From sequence record NZ_CP040051.1: 64,000 nt of DNA. One strand, written 5' to 3'. The DNA comes from a plasmid. Positions 1-64,000 of this stretch are shown here, one piece after another. The notes under the pieces were generated by a model. It made no database searches, was not told the origin of the DNA, and was given only the letters and a program-made list of their open reading frames with translations. Positions within the stretch are counted from its first letter, which is position 1. Each line of letters opens with the position of its first letter. Both the position numbers and the translations under genes were made by a program.

Positions 1-1
1 G

Positions 2-1258
2 ATTGTAGCTAACACCGGTACTAAAACTTTTGGACGTATCAACTCCGGTACGGAAGGTTTATCGATGCAGCGTTTACGTAGTCTGGTGGACCAAGTGACA
101 CAGTCAGTAGTAAACGGCTACAACATTGCTTCTTCAGCAATGGGAATAAATTATCAATCTTCTACAAACGTTAATATCGAAAAGCAGGACCGGATTAGTT
201 ATCAGGATATTGCATCTCAACAAGAAGGTCAGTTCACGATCGTAGTTGCTAAAAAGATCGATGGTGGTAAAGAGGGTGGTGTATTCGCTATTCATGCTCA
301 AACTATGTTTGTACAACCACCGAAACTAGCAAAGATCCGGTTAAATGATTTTGTTTCGATTGAAAAAGAGCTGACCTATTTTGATAGTAAGAAATATGAT
401 AATGAGCTTAAAAACTTTGCTTATCAGTTAGCAGAGAACAAGATCCTCCAAAGTTGTCCAAATTATAAAAAACATGCCATTGGCGTTCTAAATCAGGTCG
501 ATACTCACCTTGAAAGTATCAGTAAAATGGCGAAATTATACGAGACTGATGTTAAGTCCGGTTTCTTCGCAATTATGCGTACAATGCAAAATATGCTGGA
601 TTCAGTTCAAATATCAGGCTTTAGTGCTCCTTTTTATGAAGTTGTTGATTCAACTTTTGCAAATGAGATCGATGGAGCTCTAGATTCAATATTTACTGAA
701 ATTAAACTTGATACTGAAGAAGTCGATGTTGTTTTAAATAAAACAATTGATCACATTCAGGATGAACGTTCTCAGGATCTATTAACAAAAACTAGCGAAA
801 CAATTATCGATGAGATCGTCGATCAATACCTAAATTTAGATTCAAGCGAAATAGAGACAATAGAAGCTGTTAATGCATATATCGAAGCACTTCCAAACGT
901 TTACGATGACCAACTTTATAGTGAAGAGTTTGCAACAACGGTTAGAGAGCATTTAAAGCAGCATGATATCTATATTCAATCGTTAGATATTCCATCATTC
1001 GAAGACTTATTAGAACTTGATCAATGTGCGGCCGAAGCTCAAAAGAGTATCTTCAGTGATGATTTTGAAGAAGATGATTTATTTTCAGATGCTCAAGAGC
1101 GATACAACTATGTAACCGACTTCATTAAATGCAAAAACTTAGTTTTTGAAGAAAAGGAAAAGGAAATCGAATCTGAAGATCAGGAGATCTTGAGCAAGCT
1201 GGAAAAGTATCACGAAATTGTATATCGCATGATCAGTGCGAAGCTCAAAGATAAGTAA
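2..1258 (+). CDS. Hypothetical protein with a highly acidic, coiled-coil-like C-terminal half. It may be 5-prime partial, because the reading frame is open back to the window edge.
   Basis: Long ORF with a GGAAGG RBS before ATG at 65, but the same frame is open from position 2. I recognise no family. Confidence 0.45.
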   Translation: MVANTGTKTFGRINSGTEGLSMQRLRSLVDQVTQSVVNGYNIASSAMGINYQSSTNVNIEKQDRISYQDIASQQEGQFTIVVAKKIDGGKEGGVFAIHAQTMFVQPPKLAKIRLNDFVSIEKELTYFDSKKYDNELKNFAYQLAENKILQSCPNYKKHAIGVLNQVDTHLESISKMAKLYETDVKSGFFAIMRTMQNMLDSVQISGFSAPFYEVVDSTFANEIDGALDSIFTEIKLDTEEVDVVLNKTIDHIQDERSQDLLTKTSETIIDEIVDQYLNLDSSEIETIEAVNAYIEALPNVYDDQLYSEEFATTVREHLKQHDIYIQSLDIPSFEDLLELDQCAAEAQKSIFSDDFEEDDLFSDAQERYNYVTDFIKCKNLVFEEKEKEIESEDQEILSKLEKYHEIVYRMISAKLKDK

Positions 1259-1271
1259 ACTGGAGAACAAC

Positions 1272-1667
1272 ATGTTAAATGAGGTTACTATGAGTGCGTA
1301 CCAAATTAAGCATAATTATGATATTGGTGATCGAGGGATTTTTATTAAATTTCTTGATCAACCTAAAAGTGATGAAGTTAAAAACTTAGCTATTTATTTG
1401 CAATTTAAAGCAGAACTAATACTTGATGAAAGTATCACACTGGACAATATGACAATTGCTCAATTTCTTTGGCTTCAAGGTGCAAAAATATTAGATAATA
1501 AGCCAGATACATATTGTGTAATTGATATGTATTTTGACCGATATGAAAGATGTGGTGAATGGTATCGGCATAGTTTTAGCGCGTATGATGAAAAATATGG
1601 TGAACAAGCATCAAAATTTTTAATTAATAAAGCAAGAGGTAAAATTCTTGAAGGCAATGTAATTTAG
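1272..1667 (+). CDS. hypothetical protein
   Basis: ORF with a GGAG RBS before ATG at 1272. The listed ORF start at 1236 overlaps the upstream gene. Confidence 0.4.
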   Translation: MLNEVTMSAYQIKHNYDIGDRGIFIKFLDQPKSDEVKNLAIYLQFKAELILDESITLDNMTIAQFLWLQGAKILDNKPDTYCVIDMYFDRYERCGEWYRHSFSAYDEKYGEQASKFLINKARGKILEGNVI

Positions 1668-1743
1668 TATGAGTTTGATACTACTTGATATGTATCTTTT
1701 TAGATGGAACTCTTTTGTATGCCTATACCAGTGTATGAAGAAG

Positions 1744-2244
1744 TGTGAGTTCTAATTAACTATGCGACATTCCAAACAACCATGCGATAAGGCTTGCTCA
1801 AGGGAATTTAGATGAAAAAAACAAATGTCCATATCTTCATTTGGAAATTTGTAATTGGATTATTCTTTTTTAGTTTTCTTATGACTTATGTTCACTCAAA
1901 TGCTGAAATTACAAATTTATCAATGTTGTTTTATGGGTTTAAGGTAGGTCTGTGGTTTGCAACTATTGCTACCACTTTGATTTGTGTATTGCTCGGTTTA
2001 GCAAAGCTCTTAAACAATAAACCTGAGAAAAATGAGCTTATTTACTCATGGTTTTATACATCGACAAAATATACGCTAGTGTTTGTTTGCACATTAGCTG
2101 TTGCTATTTTTGTCGCATAGTTAAGTGTAATTTTTTTGGTCTTATCGCAACATTGATTAGTAAATTTGTCGCACAGTTCTTTAGAATATTGAATGTATTT
2201 TATTGATATTTTATAAAACTGTCGCTTAGTAAATTGGAACTGAC
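1744..2244. repeat. About 500-bp segment repeated exactly at 39927..40422. It carries a promoter and the gene for a 102-aa membrane protein.
   Basis: Identical DNA and an identical 102-aa ORF at 1812..2120 and 39990..40298. Confidence 0.85.
1812..2120 (+). CDS. small integral membrane protein (3 predicted TM helices), copy 1
   Basis: Hydrophobic ORF, duplicated identically at 39990..40298. Confidence 0.6.
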   Translation: MKKTNVHIFIWKFVIGLFFFSFLMTYVHSNAEITNLSMLFYGFKVGLWFATIATTLICVLLGLAKLLNNKPEKNELIYSWFYTSTKYTLVFVCTLAVAIFVA

Positions 2245-2249
2245 AAGAA

Positions 2250-2278
2250 GGCTCTAAAATCAATTTAGAGCCTTTTTT
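2250..2278 (+). terminator. Rho-independent terminator
   Basis: GGCTCTAAA..TTTAGAGCC stem followed by a T6 run. Confidence 0.6.
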
Positions 2279-2374
2279 ATAAATTATGCTTTTAGGTACG
2301 TAGTTTTCAAAAAAGAAGCTTAGATGTGAAATGAACGCAAAATAGAGCGTGAAAAATAAATTAGAGTAAGTGGG

Positions 2375-2605
2375 TTAAGGTTTTTTAGTTCTTATTACGT
2401 CAAGCACACAATAACTGAGAATAACCATTCCGCTGAAAAGACCACCAGCAAATGTAGATATAACAATAATAGACGCATTTACACTTCTGACTAAGGGAGA
2501 GAATATAGCCAAATTTATAAGTATGGCTATTGAAAAAAGTAGAATTAAAGATATACGAAATACCTTTCTAATGTATTTATCAAGGTTATCATTATCATTG
2601 TTCAT
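2375..2605 (-). CDS. small 2-TM membrane protein, paralog 3 of 3
   Basis: 76-aa hydrophobic ORF that is translationally coupled (4-bp overlap) to the upstream ORF. Confidence 0.5.
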   Translation of the reverse strand: MNNDNDNLDKYIRKVFRISLILLFSIAILINLAIFSPLVRSVNASIIVISTFAGGLFSGMVILSYCVLDVIRTKKP

Positions 2606-2838
2606 AAATTTACCCTTTTTTTAATTACAAATATATAAATACTAAAGATGATATATAAACAAAATGAAAATGGAAGAACTAAGACAAATATAACCAAAAT
2701 TTTAGGAAGTAGATTGAAACTAGGATTCTCTAGAATTACATGCATTTTATAGACAATAAATGTAATACCCATAAGGGGTAAGATTGATACAAATGATGCA
2801 AAATATAGAGGGAGATTTTTTATATTCATATTGTTCAA
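2602..2838 (-). CDS. small 2-TM membrane protein, paralog 2 of 3
   Basis: 78-aa hydrophobic ORF in tandem with two similar ORFs. Confidence 0.5.
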   Translation of the reverse strand: MNNMNIKNLPLYFASFVSILPLMGITFIVYKMHVILENPSFNLLPKILVIFVLVLPFSFCLYIIFSIYIFVIKKRVNL

Positions 2839-2842
2839 CTCC

Positions 2843-3067
2843 TTAATCCTTTTTATTCCATAAAACCTTAAAAAACTTCAGAGATATTCTTACTGCTAGT
2901 AAAAAAAGGATTGAGAGAAATACTAATACGACGTATTTAATTACAAAATGACGTGAGTCATCCATTGCAACAAGATAAAATTTATATCCCATGTAGGGAA
3001 AACTCGAAATTAATGAAAGTAAAACAACGCTTGCGGCAATCTTATTTGTTATTTCTTCAAAAGTCAT
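2843..3067 (-). CDS. small 2-TM membrane protein, paralog 1 of 3
   Basis: 74-aa hydrophobic ORF. Confidence 0.5.
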   Translation of the reverse strand: MTFEEITNKIAASVVLLSLISSFPYMGYKFYLVAMDDSRHFVIKYVVLVFLSILFLLAVRISLKFFKVLWNKKD

Positions 3068-3100
3068 ATAAATACCTTTAATAAGTATCTAAGTATGGAA

Positions 3101-3502
3101 TTAATAATCCCATCTACTATTTACAACTCTAAAGTATATGCTTTTCTTGAAACCCATCTTTCTTTCTACGGCTGATATCCATAGTTGTACTGAAGATTTA
3201 TCGATACCAGAATAAAGTAAAGGTTTAAAGTTTGGTACTTTAAAGTACTTTCTTGATTTTGCTTTAGGTACACAGTCTAATATTTCATCTGCAATTTTTT
3301 CATCATCACACTCAAGAATAAAATCAAAACCTTTAATTTTTTCTTTTGTTTTAATGAGTGTTCCTATTGAATTTACAGCAATATAAAACCTGTATATTTG
3401 AGAAATATCGACAGTATATTTCCCCTTGTAATTTGCATAACTTTCTTCTTTTTTTACTTCGTATTCCGGAAGATCTAAACTCAGTTGATTACTTCTATTC
3501 AT
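3101..3502 (-). CDS. hypothetical protein
   Basis: 133-aa ORF in the same minus-strand operon. Confidence 0.45.
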   Translation of the reverse strand: MNRSNQLSLDLPEYEVKKEESYANYKGKYTVDISQIYRFYIAVNSIGTLIKTKEKIKGFDFILECDDEKIADEILDCVPKAKSRKYFKVPNFKPLLYSGIDKSSVQLWISAVERKMGFKKSIYFRVVNSRWDY

Positions 3503-3537
3503 GGTCTAGTGCCTCTAAAATAACAAAACAAAATTTG

Positions 3538-3831
3538 TTAGATCTTTGGTGTGGTTGGTTGATAAGCTTTAACACCATAAACCTTAAAACTTCCGTCAAA
3601 AATTTCATGAAACTCTAGATCTGAAGTTTTACCAGATAAATAACGATAAGCTTTATTACTTACAATTGGTTGAGCCTGATATTCATGTGATCGACGATTC
3701 ATTTCATCAATCCAGTTAGTTCGGTGTATAGGGCATTTAAAAGCAAATATAGATGCTTCACCTTTTACTGTGGAATTAAGATCTTTGCTTGTTAAAAGAG
3801 CGTAGAAATATCGTGTTGGCTTTTTAGTCAT
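3538..3831 (-). CDS. hypothetical protein
   Basis: 97-aa ORF that overlaps the upstream ORF by 4 bp. Confidence 0.45.
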   Translation of the reverse strand: MTKKPTRYFYALLTSKDLNSTVKGEASIFAFKCPIHRTNWIDEMNRRSHEYQAQPIVSNKAYRYLSGKTSDLEFHEIFDGSFKVYGVKAYQPTTPKI

Positions 3832-4457
3832 TTAATTATTTCCTTTTTAAATTCGTCTATTTCTGCTTGTTCTTTAGAACGGTTGTTTTCTTTCTCAGAT
3901 ATACTTAGAAGTCGTTTGCAGTTAAGTACCCGATAGTCGTAAATTGTAAAAACTCCGTTTCTAAACTTCATAATTTCTTTAAGCTTTATATTGAATTCTG
4001 GACTAATTTCAGCCAGTGATTTTATAATTTTATATTCATCTAAAGTAACCTCTGTTGAAAGCAGATATTTTAATGACTCTTCATCCAGCAAATCATGATG
4101 TCCGTAAACATTAAAATAGTTCGGAAAATTCTTCTTAATTAATAGATCCGATTCTTTATCTGCTTTTGATGCGCTATACATCCATAAAGCAGTAACAATA
4201 AGGCAATAGAGAAGAAGAAAATAAATTAATGATGTAGAGAAGAATACTAATTCTGCTTTAGAAAAACAAAAAGCTGCTAAACCAACTAATACGCAAAAAA
4301 TAAAAGGGGGCCAGCCGATAAGGTTTAGTAAGGAAACCACCTTAAAACATTTGTTATAGAAGCTATATTTTAATTTTTCGATAGCAATGAATTCTTTAAC
4401 CTGTTCAAAAGATTTGATTTCATAACTGTTAACTATGTCAGCAACGATATTATTCAT
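3828..4457 (-). CDS. hypothetical membrane protein (central TM hairpin)
   Basis: 209-aa ORF, the first gene of the minus-strand operon. Confidence 0.5.
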   Translation of the reverse strand: MNNIVADIVNSYEIKSFEQVKEFIAIEKLKYSFYNKCFKVVSLLNLIGWPPFIFCVLVGLAAFCFSKAELVFFSTSLIYFLLLYCLIVTALWMYSASKADKESDLLIKKNFPNYFNVYGHHDLLDEESLKYLLSTEVTLDEYKIIKSLAEISPEFNIKLKEIMKFRNGVFTIYDYRVLNCKRLLSISEKENNRSKEQAEIDEFKKEIIK

Positions 4458-4545
4458 GTGTTATTCCTTTTTAAAAAAATAAGTAAACTTTTGAAGTCTA
4501 CTTAGATCTTCTCCAATTGCTAGGATATATAGGATTGTTGTCTTG

Positions 4546-5364
4546 GCACTGTTGCAAATAGAGATTTGAGTCGATGAAGTTCCTTTTTAAAAGTGCTTAG
4601 AGACCGAAAACCCTGTTGATTAGACACACTTCACCTTGAGGCTGACCATAATAAAATGACGATGCTTGTCCTTTACGTAGTGCACGCATGACTTCAATAC
4701 CTTTAATTATGGCATAAGCCGTCTTCATAGATTTGAATCCTAATGTGGCCCTGATGATCCGCTTTAACTTACCATGATCACATTCAATGACATTATTTTT
4801 ATACTTAATCTGCCTGTGCTCAATATCTACTGGACATTTTCCTTCTCGCTTTAACCGTGATAAAGCATGGCCATAGGTCGCTGCTTTATCTGTATTGATG
4901 ACCCGTGGAATTTGCCATTTTTTCACCGTATTGAAGATCTTTCCTAAAAAACAATAGGCTGATTTACTGTTCCGTCTAGCGGAAAGGTAAAAGTCAATCG
5001 TATGACCACGTTGATCAACTGCACGATACAGGTAAGTCCATCGCCCCTTCACTTTGATATAAGTCTCATCCATATGCCATGAATGTAAATCTGTAGGATT
5101 ACGCCAATACCAGCGTAAGCGTTTTTCCATTTCTGGAGCATAACGCTGAACCCAACGATAAATTGTGGTGTGGTCAACATTCACACCTCGTTCAGCGAGC
5201 ATTTCTTGAAGTTCACGATAGCTGATGCCATATTTACAATACCAACGAACAGCCCAAAGAATGATTTCACCTTGAAAGTGCCGACCATGGAAGGGATTCA
5301 TCTGCTGTATCTCGAAATAAATAAGATATTTAGCTTATCATGTCAGCCTATTTGCAACAGTGCC
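4546..5364 (-). mobile_element. IS6-family insertion sequence (IS1006/IS26-like), copy 1
   Basis: Terminal IRs GGCACTGTTGCAAA at 4546 and TTTGCAACAGTGCC at 5351-5364. The internal 234-aa transposase is strongly similar to IS26 Tnp26. No 8-bp target duplication. Confidence 0.9.
4597..5301 (-). CDS. tnpA: IS6-family DDE transposase
   Basis: MNPFHGRHFQGEIILWAVRWYCKYGISYRELQEMLAERGVNVDHTTIYRW... matches the IS26-family transposase. Confidence 0.9.
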   Translation of the reverse strand: MNPFHGRHFQGEIILWAVRWYCKYGISYRELQEMLAERGVNVDHTTIYRWVQRYAPEMEKRLRWYWRNPTDLHSWHMDETYIKVKGRWTYLYRAVDQRGHTIDFYLSARRNSKSAYCFLGKIFNTVKKWQIPRVINTDKAATYGHALSRLKREGKCPVDIEHRQIKYKNNVIECDHGKLKRIIRATLGFKSMKTAYAIIKGIEVMRALRKGQASSFYYGQPQGEVCLINRVFGL

Positions 5365-5716
5365 AGCCCGTAATGCATTAGCGCGCGCCGTTTTCTTTTA
5401 TCGATTGGGTGAGATTCGAGATCGAAGCTTTGAGCAACAGCGTTATCGAGCCAGTGGCTTGAATCTAGTGACCGCCGCCATTGTATTGTGGAACACGGTT
5501 TATTTAGAGAGAGCGACTAACGCCCTACGAGGGCATGGTCGCACAGTCGATGATACCTTGCTGCAATATCTGTCACCGCTGGGGTGGGAGCACATCAATT
5601 TAACTGGGGATTATCTATGGCGAAGCAAAGCCAAGATAGGTGGTGGAAAATTTAGGCCATTGCGCGCAATTGAAAAACCTTAGCGTGCTATATTTTCCGT
5701 TTCCTGAGACGACCCC
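5365..5716 (+). pseudogene. 3-prime fragment of Tn3-family tnpA plus its 38-bp terminal IR (Tn5393-like), truncated by the IS6 insertion
   Basis: The sequence is the reverse complement of 15671..16022. The 107-aa ORF is identical to the C-terminus of the 988-aa TnpA. The IR ...ACGCTAAGG..GACCCC ends at 5716. Confidence 0.85.
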
Positions 5717-5918
5717 TATCATTACGACGAACTTGAGCTTCTCGGAATGGAGCAATGTATTTGGTGATGCTAAGTTGACGACTGCACTGCTGGATCGACT
5801 GACTCATCATTGCCATATCATCGAAACGGGTAATGAATCCTATCGTTTTAAGCAAAGCACGGAGGAAGCCAAGCAGCGTATAAAGAAACGAGAAGCAGAG
5901 AAAGGAGAGTTATTTTAA
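5717..5918 (+). pseudogene. istB: C-terminal fragment of an IS21-family IstB helper ATPase
   Basis: [37 protein letters not shown] is the conserved IstB C-terminus, in frame immediately after the Tn3 IR. Confidence 0.7.
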
Positions 5919-6046
5919 CCGTCGATCAGTGAAGAAAAAGCAACAGCAATTGATCGATTTATCCACAGCAGTGTAGTACGCTACATTGCTTAAATGCCTG
6001 GTCAATATTCAACGAGCATCGCTGGTCAATATTAAGTGAGCGTCAA

Positions 6047-6424
6047 CAATCTTGGGCATTTCGGGGTATCTCTGGTGGCACAAACAGGTTTGCAGTTTGA
6101 CCTTTCCACATCTCAGGGAAAGCTCATGGCTTCTGTGATGTCTGCATTAGCAGAGTTTGAGGGAGATTTACTACGTGAACGTGTGCGCTCTGGTGTAGCA
6201 GCGGCACAAGCGCGGGGCGTTGTGTTTGGTCGTCGTCCTGGTCAACGTACCAAGTCAGATCGTCTGGCACCTAAAGTGTTGGAGTTGGTGTCTGCTGGAC
6301 ACTCTTATCGACAAGTCGGTCGGCTGGTCAATCTAAGCAAAAATACCGTGTTGGATATCGTTAAAAGAAGTCGGAGTGAAAATCCTTAGCGTGCTATATT
6401 TTCCGTTTCCTGAGACGACCCCTA
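6047..6424 (+). pseudogene. tnpR: 3-prime fragment of Tn3-family resolvase gene tnpR plus terminal IR (duplicate of 19031..19405)
   Basis: Identical to the C-terminal 117 aa of TnpR. The IR CCTTAGCGTGCTATATTTTCCGTTTCCTGAGACGACCCC lies at 6387..6424. Confidence 0.85.
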
Positions 6425-6629
6425 ACTGAAGACATTGACGGTGGATGGGCTGCAATGGGAATTAAAACCTCTACAGAGTTCACAGCGGGTTGCAAGCGTT
6501 GGGTTGAGTTGAGGTTATCGGATTGGAAGTGGAGGGCTGCCATATGATTGCCATCTCTGACATAGCGTTTTAAGGTATTTTTCTAGGGCGTATTGATGTT
6601 TCAACGTATTAACAATCATACGAACAACC

Positions 6630-7691
6630 TCATTCTCTCAGGTCATTTTCTTCTTGCCGATGGGTGATTTTTCGCCGATAAGCACTTGGTGATACACCAA
6701 ACCAGCGTTTAAACGCGCGCCGAAAATTAGCAGAGTCGTGGTAATTCAGTAAGCTGGCAATTGCCTCGACCGATATTTGAGGGTCATGTAAATAACTACT
6801 GGCTTTCTCAGATAAAATCCGATCTCGAATCAGCCGGTAACTCGTGTTCTCTTTGACCAGACGTCTGGCCAGCGTACGCTTATTCATAAACAAGGCTGCA
6901 GCCAGATCCTCTTCACTCAGTTGCCCGAGCGGATAGGACAGCATGGCTTTTTGCACTTGGTAGGTGGTGCTGTGTTGTTGGGTCTTGAGCCGGTTGAGGA
7001 TCATTTCGCATTGTTGCATCGCCAGCAGATAGCTATCGTGCTGCGCGGATGCATTGGCAATCAAGCACAACTCGGTCGGCACTCGGATCGACAGTTGTGG
7101 CTGATCAAACTGATAGGTACCGGCAAGATAATCCGCGTAACAGGCATGATGATCGGGGGCGGGATGGCTAAACTGAATCACCGCCTCGGTCAGCGGTCGT
7201 CCAACAATAAATTCGGCACATTCCGAAAAAATCACCGCAACAGTTTCGGACAGTAGCCGATGTACTGCATGACTCAAGGTCTGCTCAAAGAAAATCAAGC
7301 AGGTCGTCCACTCAGCATTGGTGTGTGTTTCGAGCCTAATCAAACTCATACGGGTCGGCAAAAAAGTTTGAAACGCATGTAACACGGCTAGCAAGTTCGG
7401 GCTACTATTAATTAAAAAGCCCATCGCACCATGCGTTGAGGGAGTTAGGCGCTGACCCAAGCGCAAACCGAACTGTTCAGATGTTGATAGATCTATGCTG
7501 TTTTGCAGGATCTGAGCTTGTTGGCTGGCCGTGATCATGGTGTCATCACGCATCAGTTGCTCAGTGGTCAGCGCAGTGAATTTTAATAATTTCGGCAGAT
7601 CGCGCGCTTGTAAGTCCAGTTCTCGACCGATCAAACGGGTATAGCTACACGGAATGATCGCGGGTTCTTTGCCTGAGTGAGTCTGATACAT
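6630..7691 (-). CDS. AraC/XylS-family transcriptional regulator, likely the alkane-responsive regulator of the CYP153 operon
   Basis: C-terminal AraC-type HTH (…RRAFKRWFGVSPSAYRR). Divergently oriented to the ferredoxin-P450 genes. Confidence 0.8.
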   Translation of the reverse strand: MYQTHSGKEPAIIPCSYTRLIGRELDLQARDLPKLLKFTALTTEQLMRDDTMITASQQAQILQNSIDLSTSEQFGLRLGQRLTPSTHGAMGFLINSSPNLLAVLHAFQTFLPTRMSLIRLETHTNAEWTTCLIFFEQTLSHAVHRLLSETVAVIFSECAEFIVGRPLTEAVIQFSHPAPDHHACYADYLAGTYQFDQPQLSIRVPTELCLIANASAQHDSYLLAMQQCEMILNRLKTQQHSTTYQVQKAMLSYPLGQLSEEDLAAALFMNKRTLARRLVKENTSYRLIRDRILSEKASSYLHDPQISVEAIASLLNYHDSANFRRAFKRWFGVSPSAYRRKITHRQEENDLRE

Positions 7692-7830
7692 GGAATATGC
7701 TTTATTGGCTGACGAGGTAATATTGTCTTTTTATGACCTCTATTTGTCAAATAATAACCTCTACAGAACCGCAGAGAGTGCGTAATCTTGAGCTTGAACA
7801 GTGAAATTAAGCCAAATCGGAGTCGTAGCC

Positions 7831-8151
7831 ATGAGCCAAATTACATTTATTGCCCACGATGGTGCACAAACCAGCGTTGCAATCGAAGCGGGTAAGTCAC
7901 TAATGCAGTTGGCGGTTGAAAACGGTGTTGCCGGAATTGATGGGGATTGCGGTGGCGAATGCGCCTGTGGTACCTGCCACGTGATTGTCAGTGCTGAGTG
8001 GTCGGATGTTGCGGGTACGGCACAAGCGAATGAGCAGCAGATGTTGGAAATGACCCCAGAGCGTGCTGCCACCTCACGTTTGGCGTGTTGTATCCAAGTG
8101 ACCGATGCAATGGATGGCATGACGGTACATCTGCCTGAGTTTCAGATGTAA
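7831..8151 (+). CDS. [2Fe-2S] ferredoxin (putidaredoxin/adrenodoxin type)
   Basis: CGGECACGTCHV...C cysteine motif and about 106 aa, with a GGAG RBS. The ORF track start at 7801 is probably too early. Confidence 0.8.
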   Translation: MSQITFIAHDGAQTSVAIEAGKSLMQLAVENGVAGIDGDCGGECACGTCHVIVSAEWSDVAGTAQANEQQMLEMTPERAATSRLACCIQVTDAMDGMTVHLPEFQM

Positions 8152-8227
8152 CACGTCAGCTGTAACCCAGCGGATCAACCGCCTTAACAAACACACCTCG
8201 TCAACGATGCTCAGTCAGGAGACCATC

Positions 8228-9721
8228 ATGAACTCAGTCGCAGAAATTTTTGAGAAAATAACCCAAACTGTCACCAGCACCGCTGCAGACGTAGCAACCA
8301 CGGTTACGGATAAAGTCAAGTCTAATGAGCAGTTTCAAACGGGCAAGCAGTTTTTGCATGGTCAAGTGACCCGTTTTGTCCCATTGCACACGCAGGTTCG
8401 CGGCATTCAGTGGATGCAAAAAGCCAAATTCCGTGTGTTTAACGTGCAAGAATTTCCTGCATTTATCGAGCAACCGATTCCAGAAGTTGCAACACTGGCA
8501 CTTGCTGAGATTGATGTTAGCAACCCATTTTTATACAAGCAAAAAAAATGGCAGTCTTACTTTAAGCGGCTGCGTGATGAAGCACCGGTACATTATCAAG
8601 CCAACAGTCCGTTTGGGGCATTTTGGTCGGTCACGCGTTACGATGATATTGTCTATGTCGATAAAAATCATGAGATTTTTTCAGCTGAACCTGTGATCGC
8701 GATTGGCAACACCCCTCCTGGGTTAGATGCTGAAATGTTTATTGCAATGGACCCACCCAAGCACGATGTGCAGCGGCAGGCCGTACAGGATGTAGTCGCA
8801 CCAAAAAATCTCAAAGAGCTAGAGGGTTTGATTCGGCTACGCGTGCAAGAGGTTTTGGATCAGTTGCCAACGGATCAGCCGTTTGATTGGGTGCAGAATG
8901 TTTCGATTGAGCTGACAGCCCGTATGTTGGCAACATTATTTGATTTCCCATACGAAAAGCGGCACAAATTGGTTGAATGGTCAGACTTGATGGCTGGCAC
9001 TGCGGAGGCCACAGGTGGGACAGTGACAAATTTGGATGAGATTTTTGATGCAGCAGTCGATGCAGCAAAGCATTTTGCGGAGTTATGGCATAGAAAAGCC
9101 GCACAAAAATCTGCAGGCGCTGAAATGGGCTATGATTTGATCAGCTTGATGCAGTCAAACGAAGCGACTAAAGACCTGATTTATCGGCCGATGGAGTTTA
9201 TGGGCAATTTGGTCTTGCTAATTGTCGGCGGCAACGATACCACACGCAACTCGATGACGGGTGGGGTATACGCACTTAACCTGTTTCCAAATGAGTTCGT
9301 CAAACTCAAAAACAATCCGAGCTTGATCCCGAACATGGTATCCGAAATTATTCGCTGGCAAACCCCGCTGGCCTATATGCGTCGGATTGCCAAGCAAGAT
9401 GTAGAGCTTAACGGTCAGACCATCAAAAAAGGCGACAAGGTGGTGATGTGGTACGTTTCTGGCAACCGCGATGAGCGAGTGATTGAGCGACCTGATGAAT
9501 TGATCATTGATCGTAAAGGTGCGCGTAATCATCTGTCATTTGGTTTTGGTGTGCATCGCTGTATGGGTAATCGCTTGGCCGAGATGCAGTTGCGAATCTT
9601 ATGGGAAGAGCTGCTTCAGCGTTTTGAAAATATTGAGGTTTTGGGTGAGCCAGAAATTGTGCAATCTAACTTTGTGCGCGGCTATGCCAAGATGATGGTC
9701 AAACTGACTGCCAAAGCGTAG
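8228..9721 (+). CDS. Cytochrome P450 alkane hydroxylase, CYP153 family
   Basis: Heme-binding FGFGVHRCMGNRLAEMQL motif. Length and gene context (Fdx-P450-FdR with AraC) are typical of CYP153A. Confidence 0.85.
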   Translation: MNSVAEIFEKITQTVTSTAADVATTVTDKVKSNEQFQTGKQFLHGQVTRFVPLHTQVRGIQWMQKAKFRVFNVQEFPAFIEQPIPEVATLALAEIDVSNPFLYKQKKWQSYFKRLRDEAPVHYQANSPFGAFWSVTRYDDIVYVDKNHEIFSAEPVIAIGNTPPGLDAEMFIAMDPPKHDVQRQAVQDVVAPKNLKELEGLIRLRVQEVLDQLPTDQPFDWVQNVSIELTARMLATLFDFPYEKRHKLVEWSDLMAGTAEATGGTVTNLDEIFDAAVDAAKHFAELWHRKAAQKSAGAEMGYDLISLMQSNEATKDLIYRPMEFMGNLVLLIVGGNDTTRNSMTGGVYALNLFPNEFVKLKNNPSLIPNMVSEIIRWQTPLAYMRRIAKQDVELNGQTIKKGDKVVMWYVSGNRDERVIERPDELIIDRKGARNHLSFGFGVHRCMGNRLAEMQLRILWEELLQRFENIEVLGEPEIVQSNFVRGYAKMMVKLTAKA

Positions 9722-9807
9722 GTATCAAAATAGGCGACAGAGGCATTTTGCAACTGTCGTCGGCAACAATTGATGCTGTGCATCAACCATGAACTGAGTG
9801 AATTCAT

Positions 9808-11022
9808 ATGCAAACAATCGTCATCATTGGCGCAAGTCATGCTGCGGCGCAGTTGGCGGCAAGTCTGCGGCCAGATGGCTGGCAGGGCGAGATTGTGGTG
9901 ATCGGCGATGAGCCGTATTTGCCGTATCATCGACCGCCGTTGTCCAAGACCTTTTTATGCGGTGCACAACTGGTCGATGAGTTATTGATTCGGCCAGCCG
10001 CTTTTTATCAAAAAAATCAGATCGAATTTCGGCACGGGCGGGTGGTTGCGATTGATCGGGCAGCGCGCAGCGTGACACTACAAGATGGCAGTACGCTTGC
10101 GTATGACCAGTTGGCGCTGTGTACCGGTGCACGAGTCAGGACGGTGTCGCTGGCTGGGTCTGATTTGGCAGGTGTGCATTATCTTAGAAATATCAGCGAT
10201 GTACAGGCTATCCAGCCATTTGTACAACCCAACGGCAAAGCAGTGGTGATCGGTGGTGGCTATATCGGTCTTGAAACAGCCGCCGCATTGACCGAGCAGG
10301 GCATGCAGGTGGTGGTCTTGGAAGCCGCCGAGCGGATTTTGCAGCGGGTAACTGCACCGGAAGTGTCGGACTTTTATACGCGGATTCATCGCGAACAGGG
10401 TGTGACGATTCATACCGGTGTGTCGGTCACGGCGATCACGGGTGAGGGGCGGGCGCAAGCGGTGCTGTGTGCCGATGGTTCGATGTTCGATGCAGATCTG
10501 GTGATCATCGGGGTCGGGGTTGTACCGAATATCGAGTTGGCGCTGGACGCGGGCTTGCAGGTGGACAATGGTATTGTGATTGATGAGTATTGCCGTACCA
10601 GTGCGCCAGAGATTGTGGCCATCGGGGATTGTGCCAATGCGTTTAATCCGATTTATCAGCGGCGGATGCGCTTGGAGTCGGTACCAAACGCCAATGAACA
10701 GGCCAAAATTGCCTCGGCGACCTTGTGTGGCTTACAGCGGACCTCGAAGAGTTTGCCTTGGTTTTGGTCAGATCAGTATGATCTAAAGTTGCAGATTGCG
10801 GGACTCAGTCAGGGGTATGATCAGATCGTGATTCGGGGTGATGTGCAGCAAAGGCGTAGCTTTGCAGCGTTTTATTTGCAGGCGGGTCGCCTGATTGCGG
10901 CGGATTGTGTGAATCGTCCGCAGGAGTTTATGCTAAGCAAAAAGCTGATCACGGCTGGTACGGCGGTCGATCCACTGCGGTTGGCGGATGAGTCGATTGC
11001 GGTACAGGCGTTGATGGGGTAG
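9808..11022 (+). CDS. FAD-dependent ferredoxin reductase (putidaredoxin reductase-like)
   Basis: N-terminal GASHAA and a second GGGYIGLE dinucleotide-binding motif. It is the third gene of the P450 operon. Confidence 0.8.
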   Translation: MQTIVIIGASHAAAQLAASLRPDGWQGEIVVIGDEPYLPYHRPPLSKTFLCGAQLVDELLIRPAAFYQKNQIEFRHGRVVAIDRAARSVTLQDGSTLAYDQLALCTGARVRTVSLAGSDLAGVHYLRNISDVQAIQPFVQPNGKAVVIGGGYIGLETAAALTEQGMQVVVLEAAERILQRVTAPEVSDFYTRIHREQGVTIHTGVSVTAITGEGRAQAVLCADGSMFDADLVIIGVGVVPNIELALDAGLQVDNGIVIDEYCRTSAPEIVAIGDCANAFNPIYQRRMRLESVPNANEQAKIASATLCGLQRTSKSLPWFWSDQYDLKLQIAGLSQGYDQIVIRGDVQQRRSFAAFYLQAGRLIAADCVNRPQEFMLSKKLITAGTAVDPLRLADESIAVQALMG

Positions 11023-11039
11023 CTTAAAACTACATCAGG

Positions 11040-11560
11040 CTAGATTTGCATTACGCTGATTCAGATGTTAATCAGAATGGCATCGATAGATACCTGTGAG
11101 AGCAAGTCAGGTGCAGCTTTGGCTTTGTGTAATTCACCACCCGTGATCGCAAACACGATGGGTAATCCATACCCATCTACGGCAAGATGGATCTTACTTG
11201 TCTTGCTACCTCGACTTAAGCCAATCGCCTCCTGATCGTGAGTTGCAGCACGTGCATTATGTTGATGTGCCTTGACGTAATTGCTATCCATAACCCCTAC
11301 TCTATATCAGAGTCAGTAGATAAAACCCTGAGTATGCTTTGGAAAAAACCTTTTGCTGACCAGTCGTTGTATCTTTTGTAGAGATTAGGCTGCTGACCAA
11401 ACTCAGTCAGGAGGTAGGTCTAGCCATGGACATTTCACCCACATTCTGTAGAGCATGGCTTCTACGGTGAGCCGTAAATTTGGTTTGTGATCAATGTCCT
11501 GTTGCTTGAGCATAGGAGAAATCTTTGCTCAATGTTGGTCGTTCAGCATAAAGCGTGGCA
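11040..11560 (-). mobile_element. Degenerate IS5-family (IS427-group-like) element remnant
   Basis: A 76-aa ORF (DSNYVKAHQH...AIGLSRGSKTSKIHLAVDGYGLPIVFAITGGELHKAKAAPDLL) matches the DDE region. An upstream out-of-frame stretch (...EAMLYRMWVKCPW) matches the N-terminal motif. Multiple stops are present. Confidence 0.6.
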
Positions 11561-11769
11561 TGGTGGACTCGGATGGGGAGAGCTTTAATTCTCTGAGTCT
11601 GCCTCCAATTTGCAATCAATATTTTCAAACGTCAACACACTCTAATGTAAAAAAACTAACATTAAAAAAACACCTCTGCCAAAAGGTCTGGTAGCTATAT
11701 TCGATGTCAAAGATGATCTGGCTCACCTGCTGCGTTGTTAACTCATTCTATCAAATTTTGAGGACAGGC

Positions 11770-11798
11770 TTGACATTTGGTCAATCGACCAATATATA
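11770..11798 (+). promoter_or_regulatory. Sigma70-like promoter (TTGACA-17bp-TATATA) whose spacer is exactly the TetR-type operator O1 TTGGTCAATCGACCAA
   Basis: -35 at 11770-11775, operator at 11777-11792 and -10 at 11793-11798, all read directly from the sequence. Confidence 0.6.
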
Positions 11799-11812
11799 TT
11801 CAAAATATGCAT

Positions 11813-11828
11813 TTGGTCATTTGACCAA
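11813..11828 (+). promoter_or_regulatory. Second operator O2 TTGGTCATTTGACCAA (TTGGTC-N4-GACCAA inverted repeat)
   Basis: Same half-sites as O1, 21 bp downstream. Confidence 0.55.
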
Positions 11829-11947
11829 TACCCGTTGAATTCTTGTGTGATATTTGCTGTGCCTGACCAAGGTGAAAAATATTGCTCAAGGTCAAATGTG
11901 ATAGCAGGTTTACAGACATTCGATGCCTTTACAAGGAAACTCTCGCC

Positions 11948-12817
11948 ATGACTCATATGATCAATATCCAGCCACGTAAGCCGCGGTTTGATTTAAGTGA
12001 TGTTCCAGTTTTTTGGAACGACGGTGACCCGGTGTTAACACGCTTCTTTGATGCACTTTCTATTCACTTCCCCGATGGAGAGCGTTTTTTTATTCAGTCG
12101 GTGCGTAACTATCAGGATCTGGTCACAGATCCTAAACTGAGAGAAGATATCAAAAACTTTTTTCGCCAAGAAGCGCAACATGGCATTGTGCATGACCAGT
12201 ATAATGCGGTGATGCAGTCGCAAGGCATTCATGTCGAAAAGGTCATCGCAAGATTCAAATTATTTATTCGGCTCTCCCAAAAACACCTGCCCGCCAAGTA
12301 TCTGTTGGCCATGACAGCTGCCTTTGAACATATTACTGCTGTACTAGGCGAGGGTGCTATGGAGGGTGAGGGTGAGATGTTCAAGAATGCTCATCCCGCA
12401 ATGCGTGCCATGTTCATGTGGCATGGGGTAGAAGAAGTCGAACACAAAACAGTAGCCTTTGATGTTTACGAAACAGCGGCAGGTGGGGGGTATTTCACCC
12501 GCGCATCTGCTTTGATTATCGGAACGCTACTGGTACATGCGGTGGTTGGCTCAGTTCTTTGGCATATGTTGAAAATTGACAAACTACAAGGTCAGCCATT
12601 GGTGCTTGCTAAGGGATTTTATCGCCTCTATGGACCACGTGGCCTGATTACCAGACTTATTCCACGCTATCTGGACTGGTTTAAGCCAGGTTTCCATCCT
12701 AGCGACACCGAAATCCCAGAAAAGGTTAATTCTTGGCTGGCTGAATATGATAAGCATCAAGACCCTATGGAAGCGTCACGAATTGTTTTTAATGTCCCCA
12801 TTGCAAAAGCTGTATAG
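11948..12817 (+). CDS. predicted metal-dependent hydrolase (PF10118/COG3687-like)
   Basis: Conserved HxxxEQxH-like motifs (FFRQEAQHGIVHDQ; EEVEHK). Start chosen at MTHMINIQ. Confidence 0.6.
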   Translation: MTHMINIQPRKPRFDLSDVPVFWNDGDPVLTRFFDALSIHFPDGERFFIQSVRNYQDLVTDPKLREDIKNFFRQEAQHGIVHDQYNAVMQSQGIHVEKVIARFKLFIRLSQKHLPAKYLLAMTAAFEHITAVLGEGAMEGEGEMFKNAHPAMRAMFMWHGVEEVEHKTVAFDVYETAAGGGYFTRASALIIGTLLVHAVVGSVLWHMLKIDKLQGQPLVLAKGFYRLYGPRGLITRLIPRYLDWFKPGFHPSDTEIPEKVNSWLAEYDKHQDPMEASRIVFNVPIAKAV

Positions 12818-12888
12818 ATCAGGAGAGACCGTGAAAGACTCGACTCGACTTGACCAAGTCGAGTAACCTGTCTTATTGATATAATGTT

Positions 12889-13527
12889 ATGAGTCAAACT
12901 ATGTTGAGTAGTGAATCTACGCGAGTCGAAGTTGCTGACCGCGAGAGAGTATTAGCCGCTTCTGCCAAGCTGTTTCGAGAAAAGGGTTTTGAGCGTACCA
13001 GTGTGCGAGAAATTGCCAGTGCTTGTGGTATTCTTCCAGGCAGTCTGCATTACCGCTATCGTAGTAAAGACGATATTTTGGTTGATATGATGCGGCTTGC
13101 TATTGAGAGAACTATTTACAGGATTGTTGAGGCGACTTCCGCGATTCAAGATCCACTCAAAAAAATGCAATCGGCACTGCAGACACATGTCGATATCCTT
13201 ATGTCGGGTGACGATATGGTTTATGTGTTGTTGTTTGAGTGGCGCTCGGTACATGGAGTCGCACGTGAGCAGATTATTGCTGAGAGAGACAGATACGAGC
13301 GATATTGGCAGACAATTCTTGATGATCTGCAGTCTTATGGTTGTATCCGAAACGATGTGGATGCAGATCTGTTAAGACTGATTGGGCTAGGAGCAATAAA
13401 CTGGGCTGCCACTTGGTATAAAGAAAATGGTAAGTACAATCTTGAACAGATCGCGGATGCGATATGGCAGATGATGACAAGAGGCATCCTTAATCCAGAT
13501 TTTCACGAAGAGGCAAAAAACCTGTGA
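12889..13527 (+). CDS. TetR/AcrR-family transcriptional regulator
   Basis: N-terminal TetR HTH (FREKGFERTSVREIASACGILPGSLHYRY). Confidence 0.8.
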   Translation: MSQTMLSSESTRVEVADRERVLAASAKLFREKGFERTSVREIASACGILPGSLHYRYRSKDDILVDMMRLAIERTIYRIVEATSAIQDPLKKMQSALQTHVDILMSGDDMVYVLLFEWRSVHGVAREQIIAERDRYERYWQTILDDLQSYGCIRNDVDADLLRLIGLGAINWAATWYKENGKYNLEQIADAIWQMMTRGILNPDFHEEAKNL

Positions 13528-14495
13528 CCAACTATAAGACTCCATCCCGTATCACGCACGCCATCGGGAGGCATTGTGGCAGCTCCGCAATTCGTGATTT
13601 GCTCGAGTTTAATGGGCTGAATATTTCCGAGGCCATGTGCTTTGGATTAGGCTCAGGGCTTGGCGTGACCTATTTGGAAATGGCTGACGCCCCTGTGCCA
13701 TTTTTAGTGCATGTGCGGTCTTTGGGGTTTGAAGCGCGCGTATTTGAAAGTATCGGTATACCCTTTGAGTGGCAAACCTTCGAGTCACCCGAATCGGCAG
13801 CCACCGCGCTGGAGAAATGTTTGGATGCGGGTCACCCCACCCTGTTGCTGACGGATATTTTTTATTTACCTTACTTCAACAGCAGCACGCACTTTCCCGG
13901 TCACGCCATAGCCGCTTGGTCGAGAAATCCAGAGACAGGTGCGGTATTTGTCACCGATACCGAGCGTCCGAGTGTTTTGTCGGTGACGCGAGAGGCACTG
14001 ACCCGCGCACGTTTTTCTACACAGCCCCCATTTATTCACTATGGCAATATGTTCACGCCCACCGCGTTTCAAGGCGAAATTACCCCCGAGATGATTACCG
14101 GTGTCATCCATGACAACGCCAAGTCATTAGCTGTGAGTGGCATATCGGCACTGGAAACATGGCTGGCCGAACTGAGTCGTTGGGGAGCCACAGGCGATTG
14201 GCACTGGACGACCCGATTTGCCTACCAAATTATTGAAAAGCGTGGCACAGGTGGCGGCGGCTTCCGCAAAATGTACGCTGAATTCCTTGATGAAGCGGTT
14301 CACTATGACGCAAGTGTACAGCAATATCGACTGTCCCTGTTAATGAGGGCTTGCGAAAAAGCATGGACGGCATTAGCCATGTGTTTGAAGTCTGCCTCGG
14401 AAAGCACAAACTTTCCATATGCCGCCATTGAAGAGGCCATTGTGGCGGTGATGCAGGCCGAACGTAATTATACAGATGCCGCCCTTGCACTTTGA
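13524..14495 (+). CDS. BtrH-N/DUF4872-like protein (papain-like fold), unknown function
   Basis: A weak family resemblance, in operon with the TetR gene with a 4-bp overlap. Confidence 0.4.
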   Translation: MTNYKTPSRITHAIGRHCGSSAIRDLLEFNGLNISEAMCFGLGSGLGVTYLEMADAPVPFLVHVRSLGFEARVFESIGIPFEWQTFESPESAATALEKCLDAGHPTLLLTDIFYLPYFNSSTHFPGHAIAAWSRNPETGAVFVTDTERPSVLSVTREALTRARFSTQPPFIHYGNMFTPTAFQGEITPEMITGVIHDNAKSLAVSGISALETWLAELSRWGATGDWHWTTRFAYQIIEKRGTGGGGFRKMYAEFLDEAVHYDASVQQYRLSLLMRACEKAWTALAMCLKSASESTNFPYAAIEEAIVAVMQAERNYTDAALAL

Positions 14496-14551
14496 GACGT
14501 GCCGCTAATTTTTTCGCAATAAAATCAGCCAGCAATGGCGGGAGTTCAAAA

Positions 14552-15016
14552 ATGGACAGTAATAACACGGCACACCTGACCATGGCTAAGGCGTTTTTTG
14601 GTACTAATCACCCTTTATTCAATATGTTCAATATTAGTGTTGGTGCAGTGAGCGATGGTCATGCCGAGATGACGATGCCCTTCTCTGAGCAACTCTCTGA
14701 CCGTAAAGGCTCACTGCATCGAGGGGCTTTGGTGACGCTGCTGGATACGACTTGCGGCTTATCTATTTTTTCGTCATTGCGGTCGTTAGAGCCGATTGCC
14801 ACTATTGATTTGCGTGTCGATTTTTTGCGACGTATTCCCTCTGCGGTAGGTTTAAAGGCGATAGTGGATTGCATTGGTAGAACCGATACGGTGGCCTTTA
14901 TCACGGGCCGAGCGGTTGCAGAAGACAGTGGTGAGCTACTGGCTACTGTCACTGGTTCTTTCGCAATCGGCACGATGGGACCCTCTTTTGACAGCAATGA
15001 AGCGCGAGGCGAGTGA
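14552..15016 (+). CDS. PaaI/hotdog-fold thioesterase
   Basis: HRGALVTLLDTTCG motif typical of PaaI-family thioesterases. Start chosen at MDSNN. Confidence 0.65.
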   Translation: MDSNNTAHLTMAKAFFGTNHPLFNMFNISVGAVSDGHAEMTMPFSEQLSDRKGSLHRGALVTLLDTTCGLSIFSSLRSLEPIATIDLRVDFLRRIPSAVGLKAIVDCIGRTDTVAFITGRAVAEDSGELLATVTGSFAIGTMGPSFDSNEARGE

Positions 15017-15017
15017 T

Positions 15018-15437
15018 ATGAGTATAGTAAATCAGATGAGCGCGGAAACACCCCCACTAAAATTGTGTGACGAGCCTTTTGTCGATTTTCTAGGTTTTCG
15101 TGAGGAAATGCAACATGGAGAAATACAGTACTTTATGGACTTTCGTGATTCGCATATCGGCAACCCGATGATTGGCACGTTTCATGGCGGCATTCTCGCG
15201 AGTTTTGGTGAAGTGGCCGCCGCCGCCTATCTTGCCCGTCAGCGTGGTGATAATGAGCTGCCCTTATGCTCCACGATGACCTTTGATTACCTGCGGCCAG
15301 CATTTATAGGTACGTTACAGGCAGTCCCCAGTATTGTTCGTGCGGGTCGGCGCATTACGACAGTATCGGTTCAGTTACTACTTGATGGCAAGTTGGTTTG
15401 TATCGGTCGATTCCTGTTTACGGTTAGCAGCAAATAA
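15018..15437 (+). CDS. PaaI/hotdog-fold thioesterase, paralog
   Basis: FHGGILASFGEVAAAAYL motif. Start at MSIVNQ immediately after the upstream stop. Confidence 0.65.
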   Translation: MSIVNQMSAETPPLKLCDEPFVDFLGFREEMQHGEIQYFMDFRDSHIGNPMIGTFHGGILASFGEVAAAAYLARQRGDNELPLCSTMTFDYLRPAFIGTLQAVPSIVRAGRRITTVSVQLLLDGKLVCIGRFLFTVSSK

Positions 15438-15528
15438 AATTGGAGCAAGCTCAGTTCAGGATGCCGACCCTGTTTTACTCAGAAAAATTTTCAATAGATA
15501 GACAAATAATATCAAATAGCTGGAACTA

Positions 15529-15670
15529 CTACTGATACCGATACAGCGTTGGCGCAGAAATCCCAAACTCCTTCGCCAATGCTCGCTTGGTTTTGTAGTC
15601 GCCAGATTCAAGACGTTGATGCAGCAGAGCCACTTGTTCAGGAGTCAGTGACGGCTTACGGCCCTTGTAG
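15529..15670 (-). pseudogene. C-terminal HTH fragment of a serine recombinase (resolvase/invertase) truncated by the Tn3-family insertion
   Basis: Minus-strand translation YKGRKPSLTPEQVALLHQRLESGDYKTKRALAKEFGISAPTLYRYQ* ends at 15529. The fragment abuts the transposon IR at 15671. Confidence 0.7.
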
Positions 15671-15702
15671 GGGTCGTCTCAGGAAACGGAAAATATAGCA
15701 CG

Positions 15703-18669
15703 CTAAGGTTTTTCAATTGCGCGCAATGGCCTAAATTTTCCACCACCTATCTTGGCTTTGCTTCGCCATAGATAATCCCCAGTTAAATTGATGTGCTCCC
15801 ACCCCAGCGGTGACAGATATTGCAGCAAGGTATCATCGACTGTGCGACCATGCCCTCGTAGGGCGTTAGTCGCTCTCTCTAAATAAACCGTGTTCCACAA
15901 TACAATGGCGGCGGTCACTAGATTCAAGCCACTGGCTCGATAACGCTGTTGCTCAAAGCTTCGATCTCGAATCTCACCCAATCGATAAAAGAAAACGGCG
16001 CGCGCTAATGCATTACGGGCTTCACCTTTATTTAATCCAGCTTGAACCCGACGGCGTAGTTCTACGCTTTGCAACCAATCCAAGATAAACAGTGTGCGCT
16101 CAATACGCCCCAGCTCTCGTAATGCCAATGCCAAACCATTCTGTCGTGGATAACTACCGAGTTTACGTAGCATTAGCGACGCTGTGACAGTCCCTTGCTT
16201 GATTGATGCGGCCAGACGCAAAATATCGTCCCAATGAGTACGAATCTGTTTGATATTCAGTGTGCCGCCAATCATGGGTTTAAGTGCGGCATAGTCTATG
16301 TCTGACTTTGGAATATAGAGTTTCGTATCGCCCAGATCACGAATTCGTGGTGCAAATCGAAACCCTAGCATGTGCATGAGTGCAAAAACATGGTCGGTGA
16401 ATCCAGCCGTATCGGTGTAGTGTTCCTCGATGCGTAAATCAGACTCGTGATACAGCAGCCCATCAAGAACATAGGTTGAATCACGAACGCCCACATTGAT
16501 CAGCTTACTGCTAAATGGTGCGTATTGATCAGAAATGTGTGTATAAAATAACCTTCCAGGCTCTGCGCCATATTTTGGATTGATATGTCCTGTACTTTCA
16601 GCTCTGCCACCTGCGCGGAAGCGTTGGCCATCTGATGAGGAGGTAGTGCCATCTCCCCAGTTTTCAGCGAAAGGTTGTTTCAATTGAGCATTCACCAATT
16701 CGGCCAATGCCGTTGAATAAGTTTCATCACGGATATGCCAAGCCTGTAGCCATGAGAGTTTGGCATAAGTTGTACCAGGACATGATTCGGCCATTTTCGT
16801 CAGCCCTAAATTAATTGCATCAGCCAGTATGGTCGTGAGCAATAACGCTTTATCCTTCGCAGTGTCATCCGTTTTCAAATGAGTGAAGTGTCGAGTAAAG
16901 CCTGTCCATTCATCGACCTCCATTAATAATTCGGTGATCTTGATATGTGGTAACAGCATTGCTGTTTGGTCAATTAAAGTTTGGGCTGTATCAGGAGCCA
17001 CGGCATCGAGAGGTGTTATTTTTAGACCAGATTGATTGATCATCGCATCAGGCAAATCGTTGGTCGCTGCCATGCGATTAATGATTGCTAATTTCTGCTC
17101 CAATAGTGAAAGGCGACTTTGCAAATATAGATCACAATCAGTAGTAATGGTTAGAGGTAACTCATTGGACTGTTTTAGCTGATTAAATTTATCAGCAGTC
17201 ACTAAATACTCATCGAAGTCTTTGAATTGGCGAGAGCCTTGTACCCAGAGATCCCCAGCCCGTAGCGAGTTTTTAAGTTCAGATAACACACATATTTCGT
17301 AATAGCGGCGATCAATACCATCATCGGTAAAGACTAGTCTTGCCCACCGTTTTTTGATAAACGCTATTGGAGCATTAGAGGGGATTTTTCGTGTATTATC
17401 AACATTCATGCTGCGGAGCAACTCTACAGCGGCAAGCATATCTTTTGCTGCTGGGGCAGCACGCAATTTAAGTATGGCAAGAAGTTCTGGCGCGTAACGG
17501 CGTAAAGTTGCATAGCTCTCGCCAATTCGTGGTAAAAAATCAAAGTCTTCGGGTTGCGCCAGTTTTTCTGCCTCAGTAATACTTGCTGCAAAAGCATCCC
17601 ATGAAATAACAGTTTCGATGGCGGCAAACGGATCACTGCCATTTTGCTTGGCATCTAGCAAGGCTTTCCCGATAAGCCCATACAAACGCACTTTGTCGTT
17701 GATCGCTTTACCTGATGATTGAAATTGTTGCTGGTGTTTATTTTTTGCGATAGCAAATAGCTTTCCAATAATGCGATCATGCAGGTCAATAATTTCGTCG
17801 GTGATCGTGGCCATACTCTCCACAACGATTGCTACCAAAGTGGCATATCGACGTTGAGATTCAAATCTGGCCAAATCAGCAGGAGTCATTTGCCCACCTT
17901 CGCGAGCAATTTTCAGTAAGCGATTTTGATGAACGTGTTTTCCAATGTCTTCAGGTAGATCGATGGCTTGTAAGCACTTCAGCCGCTCAATGTGCTCAAG
18001 CATGTACTTTGAGTTTGGTTTAGCTGGTGACTGTCTAAGCCACCCCAATATTGTCAGTTTGCTGCCCTCTTTACGGTTCAGCAAAGCATCTATATTTTGA
18101 CGATGAGTTTCTGAAAGTGAGCTCGTCAAAGCAGTATAAATTATGCGGTTGGCAGATGTGATTGCTTCTGCGCAAATACTATCAATTGCATTTATAGCTG
18201 GCAAAAGGACTGATTTTTGTCGTAAATTTTCAACGAGAGTTGTGGCTAAAATAAGACCTTTATCTGTCTGAAGGGACAAATCCACCATCATATTGACCGA
18301 TTGCCGATAGTCACTCAAGGTGAATAGTTTGAACCCAAAAACTTTTTTCAATTCGGCAATATGTTCTCGTCTTGTTTGCTCGCGCTGACCATAATCATTC
18401 CAGCAGTCCACTGATATACTAAGTTGAGCAGCCATCATGAAAAGTAAGGGTTTGAATGGTTCGTCGTTAATACCCAATATCACTCCAGGGTAACGCATGT
18501 AGCAAAGTTGAATTGCAAAGCCTAGCTTGTTGGATGCCCCTCGATGTTGATGGACTATGGATTTATCAGAATCACTCAGAGTGTAATGCTGAAGCATAAA
18601 AGCTCTATCATCTGGAATTTCGAACAGGCTTCCCAATTCCGTGGACGACAAAATAGAATGGCGCGGCAT
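15703..18669 (-). CDS. tnpA: Tn3-family transposase TnpA
   Basis: 988 aa. The N-terminus [35 protein letters not shown] is typical of Tn3/Tn21 TnpA, and the ORF ends inside the IR. Confidence 0.9.
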
Positions 18670-18763
18670 GGCTCATTAGTCCCAAATAAACTAAACTATT
18701 AAAGGTACATTATTTTGTACCGCCACGCTTAGCTTTGCGCTGCAATTTCGCAAGGAGGTTCAA

Positions 18764-19372
18764 TTGGGACAGAATGCGGCCATTTATTGCCGAGTATCAA
18801 CGAACGATCAGTCCTGCGAACGACAGGAATATGACCTACGTGCCTACGCCAATCGTTGCGGCTACGATGTTGTCGGTGTTTGGAAAGAAACTGCATCAGG
18901 CAGTAAGGATGAGAGATTGCAAAGAAAATACTTGATGACCATGGCGCAATCTCGTGAAATCGATGCCATCTTGGTGACGGAATTGACACGCTGGGGCAGA
19001 AGCACCGTGGATCTCGTACAGTCATTACAAGATCTTGGGCATTTCGGGGTATCTCTGGTGGCACAAACAGGTTTGCAGTTTGACCTTTCCACATCTCAGG
19101 GAAAGCTCATGGCTTCTGTGATGTCTGCATTAGCAGAGTTTGAGGGAGATTTACTACGTGAACGTGTGCGCTCTGGTGTAGCAGCGGCACAAGCGCGGGG
19201 CGTTGTGTTTGGTCGTCGTCCTGGTCAACGTACCAAGTCAGATCGTCTGGCACCTAAAGTGTTGGAGTTGGTGTCTGCTGGACACTCTTATCGACAAGTC
19301 GGTCGGCTGGTCAATCTAAGCAAAAATACCGTGTTGGATATCGTTAAAAGAAGTCGGAGTGAAAATCCTTAG
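18764..19372 (+). CDS. tnpR: Serine recombinase / resolvase TnpR
   Basis: TTG start with an AGGAGG RBS. The catalytic YCRVST motif is present, with a C-terminal HTH. The stop codon lies inside the IR. Confidence 0.85.
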   Translation: MGQNAAIYCRVSTNDQSCERQEYDLRAYANRCGYDVVGVWKETASGSKDERLQRKYLMTMAQSREIDAILVTELTRWGRSTVDLVQSLQDLGHFGVSLVAQTGLQFDLSTSQGKLMASVMSALAEFEGDLLRERVRSGVAAAQARGVVFGRRPGQRTKSDRLAPKVLELVSAGHSYRQVGRLVNLSKNTVLDIVKRSRSENP

Positions 19373-19429
19373 CGTGCTATATTTTCCGTTTCCTGAGACG
19401 ACCCCTATAAAGCCTTTATTTGCTTAAGC

Positions 19430-19873
19430 TTGGAAATGGATGTTGATTTTGATGATGAGGAATGCCTGAATACCTTTATTCTGTCCATGTCTAAGGCCTT
19501 CAAGTACATAAACTTTAACGAGTTTTATGTCGAAAGATTTTTGGGTGGTTATGATGATGCAGTCGTCAAGCATGTGGTGGGATATGTGGAGTCGATTAGT
19601 CCAATTTCTCGGTCAAAGCCCAAGGCTTTTTCGGCATTAACCAAGAGTCTGCTTAAGCACAATTTTCTGGTGGGTAATCATAACTTTTGCCTCATTTGTG
19701 ATGGATTGATCTATCTTGATTCTACTGAATCGGATCATCGGATTGCCAAAGCCGTAGGTGGGCAAGGTGTTCTAGAGAATGGTCTGCTGGTTCATCCCAT
19801 CTGTAATAGAATGAAATCAGATCTGAGTCTGGAAGAGATTAGAGCGGATTTGTTTGGTGAATTACTGTATTAA
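19430..19873 (+). CDS. HNH endonuclease domain protein
   Basis: C-terminal HNH motif CLICDG...DHRIAKAVGG...N..VHPICNRMKSD. It starts 24 bp after the transposon IR. Confidence 0.7.
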   Translation: MEMDVDFDDEECLNTFILSMSKAFKYINFNEFYVERFLGGYDDAVVKHVVGYVESISPISRSKPKAFSALTKSLLKHNFLVGNHNFCLICDGLIYLDSTESDHRIAKAVGGQGVLENGLLVHPICNRMKSDLSLEEIRADLFGELLY

Positions 19874-20028
19874 TCAACAGAGCGATGAGCTCATTTTTGC
19901 AGATGTATCAATGATTAATCACATGATTTAACTTTTGATACATTCAGCCAATGTGGTTATTTTTAATTCAGTCCAGAATCACAACCAGAAACTAGCTGTA
20001 GTTTCTGAATGACCGTCAAGGTCCTTAG

Positions 20029-20064
20029 TTTCGCCCATAGATTCCCTCTGTGGGCTTTTTTTGA
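20029..20064 (+). terminator. Rho-independent terminator downstream of the HNH gene
   Basis: GCCCACAG..CTGTGGGC stem plus T7. Confidence 0.55.
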
Positions 20065-20423
20065 TCAAAAATTGTATAGATGCTCTAAAATAAACCTTTT
20101 AGCATTTCATAAGCAATTAGGATTAAGGCTGAGACCATCAGCACAACAAAAATGAGTTCCACTCTAGTTAACATCTTAGTTCCATTTACTTTTCACTTAA
20201 TTTATATAGCAGTTAACTCGTAGCATCAATGAAATAACATGACATGGAAAATAATCAAAAAGACAGAATTTGGATTTTGATCAGATCTGCATGTTTACAT
20301 GCTTCTACAGCAGCTTTGAATGTTTCACTTAACCTTTAAACTTTTCTTAAAACTAAATATATTTACATATACATTCTAAAATTTGATAGAATTTATTAAA
20401 ACTTTAGATTCTAAGTGTAAATA

Positions 20424-21656
20424 ATGAGAAGCGCTAATATTCGACGTGATGGCTACTTAAAATTTCTGAATACATGGCAAGACCGTGATGTCATTAAAGT
20501 ACTTTCAGGTGTGCGTCGCTCTGGAAAATCCACCTTATTGGCGATGTTTCAACAAGACCTAAAAGCACAGGGTGTACAAGCCGAAAACATCATTGCCATC
20601 AACTTCGAATTTATGGAATTTGAAGAACTCACCGATTACCGTAAACTACATGATTATGTATTGTCCAAAGTTGATAAAAGTAAAAAAAACTATGTTTTTT
20701 TAGATGAAATACAACATGTTACAAATTTTGAGAAAGTAGTCGACTCTTTATATGTTCGGGATTATATCGATTTATATATTACAGGCTCAAATGCATTCTT
20801 TCTAAGTGGAGAACTTGCGACTTTACTTACAGGACGCTATATAGAGCAACATGTTTTACCCCTTTCATTCCAAGAATTTAAACAGTGGCATATTGAAAAT
20901 AATCCGATCATCCAACAATTATCCAATCGTGATTTGTATGCCATGTATACGCGCAGTAGTTTCCCTTATACGCTTGCCATGACTAGCCAGCAGGAAACCT
21001 ATGATTACTTGCAAGCGGTCTATGCCAGTGTAATGTTTAAAGATGTTATTCCCCGTTTGAATACTGCCGATATTAACTCTCTCGAGCGTGTCGCAAGATA
21101 TTTGGCAAGCGTGACAGGCTCACCTATTTCCATCAATAAAATTAAAAATACCTTTGTTTCAAGTGGGGTTAAGATTTCATTTGAAACAGTAAAACGCTAT
21201 ATTCAGGGCTTACAGGACAGTTTGCTATTTTATAGTGCCGCACAGTTTAAAGTACGCGGGCGTGAGTTATTACAATCCTCTGAAAAATACTATTTAGTTG
21301 ATGTCGGATTGCGCCGGATTATGTTGCCTGATGCTAATGCTGATCAAGGTCATATCCTAGAAAATGTGATTTATCTTGAGCTTGTCAGACGAGGTTATAC
21401 GGTCTATGTAGGGCGGGTTGATGAATATGAAATTGATTTTGTTGCTGTCGATACTTTACAGAATTTAACTTATTATCAGGTGGCATTAGAAACGCTCAAT
21501 GAGGAGACACTCAGCCGAGAGTTACGTCCATTACAGAAAATTTCTGATTCGTATCCCAAGTATTTGCTTACCTTAGACACGATAGGGACTGAAGCGAATT
21601 ATAATGGTATTGTAAAAATGAGTGCTCTCGATTGGTTGCTATCTGAAAATAAGTAA
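20424..21656 (+). CDS. AAA+ ATPase with C-terminal DUF4143 (AAA_14 family)
   Basis: Walker A GVRRSGKST, Walker B FLDEIQ and a C-terminal YYLVDVGLRR motif. Confidence 0.75.
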   Translation: MRSANIRRDGYLKFLNTWQDRDVIKVLSGVRRSGKSTLLAMFQQDLKAQGVQAENIIAINFEFMEFEELTDYRKLHDYVLSKVDKSKKNYVFLDEIQHVTNFEKVVDSLYVRDYIDLYITGSNAFFLSGELATLLTGRYIEQHVLPLSFQEFKQWHIENNPIIQQLSNRDLYAMYTRSSFPYTLAMTSQQETYDYLQAVYASVMFKDVIPRLNTADINSLERVARYLASVTGSPISINKIKNTFVSSGVKISFETVKRYIQGLQDSLLFYSAAQFKVRGRELLQSSEKYYLVDVGLRRIMLPDANADQGHILENVIYLELVRRGYTVYVGRVDEYEIDFVAVDTLQNLTYYQVALETLNEETLSRELRPLQKISDSYPKYLLTLDTIGTEANYNGIVKMSALDWLLSENK

Positions 21657-21719
21657 AGTTGAGGGTAGACATGGATACTCTTATTTATTAATTAAAACTC
21701 AAAGACTTTTCAGCATCAT

Positions 21720-21913
21720 TCAAGAATGTATTCAAGCATAATTTCTGCTCCAATTGTGATGGATCGATTTACCTCGATTCGATTGAGTCAGACTATCATG
21801 ATTGAGCCAGAGTCGCTTACTGAAAGTAGCGAGAATTGCGCTGGAGTTTCTGAAGGATATTAATTCCTTAGTTTGCCCATTCATCCATCTGGGCATTTTT
21901 TTTGATCAAAATA
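21720..21913 (+). pseudogene. Degenerate partial copy of the HNH cassette (19670..20064), including its terminator
   Basis: FCSNCDGSIYLDSIESDYHD* corresponds to FCLICDGLIYLDSTESDHRI. The 3-prime segment and a GCCCA..TGGGC-T9 terminator are also paralogous. Confidence 0.6.
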
Positions 21914-21927
21914 CAGTGCTGTTCTTG

Positions 21928-22257
21928 CTAAAAAATGACGGCACCCACCATAAAACACAATATTCCAAAAATAATCCAAGGCCAGATCTTTGTCTTCGGT
22001 TGTTCTAAATTCTGAGGATTATATTCCGTGTGTTCTAGCGATGTCGGTTGTGGAACACGGGTCTTTTTAGAGTAAGGTTGGTGTTTAGAGTAAGATAGTC
22101 CCGTACCTGGAATGCCGACACTGGTTCGCGTACCTTTTTTCCCAATATTTAGAGAAGCACCAGGTTTGCCAATGCTGGCACTGCTGATGCCTTTATGGGT
22201 CAGATTAATTTTAAAACCCGGGAATAATTTAATACTTTTACGAAATCTAAAACCCAT
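21928..22257 (-). CDS. DUF4236-like small protein with C-terminal TM helix
   Basis: 109-aa ORF with an N-terminal MGFRFRKSIKL.. motif reminiscent of DUF4236 and a hydrophobic tail. Confidence 0.45.
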   Translation of the reverse strand: MGFRFRKSIKLFPGFKINLTHKGISSASIGKPGASLNIGKKGTRTSVGIPGTGLSYSKHQPYSKKTRVPQPTSLEHTEYNPQNLEQPKTKIWPWIIFGILCFMVGAVIF

Positions 22258-22450
22258 ATTTCTCTCATTCTAAAACTTAGCTCAATTCACGCGCTATACC
22301 AGGATCCATGATCTGCTAGAGATCGTACTTTGACGGCTATCATCAGGATACTAGTATATTTTTTATCTGATGATTGCAATACTACCTTTAAATACCGTCA
22401 AAAATGTTTACTGTATATTTGCTGTAGGGTAATCTTAAAGCTGCTATTTA

Positions 22451-23332
22451 TTGACTGATTGGTATATGACGACAGATAAGCATGAAGTCCTGCTACGAAT
22501 GCGAGCCATCGAGCTGCTTGCTTACTGGGAAGGTCGTTTGGTTACCAATCGTTTGATGAGCTGGTTTGGGCTGAGTCGACAGCAGGCTTCTGCGGATATC
22601 AAGCGTTACAATACGCTGTATAACCCCGATGCCTTGATTCATGACCCCTCCGTAAAAGGCTATGTGCCTAAAGCCACGTTTCAACCGGTGCTGACTACCG
22701 TACATATCAATGAATATCTCAATATGCTCTCGGGCTTGGTCAGTGAATCGCATGCGCTGATTGCGATGCCAGAACCGAATCTTGCAGCAGTTCAATTACC
22801 TGATCGCAGTGTACGTCCTGAAGTGATTCGGGAAGTTTTGCGTGCCTGCCGCAACCAAAGTACTTTAAAAATGATTTATGCCTCGATGCAGAATCCGCAG
22901 TGGCATGAACGCATGATTTCCCCACATACCCTGGTGTATACCGGTTTTCGCTGGCATGTCCGTGCCTATTGCCATCAGAGCAAGCAGTTTAAGGACTTTT
23001 TACTCTCCAGAATTGATCGCACACCTGTTGTGGTGGCGATTGAGTCAGTAGACCCTGCTCAGGATCAGCAATGGCATGAAGAAATTCTACTGACGCTGAT
23101 CCCTAATCCAAAATTGAATGAAGCTCAAAAAGTGCTGGTCGAAAAAGACTTCGGCATGCCTGATGGCAGATTACAGATTCCGGTCAAAAAAGCCCTGGCT
23201 CACTATACCTTGCAGCGATATCAGGCCGCGATCACGCTGGCTGAGGCGGATGATGCCTTGAAATATCCCTTGGTACTACAACGCTCAGATATCGAAAAGC
23301 TGTCGTCTTACCTGTTTGATCAGGCCTCATAG
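22451..23332 (+). CDS. brxR: BrxR-type WYL-domain transcriptional regulator (HTH-WYL-WCX)
   Basis: 293 aa, positioned immediately upstream of brxA. An N-terminal HTH and a central WYL-like region (YTGFRWHVRAYCHQS) are present. Confidence 0.75.
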   Translation: MTDWYMTTDKHEVLLRMRAIELLAYWEGRLVTNRLMSWFGLSRQQASADIKRYNTLYNPDALIHDPSVKGYVPKATFQPVLTTVHINEYLNMLSGLVSESHALIAMPEPNLAAVQLPDRSVRPEVIREVLRACRNQSTLKMIYASMQNPQWHERMISPHTLVYTGFRWHVRAYCHQSKQFKDFLLSRIDRTPVVVAIESVDPAQDQQWHEEILLTLIPNPKLNEAQKVLVEKDFGMPDGRLQIPVKKALAHYTLQRYQAAITLAEADDALKYPLVLQRSDIEKLSSYLFDQAS

Positions 23333-23342
23333 GAGATTGACC

Positions 23343-23954
23343 ATGTTAGAACAATTTCATTATGACAGTGACCTGATTGGTGGCTCCCTGATGGTGCGTG
23401 AAAGCCGGCTGATCGCGGATCTGTTATTACGAGAAGCGACTCCAGAACAATGGCATCAGGCAATTCAGATTGACAATATTCTGCAAAAAAGAACGCCTGC
23501 TTCAGCCCAACGTAACGCCACTGCCATTCGTAAGCGTCTTGAGCGCTTAGAGCCTGATTTCTGGAAAGCACTACGTGATGGGGATGATGAGCTGGCGACC
23601 CAGGTGGCTTTTTGTGGTGCACTGGAACGCAACCTGTTGCTGCTTGAGTTTATGGAAACGGTGATGAGGGATGCCTATATCTCTCAGGCGCAACACTTGG
23701 ACAGTTATATCTGGTCAGATTTTTTGGATGAACGCTCACAACGTGATCCGGATATCTGTGATTGGAAAGAGTCCAGCAAGAAAAAAATGGGGCAGGTGGT
23801 GTTTCGCATGCTGGCAGAAGCCGGTTACTTAAAAAGTACCCGTAAGCTGGAGTTGCAGCGCGTGATCGTCAGAGCAGAGCTGCGTAGCCTGTTGGAAGAA
23901 CATTATAAACAACGCATTAAAAGATCTATGGAAGTGTCGCTATGGACGCGGTAG
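23343..23954 (+). CDS. brxA: BREX protein BrxA (DUF1819)
   Basis: About 200 aa, the first gene of the brxABC-pglX-pglZ-brxL array, with an AGGAG RBS. Start chosen at MLEQFHYD. Confidence 0.75.
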   Translation: MLEQFHYDSDLIGGSLMVRESRLIADLLLREATPEQWHQAIQIDNILQKRTPASAQRNATAIRKRLERLEPDFWKALRDGDDELATQVAFCGALERNLLLLEFMETVMRDAYISQAQHLDSYIWSDFLDERSQRDPDICDWKESSKKKMGQVVFRMLAEAGYLKSTRKLELQRVIVRAELRSLLEEHYKQRIKRSMEVSLWTR

Positions 23955-23970
23955 TTGTAGAGGGGCAGCA

Positions 23971-24546
23971 ATGAGTCAAACAATACATGAGCGTCTGAAC
24001 CAGATTCCAGAGCGAATTCTTTCCACTGAGTTTCTCACTGGACAAGGATTGGGCAATGAAATTGGCTTCTGGATTTTTGATTATGCGCCTGAAGATGAGT
24101 TGAAAGTGCGCGAATATCTGCATTTTCTAGACGGGATGCTAGAGAAAAAACACAGTCAGCTGAAGGTGGTGAATATCAACCTGCTGCAAGCCGTGGTGGA
24201 CTATCTGGCTGAGCGTAACTTCATCGATAAAGCTATTCAAATGCAAAAAGCCAAAGGCGATGAGGTGCTGCTCAAAGCGCTGAAAGGCCCACTGCATATG
24301 GATAAGTTCGCGCCCTATCTGGTGAGTAAATATGCCACCAATGCGCAAGATATTGTGTTGATGACTGGGGTTGGGTCGGTTTGGCCACTGTTACGTGCCC
24401 ATCACTTATTGAACAGTTTGCATTCGTTACTGGGACATAAGCCAGTGGTGCTGTTTTACCCAGGTTATTACGACGGTCAAGCGATGAGTTTATTTGGAAA
24501 AATTCCAAGCAACAATTACTACAGAGCATTCAGATTAGTGCCTTAA
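23971..24546 (+). CDS. brxB: BREX protein BrxB (DUF1788)
   Basis: 191 aa in the conserved position. Confidence 0.75.
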   Translation: MSQTIHERLNQIPERILSTEFLTGQGLGNEIGFWIFDYAPEDELKVREYLHFLDGMLEKKHSQLKVVNINLLQAVVDYLAERNFIDKAIQMQKAKGDEVLLKALKGPLHMDKFAPYLVSKYATNAQDIVLMTGVGSVWPLLRAHHLLNSLHSLLGHKPVVLFYPGYYDGQAMSLFGKIPSNNYYRAFRLVP

Positions 24547-24587
24547 ACACGGCAAATAGAAATAAGAATTCGGGGGAATGGATTGAG

Positions 24588-27500
24588 ATGAACATTAAAG
24601 AACTTTTTTACAAGCCATTAGATCGTGCAATTAACGGGGTGGTGAAGGCAGATCAGGATGATAATGCCACGGTTTACCAGGAGCTGGATGAGTACGTGGT
24701 CACCAATGAGCTGGAAAAGCATTTTCGTGACTTTTTCCAGTCCTATGGTACAGACCTCAGCGACCCTTCGATTGCCAATCGTGTCGGCGTGTGGATTTCT
24801 GGCTTCTTTGGTTCAGGTAAATCACATTTCCTGAAAACCTTGTCGTATATTCTGGCCAATAAAGTGGCACGTGACGCGGAAGGTAACGAACGCAGTGCTG
24901 CAGAATTCTTTGATGAAAGCAAAATCCGGGATGCGTTTATCCGTGCGGATATTGGTAAAGCGGTTAGTCATCATGCCGATGTCATCCTATTTAATATCGA
25001 CAGTAAAGCCAGCTCCAATGATGATGGTAATCCGATTCTGAATGTGTTTTTACGCGTGTTTAACGAATATCAGGGTTTTAGTGCCGATCATCCACATATT
25101 GCACATATGGAACGTCACCTGAGCCAGAAAGGGGTGTATGAGCGCTTTAAACAGGCTTTTGAAGAATCTAGCGGCATGTCTTGGCTAGAAGAACGTGACG
25201 GCTATCAGTTCTATCAGGATGATGTCGAAACCGCAATTTCCCAAGCCCTCAACTTATCAGCAGAAGCGGCACACAAGTGGTTTGAGGATTCTGAGCAGAC
25301 TTTTAGTGTTTCGGTCGAAAACTTCTGTCAGTGGGTGAAAGAATACCTAGACAGCAAAGGACCCCAGCAACGCATATTGTTTCTGGTGGATGAGGTGGGG
25401 CAGTTTATTGGCAGTGATACCCGCTTGATGCTGACACTGCAAACCATTACTGAAAACTTGGGTACGATCTGTAAAGGCCGCGCTTGGATTATCGTCACCT
25501 CACAGGCAGACATCGATGCTGTTTTAGGTGAGATGTCTTCTTCCAAAGCCAATGACTTCTCCAAGATTGCTGGACGTTTTAAAACCCGTTTATCGCTGTC
25601 CAGTTCAAATACCGATGAAGTCATCCAGAAACGTTTATTACGTAAAACCCCAGAAGCTGAAGCATTGCTCAGATCGGTGTTTGAGCAAAAGGGCGATATC
25701 TTAAAAAATCAGATTACCTTTGACCGTTCAGGCCCAACCCTCAAGAACTATGAGGGGCCAGACAGTTTTATTCATAACTATCCTTTTGCGCCGTACCATT
25801 TCCAGCTGGTGCAAAAAGTATTTGAAGAAATCCGTAAAGTCGGTGCGACTGGTGCACATCTGGCCTATGGTGAACGGTCCATGCTGGATGCGTTCCAGAT
25901 GGCCGCGAATGCGATTGCCACCGATGAAGTCGGTGCCCTGGTTCCTTTCCACCGCTTCTATACTTCAGTCGAAGGCTTCCTGGATACTGCAGTGAAGCGT
26001 ACCATCGACCAGGCAGGGCAGAATAAGACCCTGGATGGTTTTGATGTGCAGATGCTGCGTACCCTGTTCATGATCCGCTATGTCGATATCATCAAAGGTA
26101 CGCTGGATAACCTGGTGACTTTATCGATTGAGAAAATTGATGAAGATAAGCTGGCATTGCGCAAGCGGATTGAAGAGAGCCTGCAGCGTCTAGAAAAAGA
26201 GAGCCTGATTACGAGGAATGGCGATGAGTTCCTGTTCCTGACCAATGAAGAGCGGGACATTACCCGCAAAATTAAAGCCACAGACTTAGCAGCTTCAGAA
26301 GAAAATAAAGAGTTAGCCAATCTGATCTTTAAAGATTTACTGCGCGATCAGAACAAATACCGCCATCAAGCCAACAAGATGGACTATCAGATTGGTCGTT
26401 TTCTGGATGGTCATAGCCTGGATGGCAAGTATGAGAGTGATTTGAAAGTTGAAATCATTTCTCCACTGGATACGGAATACAACCTCTACACAGAAGCTTT
26501 CTGTATTGGTAAGAGCGCCGAGGCCGAAGGGCAGATACTGTTTAAACTGGCAGACGATAAACAGTTCTTTAATGAACTGCGCACCTGGCTGAAAACCAAT
26601 AAATTTATTCGGTTAAATGATGATGGCACTCAGTCCGATATCACCCGTATCCTGGCAGACCGTGGCCGTGAGAATCAGGAGCGTAAAAAACGTCTGCGTG
26701 TCCGGGTCGAAGAAATGTTGCTGGAGGCGGAAAGTTATGCCTTGGGGCAACATCTACAACTTTCATCTTCAAGTCCAACCACCAAGCTGGATGAGGCTTG
26801 TCGTTATTTGCTGGAAAACACTTATACCAAACTGAGCTATTTGCAGGTCTATCAGCAGGATGTCTGGCGTGAACTGAACGCCGTCTTGACTGTGGATGAT
26901 ATGGCGCAGCTCGGATTGTCTCTGGATGGCGGGCAGAGCAATCCGAAAGCCCTACAGGATGTCGAACAGTACATCTCGCTGCGTGCAACCGGTACCGAAC
27001 GTATTCTGGTGTCAGATGTGGTGGATCGTTTTGCCAAACGTCCTTATGGCTGGCCAGATGCCGAGATTTTACTGTTGGTGGGTCAGCTGGCTGCGATGGG
27101 GCGGATTTCACTGCAGTTAAATGGCGGCAGCTTACAGTTAAAAGATGCCTTTGAGCCTTTACAAAACAGCCGCCGTCGCCGTGATGTTTCCATTATTAAA
27201 AAGCGCCAGACTGATGATCAGGTATTGAAACAGGCACGCCAACTCACCCAAGACCTATTCTCGGCCATGGGACCAGCGACTGAGAAAGAGCTATTTGAAT
27301 TCTATTTGAAGCATTTTAAGACTTGGTTAGCCAACTTTAAGTCGTACAAAAGCAAAACAGATGTCGGGCAGTTCCCGGGCAAGAAAGTGATTGAAAAGTC
27401 GATTCTGACTTTGGAACGTCTGCTGGCGAATAGCGATAGCTTCGATTTCTTTAAGGCCGTGGTCGAGAACAAGGACGACTATTTGGATCTGGAAGAAGAT

Positions 27501-28268
27501 TATCGTGACATTCATGAATTCTTTAGCAACCAGATGCCAAGCTGGCAGCAACTGCAACAGGCCTTACGTCATTTTGAGAAAAACAAACAGGCGCTGGGCA
27601 GTGATGAGCTGGCGAAAAAAGCCCTCTCCGAATTACATCGCATTTCGACCACTGAATCACCCTATGGCCTGTTAAATAAAGTCGCTGATTTGGTTCGTAC
27701 AGTGGAAAGCGTCAATCAACGCTTGCTGACTGAAAAGCGCAGTCAGGCGCTAGAGCAAATTGATGACAAGATCAAGCAGCTGGAAGCCGAGATTAAAAAC
27801 AGTGGTATTGCCACCGCTGAGCTGAGTAACAAGCTACTGCGTCCGCTGCAATTGCTCAAAGCGGATATCGAAGTGGAAAGCAGCCTGTCCACCATCTATA
27901 TGCTGCAAACCCAAACCGCCATTGAACGTTTTGATGAAGCCTTATATGAGCTGGAACGAGAAGTTCAGGCTGAAATTCAGCGTCAGGCCAAAGCGGCACA
28001 ACTGGCTCAGAGCAAAGCAGAGAGTGTAACCAACACTGCAACCACCTCCAGCCCAGCAACATCAGAACCTGCTGCGATTCTGGTACAGCCTGCGACAGCC
28101 GTAGTGCCACCGAAACCAGTGGTGGAAGTCGATGTCGCCAGCATTTACAGCAAAACCTCCAGCAGTGTCTATCTGGAAACGGAAGAGTCAGTGGATCAGT
28201 TTGTAGAAGCACTCAAAGCTGAATTGAAAAAAATTGTGAGTGATAAAAAGCGTGTGCGTATCCGCTAA
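24588..28268 (+). CDS. brxC: BREX ATPase BrxC/PglY
   Basis: 1226 aa with an N-terminal P-loop GFFGSGKSHFLKT. Confidence 0.85.
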   Translation: MNIKELFYKPLDRAINGVVKADQDDNATVYQELDEYVVTNELEKHFRDFFQSYGTDLSDPSIANRVGVWISGFFGSGKSHFLKTLSYILANKVARDAEGNERSAAEFFDESKIRDAFIRADIGKAVSHHADVILFNIDSKASSNDDGNPILNVFLRVFNEYQGFSADHPHIAHMERHLSQKGVYERFKQAFEESSGMSWLEERDGYQFYQDDVETAISQALNLSAEAAHKWFEDSEQTFSVSVENFCQWVKEYLDSKGPQQRILFLVDEVGQFIGSDTRLMLTLQTITENLGTICKGRAWIIVTSQADIDAVLGEMSSSKANDFSKIAGRFKTRLSLSSSNTDEVIQKRLLRKTPEAEALLRSVFEQKGDILKNQITFDRSGPTLKNYEGPDSFIHNYPFAPYHFQLVQKVFEEIRKVGATGAHLAYGERSMLDAFQMAANAIATDEVGALVPFHRFYTSVEGFLDTAVKRTIDQAGQNKTLDGFDVQMLRTLFMIRYVDIIKGTLDNLVTLSIEKIDEDKLALRKRIEESLQRLEKESLITRNGDEFLFLTNEERDITRKIKATDLAASEENKELANLIFKDLLRDQNKYRHQANKMDYQIGRFLDGHSLDGKYESDLKVEIISPLDTEYNLYTEAFCIGKSAEAEGQILFKLADDKQFFNELRTWLKTNKFIRLNDDGTQSDITRILADRGRENQERKKRLRVRVEEMLLEAESYALGQHLQLSSSSPTTKLDEACRYLLENTYTKLSYLQVYQQDVWRELNAVLTVDDMAQLGLSLDGGQSNPKALQDVEQYISLRATGTERILVSDVVDRFAKRPYGWPDAEILLLVGQLAAMGRISLQLNGGSLQLKDAFEPLQNSRRRRDVSIIKKRQTDDQVLKQARQLTQDLFSAMGPATEKELFEFYLKHFKTWLANFKSYKSKTDVGQFPGKKVIEKSILTLERLLANSDSFDFFKAVVENKDDYLDLEEDYRDIHEFFSNQMPSWQQLQQALRHFEKNKQALGSDELAKKALSELHRISTTESPYGLLNKVADLVRTVESVNQRLLTEKRSQALEQIDDKIKQLEAEIKNSGIATAELSNKLLRPLQLLKADIEVESSLSTIYMLQTQTAIERFDEALYELEREVQAEIQRQAKAAQLAQSKAESVTNTATTSSPATSEPAAILVQPATAVVPPKPVVEVDVASIYSKTSSSVYLETEESVDQFVEALKAELKKIVSDKKRVRIR

Positions 28269-28315
28269 CTCGGGTTAGGGATATCGGCATCAGTCATTAA
28301 TTAAAGGTTTAAAGA

Positions 28316-31300
28316 TGAATACCAGTAATATTAAAAAATACGCACCGCAAGCACGTAACGATTTTATCGCAGCGATGCGCAAGCAGGCCGCCAAATATGG
28401 CATCACCGCAGACAGCATTTTACGGCTGAACAGAAAGGCGACTTGCTGCTGATTGGCGATCAGGTTTTTCCGCTATCAGTCATGAAACCACGTGACAAGC
28501 TGATCAAACGCATTCAAACCAGCAGTTTTGAGCAGACGATTGATTATATCGCTTACAGTTGGTTTAACCGTCTCTGTGCGATTCGCTACATGGAATGTAA
28601 AGGCTTACTGGATCATGGTCGTCGTGTGCTGAGTAGTGCCGATGGCAGTGCAGGCTTGCCACAGATTCTGGAAGAATGTCTGGATATTGACCTACCAGGT
28701 TTAGATGCCAGCCGTGTGGCTGAGCTTAAGCTGGATGGCAATAAAGACGAAGAGCTATATCGGGAGATATTACTGGCGCAGTGTCATGCTTTAAATCAAG
28801 TCATGCCACTCTTGTTTGAACAGGTTTCTGATGAGTCAGAACTGTTACTACCTGACAATTTAACCAAAACCGATTCCTTGATCCGTGATTTAGTGAGCAG
28901 CATTCCGGAAGAAGACTGGTCGGATGTACAGATTATTGGCTGGCTGTATCAGTTCTATATTTCTGAAAAGAAAGACCAGGTGATTGGTAAAGTCGTCAAG
29001 AGTGAAGACATTCCTGCCGCGACACAGTTATTCACCCCAAACTGGATTGTGAAGTATTTGGTGCAAAACAGTGTCGGTCGTTTATGGATGATGGCACAGC
29101 CTGATAGTACGCTGGCCAATAATTGGGAATATTATATTCAACCCGCTGAACAAACGGATGAGGTCAATGCACAGTTAAAACAGCTGATTGATGTGCGGAT
29201 CAGTGAAGATGGCGATACTTTAAACCCTGAAAGCATTACGGTACTCGATCCGGCCTGTGGTTCGGGGCATATTCTGGTGGAAGCCTACGATTGCTTAAAA
29301 GCGATTTATTTGGAACGTGGTTACCGCAGTCGTGATATTCCACGTTTGATTCTGGAAAACAACCTGTACGGGATTGATATTGATACCCGTGCCGCGCAGT
29401 TAGCCAGTTTTGCGCTATTGATGAAAGCGCGTGAGGATGACCGCCGTTTATTTAGCAATCCACCAAAACTGAATATTGTTGCGTTGCAAGACAGCCAACC
29501 TGAGCGTTTGGAAGCATTCAGTCAGGACTTGGCAAGTACTGGTATTGCGCAGGCAGATTTACAAGAATTACTGGATTTATTTGAACACTCTTCAACCTTT
29601 GGTTCTTTGATTCAAATCCCTGCAGCATTCGCTCATAAGCTGCCTGATTTAGAAAGCAAGCTGAATACAGCAGCAGCATCAGGCGATATCTTTAGTCAGC
29701 AGTCAGCACAAGAACTGTTACCGTTCGTTCAGCAAGCCATGTTATTGGCCAAACAATATGATGCTGTGATTGCGAATCCGCCGTATATGGGCGGTAAAGG
29801 CATGAACACAGCACTGAAAGATTTTGCTAAAAAGAAATTCCCTGACAGCAAGTCAGACCTATTTGCCATGTTTATTGAGCGTGGTTTTGGATGGTGTAAG
29901 GACAGTGGTTTCAATAGCATGGTGACCATGCAAAGCTGGATGTTCCTGTCCTCTTATGAAGCGATGCGTGAAAAGCTACTTTCCAATAATTCTCTTGTAA
30001 GCCTAATTCAATTACCTTATGACGGCAAAGGTCCAACAGCTATGGGAATTAGCTTTGGTATTTCTGTTTCTATTCTTCAGAAAAATAAAATTAATGGATT
30101 AATTGGGGATTTTGATTGCTTTAGGTATTTTGAACTCACAGAAGATGGCATCCCAAAACAATTCCCTAGTCTAAATGAACGTAATGTAAAAACGAAACCA
30201 GATGACTTTAAGAAAATTCCAGGAAGTCCTGTTGCTTATTGGGTGAGTGATAAGGTACGAGAAATTTTTGAAACTAGCTCTTCTTTAAATGATGTAGCAG
30301 ATGCTCGACAAGGTCTAGCTACTACAGATAACAATCGCTTCTTACGTTTATGGCAAGAAATTAATTTTCAAAGAATTGGTTTTAATATAAAAAATCGGGA
30401 ATATGCCCAATTGTCGGAGAAAAAATGGTTTCCACATAATAAAGGGGGGGAGTTTCGTAAATGGTTTGGTAATCAAGAATATGTAGTGAATTGGGAAAAT
30501 GATGGACAGGAAATAAAAGATAATATACTTTCCAGATACTCTTATTTAAAAACTCCTGATTTTGTTGCGAAAAATCAACAATTTTATTTTAAGAGTTCTG
30601 TGAGTTGGACTGCGATTACATCTGCTAAATTTTCTGCTCGACGAGATTTTGGTGGCTTTATTCCCTCAAATGCTGGAATGAGTGTTTATGCTGATAATGA
30701 CACATTAAAATTTTTAAATTCTTTGATGAATAGCATACTTTGCGATGCGTTCTTAAAAATTATTAGCCCTACATTAAATTTCGGTGCTGGTGACATTAGT
30801 AAGATTCCTTTGAAAGTAAATGAAACAAACAAATCAAAGATAAGCTATTTACATGATGAAGCTATTAAATTCTCCAAAATTGATTGGGACTCGTATGAAA
30901 CTTCATGGGACTTTACTCGAAACCCAATTATTCGTACTCAACAACCAAATCTAGAACAAGCATTTAATACTTGGCAACAGCAAAATACTAACGCCGTGGC
31001 TGAAATGAAACGTCTGGAAGAAGAAAACAACAAGCTGTTTATTGAGGCTTATGGTTTACAGGATGAACTCACTCCTGACGTACCAGATGAGCAAATCACT
31101 TTAACCCGTGCCAACCGTGAAAAAGACAGCCAGCGTTTAGTGTCTTATGCACTTGGTTGCATGATGGGACGCTATAGTCTGGATGAATCGGGTCTGATCT
31201 ATGCCCATGCAGGCAACCAAGACTTTGATGCCAGCCGTTATCAAACATTCCCAGCCGATGCAGACGGTATTATTCCACTCACCGAAATGCACTGGTTTGA

Positions 31301-31862
31301 AGATGATGCCACCCATCGTATCCAAGAGTTCTTAACTGCGGTTTGGGGTAAAGACACACTAGACGCTAATATGCTGTGGTTGGCAGAAAGCTTGGACAAA
31401 AAAGCCAGTGAAACAGCTGAAGATACCATTCGCCGTTACTTAGCCAGCAAGTTCTATAAAGACCACATGCAAACCTATAAAAAGCGTCCGATCTACTGGT
31501 TATTTAGCAGTGGTAAACAGGGGGCTTTCCAAGCATTGGTGTACTTGCACCGCTATAACGAAAGTACCTTGGCGCGTATGCGTACTGAATACGTCATGCC
31601 ACTGATTTCCAAAATGGCTGCCTATGCTAATTCTCTAGAAACAGCAAAAGAAAGCAGTGACTCTGCGGCTGAAATCAAACGCATCGAGAAAAAACTGCAA
31701 GATTTACATAAGCAACAAGCTGAACTGAGTAGCTTTGAAGAAAAACTGCGTCACTATGCTGATCAGCGTATATCACTGGATCTAGATGATGGGGTGAAAG
31801 TGAACTACGGCAAGTTTGGGGACTTGTTGGCTGAAGTGAAAGCTGTGACGGGGGAGAAATAA
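28316..31862 (+). CDS. pglX: BREX N6-adenine DNA methyltransferase PglX (BrxX). The reading frame is disrupted by a 1-nt frameshift about 42 codons in.
   Basis: ATG at 28316 encodes MNTSNIKKYAPQARNDFIAAMRKQAAKYGITADSILRLN and then hits TGA. The remaining 1139 aa continue in another frame (…QKGDLLLIGDQ…, WFNRLCAIRYM, NPPY motif VIANPPYMGGKG). Confidence 0.8.
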
Positions 31863-33799
31863 TGCAATTAAGAAGCCTAAATGAAATTTTTGAAAATCGA
31901 CTGATTCGGATCCCTGACTATCAAAGGGGATATGCATGGCGTAAACAACAACTTAAAGATTTCTGGGAAGACTTAACCTTACTTGAAGCAGATCGCGTTC
32001 ATTATACGGGGGTTATTACCTTAGAAGCAGTAGACCGTAAAACTTGGTCGAAGTGGGAAGACGATGAATGGCTGATTGATGATCTTGATTATAAGCCCTA
32101 CTTTGTCGTGGATGGTCAGCAGCGATTAACGACAGCGATTATTTTAATACAGGCGATTATTGAAACAGTTCCTGAAGGAAAAAGTATCGCAAATCAGTTT
32201 GTTTCTGATTTAAAGGCAAAGTTTGTTCAAAAAAAACCAACGGATGGCATTCGTGAAAGTTATATCTTCGGCTATGAAAAAGATAATCCAAGTGATGAGT
32301 TTTTAAGAACTAAAATTTTTGGTTTGCAGTCTCATACTAATCAATTGCAGGAAACGCTGTATACACGCAATTTATTCAATGCAAAGAAATTCTTTAAAGA
32401 AAAATTAGCGGAACTGAGCTTTGAAGAAATCACGGTTTTGTACAAAAAATTGACGCAAAAATTGCGTTTTAACTTGTATGAAATTGATGATGAGATCGAC
32501 GTATTTGTTACATTTGAAACCATGAATAATCGTGGCAAATCCTTGACCAATTTGGAATTACTGAAAAACCGATTGATTTATCTGTCGACATTATATCGTG
32601 ACAATCAGGGGCGTTCTAAGCTTCGAAAAAATATTAATGATGCGTGGAAAACCATTTATGAGTATCTAGGTAAAAATCCTGAAAAACCTTTGCCAGATGA
32701 TGAGTTCTTAAAGAACCATTGGATTATGTATTTCAAGTATAGTCGGGAAAAAGGGGATGATTATAAAAAATTCCTGTTGGATGAAAAATTTAATGCCCGT
32801 TGTATCACGCATCCAAAAAATGCCCAGGACACCTTGAAAATTGAAGAGATTCAGGATTATGTAGCAAGTCTTCAACAGTCTGTTATGAATTGGTTCTATT
32901 TACATAATCCTTATTTCCCAGTAGCAAATAATCTTTCTGATGATGAGCAATTATGGCTAGATCGACTAGGACGTTTGGGTTTTAATGCATTTAGACCTCT
33001 AATCTTAGCTGCTTATAATACCAATACTCCTGCAACCAAGATCTCTGAATTGCTGAAAGTTGCAGAGCGGTTTGCTTTTACTTTATTTAGTTTGAGTCAA
33101 CGACGTGCCAATACAGGAGACTCAGCAATTTATGGTTTAGCACGTGAGCTTTTAACCGGGAGAAACACAATCGATGCAACGATTAATTCAATAGAGGGAT
33201 TAATCACACGATTCTTTGATCCACATAACTATTTCACTTATATCGAAGACAAATACAAGTTTAGGGATGGATTCTACTCATGGAAGGGTATTCGTTATTT
33301 CCTTTATGAATATGAACATTATCTCAAAGAGAAAGGAAAGAATCCTACAACCAAATTAATGTGGAATGAGTTTACTGAAAGCTTGGAGGGTTATGTAACT
33401 TTAGAGCATATCTATCCACAAAAAGATACAGATCCATACTGGGTTAGTAAATTTGGCCATCTTGATGGGCAACAACGAAAATGGCTTACACATTCTTTAG
33501 GTAACTTATTGCCATTATCTCGTTCAAAAAATTCTTCATTACAAAATGACAGTTTTGATTTAAAGAAAAATAATGACGAAGGTATTGGATATTACAATGG
33601 ATCTGTTTCGGAAAATGAAGTCAATCTTAAGAATGATTGGACACCACAAGAAATCTTAGAACGAGGTCTAGAGCTACTTCGTTTTATGGAGGAAAGATGG
33701 GACGTTCAATTAGGAGATGAAGCATTTAAACGAAAACTACTTCACCTTGATAGTATCCAGATATTTGTTCCTCAAGATCAAAAAGAGGTAGTTGCATGA
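31862..33799 (+). CDS. brxU: GmrSD-family type IV restriction enzyme (DUF262 + DUF1524), BrxU-like
   Basis: DUF262 motif VVDGQQRLTT and a C-terminal His-Me finger LEHIYPQ. The start overlaps the pglX stop (TAATG) and the stop overlaps the pglZ start (ATGA). Confidence 0.8.
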   Translation: MQLRSLNEIFENRLIRIPDYQRGYAWRKQQLKDFWEDLTLLEADRVHYTGVITLEAVDRKTWSKWEDDEWLIDDLDYKPYFVVDGQQRLTTAIILIQAIIETVPEGKSIANQFVSDLKAKFVQKKPTDGIRESYIFGYEKDNPSDEFLRTKIFGLQSHTNQLQETLYTRNLFNAKKFFKEKLAELSFEEITVLYKKLTQKLRFNLYEIDDEIDVFVTFETMNNRGKSLTNLELLKNRLIYLSTLYRDNQGRSKLRKNINDAWKTIYEYLGKNPEKPLPDDEFLKNHWIMYFKYSREKGDDYKKFLLDEKFNARCITHPKNAQDTLKIEEIQDYVASLQQSVMNWFYLHNPYFPVANNLSDDEQLWLDRLGRLGFNAFRPLILAAYNTNTPATKISELLKVAERFAFTLFSLSQRRANTGDSAIYGLARELLTGRNTIDATINSIEGLITRFFDPHNYFTYIEDKYKFRDGFYSWKGIRYFLYEYEHYLKEKGKNPTTKLMWNEFTESLEGYVTLEHIYPQKDTDPYWVSKFGHLDGQQRKWLTHSLGNLLPLSRSKNSSLQNDSFDLKKNNDEGIGYYNGSVSENEVNLKNDWTPQEILERGLELLRFMEERWDVQLGDEAFKRKLLHLDSIQIFVPQDQKEVVA

Positions 33800-36420
33800 A
33801 TCTGGATCAATTACAAAAAGGTCTGGAACAGGCTTTCTACACTGAAAAACATCGAATTGTCTTCTGGTACGATGCGGAACAGTCATTTACTGAAGAAATC
33901 AAAGCCCTAGAGCTAAATGATGTCCAGATTCTGAATATGGCAGAAGAGTCGAGTCTGGCGATCAAGCTCAAACTGGAACTGCAAGATCAGCAGGGCAAAT
34001 ACCTGCTGTATTTCCCAAGTGCTGAGCCTGAAACCGAAAAAGACTGGTTACTGGACATCAAGCTCTATTCACGCAGCTTCTATGCCGATCGTTTCTCGAT
34101 TATTTTCAATGAGCTGGGTTTACAGCAGCAGAGTCTAAGAGAACATCTGGCCAAACGTGAAGAATTCCTCAAAGCCAAAGCTCGTCTGAGTACATTGAAA
34201 CGCTATATCCAGCCTGATGCAGATGAACAGAATCTGGATATGGCCATGATTGCAGCTGTGGTCAAGGCTGACAGTGCCGAACTCATGCATATCGTTCTGG
34301 CACTGGCAGATGAAATGGTACAGCAGAACCTGGCTCTGGAAGTCAATCCAGAATCCTTTGCTGAACTGGAAAAGTTCCAACTAGTGCCAGCTTTAGTCAC
34401 AGCATTACAGGCGGAAATTGGTTATCCAGCATCGGTTGAAGAATTGAATGGGGAAGCACCATTCAAGCTCGGTACGTTCTTTATCCGTTTGATGACTACA
34501 GGTTTCTGTGAAAGCTTGGGCGATATCCCCGTATGGGCTCAGGAACTGGTGATGTCATCCGTCAGCTCCCGTGCGACGGCTAGAGCCTTTTTGTCGCGCT
34601 GGAGAGACAGTTCTAAATACTACCCAACCTTCGATACACTCTCCCAGACCGTGGCAAATGCACTGCGGATCCAAGAAAAGGTCGGGGTCTTTGATCTGGA
34701 GCAACTGCTCGATGTCATGACTTTTGAAGTGATTGAACAAAAGATCATTGTCGATCTGGCCAGCCAGATCCCTGCAGCAACCAAAGCTGAACTGGAACAT
34801 TTCAGAACGATTATTTCTACACGTCTGGATGGCTATTGGGCTTCCAAACATAAGGACGATGCAACCCGCCGTAAATACCGTACCGTCTATACAGCGTTGC
34901 AGGCAGCGATTGAGCTGTTCAGTTTACGACTACAGTTTGATTCCGGTTTCTATTTTGACTCCAGCGAAGCCTTGTATAAAGCCTATGAACAGGAGCTGTA
35001 TCGCTTTGATATGGCCTATCGTCATTACAGTGCAGCCTCTCAGCGAGCTCATGTTGATATCCTGAAAAAACTCGATGAAGAAGTCGAAAATTGCTATTCC
35101 TACTGGTTTATTGATCACCTGGCACGAAACTGGGGGGGTCGGATTGAAGCTGAGCAACGCTTGAATGTCTGGAAAGTGGCAGATATCCCAAATCAGCAGA
35201 ACTTCTACGATACCCACGTCAGACCCTTACTCAATTCTGCAACGAAACGCCGTATTGTGGTAATTATCAGTGATGCTTTTCGCTATGAAGCTGCGGTAGA
35301 GCTGCGTGATCGTATCAATGAAAAGCGTTATTCCGAAGCGACCTTGTCTTCACAGCTAGGCGTTGTTCCAAGTTACACCACACTTGGCATGGCCTCGTTG
35401 TTGCCGCATCAGACTTTGGAGTACAAAGAGGCCGCAGGGGATGATGTTTTAGTAGATGGGCAGTCCAGCAAAGGGACTGCAGCACGATCCAAAATTCTGG
35501 CTGCCTATAATGGATTGGCGGTTACCGCTGAAACGGTAAAAGGTTGGTCGCGTGATGAAGGCCGTGAAGCGCTGAAAGATCATGAGCTGATTTACGTTTA
35601 TCACAACGTGATTGATGCTCGGGGAGACAGTGCCTCGACAGAATCAGAAACCTTTATGGCGGTGGAACATGCCATTGAAGAGCTGACTGAACTTAGCCGC
35701 AAAATCTTGATGCATTTCAATATTTCTACCCTGTTGATCACAGCCGACCATGGCTTCTTGTTCCAGCAAAGTAAACTGGAATCTGCGGATCGTTCAAGCT
35801 TGACTGAAAAACCGACCAATGCATTGAAAAGCAAAAAACGCTATGTGATTGGGCATGGTTTACCAGAGAGCAAAGAAGCATGGAAAGGCTCAACCCAAGC
35901 TACGGCAGGCACACGATCTGCGACTGATTTCTGGATTCCAAAAGGGGCGAACCGTTTCCATTTTGTAGGAGGCTCACGTTTCGTGCATGGCGGCATCATG
36001 CCTCAGGAAATCGTAGTGCCTGTACTAACGGTAAAACAGCTGCGTGGTGAAAAGGCTGGACAGCGGACCAAGCGTAAAGTTGAGGTCATTTCTACCAAAT
36101 CCACGCTGAAAATGGTCAATAACATCCAGAAGTTTGATTTGATGCAAACTGAAGCTGTCAGTGAGCTGGTCATGCCAGTGACCCTGTCGATTGCCATTTA
36201 TGATGGGGATATCAAAGTATCTAGTGAAGAAACCTTGACCTTTGATAGCAGTACCGACTCTGTTGCCGATCGGGTTAAACAGGTCAGGCTGTCATTGTCC
36301 GGTACTGATTTTGACCGTAAGAAGGATTACTTCCTAGTGCTGAAGGACAAAGACCTGAATATCGAAATGCAACGCTATAAGGTCACCATTGATCTGGCAT
36401 TTACCGATGACTTCTCCTGA
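33796..36420 (+). CDS. pglZ: BREX PglZ (alkaline-phosphatase superfamily)
   Basis: 874 aa in the conserved position between pglX and brxL. Confidence 0.8.
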   Translation: MNLDQLQKGLEQAFYTEKHRIVFWYDAEQSFTEEIKALELNDVQILNMAEESSLAIKLKLELQDQQGKYLLYFPSAEPETEKDWLLDIKLYSRSFYADRFSIIFNELGLQQQSLREHLAKREEFLKAKARLSTLKRYIQPDADEQNLDMAMIAAVVKADSAELMHIVLALADEMVQQNLALEVNPESFAELEKFQLVPALVTALQAEIGYPASVEELNGEAPFKLGTFFIRLMTTGFCESLGDIPVWAQELVMSSVSSRATARAFLSRWRDSSKYYPTFDTLSQTVANALRIQEKVGVFDLEQLLDVMTFEVIEQKIIVDLASQIPAATKAELEHFRTIISTRLDGYWASKHKDDATRRKYRTVYTALQAAIELFSLRLQFDSGFYFDSSEALYKAYEQELYRFDMAYRHYSAASQRAHVDILKKLDEEVENCYSYWFIDHLARNWGGRIEAEQRLNVWKVADIPNQQNFYDTHVRPLLNSATKRRIVVIISDAFRYEAAVELRDRINEKRYSEATLSSQLGVVPSYTTLGMASLLPHQTLEYKEAAGDDVLVDGQSSKGTAARSKILAAYNGLAVTAETVKGWSRDEGREALKDHELIYVYHNVIDARGDSASTESETFMAVEHAIEELTELSRKILMHFNISTLLITADHGFLFQQSKLESADRSSLTEKPTNALKSKKRYVIGHGLPESKEAWKGSTQATAGTRSATDFWIPKGANRFHFVGGSRFVHGGIMPQEIVVPVLTVKQLRGEKAGQRTKRKVEVISTKSTLKMVNNIQKFDLMQTEAVSELVMPVTLSIAIYDGDIKVSSEETLTFDSSTDSVADRVKQVRLSLSGTDFDRKKDYFLVLKDKDLNIEMQRYKVTIDLAFTDDFS

Positions 36421-36449
36421 TAACGAATTAACGATAGAGCGTAGCCTAC

Positions 36450-38489
36450 ATGGAATCTGCTAACGATAAAGAACTGGATCAGCTGCTGAATGAACACTTT
36501 GCTGGGCGGGTGGTACGTAAGGATCTGACTAAACTGATCAAAGAAGGGGCAAATGTCCCTGTCTATGTACTCGAATACCTGCTAGGGATGTACTGTGCCT
36601 CGGATGATCCAGAGATCATTGAACAGGGACTACGTAACGTAAAGACCGTACTGGCTGAGAACTACGTCCGACCGGATGAAGCCGAGAAGGTGAAATCCCT
36701 GGTCCGTGAACGGGGCAGTTATAAGGTCATTGATCGGGTGACTGTAAAACTGAATGAGCGTAAAGACAAATACGAAGCATCATTTAGTAATCTGGGCATC
36801 AAAGATGCCGAAATCTCGGCAGGCATCGTCAAAGAGTATGAAAAATTACTTGTTGGTGGTATCTGGGTCATTGCTACGCTCAGTTATTATTTTGAAGAAG
36901 GACAACCCAATTCTCCATTTGGGGTGAGCTTACTCAAGCCGATTCAAATGCCGAATATGAATATGGATGAACTCTTCAGTGGCAGAGCAGCATTAAGCAC
37001 GGATCAGTGGCGCGAGAGTTTAATCCGTTCGATCGGCATGGAACCGGCTTCGCTAAAAGAGGACGTGCAATGGCACCTATTAGCGCGTATGGTTCCGTTC
37101 GTTGAAAATAACTATAACGTTTGTGAATTGGGACCACGTGGTACCGGGAAAAGCCATATTTACAAAGAGTGTTCACCGAATAGTATTTTAGTCTCCGGTG
37201 GGCAAACCACTGTCGCCAATCTGTTCTATAACATGAGTAGCCGCCGTATTGGTCTGGTGGGGTTGTGGGATGTGGTGGCTTTTGATGAAGTTGCCGGTAT
37301 TTCCTTTAAGGACAAAGATGGCGTTCAGATCATGAAAGACTTCATGGCCTCAGGATCTTTTGCCCGTGGTCGTGAACAGATGGAAGCCTCAGCTTCGATG
37401 GTTTTTGTGGGTAATATTAACCAAAGTGTTGAATCCTTGGTGAAGACTAGCCACTTATTGGCTCCTTTTCCTGAAGCAATGATCGATTCAGCATTCTTTG
37501 ATCGCTTTCATGCCTATATCCCGGGTTGGGAAATTCCAAAAATGCGTCCGGAATTCTTTACTAACCGTTATGGTCTAATCGTTGATTATCTGGCTGAATT
37601 CTTCCGGGAAATGCGTAAGCGTAGTTTTGCGGATGCCATTGAGAAGTACTTTAAGCTCGGCAACAACCTGAATCAGCGCGATGTGATTGCCGTTCGCAAG
37701 ACGGTTTCCGGATTGATGAAGCTGCTCTACCCACACGGTCAGTTTAATAAAGAAGATGTACGCCTGTGTCTGGAATATGCACTGCAGGTCCGCCGTCGCG
37801 TCAAAGAGCAGCTGAAGAAAATTGGTGGCATGGAATTCTATGACGTTCATTTCAGCTATATCGATAATGATACCTTAGAAGAACATTTTGTCTCAGTCAA
37901 AGAGCAGGGTGGTGGCGGACTGATTCCAGATGGTCCAGCGAAACCAGGTTTTCTGTATACCATCGGACTCAGTAATAAAGGCATGCCTGGCTTGTATCGC
38001 TTAGAGCTTCAAGTCACCAAAGGCTCAGGTAAGCTTGCAACTTCAGGCCTCTGGAACTCCAGCAGTGCCAAAGAACAAGTCAAGATTGCCTTTGACTACT
38101 TCAAAGCGAACGCCTCTAGAATATCGGGTGGCAGCAAAGTCATGGAGCATGACTTCCATCTGCATGTGGTGGAATTACAGAATACCGGGCCACTTAGTCA
38201 TCTGGCTTTGCCGAGTCTAGTCGCTTTTGCTTCAGGCTTGCTCGGACGGTCAGTACAGAATCAGATGGTGGTCCTGGGAGATATGAGCCTGGGTGGAAAC
38301 GTCACACCGGTTGAAAGTATTGCTGAATGTCTTCAGGTTGCATTCGATGCCGGAGCCAAGAAAGTCGCTTTACCGATGAGCAGTGCGGCAGATATCCCAA
38401 CCATTCCAGTTGAACTATTTACTAAGTTCCAGACCAGCTTTTATGCAGATCCGGTAGATGCTGTGTTTAAGGGGCTAGGGGTGGATTAA
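36450..38489 (+). CDS. brxL: BREX Lon-like protease BrxL
   Basis: 679 aa, the last gene of the array. Lon-like ATPase/protease fold signatures are present (GPRGTGKSH). Confidence 0.8.
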   Translation: MESANDKELDQLLNEHFAGRVVRKDLTKLIKEGANVPVYVLEYLLGMYCASDDPEIIEQGLRNVKTVLAENYVRPDEAEKVKSLVRERGSYKVIDRVTVKLNERKDKYEASFSNLGIKDAEISAGIVKEYEKLLVGGIWVIATLSYYFEEGQPNSPFGVSLLKPIQMPNMNMDELFSGRAALSTDQWRESLIRSIGMEPASLKEDVQWHLLARMVPFVENNYNVCELGPRGTGKSHIYKECSPNSILVSGGQTTVANLFYNMSSRRIGLVGLWDVVAFDEVAGISFKDKDGVQIMKDFMASGSFARGREQMEASASMVFVGNINQSVESLVKTSHLLAPFPEAMIDSAFFDRFHAYIPGWEIPKMRPEFFTNRYGLIVDYLAEFFREMRKRSFADAIEKYFKLGNNLNQRDVIAVRKTVSGLMKLLYPHGQFNKEDVRLCLEYALQVRRRVKEQLKKIGGMEFYDVHFSYIDNDTLEEHFVSVKEQGGGGLIPDGPAKPGFLYTIGLSNKGMPGLYRLELQVTKGSGKLATSGLWNSSSAKEQVKIAFDYFKANASRISGGSKVMEHDFHLHVVELQNTGPLSHLALPSLVAFASGLLGRSVQNQMVVLGDMSLGGNVTPVESIAECLQVAFDAGAKKVALPMSSAADIPTIPVELFTKFQTSFYADPVDAVFKGLGVD

Positions 38490-38597
38490 TTTCATATCTG
38501 TCTGGAAGAGTTACAGTAGATTGTTTTAAATTCAGTTTCTCAAGTTAAACACCATGTTGTAAAAGCATAATACTGCCTCTTTTAAAGAGCTAGTATT

Positions 38598-38918
38598 TTA
38601 GGGGGGGATTACCGCTGCAGGTCGCAATTTTCCCCGATGTTCTATATAAAAATTCTCTGTTAGACGTTCAAAAAAATCATGTATATCTTGTGTAGTATTA
38701 TTTAATTGAGCAAAGACGTCCTTCAAAGAAAGCACATAAGCCTGAAAATTTTTAACTAGTATGTCGCTGTTTTTACATCCCCCATGACCATCCACTACGT
38801 AACAAAAATATAGATTTTCATTATCAGTAAGGTTCCCTACAGCATCGATTCCAAATTTTTCTGGTGCGCTAAGATTCTGACATAAGGAAAAGGAGTTTAT
38901 TAATATGCTTTTGGCCAT
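38598..38918 (-). pseudogene. N-terminal fragment of a PP2C-like Ser/Thr phosphatase
   Basis: Contains the PPM motif VVDGHGG. Only 106 aa, ending at a C7 tract. Confidence 0.45.
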
Positions 38919-39053
38919 TGTTTTATGATCGCTTGAATTACTTGTAAAGCTCTTTCTCTTGAGCCAAATCTACATTGATCTTCCATTATGATTTCAAAAT
39001 CAGTTAATTCAGTGAGTTTTTTAAATTGATCAGATAAGTAATCTTTGAGTTCT
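38919..39053 (-). pseudogene. 3-prime remnant of an unknown gene truncated by the IS6 insertion; its stop overlaps the PP2C-like start
   Basis: Open frame …ELKDYLSDQFKKLTELTDFEIIMEDQCRFGSRERALQVIQAIIKQWPKAY* runs from the IS boundary. Confidence 0.4.
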
Positions 39054-39873
39054 TGGCACTGTTGCAAATAGGGATCTGAGTCGATGATTTTCCCTTCAAA
39101 AAAGCTTAGAGACCGAAAACTCTATTTACTAGCCAAACTTCTCCTAGAATATTACCGTTATAAAATAATGAAGCTTGTCCTTTGCGTAGAGCACGCATAA
39201 CCTCAATACCTTTAATTGTGGCATAAGCCGTTTTCATAGACTTGAATCCCAACGTAGCCTTGATGATCCGTTTGAGCTTGCCATGATCACATTCAATCAC
39301 GTTATTCTTGTATTTAATCTGTCGATGCTCCAGGTCTTCAGGACACTTTCCTTCCTGTTTTAGTCGCGACAAAGCACGGCCATAGGTATGAGCCTTATCA
39401 GTGTTTATGACTCGTGGAATCTGCCATTTTTTGACATGATTCAAAATCTTACCAAGAAAACAATAAGCTGAATGGGTATTTCGTCTAGCAGAAAGATAGA
39501 AATCAAGAGTATGGCCACGTTGGTCAACTGCACGGTATAGATATGCCCATTTGCCATTCACTTTTACGTAAGTTTCATCCAGATGCCATAAATGTCGATC
39601 TGTAGGATTACGCCAATACCAACGTAAACGTTTTTCCATTTCTGGAGCATAACGCTGAACCCAACGGTAAATAGTCGTGTGATCAACATTCACACCCCGT
39701 TCGGCCAGCATTTCCTGCAGTTCACGATAGCTAATGCCATATTTACAATACCAGCGCACAGCCCAAAGAATGATTTCGCCCTGAAAATGCCGACCATGGA
39801 AAGGATTCATATGCTGCACCTTTAGCTAAAACAGTCTTCAGCTTACCATTCGTGGTTATTTGCAACAGTGCCA
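39054..39873 (-). mobile_element. IS6-family insertion sequence (IS1008/IS1006-like, divergent from copies 1 and 3), copy 2
   Basis: IRs GGCACTGTTGCAAATAG at 39054 and TTTGCAACAGTGCC ending at 39873. A 237-aa transposase. Confidence 0.9.
39106..39819 (-). CDS. tnpA: IS6-family DDE transposase
   Basis: About 90% identical to the copy 1 transposase. Confidence 0.9.
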   Translation of the reverse strand: MQHMNPFHGRHFQGEIILWAVRWYCKYGISYRELQEMLAERGVNVDHTTIYRWVQRYAPEMEKRLRWYWRNPTDRHLWHLDETYVKVNGKWAYLYRAVDQRGHTLDFYLSARRNTHSAYCFLGKILNHVKKWQIPRVINTDKAHTYGRALSRLKQEGKCPEDLEHRQIKYKNNVIECDHGKLKRIIKATLGFKSMKTAYATIKGIEVMRALRKGQASLFYNGNILGEVWLVNRVFGL

Positions 39874-39926
39874 ACGTAAGAAACATGGACCTGAATATCG
39901 TCGCCAATGGCGTAAGCTTCATGTGA

Positions 39927-40422
39927 GTTCTAATTAACTATGCGACATTCCAAACAACCATGCGATAAGGCTTGCTCAAGGGAATTTAGATGAAAAAAAC
40001 AAATGTCCATATCTTCATTTGGAAATTTGTAATTGGATTATTCTTTTTTAGTTTTCTTATGACTTATGTTCACTCAAATGCTGAAATTACAAATTTATCA
40101 ATGTTGTTTTATGGGTTTAAGGTAGGTCTGTGGTTTGCAACTATTGCTACCACTTTGATTTGTGTATTGCTCGGTTTAGCAAAGCTCTTAAACAATAAAC
40201 CTGAGAAAAATGAGCTTATTTACTCATGGTTTTATACATCGACAAAATATACGCTAGTGTTTGTTTGCACATTAGCTGTTGCTATTTTTGTCGCATAGTT
40301 AAGTGTAATTTTTTTGGTCTTATCGCAACATTGATTAGTAAATTTGTCGCACAGTTCTTTAGAATATTGAATGTATTTTATTGATATTTTATAAAACTGT
40401 CGCTTAGTAAATTGGAACTGAC
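39927..40422. repeat. Second copy of the 500-bp repeat (= 1744..2244)
   Basis: Exact identity; the right end fuses to the IS903-group fragment. Confidence 0.85.
39990..40298 (+). CDS. small integral membrane protein, copy 2
   Basis: Identical to the 1812..2120 product. Confidence 0.6.
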   Translation: MKKTNVHIFIWKFVIGLFFFSFLMTYVHSNAEITNLSMLFYGFKVGLWFATIATTLICVLLGLAKLLNNKPEKNELIYSWFYTSTKYTLVFVCTLAVAIFVA

Positions 40423-40966
40423 ACTTCATATTGGCATCGATGCTGAAACCTTGCAAATACGTGCAGTACAGCTTACTACAAATAATGTGAGCGATTCGCA
40501 AGTACTCGGTGATTTACTTGCTCAAATTCCCTTAGATGAACGAATTGATTCGGTCTATACCGATGGTGCTTATGACACGAAGCACTGCAGACAAGTCATT
40601 CTAGATCGAGATGCACATGCGCTCATTCCGCCAAGAAAAAATGCAAAACCATGGAAAGATCAGAAATTGAGATCTTTAGAGCGGAATGAGTTACTGAAAA
40701 CAGTTAAACGTTTAGGAAGAACGCTTTGGAAAAAATGGTCTGGTTATCATCGTCGAAGTTTAGTTGAAACCAAGATGCATTGCATCAAACTATTAGGTGA
40801 TAAATTAACAGCAAGGAGTTTTTCTAGTCAGGTGAATGAGATTCATGCACGCATAGCCGTATTGAACAAATTTACAGAATTAGGTCGTCCTCATACCCAA
40901 GTTGTCACTTGAATTCTGTTCAAATGAGCAGAGTGTTATCTTTTAAATCTTTGTGCAACAAAGCCC
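40423..40966 (+). mobile_element. 3-prime portion of an IS5-family IS903-group element (transposase C-terminal about 160 aa plus right IR)
   Basis: …DSVYTDGAYDTKHCRQ…ALIPPRKNAKPW… resembles the IS903 Tnp C-terminus. The IR GGGCTTTGTTGCACAAAG (reverse complement) ends at 40966. Confidence 0.7.
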
Positions 40967-41068
40967 ATCAGCTCTACGATGTTAATTTAAAAAAAACTAA
41001 AAACAGGGATAGAAAATTTTCGCTAAAGAGCTTTTTGATTTTCGATTTATAAAAAATATTGCTTTTTT

Positions 41069-41092
41069 TATACTATGGGGTACTATAGTATA
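41069..41092 (+). promoter_or_regulatory. FrmR/RcnR-type operator: AT-rich inverted repeat flanking a G-tract (TATACTAT-GGGGTACT-ATAGTATA)
   Basis: Palindrome 25 bp upstream of the frmR start. Confidence 0.6.
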
Positions 41093-41116
41093 AAAGCTAG
41101 CAAATAAGGAGGTCTG

Positions 41117-41392
41117 ATGCCTAATCAGGTTGAAGACAAAAAAAAGATTCTTCTACGCGTCAGAAGGATCAAAGGTCAGACGCAAGCGATTGAAAAAGCG
41201 TTAGAAGACAATGTGGAATGTGGTGCAATTCTGCAACAAATATGCTCTGTGCGTGGTGCTATTAATGGTTTAATGAATGAAATGCTGGAGGTTCATTTAA
41301 AGGACACTTTAGTATCAGGTGAAACCACAGAACAACAACGAAAAGAAGAATTGGCTGAAATCGCCAAGATTCTAAAATCATATTTAAAATAG
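41117..41392 (+). CDS. frmR: FrmR formaldehyde-responsive repressor (CsoR/RcnR family)
   Basis: 91 aa, highly similar to E. coli FrmR (KKKILLRVRRIKGQ…ILQQI…VRGAINGLM). Confidence 0.85.
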   Translation: MPNQVEDKKKILLRVRRIKGQTQAIEKALEDNVECGAILQQICSVRGAINGLMNEMLEVHLKDTLVSGETTEQQRKEELAEIAKILKSYLK

Positions 41393-42526
<1,134 letters not shown>

Positions 42527-42658
42527 TTCCGTCAGACCTTATAGTTTTCCATGCATGTGCATCATGAATGACATGCATGGAATCCTCTAAAACGGCACAT
42601 TATCTGTAAAACCGATCTATCTGTGTAGGCATCGTGTATAGGTTCAACAAACCTGCCT

Positions 42659-43475
42659 GGCACTGTTGCAAATAGAGATTTGAGTCGATGAAGTTCCTTT
42701 TTAAAAGTGCTTAGAGACCGAAAACCCTGTTGATTAGACACACTTCACCTTGAGGCTGACCATAATAAAATGACGATGCTTGTCCTTTACGTAGTGCACG
42801 CATGACTTCAATACCTTTAATTGTGGCATAAGCCGTCTTCATAGATTTGAATCCTAATGTGGCCCTGATGATCCGCTTTAACTTACCATGATCACATTCA
42901 ATGACATTATTTTTATACTTAATCTGCCTGTGCTCAATATCTACTGGACATTTTCCTTCTCGCTTTAACCGTGATAAAGCATGGCCATAGGTCGCTGCTT
43001 TATCTGTATTGATGACCCGTGGAATTTGCCATTTTTTCACCGTATTGAAGATCTTTCCTAAAAACAATAGGCTGATTTACTGTTCCGTCTAGCGGAAAGG
43101 TAAAAGTCAATCGTATGACCACGTTGATCAACTGCACGATACAGGTAAGTCCATCGCCCCTTCACTTTGATATAAGTCTCATCCATATGCCATGAATGTA
43201 AATCTGTAGGATTACGCCAATACCAGCGTAAGCGTTTTTCCATTTCTGGAGCATAACGCTGAACCCAACGATAAATTGTGGTGTGGTCAACATTCACACC
43301 TCGTTCAGCGAGCATTTCTTGAAGTTCACGATAGCTGATGCCATATTTACAATACCAACGAACAGCCCAAAGAATGATTTCACCTTGAAAGTGCCGACCA
43401 TGGAAGGGATTCATCTGCTGTATCTCGAAATAAATAAGATATTTAGCTTATCATGTCAGCCTATTTGCAACAGTG
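42659..43475 (-). mobile_element. IS6-family element copy 3 (near-identical to copy 1) with a frameshifted transposase
   Basis: IRs at both ends. The tnp reading frame is split (42711..43067 and 43058..43414) by an A6-to-A5 run near 43065. Confidence 0.85.
42711..43414 (-). pseudogene. tnpA: IS6-family transposase, frameshifted
   Basis: Two overlapping 118-aa ORFs that together equal the copy 1 Tnp. Confidence 0.8.
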
Positions 43476-43542
43476 CCTTCTATAATCCACAACTTTTTCT
43501 GAAGGGGTTTTAACCAGCTTGCCCCCATTTCTTTTACTTGGT

Positions 43543-43998
43543 TCAGGCATGTAATGCTCCTAGAGAATCGGGATCAACCTCTAGAGTATCTAAAGCTAGG
43601 TTTAGAACAGGTAAAGTTGTAACTGAGAGTACATAAGCTCCAATGTATAAATTTGGCTCATGGTACTGGTTTACTAAGCGATCAAAAACTTTACCTAAGA
43701 TCAAAACAAAATGCTGAAGCGAAGCTAAATCGTTTTGGTCCTTAATTTGTCCGGTTGCAGACAATAAAGTATGAAGATGCTTCTTAAGTCGAAATGCAGA
43801 GCTAATTTGAATAATATTTTTGGCGTTGTTGAGCTTTTTAAGATAGCTCATAATACTTGAGCTTTGATTAATGATAGGGAGTATTTCAGCTTTGATAAGC
43901 TCATAGCTCGCTTCAGTTAAGTGAATAACATGAGTCTCAAGTACAGCTTGGTTTTGTACAAAATTTACTGTAATTGCTTTCATAAGTGCCTTCCTCAT
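43543..43998 (-). CDS. hypothetical protein
   Basis: 151-aa ORF in the AT-rich block. Confidence 0.4.
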   Translation of the reverse strand: MRKALMKAITVNFVQNQAVLETHVIHLTEASYELIKAEILPIINQSSSIMSYLKKLNNAKNIIQISSAFRLKKHLHTLLSATGQIKDQNDLASLQHFVLILGKVFDRLVNQYHEPNLYIGAYVLSVTTLPVLNLALDTLEVDPDSLGALHA

Positions 43999-44208
43999 CA
44001 GTTCATCAAGAATCTGACTGTTTTGTTAATTATAAGACCTTAAGTCTGTGTTGTAGATAGATAACAACCTACAATCTCATTTTAGATGAAATCTTAGTTA
44101 AGTCAATATAAATTGTACAAAGTACAACTAATTAATATTTCATATTGTAATGCTAACTCTAAACAAATATAATGAATAGGCAAAAATTAAATATTTGGAG
44201 AGGGATAA

Positions 44209-44460
44209 ATGAATAAATATAATGTAAAAATTTTTGAAGGTAATAATAGAATTTTGCATAGAACTGTAAAAGCTGGTTCGATTGAAGCTGCATACTATTG
44301 TGAAAATATTATTAATAATCTTAAAAAAGAGGTAGGTGTTTCTGTATTAAATTTAACTTACAGTACTATTTATGAATTTCAAGGAAGTGCAGAATTATGG
44401 CTTTCAAATACTAAAACTGGTAGAAAAATGTTTAGGTTGGAAGCTATAATAGTTTCGTAA
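44209..44460 (+). CDS. hypothetical protein
   Basis: 83-aa ORF with a GGAG RBS. Confidence 0.35.
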   Translation: MNKYNVKIFEGNNRILHRTVKAGSIEAAYYCENIINNLKKEVGVSVLNLTYSTIYEFQGSAELWLSNTKTGRKMFRLEAIIVS

Positions 44461-44482
44461 AATATAAAATAAGGTATCAATT

Positions 44483-44830
44483 ATGAACATTAATTTAAAG
44501 TTTATTATTTGGCATTATCTCATTCCGATTATTTTCCTAAGTATTTCTTTTTTTTATTGTTATTGTATTTTTTGGCTATATAGTGATGAGATTAATAATA
44601 GTATTCTAACCATTCTTGGTACTATTGTCTTTATAGAAGGAAAGGATCTAGATAGATTTATTTCTCCTCTCAATTGGTCTACGGTTGAAGGTGCTTACTC
44701 GTTAGTTCAATTTATGCTTGCTAATGTTACAGTTTTAGGCGTTAAATTTGTTTTTTGGGGATACCCTTTTTGTAAACTAGGAATTAATATTCTAGAGAAG
44801 CAGCAAATGCACGCTAAAACTGCTCACTAA
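44483..44830 (+). CDS. hypothetical membrane protein
   Basis: 115 aa with 2-3 TM helices. Confidence 0.4.
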   Translation: MNINLKFIIWHYLIPIIFLSISFFYCYCIFWLYSDEINNSILTILGTIVFIEGKDLDRFISPLNWSTVEGAYSLVQFMLANVTVLGVKFVFWGYPFCKLGINILEKQQMHAKTAH

Positions 44831-44844
44831 GAGCAGTTTTTTTA

Positions 44845-46701
44845 TTAAGTTCTCTCATAACTTAGAGATTTTTGATTTTCAAACTGGTTAACTTGTTTGT
44901 TTTCCATTTCGCTAATTGTTTCTTTACAAAGCTTGAGTAATGTTTTGCTCCACCGTGGTTCCGCTTCATCTGTTGCTTCAAATATATTATCTTTAATATT
45001 TGTGTAGATGTTTACTTTTTCGGCTCTACTAATGGGTAGATATCCAATGAACTCAATTGTGTTTTTAAGCATTTCTTCTGCTTTTTCCTTTTTAGAAGCA
45101 TCTATAATGGTGTTGTTGGAAGCATAAAAGATTGCTTGTAAAGTCATATTAACCCGATTTAGAGCTTCTTTTTCATTGTTATTTCTTATCTCAACTTTAT
45201 CGCTCATCAGGTTTAATGCTTGATCCAGATCGTGCCATCCATTTTTCTGACAAATTACTTTAAGCATCGGTAGGACTTGCTTTTGTTCATTGCTTGAAAC
45301 AGCTTGAACAATATCTTTGGCCATACTTAAATCGACATCCTTTTCCTTCTGATTCTCCATGAGGTGTATTAACCACGAAGTAAAGATTGCCGGATCTAGA
45401 GCTGCTGTCGTTTTCTGAATATTGATTTGAGGTTTATGAATGTTTGCGGATGCCATTGCTGGCATTTTAAAATTTGACATATTACGGCTTTGGTTGAATT
45501 CTGCGATATCGATAAGCTGTTGTTTAATGATCTCTCGGCAATGCTGTGTACCGTACTTCAGTTCAAGATCATTCCAATCAGAGAGCGTTAACTCATCCTT
45601 TTTGATAGGAGGTATTAGTACGTATCCGGATACAGCTTGAGTTGCTTCATATGCTTTTATTAACCCTCCATTTGTCTTGGTTTTGCCATTTAATTGTTCA
45701 TTTAAATCATTATCAGCGGCAATATATATGGTGGTATCTGGCCATTTGTTTCGTATTGCTATTGCTACTGAGATTAATGACTCTTTATCAAAAGCTGCGA
45801 TAGTATTAGGTTTTTCTTTACAGATCCTTGCAAAACTTTTTCCAGTGGCAAAACCTTCAGTGAGTGCAAATATTTTTTCATCTTGCGCTGGCAATCTGTG
45901 AATTGGGCAAAAAACTCCATCTTTCCGGCCATGAGTTAAATTCCCTTTAAAGAATTTTAGTTTACCGGTCTCTCTGTCTTGTAGTGCTGAGATAAGCTGG
46001 CAATTCTGGATTTTTAAATCAACGTCGTAATATGCGTTAATCAAGGTAGGTCTAATGTGATGATTTTGGAACCATGCGTGCTGAAAATATTTCGGCTTGA
46101 TATAGTCAATATTTAAACCTTTCGCTTCAGCTTTTTTTACTACTCGGCTAATAGCAATATGGAGTGATTTAGCAAACAATGGTTGCTTTTTAATAATGCG
46201 AACAAGGTCTAAGTTGTATCCTTCAGGAAATGCGGCTTTATTTTTAAGATAAGGGTGTTCATGTATGGACTGAACTGGCTGGGCTCTGTTGTATTCAATG
46301 CGCGACCATGTCTTAGCAATGCGTTGTAAGGTTCTCTGAAAGCGATGATTTCTACGCATTCGAATTTCGTATTGTTTCTTTTCCCTTTCCAATTTTCTGA
46401 GTTCTTGAAGTGATAGATTGGACTCTTTCTTTAACAATTTGGGATCTAGGTGCCATACCTCTTTATTGCCGGTATTATAATTGCCCCAAATTACACTAGG
46501 CACGTCAAAAGCGAAATTTAATCTGTACCACCCAGACTTTGAGTGCTTATTCTTTTGCGATCGCTTTAAGCATTTAACGTAATGGCGGGTGCCATCAACT
46601 TTTAGTTGATCCGCTGTGATGTCTAATTCAGCCGTTTCCCTTAAATAGTTGGCAAAAATTTGACGTGCATCATATTCGGAAATATTTAATCTCATTCCCA
46701 T
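44845..46701 (-). CDS. Toprim-domain DNA primase (plasmid/phage TraC- or P4 alpha-like)
   Basis: Toprim motifs ALTEGFATGKS … IAADNDLNE, 618 aa. Confidence 0.6.
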   Translation of the reverse strand: MGMRLNISEYDARQIFANYLRETAELDITADQLKVDGTRHYVKCLKRSQKNKHSKSGWYRLNFAFDVPSVIWGNYNTGNKEVWHLDPKLLKKESNLSLQELRKLEREKKQYEIRMRRNHRFQRTLQRIAKTWSRIEYNRAQPVQSIHEHPYLKNKAAFPEGYNLDLVRIIKKQPLFAKSLHIAISRVVKKAEAKGLNIDYIKPKYFQHAWFQNHHIRPTLINAYYDVDLKIQNCQLISALQDRETGKLKFFKGNLTHGRKDGVFCPIHRLPAQDEKIFALTEGFATGKSFARICKEKPNTIAAFDKESLISVAIAIRNKWPDTTIYIAADNDLNEQLNGKTKTNGGLIKAYEATQAVSGYVLIPPIKKDELTLSDWNDLELKYGTQHCREIIKQQLIDIAEFNQSRNMSNFKMPAMASANIHKPQINIQKTTAALDPAIFTSWLIHLMENQKEKDVDLSMAKDIVQAVSSNEQKQVLPMLKVICQKNGWHDLDQALNLMSDKVEIRNNNEKEALNRVNMTLQAIFYASNNTIIDASKKEKAEEMLKNTIEFIGYLPISRAEKVNIYTNIKDNIFEATDEAEPRWSKTLLKLCKETISEMENKQVNQFENQKSLSYERT

Positions 46702-46815
46702 ACCTCAATTGTTGTGTTCCTAGCATCAAGGTGTAGATGTCTAGGTGATTTATATAAAAAGGGTATTAGTTATGCGATTTTAACAGGAATATGAAATGTT
46801 TGCTTTTGTTTAATG

Positions 46816-47241
46816 TTAATTTCGATGATGTTTTGCGAGTGTCTTTTTTAAAAAGTGAAGAATAGAGAGGGCTTCAATGTGGGTAAGTTCCATTTCCATA
46901 AAATGATCTAAAAACTCACTTTTTATGTATGGCGGTATTTGACTTTCTTTTTCTAAATTAAAATAAAAGTTATATAAATAATGCTTTAGATCATCCCTAT
47001 AATTAATTTTATAGAGGTCATCAATATAATTTTGGCATATAAAAACTAGTGCATCGGCCATTTGGGGTGATAGTGACTCTGGAAGGTTGCTCTGAACAAT
47101 AGAAATATAATCACAAAGCATTTTATTGATATGCATAGACCAAGAAATTTGATCTTGGTCATTTTCTTTGCTTGTACGAGCCAAACTTTCTATGTAGTTC
47201 GAAACTTCTGATGAAATGGAAATCTTTCTTTTTTCGCCCAT
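46816..47241 (-). CDS. hypothetical protein
   Basis: 141-aa ORF. Confidence 0.4.
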   Translation of the reverse strand: MGEKRKISISSEVSNYIESLARTSKENDQDQISWSMHINKMLCDYISIVQSNLPESLSPQMADALVFICQNYIDDLYKINYRDDLKHYLYNFYFNLEKESQIPPYIKSEFLDHFMEMELTHIEALSILHFLKKTLAKHHRN

Positions 47242-47320
47242 GATTAAGCAAGCTTGATTAATTAAGATCTATAGTAATATTTTTTAGTAAATATAGCCAA
47301 AAAATCATTACTTACAAGCT

Positions 47321-47815
47321 TTAAAAAAGTGCAGTTTTGAGATTAAAGTCATTAATGATTAATTGAGGTTGTACAGTCTTAGGATCTGATTGAGTGCTGC
47401 TCCAATTCTGCTGATAAGATAGGTAAAAGAGCCCAACATTCTTCAACTCATGATCATACGATTTAGAGGAAGATGTAAAGAAGCTGTGCTTTTTTGCAAG
47501 AGATACGGTGTATAAATTAGAAAAATCCAAAATAAGTTTTTCGTTCTTTTGGGGTGAGATTTTACTATTCCCTCTTAAGTTTTTGTAATCAATATAGAGG
47601 TCAACACAATAGTCCTTGCTGGTTAGAGTTGTGTTGACTTCATTGTTGTTAGTCACAACTCCAATGTAGGGGCGGTCACATTTGTAAAAACCAGCATGTA
47701 CTGGAATGAAGAATATATCTCGTATAGCACAAATCCAAAAAGTCAAAACGACTAAGGTTATAAAGATTATTAAGCATATGATCTTTAAGATCTTAACTAA
47801 CAGGGCTGTATTCAT
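47321..47815 (-). CDS. hypothetical membrane-anchored protein
   Basis: 164 aa with an N-terminal TM helix. Confidence 0.4.
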   Translation of the reverse strand: MNTALLVKILKIICLIIFITLVVLTFWICAIRDIFFIPVHAGFYKCDRPYIGVVTNNNEVNTTLTSKDYCVDLYIDYKNLRGNSKISPQKNEKLILDFSNLYTVSLAKKHSFFTSSSKSYDHELKNVGLFYLSYQQNWSSTQSDPKTVQPQLIINDFNLKTALF

Positions 47816-47825
47816 ACGTTGACCT

Positions 47826-48047
47826 TTAGATATATTTTTCTATTAACAGTTCTTGAAAGTAATTTATAAATCCAGATAACCCTAAGATCTTATAAAGCAA
47901 AATCTGAAGAGAAATTAGAAGAATGTAACGAAAGAAAAAACCATGAAAAATGGATGGGCCATTAGGGAAAAACCTTTTGATTTTAAAAGGAAAGTAAATT
48001 AAAAATGCTTGAGCTATCAAAGCCAATATTCCGTAAAGTAGAAACAT
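47826..48047 (-). CDS. small membrane protein
   Basis: 73-aa hydrophobic ORF. Confidence 0.35.
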   Translation of the reverse strand: MFLLYGILALIAQAFLIYFPFKIKRFFPNGPSIFHGFFFRYILLISLQILLYKILGLSGFINYFQELLIEKYI

Positions 48048-48158
48048 GGAAAAGCCTAATCAAAATATTTTAAAAAAATTATAGTGCATAAATTTAAAAA
48101 TAACATTAAAATATTTTAAAAAATTGATACTGCAATTTTTTAAAAAAGGGCGTTCATT

Positions 48159-48890
48159 ATGCTGAAGAAAATTGGTAAGGCTTTTGTCTATTTGTATGTG
48201 ACGTTGCCATTGAAAGGTATAGCTGGAAATTTAGGTTATAAACACCTGAAAAATGACTATGAATTCAATAAACAACAGTATAAAAGTCTAAAGAAAATAC
48301 ATTGTCCTGCATGCTTCAAAAGCATTGTTCAAACATCGCAAATCAAGCTAACTGATAATGAAATTGTTGAGCACAAAGCACCAGCAAAAGCGGTTAAAGT
48401 CACGTTAAAATGCGCTAATCCTGAATGTTCTTTTGAGAATTCATTCATTTCGGGACCTAGTAAAAAAGAAATTAGTGAAAAGACTAATAATGCAATTTTG
48501 GCAGTTGGCCGCGAAAGTGCTAAACGGATCTTTGAAGTAATTCCGGTTGGTCAAGTCAATAATTCAATTAAAGAACATTATGAAATGGCGATTATGTTAA
48601 GAAATATAAGTATTTTTTGCGTAATCGGTTGTTTTGCATTTACTTTTTATCAGATTTTTTTCAAGGATAACTCATTATTTTTCACTGCCTTATCTGCCTT
48701 CTCGTGGCTGGTTATAGGGTTAGGTATATTTCTTAATGCCCTTAAGTATTCACATAAGTCATGGCAAGCACAGACTTTAAAGGTTTTTGAACAGCAGTCT
48801 CAGTTTTATTTTTGGTTTAAAAATCATGCATGGTTTTCAAAACCTAAATACTGGCGTATCAGTGGAGAAGGGAAAAATGCTACAAAGTAA
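48159..48890 (+). CDS. zinc-ribbon (CPAC…CANPEC) membrane protein
   Basis: 243 aa with a Cys4 motif and two TM helices. Confidence 0.45.
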   Translation: MLKKIGKAFVYLYVTLPLKGIAGNLGYKHLKNDYEFNKQQYKSLKKIHCPACFKSIVQTSQIKLTDNEIVEHKAPAKAVKVTLKCANPECSFENSFISGPSKKEISEKTNNAILAVGRESAKRIFEVIPVGQVNNSIKEHYEMAIMLRNISIFCVIGCFAFTFYQIFFKDNSLFFTALSAFSWLVIGLGIFLNALKYSHKSWQAQTLKVFEQQSQFYFWFKNHAWFSKPKYWRISGEGKNATK

Positions 48891-49704
48891 AAGACTTTTC
48901 TACTTTCTTGGTTGTATGGTGTGTGTGTCTGGCATAACGAATGCTAAAGTTCCACAAATGAGCTCCCAGCAACTTGGTTTATATGCTAATCAGCTTAATG
49001 GTTCTCCTAGAGCCAATTTTGTTAATAGCGGTACTACTAGTAATCATTCAATTAATCCGAAAACTGCAAACACTTCTGTAGTTTTACCACAAAGAAGAAC
49101 TGGTAATTATACAACTATAAGTTATACCAATTCTCCAGCTCCAGAAGCTAAGCAGCTCGAAATTGTACAACAAAGCCAAACATCGAATACAAATTGGGTT
49201 CAAGAATACGCATTTAGAGGTAATGTCGCTGCGCCTGAAGTACTAAATAATTACAGTTATCAAAAACCAAAAGTTAATATCAATTACGTTCGTGGACGTG
49301 AAGCTAACTTAACATGTGTAATCGCTGCGGCTCGATCAGAAGGTGTGCCTCTTTATGTGCTATTGGGAATTCAAAGTAAAGAAAGAGGTAGAAATGGTGA
49401 AGTTAACGCGACAAATGATATGGGTCATTTCCAAGTAAATAAACAGCATTTTAGAAATGGAGGAATGTTTAACCCGCAAGACATGGAGAGAGCTCGTACA
49501 GATGGGTGTTATAACGCTGTATTGGCCGCTAAAATATTACGTGATCGGCTGAGTACTAAAGTTGCATCTGTAGATTTCTGGACTCGCGCCGCAGCTTATC
49601 ATTCATGGACTCCTTCCGTGAACGCAAGATATCGACCAGATCTAATAAGATATTCTATGCAATGGAAACAGTGGTTGACACAAAATGGAATTAATCCGAA
49701 CTGA
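48877..49704 (+). CDS. Lytic transglycosylase (SLT domain), VirB1-like, with signal peptide
   Basis: SLT catalytic region …GIQSKERG…MGHFQVN…. Start chosen at MLQSKRLFYFLGCMVCVSGITNA. Confidence 0.65.
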   Translation: MLQSKRLFYFLGCMVCVSGITNAKVPQMSSQQLGLYANQLNGSPRANFVNSGTTSNHSINPKTANTSVVLPQRRTGNYTTISYTNSPAPEAKQLEIVQQSQTSNTNWVQEYAFRGNVAAPEVLNNYSYQKPKVNINYVRGREANLTCVIAAARSEGVPLYVLLGIQSKERGRNGEVNATNDMGHFQVNKQHFRNGGMFNPQDMERARTDGCYNAVLAAKILRDRLSTKVASVDFWTRAAAYHSWTPSVNARYRPDLIRYSMQWKQWLTQNGINPN

Positions 49705-50014
49705 AGGTTATGAAGATAAAATGGTTCAAAAGCATATTTCTCAAAATTACATCTTTAAGAAACTTGTTCACTTAACAAACCTAAATGATGATATTGAAAC
49801 TTTGATAACACTGTTTAAAGAGAAAGATATCGTGGTTGATTCAGCTTTGATTGAATCGTGGTTAAGCGAAGAAGGTCAATCTAACTTTAAAGAAATTTCA
49901 GAAAATAATTTATTTTCCTTTTTTGAGATTCTTTTTAGCGTTAAAAAGGAAGCTCTATCTAAAGATATAAATTTATTTGATTTAAGTTATATTTTTGAAG
50001 ATATCAGAAACTAA
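49685..50014 (+). CDS. hypothetical protein
   Basis: 109-aa ORF. Confidence 0.35.
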   Translation: MELIRTEGYEDKMVQKHISQNYIFKKLVHLTNLNDDIETLITLFKEKDIVVDSALIESWLSEEGQSNFKEISENNLFSFFEILFSVKKEALSKDINLFDLSYIFEDIRN

Positions 50015-50057
50015 TAGATGCGCTTTGACAATCACGAGGCAGAGTTTAAAAGTAAAA

Positions 50058-50273
50058 ATGAGTGACTATATGTTTAAAAAATTGATTAGATTCTTTATAG
50101 GAAAAAAGACTATTGTACCAAAGGCTATTTTTGATCCTATGGACTTCTCCCATGCTATCAGCTTGCAAATTACAATAAAGAAAGATGGCTCGAAATTGTA
50201 TCAACCATTTGGTATTTCAAGTAAAAAGGGCACACCTATTACAACAATAGTTTATGAAAATGATATTGTTTAA
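50058..50273 (+). CDS. hypothetical protein
   Basis: ORF shortened to the MSDYMFKK start. Confidence 0.3.
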   Translation: MSDYMFKKLIRFFIGKKTIVPKAIFDPMDFSHAISLQITIKKDGSKLYQPFGISSKKGTPITTIVYENDIV

Positions 50274-50313
50274 TATTTGAAATACTTAATTTCATACTGT
50301 TTGGGCATCTTAT

Positions 50314-50649
50314 ATGAGTAAAAAATTGAAATTTAATTTCAAAAATATTATTAACTTAAAACCTTTTGATGAAAATGAAGATAATAGTCGGGATGATTTT
50401 ACGGGAAGTAAAACTAGATCTTTCTTTATTTATTTGGCCTTTTTTTGCAGTATAGCTGGAATTTCTGCGGTATTTATCTATCCTATGACTAAAGCACCAA
50501 TAATTTTAATATCATTAGGTTGTGCTTCTTCAGCTATTTTAAGTGGTATCGAGTGGCATTTAGGATATAAGTCAAAAGCATTGAATAAGTTATTTGAAGC
50601 AACAGTTCTTTTAGTGCTTTTGATTCTTGTAAGGTTATTTACTTGGTAA
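50314..50649 (+). CDS. hypothetical membrane protein
   Basis: 111 aa with 3 TM helices. Confidence 0.4.
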   Translation: MSKKLKFNFKNIINLKPFDENEDNSRDDFTGSKTRSFFIYLAFFCSIAGISAVFIYPMTKAPIILISLGCASSAILSGIEWHLGYKSKALNKLFEATVLLVLLILVRLFTW

Positions 50650-50650
50650 T

Positions 50651-50680
50651 AAAAAAGCCCTTTTTAAGGGCTTTTTATCT
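50651..50680. terminator. Bidirectional Rho-independent terminator between convergent genes
   Basis: AAAAGCCC-TTTTTAA-GGGCTTTTT. Confidence 0.6.
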
Positions 50681-51607
50681 TTATCTTAAGCGGCAATAAT
50701 CCTGAAGGTTATCTTTAAAATCTAGACATACATAATTTATAGATTTTTCAAACTGGTTAAAAAGAAACTTATTTAAATCAGAAATACATATTTCATCAAT
50801 TATGTCTAATAAAGCCGATTTAGACTCTTCATAAAGTTTACGACATTTCTCTAATGCAAACTCCGGATCTGAACAATCTAAGAAGTTTAGCGTGCCATCC
50901 AAGAAGGATAAAATTCTGTTTGATAAGAAGTTGTTGTAATAGTTTTCAATATTGCTTTGTGATTGTGCTAAGCACTCCAAAAAACGAACTATATTTTCAG
51001 TTTTTAAATGACCACTGAAGGTAGTTAAAAGATGATCATGTGCATCAACAATTCCATAACCTAAACTAATACGATTATTAATTGCATTTGTAGAATTGAA
51101 CACTATAGGATTGCCTTTTAGATCCAGTGCAATAAATTGCTCACCATCTTTAAACAGTTCCTTTTCTTCAACAGTTTTTTGTACGGCATTGGCAATCACT
51201 AACATTTTTGACAGTTGCTCGTTAATAAGATCTCTTGAAGATGCAGAAAGGTCTGTATGCGCCGGAGTGAAATTTTTTATACAGTGCTGAATTTCAATGC
51301 CAATTTGTTTCTCATTATAGTGATGTGAATTCTGTAGATTGAAGATGTTATACAACGAGATATTTAAGATTAAATTGTCATCATCAGGAATCGAAATCTC
51401 TTCTGGAGTAGCGACTAAAACGGTTGCTATACACTCACCATACATCTTTTGTAGATGTTGTTCGCAGAAGTGAAGAATAGAAGGGATGTGAGACTCAACC
51501 TGAGAAAACTTTTTTATGTTCAAGCAAGCAATGATTCGCGGCTTATGGTAACCAACTAAAGGATCTATTCCGAAATTGTTATTAAACAGCATAGAATTGC
51601 TCGGCAT
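50681..51607 (-). CDS. hypothetical protein
   Basis: 308-aa ORF with no recognisable family. Confidence 0.45.
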   Translation of the reverse strand: MPSNSMLFNNNFGIDPLVGYHKPRIIACLNIKKFSQVESHIPSILHFCEQHLQKMYGECIATVLVATPEEISIPDDDNLILNISLYNIFNLQNSHHYNEKQIGIEIQHCIKNFTPAHTDLSASSRDLINEQLSKMLVIANAVQKTVEEKELFKDGEQFIALDLKGNPIVFNSTNAINNRISLGYGIVDAHDHLLTTFSGHLKTENIVRFLECLAQSQSNIENYYNNFLSNRILSFLDGTLNFLDCSDPEFALEKCRKLYEESKSALLDIIDEICISDLNKFLFNQFEKSINYVCLDFKDNLQDYCRLR

Positions 51608-51878
51608 ATATTCAGGCTAAGTTTGTTTCTTTAACTACCAAATGAGCAAACTTGTTGACTCACGAAGTAAATAAGTTCAAATCATAATGATTATAAACTA
51701 ACCAAAGTTTAAAATTTTGAAAAATGTTTCAAAATTGTATGTTTGTTAACAAATCGTACAGAACGATCCGCTTTTGTGTAATTTTACCGAAAAATAGAGG
51801 TTATGAGAACGAAATTTGTATCAAAATTAAAAATTAGATAAATTCAATTATCTGATTTTGTAAAGTAAATATAAGAAA

Positions 51879-51907
51879 GGCCAAATTTAGTATTGGCCTT
51901 TTTCCTT
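51879..51907. terminator. Rho-independent terminator after the 367-aa gene
   Basis: AAGGCCAA…TTGGCCTT plus a T-run. Confidence 0.55.
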
Positions 51908-53011
51908 TTATTTTAATGAATTAGAGGCATTGAGCTCATCAAAGAAATTATTAATTTGTTCGTCGATTTCGACCGGTGAGTTCATGCGTGGGGGCATAAA
52001 TTTAAGGCGAATTTCATAATCTTGAATATAAGCTGTCCAGTGAACACCTGTTATTCTATATTCAGTTTTGGATTCATATTTTTGCTGACGTGCTACGAAA
52101 GCTCGATAATCTACTCCGTATTTGACGCCAATTCGCCACATTTTATGATTAGCTGGTGCATTTACTCTATATTCACCTTTCTGCCAATAAGCGGCCTCTA
52201 GATCCTTAAATGAGGGTTTTTTAGTTACATTCTGTCGAGTAGAGTTCTTAGTAAAATTATCAATAGCTATTTCATCTGTACATATTGAAGAAATTAGCGA
52301 AATTACTGGAGCAATATGTTCATTGAGTTCTTCTGGACTTTCCAGATTAATACCCCATTTGAACTTGATTTGTTGACTCACCTTGCCAGAACGTTTTATG
52401 TCAAAAACGATAGTAGGGAGAGGCTTGAGCAGAGCAAAATTATTTTCTTCAAATGGGTTATGAGTGTCTAATGTAATAATGAGTTGGTCAGGTAGAGTAT
52501 TCTTTAAAGTATCTATGCTGTTCGAAGATAGATCGAGGATTGCATACACACCATAAACCTTATGATCTGCAATATTTAAAGGTGTTGCTAGATCAATGTA
52601 GATACAACCTTCTGGTAAATTAGTCAAAAGTTGATGATCAAGATATTTTCCTGCTGAATGTTTAATCAAACATTCAAACGTGTATTCATCAAAACGATAA
52701 ATACTTTTAGTGTATCTCCATGTAAATGCTGCAACAAAATTTGCGAAATATGCATCGATTACAAATGGATCTTTAGTTTTATTTATTTGCACTTGTTCAT
52801 ATAGTTTGGCCATGATGGTTGGTCTTAAGACTTCTTGCCATAAGTTTGTTGGTAAAAATACACATGGATGCCACTTATATTCTGTTATTGGTGCATTCAG
52901 GCGGCCTTTATTTATTGATTTTGTGTCTGCAACTGTTTGATAAAACGTTCGTTTAACATGCTCAAATATATGTTCAATTGTTGCTAAATAATCGAGTGGT
53001 TTAACATTCAT
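51908..53011 (-). CDS. hypothetical protein
   Basis: 367-aa ORF, divergent from the topoisomerase gene. Confidence 0.45.
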   Translation of the reverse strand: MNVKPLDYLATIEHIFEHVKRTFYQTVADTKSINKGRLNAPITEYKWHPCVFLPTNLWQEVLRPTIMAKLYEQVQINKTKDPFVIDAYFANFVAAFTWRYTKSIYRFDEYTFECLIKHSAGKYLDHQLLTNLPEGCIYIDLATPLNIADHKVYGVYAILDLSSNSIDTLKNTLPDQLIITLDTHNPFEENNFALLKPLPTIVFDIKRSGKVSQQIKFKWGINLESPEELNEHIAPVISLISSICTDEIAIDNFTKNSTRQNVTKKPSFKDLEAAYWQKGEYRVNAPANHKMWRIGVKYGVDYRAFVARQQKYESKTEYRITGVHWTAYIQDYEIRLKFMPPRMNSPVEIDEQINNFFDELNASNSLK

Positions 53012-53184
53012 AATTTATTCAGGCCCTTCATGTCCTTAGACATATTAAGTTTGTCTCGATTCTATCATTTAAAAATTGACACTTTAAAAAAATAAATTGA
53101 AAAAATACATAGGTAACTTATCATCTATACTTGAATACACAAGTTCAGATCGCTGGCGACTGAATGATAAGAAGGAATGTAGAA

Positions 53185-55446
53185 ATGACTGATTTAGTTA
53201 TCGTAGAGTCATCTAATAAGGTTGACTCTATACAGGGCTATCTAGATAGCCTTTTTGGTCGAGGTAAATTTAAAGTTTCATTTAGTAAGGGCCATATACG
53301 TGACTTACCCAAAGACTCACTAGGATTAACTGCCGAATATACACCTAACTATGTGTTTAATGATTCTGGTGCAAGTCGTGTAAGAGAGCTAAAAGCATTA
53401 GTTGAGAAATCACAAAAAGTATATCTTGCTACGGATCCGGATCGAGAAGGTGAGGCTATTGCATGGCATCTTAAAACGGTTCTCCGGCTTAACGAAAATT
53501 ATGGTCGAGTTACATTTCAGGAGATTACAAAGACAGCAGTAGCACAAGCTATGGGTAACGAGCGTAAGTTAAATATGCAAGTTGTTCAAGCACAAGAAAC
53601 ACGAAGAATTCTAGACCGAATTATTGGATACATTGGAACACCGGCTTTTACTTTAATATGTGGTGAAAAACAGATTGCTGGTCGAGTTCAAAGTAGTATC
53701 GTATGGTATCTAGTCGATCTTGAAAATAAGATCAAACAATTCTCGTCAGTTTTGCATTTTGGTGTAACTTTCAATTTTGGTTCTGTAGATGAGTCTTGGG
53801 AAGCAAAATGGGATACATCAAATTTCATAACTAAGTTAGATCCTTTTGTAATTGATCGAAAGCTTGCTGAAGAAGTTTCAAAATTACGTGAATTCACTGT
53901 AGAAACTTTTGAAGAAAAACCAGAGAAAAGCTCTCCACCGGCTCCTTTTACAACTCCTACTTATCTACGGGCCGCACACGTTCAATTAAAACTTAAAACG
54001 AAAAGAGCAATGGAAATTGCTCAAAAATTATTTGAAGATGGCCATATAACATACATTCGTACTGACAGCCCAAATTTAAGTGATGATGCCATTCAAGCTA
54101 TTCGTGAATTTGCACTGAAGAACAAATTACCTATACCGGCAACACCACGAAAATTTAAATCTAAAGCTTTGGCTCAAGAAGGCCATGAAGCTATCAGACC
54201 GACTGATTTTAATCAATTAAAAGTATCAGATGATTCAACCATTCAGGCGGTATATCAAATGATCTGGTTGCGTTCAGTGGCTTGTCAGCTTGATGATGCG
54301 ACATTCACAGCGCGTATTGTCCGTATGAAAGGTCGCCAGTTAGTGCAAGGTCGAGAAGTCTTTGTTAAAGCTCGTGGACGTAAACTAATTGATCAAGGCT
54401 GGTTACGACTTACAGCAAAGCTAAACTTTTCTGAAGACGAGAATGAAGATATTCCGGAAGACGCTGCACAAGAGTTGAATAATCCAGTGCCGTTATTACA
54501 AAAGGCAGGGAATTTAGTTGCATTAAAATCAGATCTGAATGAGAAAAGAACCGAACCCCCACGTAGGCATTCTGAAGCTAGTCTCATTAAGTTCATGGAA
54601 GATGTGGGTATAGGTCGCCCATCAACTTTCGTAAGCATCGTTTCTAAAATTATTGATCATGGTTATGTACACTTAGACAGTAAAAATAAAATACATGCTA
54701 CTGATCTGGCTCAAAGATTGGTTGGGAAAATTTCAAACCAATTTGAATTTTGCAATCTCAAATATACAGCAGAGTTAGAAGGAAAGTTGGATCTCATTGC
54801 ACATGGTGAAAACATTGGTAAGAGGCTATTAAAAGAGACACATCTCAAAATTGAAACCCAAGCAAAAGAGTCTATTAAAAATTTAGATCAAGGTGGACCT
54901 AAACAATATTGTTCTAAGTGCTCAGAACAATTGGTGAATATGACAAGTGCGAACGGTAAGCCTTATTTCAAATGTACAAATTTGAAGTGTGGTCACATGA
55001 TGATGAATCAAGATGGGATAGCAATTGATAGAGAATCGCTTACATCAGAATTTAAGTGCATTGTGTGCGAGAGTGGCCTAATTTCGCGTTCAGGCCAAAA
55101 TGGTGAGTTCTTTGGATGCTCAGGTTTCTTCAAGAAGAGAAATAAATGTACAGCCAGTTATCAAAAGAAACCAGACGGTACACCTGACTATCAAGCATTC
55201 CTTGCCAAAAGGGAGCTGAAGGAATCTAAGCAAGAACAAGGTGAAAAACCTGTTCCTAAAAATACAGAGAAAAAGGAAAAAGAATTTAACTGTCCGGAGT
55301 GTAAAGCTCTACTCCAACAACGTACTGGTAAATCAAAAACAACAAACAAGAAGTGGGAGATTTGGTCGTGTTCTTCCCCTAATTGTAAAAATGAATATTG
55401 GGGTGAGCGAAACAAACCAATTTTCGATAAAAAGATCGTTAAATGA
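53185..55446 (+). CDS. topB: DNA topoisomerase III (type IA) with C-terminal zinc ribbons
   Basis: N-terminal Toprim (VIVESSNK…ATDPDREGEAIAWHL) and multiple C-terminal Cys4 ribbons. Start chosen at MTDLVIVESS with an AAGGA RBS. Confidence 0.8.
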   Translation: MTDLVIVESSNKVDSIQGYLDSLFGRGKFKVSFSKGHIRDLPKDSLGLTAEYTPNYVFNDSGASRVRELKALVEKSQKVYLATDPDREGEAIAWHLKTVLRLNENYGRVTFQEITKTAVAQAMGNERKLNMQVVQAQETRRILDRIIGYIGTPAFTLICGEKQIAGRVQSSIVWYLVDLENKIKQFSSVLHFGVTFNFGSVDESWEAKWDTSNFITKLDPFVIDRKLAEEVSKLREFTVETFEEKPEKSSPPAPFTTPTYLRAAHVQLKLKTKRAMEIAQKLFEDGHITYIRTDSPNLSDDAIQAIREFALKNKLPIPATPRKFKSKALAQEGHEAIRPTDFNQLKVSDDSTIQAVYQMIWLRSVACQLDDATFTARIVRMKGRQLVQGREVFVKARGRKLIDQGWLRLTAKLNFSEDENEDIPEDAAQELNNPVPLLQKAGNLVALKSDLNEKRTEPPRRHSEASLIKFMEDVGIGRPSTFVSIVSKIIDHGYVHLDSKNKIHATDLAQRLVGKISNQFEFCNLKYTAELEGKLDLIAHGENIGKRLLKETHLKIETQAKESIKNLDQGGPKQYCSKCSEQLVNMTSANGKPYFKCTNLKCGHMMMNQDGIAIDRESLTSEFKCIVCESGLISRSGQNGEFFGCSGFFKKRNKCTASYQKKPDGTPDYQAFLAKRELKESKQEQGEKPVPKNTEKKEKEFNCPECKALLQQRTGKSKTTNKKWEIWSCSSPNCKNEYWGERNKPIFDKKIVK

Positions 55447-55466
55447 TCAGAATTTGAGGTGAAATC

Positions 55467-55850
55467 GTGGATATAGTAAATACATTGAAAGCATACTCAT
55501 TGAGTGAGAAACAATATTTTCAGATCAATAGTATTCTACTGCTGGTTCTCGTAATTATATTAGGTGTTCTTGCTAAAGGCTCCTACAATGGTGTGCTGAC
55601 AAGCTTGAAGGTATCTCTGTATATACAATGTTTTATTTGTATTATGATGCAAGTCGTAGCAGTGATGGCAAATAAAACTTCACATATAAAATATTTATTA
55701 CTTGGTAGTTATTTTTTCCTTTTCTGTACAACATTTTATTTAGATAACTTCTTTTATGGGAGTACTGCCGGATTTTTTGTGAGATTCTTATGTATCTACA
55801 GTATTTTACAAGGCTGTTTTATTATCTGGCTTTATGAAAAAAATAAGTGA
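55467..55850 (+). CDS. hypothetical membrane protein
   Basis: 127 aa with 4 TM helices. Confidence 0.4.
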   Translation: MDIVNTLKAYSLSEKQYFQINSILLLVLVIILGVLAKGSYNGVLTSLKVSLYIQCFICIMMQVVAVMANKTSHIKYLLLGSYFFLFCTTFYLDNFFYGSTAGFFVRFLCIYSILQGCFIIWLYEKNK

Positions 55851-55898
55851 ATATATTTATACAGTCTTATACTATGTATAAGACTGTAAATAAATCTC

Positions 55899-56303
55899 TT
55901 ATAAAGATTTGATATTTTTTTTGTAATTATTGTCCTTGAATTTTAAGTGCTCAGTATATAATGCATCTTTTATTTCAAGACCTTCATAAATTGAAATGAA
56001 ACTGTCCCTTTTAGCCTTATTTAAAAGTTCGCGCACGGACTTGTTGTCTTTAAATTTTAAGTAATCTTCATTATTCATTAAAATATCAAGATTTTCTTGA
56101 GATAATGGTAACTTCTTTAAATCCATATCAATGCATTCATTGAATATTTTTGTATCGAGTTTAATATTATCTTTAAGTTTATATGAAAAGCGTTTTGAAA
56201 ATGACTTTTCCTCTTCATAATCATTTTCTTCAATATTTAATGTTTCCTTACATCTATCTTTAATTGCATATATTGTCTGAAGGTCAAGTATTTGATAATC
56301 CAA
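55899..56303 (-). CDS. hypothetical protein
   Basis: 134-aa ORF. Confidence 0.35.
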   Translation of the reverse strand: MDYQILDLQTIYAIKDRCKETLNIEENDYEEEKSFSKRFSYKLKDNIKLDTKIFNECIDMDLKKLPLSQENLDILMNNEDYLKFKDNKSVRELLNKAKRDSFISIYEGLEIKDALYTEHLKFKDNNYKKNIKSL

Positions 56304-56512
56304 ATTCTCATCATTAAAGGTGTTTACCGATTCAAAGCTATTCTTAAAGGATGCGTTGAGATGTTGATATAGCAGTTTTTCAGAGATTTGTGATTTAGCT
56401 ACAAGATATTCTTGTCAGTTCCACAAATAAATCAGAGTTTACACAAATAAACTAGAGCAAGAATAAAAAGTATATTATCTATAAGCTTTAATTTTTCATT
56501 TTGTAAAAATAT

Positions 56513-58300
56513 ATGCCTGTTAATAATGATAAAATAACGACTATTGATTGTTTCCCAAATGATAATATTAGTCGAGTGGTTTATCGATATGGTGGACTCG
56601 TTCGAAACGAAGATAACGACTCAACTAATCCTTTTGTTGAAGTGTTATTAATTGAGATTAGAAAAAGTGATCAATGGTTATTTTTAGATAAGTGCTCAAC
56701 ATTCCTTGTTCCCGTACTTGATCTTGATGCTGTTCAACATGGCAGTATTTGGGACGGGAATGTTCTGACCAATTACACTTATAGATTTTCAGGAAAACTC
56801 ATCACAAAACGATTTTCTTTCGACTTCAGCAATAATAAACCGAGGAACATAAAACTTTCAGACAAAATTCCGGATACGTCAGAGTACTACATTCCATTAA
56901 AAAACTATTTTCTTCCCAATAAAGTTGATTATGTTCTACAAGGCTATCCATTCACTAAATACACCAATGATTCATATCGGAAAGTGAATCACTGCTTAAT
57001 GCATTCTAATGATGGAACTCAAGTCATCACTTCCTCAATCCATATTTTGCATAGCTTATTCGTCAATCGGAAGGATATTCGGGGACTCTTATTAAGCACT
57101 TCAGGCCAATCTATCATTAACCGCTTTTTAGAATCTTATACAACAGAAGTTGAGAATGATAATATTGAATATAAAATAAAAATCAGAAAGCCATATGAAG
57201 ATATTGGCGAAACAGCAATTATATTTCTGGCTAATCTAGCCTTAAATCCATATGTGCAGACGATAGTCGATAAAATTCAACGAAGTATGGAAGTTACTGA
57301 GTTTCATCATCTTCAGCATGGCACAGGCATAAGATACCCCATTGTATATCCGCCACATCCTACAAAGCTTTTTCTTGAAGCAGAAGGAATTTGGCTAGAT
57401 GACAATAAGACACGTTTTTTTATTACTAGAGTGAAAAAATTTGATCCTATTAACGATCACATGATTGATGTCAATAAAGACCTTACCAATACTGTTTCAA
57501 AAACTGATGAAAAAAACCCTCGTCCTCGTGAAAAAAGTCAAAATAAAAATGAGCATATCAATACACAAAAACCACCATCAAGAACAAGCGGTGAATACCG
57601 TAAGCGTTCTGATGTGGAAACTGGAAATACACAAAATATTTTGAAGTATTCTTTTAATGAACCAGCCAATGACCCAATTGAAGTTGGCACATCCAATCAT
57701 CCATATTCAGATAAATCAGAGGATGTTGAAACATCATCTGATGAACCATATGGCAATAAAAATACTAAAACTAAAAAGTCTGAAACAACTGATAATCCGC
57801 CTAGCAGAGATGAACGCTTTGATATTCAATATATTATTCAATCACTTAACCATTTAACACTAGATACAACCTCTCCATTAGAACGTGTGTATTCAATTGA
57901 TATATTGGGGAATGAGATACACGGATTCAACTTACTTCAAATAAAGAAACTCGTTCCTCAACCAAAGCATCCATCTTGGATTGATGCAGAATTTGGAAGG
58001 AAATTGTTATTTTTAAAACTGGAATTGAAAGATCAGCATGATCAATATTATTTAATTGATATACATAAAAATAAAAGCCATGAAGCATTCTGTGCTTTTA
58101 TTATCGTGTCACCACATAAGTTAACCCGTGAGCAAATAAAAAATATATGTATAGAGCTTGAGAATGCAAAAGGAATTAAAAAATGGACGCTACGTTGTGA
58201 AAGTTTTACCAAAAAAATTATTTCGATTAAACATTCATCTGCTACTCCCGATGAGTGGAAAAATAGATTTAAAAATTTATTTTCAACATTAATTAATTGA
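56513..58300 (+). CDS. hypothetical protein with a central low-complexity acidic/basic linker
   Basis: 595-aa ORF with no recognisable motif. Confidence 0.45.
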   Translation: MPVNNDKITTIDCFPNDNISRVVYRYGGLVRNEDNDSTNPFVEVLLIEIRKSDQWLFLDKCSTFLVPVLDLDAVQHGSIWDGNVLTNYTYRFSGKLITKRFSFDFSNNKPRNIKLSDKIPDTSEYYIPLKNYFLPNKVDYVLQGYPFTKYTNDSYRKVNHCLMHSNDGTQVITSSIHILHSLFVNRKDIRGLLLSTSGQSIINRFLESYTTEVENDNIEYKIKIRKPYEDIGETAIIFLANLALNPYVQTIVDKIQRSMEVTEFHHLQHGTGIRYPIVYPPHPTKLFLEAEGIWLDDNKTRFFITRVKKFDPINDHMIDVNKDLTNTVSKTDEKNPRPREKSQNKNEHINTQKPPSRTSGEYRKRSDVETGNTQNILKYSFNEPANDPIEVGTSNHPYSDKSEDVETSSDEPYGNKNTKTKKSETTDNPPSRDERFDIQYIIQSLNHLTLDTTSPLERVYSIDILGNEIHGFNLLQIKKLVPQPKHPSWIDAEFGRKLLFLKLELKDQHDQYYLIDIHKNKSHEAFCAFIIVSPHKLTREQIKNICIELENAKGIKKWTLRCESFTKKIISIKHSSATPDEWKNRFKNLFSTLIN

Positions 58301-58682
58301 TTTTTATTAAATTACAAAAAACTGTCGTACTAAAAATAAGAAAGGTACTTCATAAAGGAGTTGCAAGAATCCTAACCTTTTTTTACAATTCAATAGTTGT
58401 TGAAATATTGAAATATTATTTCTAAAGTAACCGTGCATCGGAAGTTAATATTTCTAGTATTGTTTCCTGTCATAAGCATCAAGGTCTTAGCTAATAATAT
58501 AAATTAGCTCATTTGATACTTTTCAAACTTAATCTCCGTCGATATAAATCAATTAATATCAATATCTTGAAGATAGGAAATGCATAATCAGTGTTCGTTT
58601 CAAGAATCATTAGCATTATTATTTAAGGTTTAGCTATCCTATGTACTTATCTGATTTAAACGCACAACAAAGGGAACCTCCA

Positions 58683-59486
58683 TTGAATCGAACTAATATT
58701 TTTTTTGGTGAATCGCATTCTGACTGGTTGCCTGTCAGAGGCGGAGAATCTGGTGATTTTGTTTTTCGACGTGGTGACGGGCATGCCTTCGCGAAAATCG
58801 CACCTGCTTCCCGCCGCGGTGAGCTCGCTGGAGAGCGTGACCGCCTCATTTGGCTCAAAGGTCGAGGTGTGGCTTGCCCCGAGGTGATCAACTGGCAGGA
58901 GGAACAGGAGGGTGCATGCTTGGTGATAACGGCAATTCCGGGAGTACCGGCGGCTGATCTGTCTGGAGCGGATTTGCTCAAAGCGTGGCCGTCAATGGGG
59001 CAGCAACTTGGCGCTGTTCACAGCCTATCGGTTGATCAATGTCCGTTTGAGCGCAGGCTGTCGCGAATGTTCGGACGCGCCGTTGATGTGGTGTCCCGCA
59101 ATGCCGTCAATCCCGACTTCTTACCGGACGAGGACAAGAGTACGCCGCAGCTCGATCTTTTGGCTCGTGTCGAACGAGAGCTACCGGTGCGGCTCGACCA
59201 AGAGCGCACCGATATGGTTGTTTGCCATGGTGATCCCTGCATGCCGAACTTCATGGTGGACCCTAAAACTCTTCAATGCACGGGTCTGATCGACCTTGGG
59301 CGGCTCGGAACAGCAGATCGCTATGCCGATTTGGCACTCATGATTGCTAACGCCGAAGAGAACTGGGCAGCGCCAGATGAAGCAGAGCGCGCCTTCGCTG
59401 TCCTATTCAATGTATTGGGGATCGAAGCCCCCGACCGCGAACGCCTTGCCTTCTATCTGCGATTGGACCCTCTGACTTGGGGTTGA
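58683..59486 (+). CDS. strA: Aminoglycoside 3''-phosphotransferase APH(3'')-Ib (streptomycin resistance)
   Basis: The protein NRTNIFFGESHSDWLPVRGGESGDFVFRRGDGHAFAKIA… is identical to StrA; TTG start. Confidence 0.95.
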   Translation: MNRTNIFFGESHSDWLPVRGGESGDFVFRRGDGHAFAKIAPASRRGELAGERDRLIWLKGRGVACPEVINWQEEQEGACLVITAIPGVPAADLSGADLLKAWPSMGQQLGAVHSLSVDQCPFERRLSRMFGRAVDVVSRNAVNPDFLPDEDKSTPQLDLLARVERELPVRLDQERTDMVVCHGDPCMPNFMVDPKTLQCTGLIDLGRLGTADRYADLALMIANAEENWAAPDEAERAFAVLFNVLGIEAPDRERLAFYLRLDPLTWG

Positions 59487-60322
59487 TGTTCATGCCGCCT
59501 GTTTTTCCTGCTCATTGGCACGTTTCGCAACCTGTTCTCATTGCGGACACCTTTTCCAGCCTCGTTTGGAAAGTTTCATTGCCAGACGGGACTCCTGCAA
59601 TCGTCAAGGGATTGAAACCTATAGAAGACATTGCTGATGAACTGCGCGGGGCCGACTATCTGGTATGGCGCAATGGGAGGGGAGCAGTCCGGTTGCTCGG
59701 TCGTGAGAACAATCTGATGTTGCTCGAATATGCCGGGGAGCGAATGCTCTCTCACATCGTTGCCGAGCACGGCGACTACCAGGCGACCGAAATTGCAGCG
59801 GAACTAATGGCGAAGCTGTATGCCGCATCTGAGGAACCCCTGCCTTCTGCCCTTCTCCCGATCCGGGATCGCTTTGCAGCTTTGTTTCAGCGGGCGCGCG
59901 ATGATCAAAACGCAGGTTGTCAAACTGACTACGTCCACGCGGCGATTATAGCCGATCAAATGATGAGCAATGCCTCGGAACTGCGTGGGCTACATGGCGA
60001 TCTGCATCATGAAAACATCATGTTCTCCAGTCGCGGCTGGCTGGTGATAGATCCCGTCGGTCTGGTCGGTGAAGTGGGCTTTGGCGCCGCCAATATGTTC
60101 TACGATCCGGCTGACAGAGACGACCTTTGTCTCGATCCTAGACGCATTGCACAGATGGCGGACGCATTCTCTCGTGCGCTGGACGTCGATCCGCGTCGCC
60201 TGCTCGACCAGGCGTACGCTTATGGGTGCCTTTCCGCAGCTTGGAACGCGGATGGAGAAGAGGAGCAACGCGATCTAGCTATCGCGGCCGCGATCAAGCA
60301 GGTGCGACAGACGTCATACTAG
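59486..60322 (+). CDS. strB: Aminoglycoside 6-phosphotransferase APH(6)-Id (streptomycin resistance)
   Basis: MFMPPVFPAHWHVSQPVLIADTFSSLVWKVSLPDGTPAIVKGL… matches StrB; the ATG overlaps the strA stop. Confidence 0.95.
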   Translation: MFMPPVFPAHWHVSQPVLIADTFSSLVWKVSLPDGTPAIVKGLKPIEDIADELRGADYLVWRNGRGAVRLLGRENNLMLLEYAGERMLSHIVAEHGDYQATEIAAELMAKLYAASEEPLPSALLPIRDRFAALFQRARDDQNAGCQTDYVHAAIIADQMMSNASELRGLHGDLHHENIMFSSRGWLVIDPVGLVGEVGFGAANMFYDPADRDDLCLDPRRIAQMADAFSRALDVDPRRLLDQAYAYGCLSAAWNADGEEEQRDLAIAAAIKQVRQTSY

Positions 60323-60389
60323 ATATCAAGCGACTTCTCCTATCCCCTGGGAACACATCAATCTTACCGGAGAATATCGTTGGCCAAAG

Positions 60390-60427
60390 CCTTAGCGTAG
60401 GATTTCGCCCTCTCCCGCAAACGACCC
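60390..60427 (-). repeat. Tn5393-type terminal inverted repeat downstream of strB
   Basis: The reverse complement GGGGTCGTTTGCGGGAGAGGGCGAAATCCTACGCTAAGG has the Tn3-family IR ends GGGG…ACGCTAAG. Confidence 0.7.
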
Positions 60428-60441
60428 CAGGAGGAAAGGGC

Positions 60442-60666
60442 ATGAAGAAGCCGAACCAAGACGACGAGCCGTTTTTCATCACCGAGGAGATTGCGGCCGA
60501 AATGATCGCCGGCGGCTATGAGTTCGAGCTGCCGCCCATTCCTTGCACCATCCGCCTACGCGACGTGCTGGAGCGCATGACCGATGCTGAGCTAGCATTG
60601 CAGCCGGGCGAGATCGCCGACCAGGAGCGTGAACGCTGCCGGCGCAAGCCGTGTTCAACCTCATGA
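60442..60666 (+). CDS. small hypothetical protein commonly found between strB and ISCR2
   Basis: 75-aa ORF with an AGGAGG RBS directly after the IR. Confidence 0.4.
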   Translation: MKKPNQDDEPFFITEEIAAEMIAGGYEFELPPIPCTIRLRDVLERMTDAELALQPGEIADQERERCRRKPCSTS

Positions 60667-60669
60667 TCT

Positions 60670-62430
60670 GGTCATGGTATTTTTCATGGCACTGAGCCTG
60701 ATAGTTCTTGCAAATTGTTGTCACTAAAGGGTTTTGTGTGCTTGTTTACAATCGAGTGGGAGTGACGGGCACTGGCTGGCAATGTCTAGCAACGGCAGGC
60801 ATTTCGGCTGAGGGTAAAAGAACTTTCCGCTAAGCGATAGACTGTATGTAAACACAGTATTGCAAGGACGCGGAACATGCCTCATGTGGCGGCCAGGACG
60901 GCCAGCCGGGATCGGGATACTGGTCGTTACCAGAGCCACCGACCCGAGCAAACCCTTCTCTATCAGATCGTTGACGAGTATTACCCGGCATTCGCTGCGC
61001 TTATGGCAGAGCAGGGAAAGGAATTGCCGGGCTATGTGCAACGGGAATTTGAAGAATTTCTCCAATGCGGGCGGCTGGAGCATGGCTTTCTACGGGTTCG
61101 CTGCGAGTCTTGCCACGCCGAGCACCTGGTCGCTTTCAGCTGTAAGCGTCGCGGTTTCTGCCCGAGCTGTGGGGCGCGGCGGATGGCCGAAAGTGCCGCC
61201 TTGCTGGTTGATGAAGTACTGCCTGAACAACCCATGCGTCAGTGGGTGTTGAGCTTCCCGTTTCAGCTGCGTTTCCTGTTTGCCAGCCGGCCCGAGATCA
61301 TGGGGTGGGTGCTGGGCATCGTTTACCGCGTCATTGCCACGCACCTGGTCAAGAAAGCGGGCCATACCCACCAAGTGGCCAAGACGGGCGCGGTCACCCT
61401 GATCCAGCGTTTTGGATCGGCGCTCAATCTGAATGTTCACTTCCACATGCTGTTTCTCGACGGTGTGTATGTCGAGCAATCCCACGGCTCAGCGCGTTTC
61501 CGCTGGGTCAAGGCGCCGACCAGCCCAGAGCTCACCCAGCTGACGCACACCATCGCCCACCGGGTGGGTCGCTATCTGGAACGGCAAGGCCTGCTGGAAC
61601 GGGATGTCGAAAACAGCTATCTGGCCTCGGATGCGGTGGATGACGACCCGATGACACCCCTGCTGGGGCACTCGATCACTTACCGTATCGCTGTCGGTTC
61701 ACAGGCGGGGCGAAAGGTGTTCACTTTGCAAACTCTGCCGACCAGTGGTGATCCGTTCGGTGACGGGATTGGCAAGGTAGCCGGGTCCAGCCTGCACGCC
61801 GGCGTGGCGGCCAGGGCCGATGAACGCAAGAAGCTCGAACGGCTGTGCCGGTACATCAGCCGCCCGGCGGTATCCGAGAAGCGGCTGTCGTTAACACGAG
61901 GCGGCAACGTGCGCTACCAGCTCAAGACGCCGTACCGGGACGGCACCACGCACGTCATTTTCGAACCATTGGATTTCATTGCAAGGCTGGCCGCCCTGGT
62001 ACCGAAGCCCAGAGTCAACCTAACCCGCTTCCACGGGGTGTTCGCACCCAACAGTCGGCACCGGGCGTTGGTCACGCCGGCAAAACGGGGCAGGGGCAAC
62101 AAGGTCAGGGTGGCTGATGAACCGGCAACACCAGCACAACGGCGAGCGTCGATGACATGGGCGCAACGGCTCAAGCGTGTTTTCAATATCGACATCGAGA
62201 CCTGCAGCGGCTGCGGCGGCGCCATGAAAGTCATCGCCTGCATTGAAGACCCTATAGTGATCAAGCAGATCCTTGATCACCTGAAGCACAAAGCCGAAAC
62301 CAGCGGGACCAGGGCGTTACCCGAAAGCCGGGCGCCACCGGCTGAGCTGCTCCTGGGTCTGTTTGACTGACGAGCCTGAAGGCCAACGATACCAATCAAA
62401 ATGCTGCGTTCACAGCGCCGCGGCAGGGAT
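60670..62430 (+). mobile_element. ISCR2 (IS91-family rolling-circle element)
   Basis: Contains a 497-aa IS91-type transposase; the boundaries are approximate. Confidence 0.75.
60877..62370 (+). CDS. rcr2: ISCR2 rolling-circle transposase (IS91 family)
   Basis: MPHVAARTASRDRDTGRYQSHRPEQTLLYQIVDEYYPAF… with a zinc-binding CESCHAEHLVAFSCKRRGFCPSCG motif. Confidence 0.9.
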   Translation: MPHVAARTASRDRDTGRYQSHRPEQTLLYQIVDEYYPAFAALMAEQGKELPGYVQREFEEFLQCGRLEHGFLRVRCESCHAEHLVAFSCKRRGFCPSCGARRMAESAALLVDEVLPEQPMRQWVLSFPFQLRFLFASRPEIMGWVLGIVYRVIATHLVKKAGHTHQVAKTGAVTLIQRFGSALNLNVHFHMLFLDGVYVEQSHGSARFRWVKAPTSPELTQLTHTIAHRVGRYLERQGLLERDVENSYLASDAVDDDPMTPLLGHSITYRIAVGSQAGRKVFTLQTLPTSGDPFGDGIGKVAGSSLHAGVAARADERKKLERLCRYISRPAVSEKRLSLTRGGNVRYQLKTPYRDGTTHVIFEPLDFIARLAALVPKPRVNLTRFHGVFAPNSRHRALVTPAKRGRGNKVRVADEPATPAQRRASMTWAQRLKRVFNIDIETCSGCGGAMKVIACIEDPIVIKQILDHLKHKAETSGTRALPESRAPPAELLLGLFD

Positions 62431-62545
62431 CCGCCGTGCTGGTTGTCGGAAAAGGAGCCGCTAGTGGGAAAGAGGAGGGTAAATTTTCAGCGTTGCTGGC
62501 TCCCCGTCAGCCGGATTGGGTTGCATCGCAGGGGTGTCGAAAGAG

Positions 62546-62848
62546 TCAACTGCGGTCCAAAGCTGTTGGACTTGGGTGAAAAGGGCGTTTATTCTTCCTA
62601 TACGTTGTCGGCAGCGGGCCAAAAAGGAATACGTCCATGCCCATCGAGGTGAAACCGGCTGTGAGCGCGGGTTCAAGCATATAGCCCGACAGGCGCGTAT
62701 CCTTGCCGATCACGACACGATGGCGGTGGTCACCGCGACGAAAGACACGGCCAGCCGCCATGCCGACGCGCAAGGCGGTTTCCGCCGTCATCGCGCCTTC
62801 GTTGGCTTTGCCACGAATACCGTCTGTGCCGAAATATTTGCGCACCAT
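62546..62848 (-). pseudogene. glmM: Truncated phosphoglucosamine mutase gene (delta-glmM)
   Basis: [29 protein letters not shown]… is the GlmM N-terminus only, in the classic position between sul2 and ISCR2. Confidence 0.8.
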
Positions 62849-62934
62849 AAGGTCGATTATCCTGTCGTCGGGTCGCCCTCAAAGGGGACATGCCTGCTGA
62901 ACCGCGAATATAGAGAAATATCCCGAATGTGCAG

Positions 62935-63750
62935 TTAACGAATTCTTGCGGTTTCTTTCAGCGCCGCCAATACCGCCAGCCCGTCGCGCAAGGGGCGCGG
63001 CTCGTGTGTGCGGATGAAGTCAGCTCCACCTGCGGCGGCGGCAAGCTCTGCAGCGAGTGTCGCGGCCCCGACATCCCCCGGACCACGGCCTGTGAGCGCG
63101 CGCAGAAAGGATTTGCGCGAAACAGACAGAAGCACCGGCAAATCGAAGCGCAGCCGCAATTCATCGAACCGCGCCAGCACCGAGAGCGAGGTTTCGGGAG
63201 CAGCCCCCAGAAAAAACCCCATGCCGGGATCAAGGACAAGGCAGTTGCGTTTGATACCGGCACCCGTCAGCGCCGCGATGCGCGCGTCAAAGAACGCCGC
63301 AATGTGATCCATGATGTCGCCAGCGGGTGCCTCGCGCCGATCTGCCTGCCCGTCTTGCACCGAATGCATAACGACGAGTTTGGCAGATGATTTCGCCAAT
63401 TGCGGATAGAACGCAGCGTCTGGAAAACCGCGAATATCATTGAGATAGGCCACACCACGCGACAAGGCATAGGCTTGCGTCGCGGGTTGATAACTGTCGA
63501 GCGAGACGGGAATGCCATCTGCCTTGAGCGCGTCCAGCACCGGCGCGATACGCGCGATTTCTGTGTCGGACGAAACAGGCGCGGCGTCGGGATTGCTGGA
63601 TGCCGGACCGAGGTCGATCACATCTGCCCCCTCGGCCATCAGCTTACGCGCCTGCGCAATGGCTGCGTCTGGCGCCAGATACCGGCCTCCATCGGAGAAA
63701 CTGTCCGAGGTTATGTTGACGATGCCGAAAATGATGAGCGATTTATTCAT
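62935..63750 (-). CDS. sul2: Sulfonamide-resistant dihydropteroate synthase Sul2
   Basis: 271 aa; MNKSLIIFGIVNITSDSFSDGGRYLAPDAAIAQARKLMAEGADVIDLG… matches Sul2. Confidence 0.95.
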   Translation of the reverse strand: MNKSLIIFGIVNITSDSFSDGGRYLAPDAAIAQARKLMAEGADVIDLGPASSNPDAAPVSSDTEIARIAPVLDALKADGIPVSLDSYQPATQAYALSRGVAYLNDIRGFPDAAFYPQLAKSSAKLVVMHSVQDGQADRREAPAGDIMDHIAAFFDARIAALTGAGIKRNCLVLDPGMGFFLGAAPETSLSVLARFDELRLRFDLPVLLSVSRKSFLRALTGRGPGDVGAATLAAELAAAAGGADFIRTHEPRPLRDGLAVLAALKETARIR

Positions 63751-64000
63751 GGGGGCTTCTATAATAATAATAATCGAGCATGAGTCTCATACGGATGCTC
63801 GGGTCGAAAGGGAATCCCCAGGCGAGTAACCTGTTTGCGGTGATCCATTAGCTGCAGGAGCAGAATAGCATACATCTGGAAGCAAAGCCAGGAAAGCGGC
63901 CTATGGAGCTGTGCGGCAGCGCTCAGTAGGCAATTTTTCAAAATATTGTTAAGCCTTTTCTGAGCATGGTATTTTTCATGGTATTACCAATTAGCAGGAA

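Follow-up and report, generated by a model that had tools for sequence, protein, structure and literature searches.

BREX type 1 systems comprise six core genes in the order brxA-brxB-brxC-pglX-pglZ-brxL, all on one strand (Goldfarb et al. 2015). The BREX system of Acinetobacter sp. NEB394 has seven genes within 14.1 kb, including brxR, and a single transcript, the gene requirements, methylation of GTAGAT and a predicted stem-loop of ~70 bp upstream of brxR have been reported for it (Luyten et al. 2022, NAR). The plasmid pEFER of Escherichia fergusonii carries a defense island that combines BREX with BrxU (Picton et al. 2021 and 2022). In plasmids of Acinetobacter baumannii, Rafei et al. (2022, FEMS Microbes, PMC10117892) named a cluster "ABCX-DUF262-ZL", recorded that its DUF262 gene separates pglX from pglZ, distinguished two cluster types by the presence or absence of this gene, and listed frameshifted or interrupted variants, among them an "X-delta" plasmid. 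Their work was purely comparative and did not deal with brxR and its operator or with what kind of protein the DUF262 gene encodes. Another embedded defense gene of the same kind is HEC-06, a GmrSD-like single-gene system found inside Hma systems, which defended Escherichia coli when cloned alone, required its DGQQR and EH motifs, and had a phage range different from that of BrxU (Payne et al. 2024, bioRxiv 10.1101/2024.01.29.577857). Last, SspE and DndI sense the phosphorothioate marks of the host and in this way spare self DNA.

We analyzed a stretch of 64,000 nucleotides (the window) from the plasmid record NZ_CP040051.1, whose open reading frame (ORF) map contains eight same-strand ORFs forming the following region.

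22329..22402, no strand: nested inverted repeats spanning about 74 bp, 5' of brxR
22392..22416, plus strand: putative BrxR operator, 25-bp pseudo-palindrome ATACCGTCAAAAATGTTTACTGTAT
22466..23332, plus strand: brxR, wHTH-WYL-WCX transcriptional regulator, 288 aa; Pfam WYL 9e-15
23343..23954, plus strand: brxA (DUF1819), 203 aa; Pfam BrxA 9.6e-48, PADLOC BrxA 3.4e-108
23971..24546, plus strand: brxB (DUF1788), 191 aa; Pfam BrxB 1.7e-39, PADLOC BrxB 4e-72
24588..28268, plus strand: brxC, P-loop ATPase, 1226 aa; NCBIfam BREX_BrxC 1285 bits
28315..31862, plus strand: pglX, BREX-1 N6-adenine methyltransferase, repaired gene 1182 aa
29978..30862, plus strand: variable low-GC segment in pglX, presumed target-recognition region, GC 0.33
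31862..33799, plus strand: embedded GmrSD-superfamily gene, 645 aa; Pfam GmrSD_N 1e-30, GmrSD_C 3.8e-19
33796..36420, plus strand: pglZ, BREX-1 PglZ type A, 874 aa; TIGR02687, Pfam PglZ
36450..38489, plus strand: brxL, Lon-related AAA+, 679 aa; Pfam BrxL_N, BrxL_ATPase, Lon_C

The gene order given in the preliminary description, brxR-brxA-brxB-brxC-pglX-(DUF262/DUF1524)-pglZ-brxL, was borne out by the ORF map and by the domain searches proposed there, as Pfam, PADLOC, and NCBIfam gave strong matches for all eight proteins (WYL, BrxA, BrxB, BrxC, BREX-1 PglX, GmrSD_N plus GmrSD_C, PglZ type A, and BrxL), far over the cut-offs wherever the library supplies one. The four motifs that it named were also present, namely, the BrxC Walker A (GFFGSGKS, residue 72), the PglX NPPY (residue 488 of the repaired protein), and, in the embedded protein, DGQQR at residue 84 of an N-terminal DUF262 NTPase domain and EHIYPQ at residue 515 of a C-terminal DUF1524 His-Me nuclease domain. 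The core genes keep the type 1 order with one accessory gene extra in the pglX-pglZ gap, and both subtype markers are those of BREX type 1, a BREX-1 PglX (NCBIfam NF033452, 1453.8 bits versus a cut-off of 500) and a PglZ of type A (TIGR02687, 875.6 bits versus a cut-off of 270; Pfam PglZ 1.1e-59), which supports the assignment to a type 1 operon, whose first gene encodes a WYL regulator of the BrxR type. The locus had also been called complete, and this does not hold for the sequence as given. BrxR and the five core proteins other than PglX are full length, BrxL reaching 1174.6 bits with TIGR02653, but the reading frame of pglX is broken.

Positions 22000 to 39000 matched 178 plasmid records by megablast, 177 of them from Acinetobacter, and pD46-4, pA297-3, and one more plasmid matched over the full length at 100.0%. 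Against pD46-4 there were zero mismatches and one single-base gap, and against pA297-3 a handful of mismatches and the same gap. The RefSeq annotation of both plasmids has the same genes in this region, and their cluster, together with that of related A. baumannii plasmids, is the one named by Rafei et al. The locus is thus the BREX type 1 operon already described for the pA297-3/pD46-4 family of resistance plasmids, and the architecture of BREX plus an embedded GmrSD-like gene is likewise already published and annotated. The mosaic nature attributed to the plasmid was confirmed, with a P450 cluster, strAB, and sul2 on the same molecule. What we add is a pglX frameshift in the present copy, probably an assembly error, and the placement of the embedded enzyme in a branch other than that of BrxU, a branch that repeatedly occupies the pglX-pglZ slot in at least nine genera. 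Our overall reading, to which we assign a probability of about 0.85, is that of a BrxR-regulated type 1 BREX of the pA297-3/pD46-4 conjugative plasmids, closely related to the NEB394 system and joined by a separate nuclease layer, in which the pglX deletion is likelier an artifact.

The NEB394 system shares the order brxR-brxA-brxB-brxC-pglX-pglZ-brxL (PDB 7T8K/7T8L, 8EMC, and 9ZDX) and is very similar at the protein level. BrxR is ~95% identical over 288 aa to the protein of 7T8K (E = 1.4e-187), and BrxC and BrxL are near-identical to those of 9ZDX (2639 bits) and 8EMC (1518.7 bits). Both the RefSeq annotation of pA297-3 and the crystallized BrxR agree with a start of brxR at ATG 22466, which is more probable than the mechanical TTG 22451. 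As is typical of the BrxR family, this wHTH-WYL-WCX protein heads the defense operon, and a candidate operator lies upstream of its gene. The pseudo-palindrome ATACCGTCAAAAATGTTTACTGTAT matches the crystallized NEB394 BrxR target ATACCGTAAAAATAATTTACTGTAT at 21 of 25 positions, lies at the same place, and is found again at this place 5' of brxR in five further BREX loci from Acinetobacter. The nested repeats (TTTGACGG/CCGTCAAA and GCTATCATCAG/CTGATGATTGC) correspond to the predicted stem-loop of NEB394. Two differences separate both loci. NEB394 has nothing between pglX and pglZ, unlike the window, so the combination of BrxR with an embedded nuclease, said to be described in Acinetobacter, is not that of this reference system. 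In addition, the specificity region of PglX probably differs, and GTAGAT should therefore not be assumed as the motif of the window. PglX of the Acinetobacter relatives is just 71 to 81% identical, compared with 92 to 99% for their other BREX proteins, and the segment 29978..30862 has no alignment to pglX of pHWBA8_1, while its flanks are 88 to 96% identical; its GC content is 0.33, versus 0.45 to 0.48 in the BREX core.

The frame of pglX is broken by a C missing at position 28424 (TTAC-GG in the window versus TTACCGG in pA297-3 and pD46-4), which shifts it at codon 37. The true start, ATG 28315, is followed by only 45 codons before the frame closes at 28452, and the longest pglX ORF begins at TTG 28443 or ATG 28482 and runs to 31862 (1139 or 1126 codons). 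This ORF joins the PglX profiles only at position 50 or 51, with a coverage of NCBIfam BREX_1_MTaseX of positions 51 to 1210 versus 1 to 1210 for the pA297-3 gene, and PglX/BrxX chains in the PDB align to it only from their residue 53 or 54. Throughout the 64 kb, we found three indels relative to the pA297-3/pD46-4 relatives. Each is the loss of a single base from a stretch of identical bases, a pattern characteristic of homopolymer under-calling, which suggests an assembly error. Another of the three splits an IS1008 transposase, of which the window has a twin copy that is intact. A collection of 153 billion gene calls contained none of the truncated pglX products, while it indexes the identical neighboring nuclease gene in 387 blocks. 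Among the seven contigs listed with that identical nuclease, six encode PglX without interruption (1182 or 1177 aa). Of the two explanations for the deletion, assembly error or real mutation, we consider the former more likely.

A genuine frameshift is somewhat unlikely, even though the deletion is present in the sequence as given and members of this plasmid family are known in which an IS insertion or a frameshift has inactivated BREX. Besides the variants listed by Rafei et al., one IS element interrupts pglX in L096 and another interrupts brxL in AP024803. Also in its favor, the growth lags reported for NEB394 were limited to the deletions of pglZ, brxB, and brxR and did not include that of pglX. 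Against it, in addition to the pattern of indels and the missing truncated products, the shortening of CC to C does not involve a phase-variable repeat. If the deletion were real, BREX would be switched off in this plasmid, with neither methylation nor BREX restriction, at most the embedded nuclease would still be active, and the barrier to incoming DNA could be lower.

The embedded gene is an integral part of the operon, as the preliminary description had proposed, since its start codon shares TAATG (31860-31864) with the stop of pglX and its own stop shares ATGA (33796-33799) with the start of pglZ, the latter overlap being kept across several genera. Its product belongs to the GmrSD superfamily, with DUF262 carrying DGQQR and the DUF1524 motif in a single polypeptide and both Pfam domains above cut-off, and no variation occurs among 29 homologues at residues D84 to R88, E515, H516, P519, and Q520. 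The gene is missing from the otherwise collinear locus of pHWBA8_1 and its GC content is 0.353, versus about 0.47 in the BREX core, so that it is an insertion of foreign composition. Homologues at least 50% identical were found in 37 representative genomes (one per species), and in 16 of them, from at least nine genera, the gene immediately follows pglX in a BREX-1 locus. The slot is reused even next to BREX cores whose proteins share as little as 36 to 46% identity. For half or more of the close homologues, there are no BREX genes within 10 kb. Standalone homologues (56 to 65% identity) occur in Marinobacter, Aeromonas, and others, and in the two contexts that we read, no obvious methyltransferase partner was seen.

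The best PADLOC match of the protein is HEC-06 (PDLC04154, E = 1.4e-48, 164 bits), near full length, with residues 4 to 615 aligned to model positions 12 to 566 of 569, and the other PADLOC matches are confined to Orf5 and SspE. As PADLOC provides no curated cut-off here, HEC-06 is to be read as the nearest family, not as one to which the protein strictly belongs. Both proteins have DGQQR and an E-H-I-x-P motif, lack RLFDS, and are located inside a larger defense system, although this system is Hma for HEC-06 and BREX here, the similarity is moderate, and the window protein has 645 aa versus about 570 positions in the HEC-06 model. Among solved structures, the closest are two nickases, DndI (9JFL; hmmsearch 7.9e-11, Foldseek 1.2e-09, identity ~17%) and SspE (6JIV, 1.3e-06), both with the same two-domain DUF262/DUF1524 layout. 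The AlphaFold model is mediocre (mean pLDDT 66, nuclease domain mostly <50), which makes the fold comparisons weak. Judged from these matches, the enzyme falls in a HEC-06/DndI-like branch rather than with BrxU. The nearest solved relatives work in the opposite sense to type IV enzymes, as they detect the modification of the host itself.

The preliminary description had compared the locus with the two-layer arrangement of pEFER, and part of this comparison stands. Both are plasmid-borne BREX-1 systems with a WYL BrxR, an embedded DUF262/DUF1524 enzyme, and the concept of complementary layers. Nevertheless, brxU lies between brxC and pglX in pEFER and the nuclease of the window between pglX and pglZ, pEFER additionally has brxS and brxT, and its BrxR (7QFZ) is only distantly similar (E = 8.7e-25). 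The likeness to BrxU itself does not extend beyond the superfamily. BrxU (7P9K, present in the library) was missed by phmmer of the embedded protein against the PDB at E up to 10 and by a profile of the 29-sequence family at E up to 1, the low-confidence model gave E = 0.13 and a TMq of 0.22 in Foldseek, and a regular-expression search of the protein found no motif like RLFDS, the nucleotide-binding/dimerization motif. A BrxU orthologue (HEC-05 in PADLOC) was rejected by sequence, motif, and position, with HEC-06, DndI, and SspE as the best matches instead. It is somewhat unlikely that the gene codes for a BrxU-type type IV enzyme that cleaves phage DNA with 5mC, 5hmC, or glc-5hmC, and would catch the phages that escape BREX via DNA modification. 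The two Pfam domains, DGQQR, the acidic-His-I-x-P nuclease motif, and the comparable place inside a BREX-1 operon would fit such an enzyme, and GmrSD and BrxU are proven modification-dependent enzymes. On the other hand, the family matches and the slot differ, and the phage range of HEC-06 is unlike that of BrxU. A modification-dependent ("type IV") activity would be an expectation from the family.

The most likely role of the embedded protein is that of an autonomous NTP-dependent nuclease providing a second layer, an autonomy suggested by the standalone homologues and by the defense that HEC-06 confers when cloned alone. What counts against autonomy is that DndI and SspE require a partner modification system, unlike an autonomous type IV enzyme. 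Across the plasmid regions matching and covering the window, the annotation lists no phosphorothioation genes of the dnd or ssp type, either next to the nuclease gene or farther away. The closeness to DndI and SspE by profile and fold, the way in which both spare self DNA, the tight coupling to pglX and pglZ with its conserved ATGA overlap, and the reuse of the slot next to divergent BREX cores would agree with an effector coupled to BREX, for which m6A made by PglX protects the host and an unmarked invader is nicked as part of the restriction step. We regard this as improbable, given the homologues away from BREX, the contexts lacking an obvious methyltransferase partner, the activity of HEC-06 alone, the 17% identity to DndI with a structural model of low confidence, and a backbone that works without the nuclease, as in the seven genes of NEB394 and in the pHWBA8_1-type loci that lack the gene. 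Extended to the whole 645-aa clade of the pglX-pglZ slot, as effectors that read m6A in the way that SspE and DndI read phosphorothioate, the idea is more improbable still, although if true the BREX variants with this clade would gain a dedicated nuclease.

Judging from the homologous NEB394 system, we can propose how the BREX genes would work. A single long transcript would begin a short distance 5' of brxR, at a promoter with which the putative BrxR operator at 22392-22416 overlaps. PglX, with BrxA, BrxB, BrxC, and PglZ, would hemi-methylate a 6-bp non-palindromic motif in the host, and all the BREX genes would jointly stop the replication of unmethylated phage DNA. The nuclease gene in the pglX-pglZ gap would be translated as part of the operon, and the fusion of a DUF262 NTPase with a DUF1524 His-Me domain most likely acts as an autonomous single-protein NTP-dependent DNA nuclease, forming the second layer of defense.

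That A. baumannii has BREX on large conjugative resistance plasmids is relevant to phage therapy and to plasmid spread, and the repeated use of one slot by the HEC-06/DndI-like branch is a reasonable lead on embedded defense genes. Apart from the one-base deletion in pglX, the window differs from the pA297-3/pD46-4 family by an IS1007-bounded rearrangement downstream of the BREX region.

Eight open reading frames, all on one strand, fill positions 22451-38489, and HMM searches place each of them unambiguously in a family, in agreement with the domain assignments of the preliminary description. Every motif that it had named (the BrxC P-loop, NPPY in PglX, DGQQR and EHIYPQ) was found, and the two overlaps flanking the gene embedded between pglX and pglZ are both real.

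Genes and junctions of the BREX locus, in gene order, all genes on the same strand
brxR, WYL regulator (HMM searches)
brxA and brxB, BREX core genes (HMM searches)
brxC, NCBIfam BREX_BrxC (1285 bits), Walker A motif GFFGSGKS at residue 72
pglX, NCBIfam BREX-1 PglX (1454 bits), NPPY motif
31860-31864, TAATG overlap of the pglX stop and the nuclease start
31862-33799, embedded gene (645 aa), Pfam GmrSD_N and GmrSD_C, DGQQR at residue 84 and EHIYPQ at residue 515
33796-33799, ATGA overlap of the nuclease stop and the pglZ start
pglZ, PglZ type A (876 bits)
brxL (HMM searches, 1175 bits)

We identify the whole as a BrxR-controlled BREX-1 system together with an autonomous, NTP-dependent DUF262/DUF1524 nuclease that is co-expressed from the operon, with a probability of about 85%. 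The earlier reading of a BREX-1 locus with BrxR and an embedded GmrSD-family gene stands, but its equation of that gene with BrxU, its appeal to Acinetobacter (sp. NEB394) as a precedent for that architecture and the word "complete" do not, and a frameshift in pglX had been overlooked. A promoter and terminator scan returned sites not above shuffled sequence (21 promoter-like sites versus 33.5 expected) and was kept out of the evidence. Convergent with brxL lies a 106-aa ORF (38598-38918, minus strand) with no matches in Pfam or PADLOC, which is hypothetical in the annotation of pA297-3.

The locus is already known, being both annotated in RefSeq and treated in the literature. Megablast of 22000-39000 against a plasmid collection matched 178 records, 177 of them from Acinetobacter, with full-length matches at 100.0% in the A. 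baumannii plasmids pD46-4 (CP048135, MF399199), pA297-3 (KU744946) and CP129246. RefSeq gene calls in the matching plasmids are the same, including a "DUF262 domain-containing protein" between pglX and pglZ. The cluster has been named "ABCX-DUF262-ZL" by Rafei et al. 2022 (PMC10117892), who contrasted a second group of related plasmids without the DUF262 gene, listed variants with interrupted or frameshifted genes, and entered CP040051 as "X-delta".

In the collinear locus of plasmid pHWBA8_1, pglX is followed by pglZ across a 44-nt gap, and the alignment is interrupted over exactly the span of the embedded gene, which has a GC content of 0.353 versus 0.45-0.48 in the BREX core. Judged from these comparisons, the gene is an insertion into the BREX backbone. 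Its product is a member of the GmrSD superfamily and not an orthologue of BrxU, so that calling it BrxU was an overreach: a profile built from 29 homologues matched DndI (9JFL, 7.9e-11), two unnamed DUF262 entries and SspE (1.3e-06) in the PDB and did not match BrxU, the RLFDS motif of BrxU is absent, and the slot differs from that in the Escherichia fergusonii plasmid pEFER, where brxU lies between brxC and pglX. With the single protein as query, phmmer against the PDB had no match at E = 0.001; relaxing the limit to E = 10 added only SspE, weakly. Foldseek, run with an AlphaFold model made from the 29 homologues, gave DndI an E-value of 1.2e-09 and BrxU one of just 0.13; the fold matches apart from DndI are uninformative because confidence in the model is low (mean pLDDT 66, nuclease domain mostly below 50). 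PADLOC ranked HEC-06 first (1.4e-48, near full length), followed by the Orf5 and SspE models. HEC-06 is a GmrSD-like defence gene that, cloned alone, reportedly protects E. coli, the DGQQR and EH motifs both being required; its phage range is not that of BrxU, with which it shares only 23.7% identity over 11% of the alignment (Payne et al., bioRxiv 10.1101/2024.01.29.577857).

Acinetobacter assemblies contain the identical nuclease protein very often (387 index blocks). We surveyed homologues in 80 loci fetched from a genome collection with one representative genome per species, and 37 of the 80 carried one at least 50% identical. The gene directly follows pglX in a BREX-1 locus in 16 of these 37, from Acinetobacter, Marinobacter, Colwellia, Dasania, Vibrio, Shewanella, Marinomonas, Photobacterium and Pseudoalteromonas, including loci whose BREX core proteins (e.g., BrxC and PglZ) share only 36-46% identity with those of the window; the ATGA overlap with pglZ is kept in several genera. 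The remaining 21 have no BREX genes within 10 kb, although a few of these are short contigs, and by the same test none of 43 more distant homologues is embedded in BREX. No partner modification gene was seen in two standalone contexts read gene by gene. We read the embedded gene as a self-sufficient single-gene defence that would have landed repeatedly in the pglX-pglZ slot, or moved between such slots. Picton et al. and Payne et al. have already described this pattern of an embedded defence gene, and the only lead of some value here is the recurrence in this slot of an uncharacterised HEC-06/DndI-like clade. Among the compared loci L010-L044 and L076, homologues with 56-65% identity immediately follow pglX in BREX-1 loci of at least nine genera, and L018, L020, L027, L034 and L076 have one or more additional genes between the nuclease gene and pglZ.

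As to its activity, we lean towards an autonomous enzyme that would have some other target than the two readings that follow. The modification-dependent, BrxU-like type IV activity first proposed is the less probable of the autonomous readings. Coupling to the PglX mark, in the manner of SspE or DndI, is improbable: both the standalone homologues and the autonomy of HEC-06 count against it.

Within pglX, the segment 29978-30862 (885 bp) has a GC content of 0.33 versus 0.45 in its flanks and does not align to the pHWBA8_1 allele; because of these two features, it is presumably the target-recognition region, and it is a second foreign patch. Across Acinetobacter loci, PglX alone drops to 71-81% identity, with the other BREX proteins at 92-99%, which suggests that the specificity module of pglX has been swapped.

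The characterised BREX of NEB394 (Luyten et al. 2022, NAR) is a close relative of the core, as the BrxR of the window shares about 95% identity with the crystallised protein (7T8K, E = 1.4e-187) and its BrxL and BrxC have near-identical NEB394 counterparts in 8EMC and 9ZDX. It is, however, no precedent for the embedded-enzyme architecture, since its seven genes (14.1 kb) include none between pglX and pglZ. The 25-bp target co-crystallised with NEB394 BrxR, ATACCGTAAAAATAATTTACTGTAT, recurs at 22392-22416 as ATACCGTCAAAAATGTTTACTGTAT (21/25 identical). This site lies some 50 bp upstream of the brxR start codon (ATG, 22466), and five other Acinetobacter BREX loci have it in the same place. The stem-loop described for NEB394 (Luyten et al. 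2022) has its counterpart in nested inverted repeats at 22329-22402. The inverted repeats at 22336-22377 had been a candidate operator and were dropped once the published operator was located at 22392-22416. By homology to the NEB394 system, we would expect one long transcript under BrxR control, methylation requiring BrxA, BrxB, BrxC, PglX and PglZ, and restriction requiring all genes.

The locus is not complete as it stands, for the pglX frame is broken by the loss of a C at 28424, where the window reads TTACGG and pA297-3 reads TTACCGG. The PglX ORF begins only at 28443, with PglX models matched from position 50-51 on, and the canonical N-terminus (MNTSNIKKYAPQARNDF...) runs from an ATG at 28315 in a different frame to a stop after 45 codons. 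Adding back the C yields a 1182-aa protein, as annotated in relatives. Only three differences separate the window from pD46-4 across about 34 kb:

14334, mismatch
20063, missing T in a T-run
28424, missing C

In the downstream part, the sole indel relative to pA297-3 is an A lost from an A-run at 43059, which splits an IS1008 transposase (42659-43477) whose twin copy at 4545-5365 is intact. Each of the three indels relative to pA297-3 and pD46-4 removes a single base from a homopolymer (T-run, CC, A-run), a pattern that suggests homopolymer under-calling, i.e., assembly errors. Exact look-up of the frameshift products (1126, 1139 and 45 aa) in a large gene-call collection recorded none, a negative that is weak for the TTG-start product, whose first residue may be stored as M and not L. 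Because of this indel pattern, the unrecorded products, and an uninterrupted pglX (1182 or 1177 aa) in six of the seven listed contigs carrying the identical nuclease gene, we consider the deletion probably an assembly artefact. A real null allele is the less probable reading, kept in play by occasional natural inactivation within this BREX family, through an IS in pglX (L096), an IS in brxL (AP024803) and the frameshifts listed by Rafei et al. (PMC10117892). Whether BREX is on or off in this plasmid hinges on the deletion being real. Programmed frameshifting or phase variation was ruled out, the CC site being non-repetitive, with no slippery heptamer or repeat tract. The two IS-bearing loci are natural knockouts of the same BREX with an identical, intact nuclease gene: L095 (AP024803) has an IS3-family element in brxL and a shortened brxC call, and in L096 (LFYW01000002) a DDE transposase splits pglX into pieces of 413 and 778 aa.

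Outside the BREX region, the rest of the window belongs to the backbone of the same conjugative plasmid, with a P450/ferredoxin/reductase cluster, ISAcsp1, IS1007/IS1008 and strA-strB-ISVsa3-sul2 as cargo.

Landmarks outside the BREX locus
6630-11022, AraC, 2Fe-2S ferredoxin, cytochrome P450 and FAD-reductase cluster as annotated in pA297-3, the source of the earlier "alkane" reading
39106-39819, minus strand, IS1007 copy
about 58684-63751, strA-strB-ISVsa3(CR2)-sul2 resistance segment as annotated in pA297-3

An IS1007-bounded rearrangement relative to pA297-3 begins after 39873; beyond the IS1007 copy, the window runs into DNA about 40 kb distant in that plasmid. Compared with pA297-3/pD46-4, it lacks the SulP transporter, a 1682-aa AAA protein and the 462-aa protein next to it, and the mer operon. 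It appears to be a variant of the plasmid that arose through an IS1007-mediated deletion. Directly upstream of brxR are an AAA_14/DUF4143 ATPase (20424-21656, plus strand), which matches the PADLOC defence candidate PDC-S01 (E = 4e-150), and a DUF4236 gene (21928-22257, minus strand); the arrangement recurs in pHWBA8_1 and pAb-C63_1, and both genes may belong to the same defence island as BREX.

Follow-up and report, generated by a model that had tools for sequence, protein, structure and literature searches.

The type I BREX methyltransferase gene pglX in the plasmid DNA analysed here (one stretch of 64 kb, hereafter the window) is split into two reading frames, because a single C stands at position 28423 where the relatives carry CC. 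We consider the missing C to be best explained by an error of base calling or polishing in the assembly, with a probability of roughly 0.6 judged from comparison of the sequence with its relatives. Under this explanation, the window would hold an otherwise perfect pA297-3-type BREX-1 pglX, and the plasmid would encode a normal PglX of 1182 aa and a functional BREX system.

The BREX operon and the lesion in pglX

The window consists of DNA from a large A. baumannii plasmid of the pA297-3 family and contains a complete type I BREX operon. Positions 1-39873 are collinear with pA297-3 (KU744946) 172192-132318 and positions 39867-63550 with pA297-3 92510-68826, while about 40 kb adjoining IS1007, including the mer and uric-acid modules, are absent from the window. 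The IS1007 junction of the window (39867-39873) was found in none of the contigs examined (sets of 21 and 24). The plasmid family has been described, as have its two BREX layouts, one with a DUF262 gene and one lacking it (PMC10117892). The operon runs in the order brxR-brxA-brxB-brxC-pglX-GmrSD-pglZ-brxL, the same as in pA297-3 (brxR-A-B-C-pglX-DUF262-pglZ-brxL). PADLOC recovers the whole BREX-1 gene set of BrxA (E = 3.4e-108), BrxB (4e-72), BrxC, PglX, PglZ and BrxL (E = 0 for each of the last four), with pglX as written in two pieces. The features of the operon and of the lesion are as follows.

22466-23332, plus strand: brxR (WYL), by PADLOC/Pfam; intact
23343-23954, plus strand: brxA, by PADLOC/Pfam; intact
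23971-24546, plus strand: brxB, by PADLOC/Pfam; intact
24588-28268, plus strand: brxC, by PADLOC/Pfam; intact
28315..28452, plus strand: 5' fragment of pglX, from ATG 28315 through 36 native codons (M1-L36) and nine out-of-frame codons (RLNRKATCC) to TGA 28450-28452
28423, plus strand: lesion, a single surviving C in place of the CC of relatives, in codon 37 (CCG, Pro)
28425..31862, plus strand: remainder of pglX, codons 38-1182 and TAA in the -1 frame, with NPPY, Eco57I and N6_Mtase
28434-28436, plus strand: AAA run of ancestral length
31862-33799, plus strand: GmrSD-family (DUF262/DUF1524) gene between pglX and pglZ, by Pfam
33796-36420, plus strand: pglZ, by PADLOC; intact
36450-38489, plus strand: brxL, by PADLOC; intact

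From brxR to brxC (22466..28268), the window shows zero mismatches to two relatives (L025 and L027), and the gene calls in window-identical loci agree. Additionally, positions 29542-39873, which cover pglZ and brxL, are 100% identical to a third relative (L012). The operon resembles the type I BREX system of Acinetobacter sp. NEB394 (Luyten et al. 2022, PMC9122589) in its gene set and in the upstream WYL gene brxR, and BrxB and BrxC are 191 and 1226 aa long in both. The NEB394 system differs in having seven genes, no GmrSD gene between pglX and pglZ, and an intact pglX, and its motif GTAGAT is not to be assumed for the pglX allele of the window.

A net shift of -1 nt near 28420-28450 divides pglX between two frames. 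A sequence-only reading of this DNA had already recognised the one-nucleotide split, and both the translation and profile matches to the two pieces bear it out. Several of its details need correction: the gene starts at ATG 28315 and not at 28316, the short open reading frame has 45 codons plus TGA and not 42, with only the first 36 belonging to native PglX, and the intact protein has 1182 and not 1181 residues. The short frame translates as MNTSNIKKYAPQARNDFIAAMRKQAAKYGITADSILRLNRKATCC. The long frame is open from well upstream of 28425 to TAA 31860-31862 and encodes ...AEQKGDLLLIGDQVFPLSVMKPRDK... through to the PglX C-terminus; its first in-frame candidate starts are TTG 28443 (codon 44) and ATG 28482 (codon 57). 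On the PADLOC PglX and type IIG profiles, the 45-aa fragment occupies positions 1-36, and the long frame aligns from position 47-50 on; the two pieces cover positions 1-36 and 50-1171 of the PADLOC PglX profile.

The identity of the protein is clear. Pfam finds Eco57I, N6_Mtase and MmeI_Mtase domains, the translation contains ANPPYMGG, and residues 1-1181 match the solved BrxX/PglX structures 8ZEK, 9EWZ and 8C45 with E = 0. The N6-adenine core, the NPPY motif and the full-length collinearity of a PglX/BrxX methyltransferase are all present, and the single uninterrupted frame of some 1,150-1,230 codons is broken at codon 37, where one base repairs it. The domain order NTD-MTD-TRD-CTD is that of E. 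coli BrxX and Salmonella PglX (8ZEK, 9EWZ, 8C45/8Q56; PMC11842806), and the first 17 residues differ from those of E. coli BrxX at residue 4 only. The TRD and the linker at residues 35-45 diverge from the E. coli and Salmonella structures, and E. coli BrxX carries a 5-residue insertion at the site of the frameshift.

The site was aligned with pA297-3, CP033753 and pYUSHP10-1 (94.6% identical) and compared base by base with about 20 further loci. Every relative examined reads TTACCGGCT, and the window reads TTACGGCT. The downstream CAGAAAGG is invariant in all aligned relatives. Since CC is found in all relatives and the AAA run has its ancestral length, the base that was lost is one of these two Cs. 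The sequence-only reading had placed the loss in the A run of cagAAAgg, but the change from CC to C lies 11-13 nt upstream of that run. Adding the C back yields a gene of 3,549 nt that encodes 1182 aa and is identical in DNA sequence over its whole length to pglX of pA297-3 (KU744946; WP_005115115.1), an allele also carried by pD46-4, pNDM-9 and CP175864.1. Inserting an A into the AAA run would join the two frames as well, but the product then reads P37R/A38L/E39N/Q40R (PAEQ to RLNR). We rejected this repair, because the AAA run is invariant in all relatives and four residues would be altered.

Differences private to the window

The deletion was seen only in the window among all relatives examined. 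An 801-nt query from the window matched 126 Acinetobacter plasmid records, 125 of them over at least 80% of its length, and the deletion is absent from all 125 of these full-length matches. Among the 40 of the 125 matches listed, the relatives span 802 nt, except in one record of 803 nt whose assembly is visibly full of errors, against 801 in the window. For a sample of the same lineage, we used the lineage marker A759V in BrxC, which the window carries; the index contains this exact BrxC in 191 blocks. The 24 longest contigs with BrxC A759V fall into four gene layouts; one representative of each layout was compared at the site, and all four representatives (L007-L010) have CC. Twenty further contigs share the layout of the first (L007), and they are listed with an intact pglX of 1182 aa. 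Over the shared stretches, L007-L009 show zero mismatches to the window apart from the missing C, and L010 differs further only by two one-base gaps; L025 and L027 (21.2 kb) and L012 likewise show no mismatch apart from the missing C. The 35-mer spanning the deletion is not matched exactly anywhere in the GTDB species-representative genomes or the JGI metagenome contigs, while the intact 36-mer, serving as positive control, matches three Acinetobacter representatives. Searches for the exact protein sequence of the 45-aa fragment, and for that of PglX starting at ATG 28482 or TTG 28443, returned no record, which is uninformative, as the source assembly is probably absent from the index.

We tiled the whole 64 kb against the nearest relatives, namely pA297-3, pNDM-9, NGKM01000014.1, CP175864.1 and LFYW01000002.1. 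Each base of the window is matched by at least one of them except at four places, comprising three one-base contractions of runs (the CC doublet of pglX among them) and one substitution; private insertions were absent from this tiling. The other three places are as follows.

20055..20061: T8 to T7, in an intergenic T tract after a hairpin-like inverted repeat; T8 in all relatives, even those 94-95% identical
43059..43063: A6 to A5, at column 403/821 in IS1008 copy 2 (42658-43477), splitting the 234-aa transposase; A6 in all relatives
63243: substitution giving Sul2 R170C, private to the window

The contraction at 43059-43063 had been proposed in the sequence-only reading, as a second one-base A-run deletion that inactivates an IS6-family transposase and makes an assembly error plausible; both points stand, and loss of function and assembly error are indeed the live alternatives. 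Apart from this contraction, a single base separates the IS1008 copy from its near-identical counterpart at 4544-5364. The Sul2 R170C substitution has an exact match in 0 of 4,410 sul2-bearing plasmid records. On record, the Sul2 variant of the window occurs only in an unrelated contig.

Against CP175864.1 (L027 and L016), the window shows zero substitutions, zero insertions and three one-base deletions over 38 kb. The window contains 142 runs of at least 6 nt, 42 of at least 7 nt and about 8,740 of two bases. Counted by present length, which puts the A6 to A5 site outside the class, 141 of the 142 runs of at least 6 nt have the length found in relatives. The G7 tracts of the window are all of full length; they are contracted in three noisy assemblies of the same plasmid family (L013, L014 and L036), which are riddled with homopolymer indels. 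The agreement of 141 of 142 long runs with the relatives, G7 tracts included, shows that the assembly is accurate overall.

Consensus error or recent loss of function

From this tally we infer a technical cause, because the differences are nearly all one-base contractions of mononucleotide runs; such a pattern is the signature of long-read or flow-chemistry consensus error and not of divergence. Indels usually make up the smaller part of spontaneous mutations, and three run contractions against one substitution are therefore the reverse of real short-term divergence. Short-read polishing classically fails inside near-identical repeats such as the middle of the 820-bp IS1008, where reads have no unique placement, and the A6 to A5 change in this repeated element suggests that the assembly retains long-read indel errors. 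The lack of secondary decay also counts for an artefact: pglX with the C restored equals that of pA297-3, and the other BREX genes are identical to those of relatives.

A published plasmid offers a lead, though no more than that, in support of this explanation. In Table 1 of PMC10117892, pglX of p1VB16141 (CP040051) is marked 'incomplete, interrupted or frameshifted' and is the sole BREX gene of that plasmid marked defective. The module pattern of no mer, no uric-acid cluster, P450 present and DUF262-type BREX is found there in the ST622 group (pIOMTU433, the p1KSK series and p1VB16141) and in pB11911 (ST149); of the plasmids with this pattern, only p1VB16141 carries the mark of a defective pglX, and pglX of the near-identical ST622 plasmids pIOMTU433 and the p1KSK series appears without the defect symbol (PMC10117892). 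p1VB16141 is like the window in plasmid family, module pattern and defective pglX, although the type of its lesion is undescribed in PMC10117892. The isolate set of p1VB16141 was sequenced with Ion Torrent or HiSeq together with MinION R9 reads and assembled with Unicycler and Pilon (PMC9240704). If the window is the p1VB16141 record, a consensus error gains weight.

Four observations argue against an artefact. A CC doublet is not a typical site of homopolymer error. The assembly is accurate overall, with long runs at the length of relatives. Short-read polishing should have mended an error in pglX, since the gene is single-copy in the window. Lastly, real inactivation of pglX has been demonstrated in the same lineage. 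Homopolymer contractions are, in addition, the most frequent real spontaneous indels.

The strongest alternative, which we regard as a serious possibility at clearly less than even odds, is a very recent real null, in which loss of the C in codon 37 would truncate PglX after its N-terminal helix and abolish BREX methylation and defence. This alternative draws on repeated and unambiguous inactivation of pglX in relatives, by two insertion sequence events in the lineage and one IS30 insertion outside it. Specifically, LFYW01000002.1 (L009/L012) has an insertion sequence in pglX at the window-equivalent positions 29542-29551, AAYLUP040000018.1 (L008) has pglX truncated via IS1007 at 29471, and A. 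pittii pApiAE13c (L037), 91.5% identical, has an IS30-family insertion in the gene; none of these events could be a base-calling error. As an observation in its own right, pglX is a repeated insertion-sequence target in relatives of the window plasmid, which fits the published growth-cost-free loss of pglX. Frequent pglX disruptions are also credited to Goldfarb et al. 2015, as cited in PMC9122589.

In NEB394, where the function of each gene was tested, deletion of pglX abolished both methylation and restriction and was not among the growth-slowing deletions (brxR, brxB and pglZ; PMC9122589). This makes pglX the gene that can safely be lost, and a real deletion would switch BREX off at no cost to the cell. 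Within the NTD, it is the conserved N-terminal helix that is lost (PMC11842806), with MNT.NIKKYAPQARNDF identical in E. coli BrxX. A real deletion would place the break in the linker before the three-stranded sheet, the 36 native residues corresponding to the N-terminal alpha-helix of the BrxX NTD (PMC11842806). The position of the lesion in a doublet and not in a long run, within an otherwise accurate assembly, is in keeping with a real event, and the private substitution Sul2 R170C indicates that some real private change exists. Against these points, the deletion is known from one sequence only, and it comes together with two further private run contractions and hardly any substitutions, a ratio to which we assign a chance of <5% under real divergence; this is a rough estimate that already allows for the indel share of a mismatch-repair-deficient strain. 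Secondary decay is, moreover, absent throughout the operon.

A real deletion would also concern the genes downstream. The protein encoded between pglX and pglZ has the domains of the GmrSD/BrxU family (Pfam GmrSD_N, 9.9e-31; GmrSD_C, 3.8e-19). The name BrxU given to it in the sequence-only reading agrees with these domains but is a name by position and family: the protein has no match at E <= 0.001 to any PDB chain (phmmer) that would establish orthology, and its likeness to BrxU of the E. fergusonii plasmid appears to be at the family level only. Its ATG shares one base with the pglX TAA (ATAATG). Promoter-like sites in 28000-34000 show no excess, being fewer than in shuffled sequence (8 vs 15.6 ± 3.9), and we rejected the idea that expression of the GmrSD gene is maintained from an internal promoter. 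The BREX operon of NEB394 was read as one long transcript (PMC9122589), and a premature stop in a Salmonella BREX gene was inferred to be polar on the next gene (PMC9009780). By analogy, the early stop in pglX, at codon 46, could have polar effects on the genes that follow; with a single transcript in the homologous operon and a GmrSD start codon that overlaps the stop of pglX, GmrSD, pglZ and brxL may be expressed at a lower level. The earlier claim of 'BrxU still on' is therefore not established. With a real null, polarity would be avoided only if translation restarts at TTG 28443 or ATG 28482. After a real deletion, the operon would be BREX-null with a GmrSD type IV gene left behind, and residual PglX might arise by slippage at A_AAG or by reinitiation.

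Recoding, phase variation and significance

Leaky or programmed recoding would keep BREX partly active, and we consider it very improbable. A -1 slip at A_AAG (28433-28437) before the TGA would yield a full-length PglX with RLNR for PAEQ at residues 37-40, or else reinitiation at TTG 28443 or ATG 28482 would yield an N-terminally truncated PglX. The frame change required is indeed -1, and AGA-AAG-G contains the tetranucleotide A_AAG, on which E. coli ribosomes can slip by -1 at a low level. The linker that contains residues 37-40 varies between Acinetobacter PglX and E. coli BrxX. However, an X_XXY_YYZ heptamer is absent from 28423-28449, and the split layout occurs in no homologue, all of which are single open reading frames; a programmed -1 frameshift thus lacks both its slippery heptamer and a conserved two-frame layout. 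As for reinitiation, no convincing Shine-Dalgarno sequence precedes ATG 28482, only a weak AAGG precedes TTG 28443, and the truncated PglX would be without the conserved N-terminal helix.

Phase variation, raised in the sequence-only reading, is the least credible alternative. It would have reversible slippage of a repeat tract toggle BREX, as the G tract does in the Pgl system of S. coelicolor; pglX phase variation by a homopolymeric tract is cited for that organism and proposed for BREX generally (PMC9122589, PMC6326788). A pglX frameshift turns the system off there too (Sumby and Smith 2003, as cited in PMC9122589 and PMC9009780), but the switch as cited is a reversible change in the length of a long G tract, whereas the lesion in the window lies in a CC doublet that is invariant in relatives. 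A two-base run is not slippage-prone, a contingency gene would have a tract of about 6-7 nt or more, and length polymorphism at the site is absent among the relatives examined. The pglX allele of the window does have a G7 tract at 30444-30450, and G7 codons of pglX are found only in the allele group of the window among the loci compared. We rejected this tract as a site of phase variation, because it is of full length in the window and shortened only in noisy assemblies that also shorten other G7/A8 runs. Neither phase variation nor programmed frameshifting is supported at the lesion site.

Whichever explanation holds, the lesion is ordinary: a one-base deletion, with a technical origin likelier than a biological one, in a well-known gene from a plasmid family that has been described thoroughly. 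It carries little biological weight, and the gain lies in the exact site of the lesion, the C at 28423 and not the A run. In view of the tally of private differences, leftover one-base deletion errors should be assumed in this assembly. We think it less likely than not, but a real possibility, that the deletion is genuine and adds another case, beside the three independent IS-mediated disruptions in relatives, of recurrent, possibly adaptive, BREX silencing via pglX in clinical Acinetobacter conjugative plasmids. What is at stake is annotation: the window plasmid would be scored as BREX-positive or as BREX-null, and this choice bears on how susceptible to phage, and how open to foreign DNA, the host is predicted to be.

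Recurrent disruption of pglX

Among relatives of the plasmid, pglX has been broken independently three times, and each break is structurally unambiguous:

LFYW01000002.1 (locus L009/L012): IS inserted in pglX, window-equivalent 29542-29551
AAYLUP040000018.1 (L008): pglX truncation adjoining IS1007, window-equivalent 29471, with the remaining operon lost
CP139283.1, pApiAE13c (L037): IS30-family element inserted in pglX, near codon 704

The gene appears to be a recurrent target of disruption.

Private changes elsewhere in the window

Comparison with relatives located further private changes, found in the window and in no relative compared, at or beside the following features:

20055-20061: intergenic T7 tract, T8 to T7
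42658-43477: IS1008 copy 2, A6 to A5 at 43059-43063
39055-39873: IS1007, junction at 39867-39873
62938-63750, minus strand: sul2, substitution at 63243

The T tract is preceded by a hairpin-like inverted repeat (GCCCATAGA...TCTGTGGGC), and the T8 is kept in the relatives compared even at 94-95% identity. The A6 of IS1008 is likewise present in all relatives compared; its contraction, at the exact centre of the 820-bp repeat, breaks the 234-aa transposase into open frames of 129 and 121 codons. The other IS1008 copy (4544-5364) is intact.

The DNA adjoining IS1007 at 39867-39873 sits about 40 kb away in pA297-3, so the mer operon and the uric-acid cluster are absent from the window; this junction was found in none of the related contigs examined. 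The substitution in sul2 leads to Sul2 R170C. The window variant of sul2 had no exact match among 4,410 plasmid records bearing the gene, and the R170C protein is on record solely in one unrelated contig of enterobacterial type (L035).

A GmrSD-family protein and a possible AcrVA2-like protein

31862-33799: GmrSD-family gene, between pglX and pglZ
about 51908-53011 (3691-4794 in the CP175864.1 locus, L016): gene for a 367-aa protein, adjoining the plasmid topoisomerase gene

The GmrSD-family gene overlaps both neighbours, pglX at its start and pglZ at its stop. Its protein has no sequence-level match to solved structures and is therefore not close to crystallised BrxU. The 367-aa protein carries a precomputed Pfam match, AcrVA2-like (PF26125); this plasmid-backbone gene is possibly anti-CRISPR-like.

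Homopolymer tracts and public assemblies

30444-30450: G7 tract within pglX, encoding the conserved KGGE motif

This G7 is the pglX site most prone to slippage. Assemblies L010/L013 and L014 have a shorter tract here, G6 or G5; since they contract further G7 and A8 runs as well, these length changes are probably errors. Several public assemblies in the pA297-3 plasmid family are error-ridden; L013, L014 and L036 (CP046596.1) carry many homopolymer indels, with their BREX genes shattered. Counts of 'frameshifted BREX' in Acinetobacter plasmids will come out too high unless the affected assemblies are removed.
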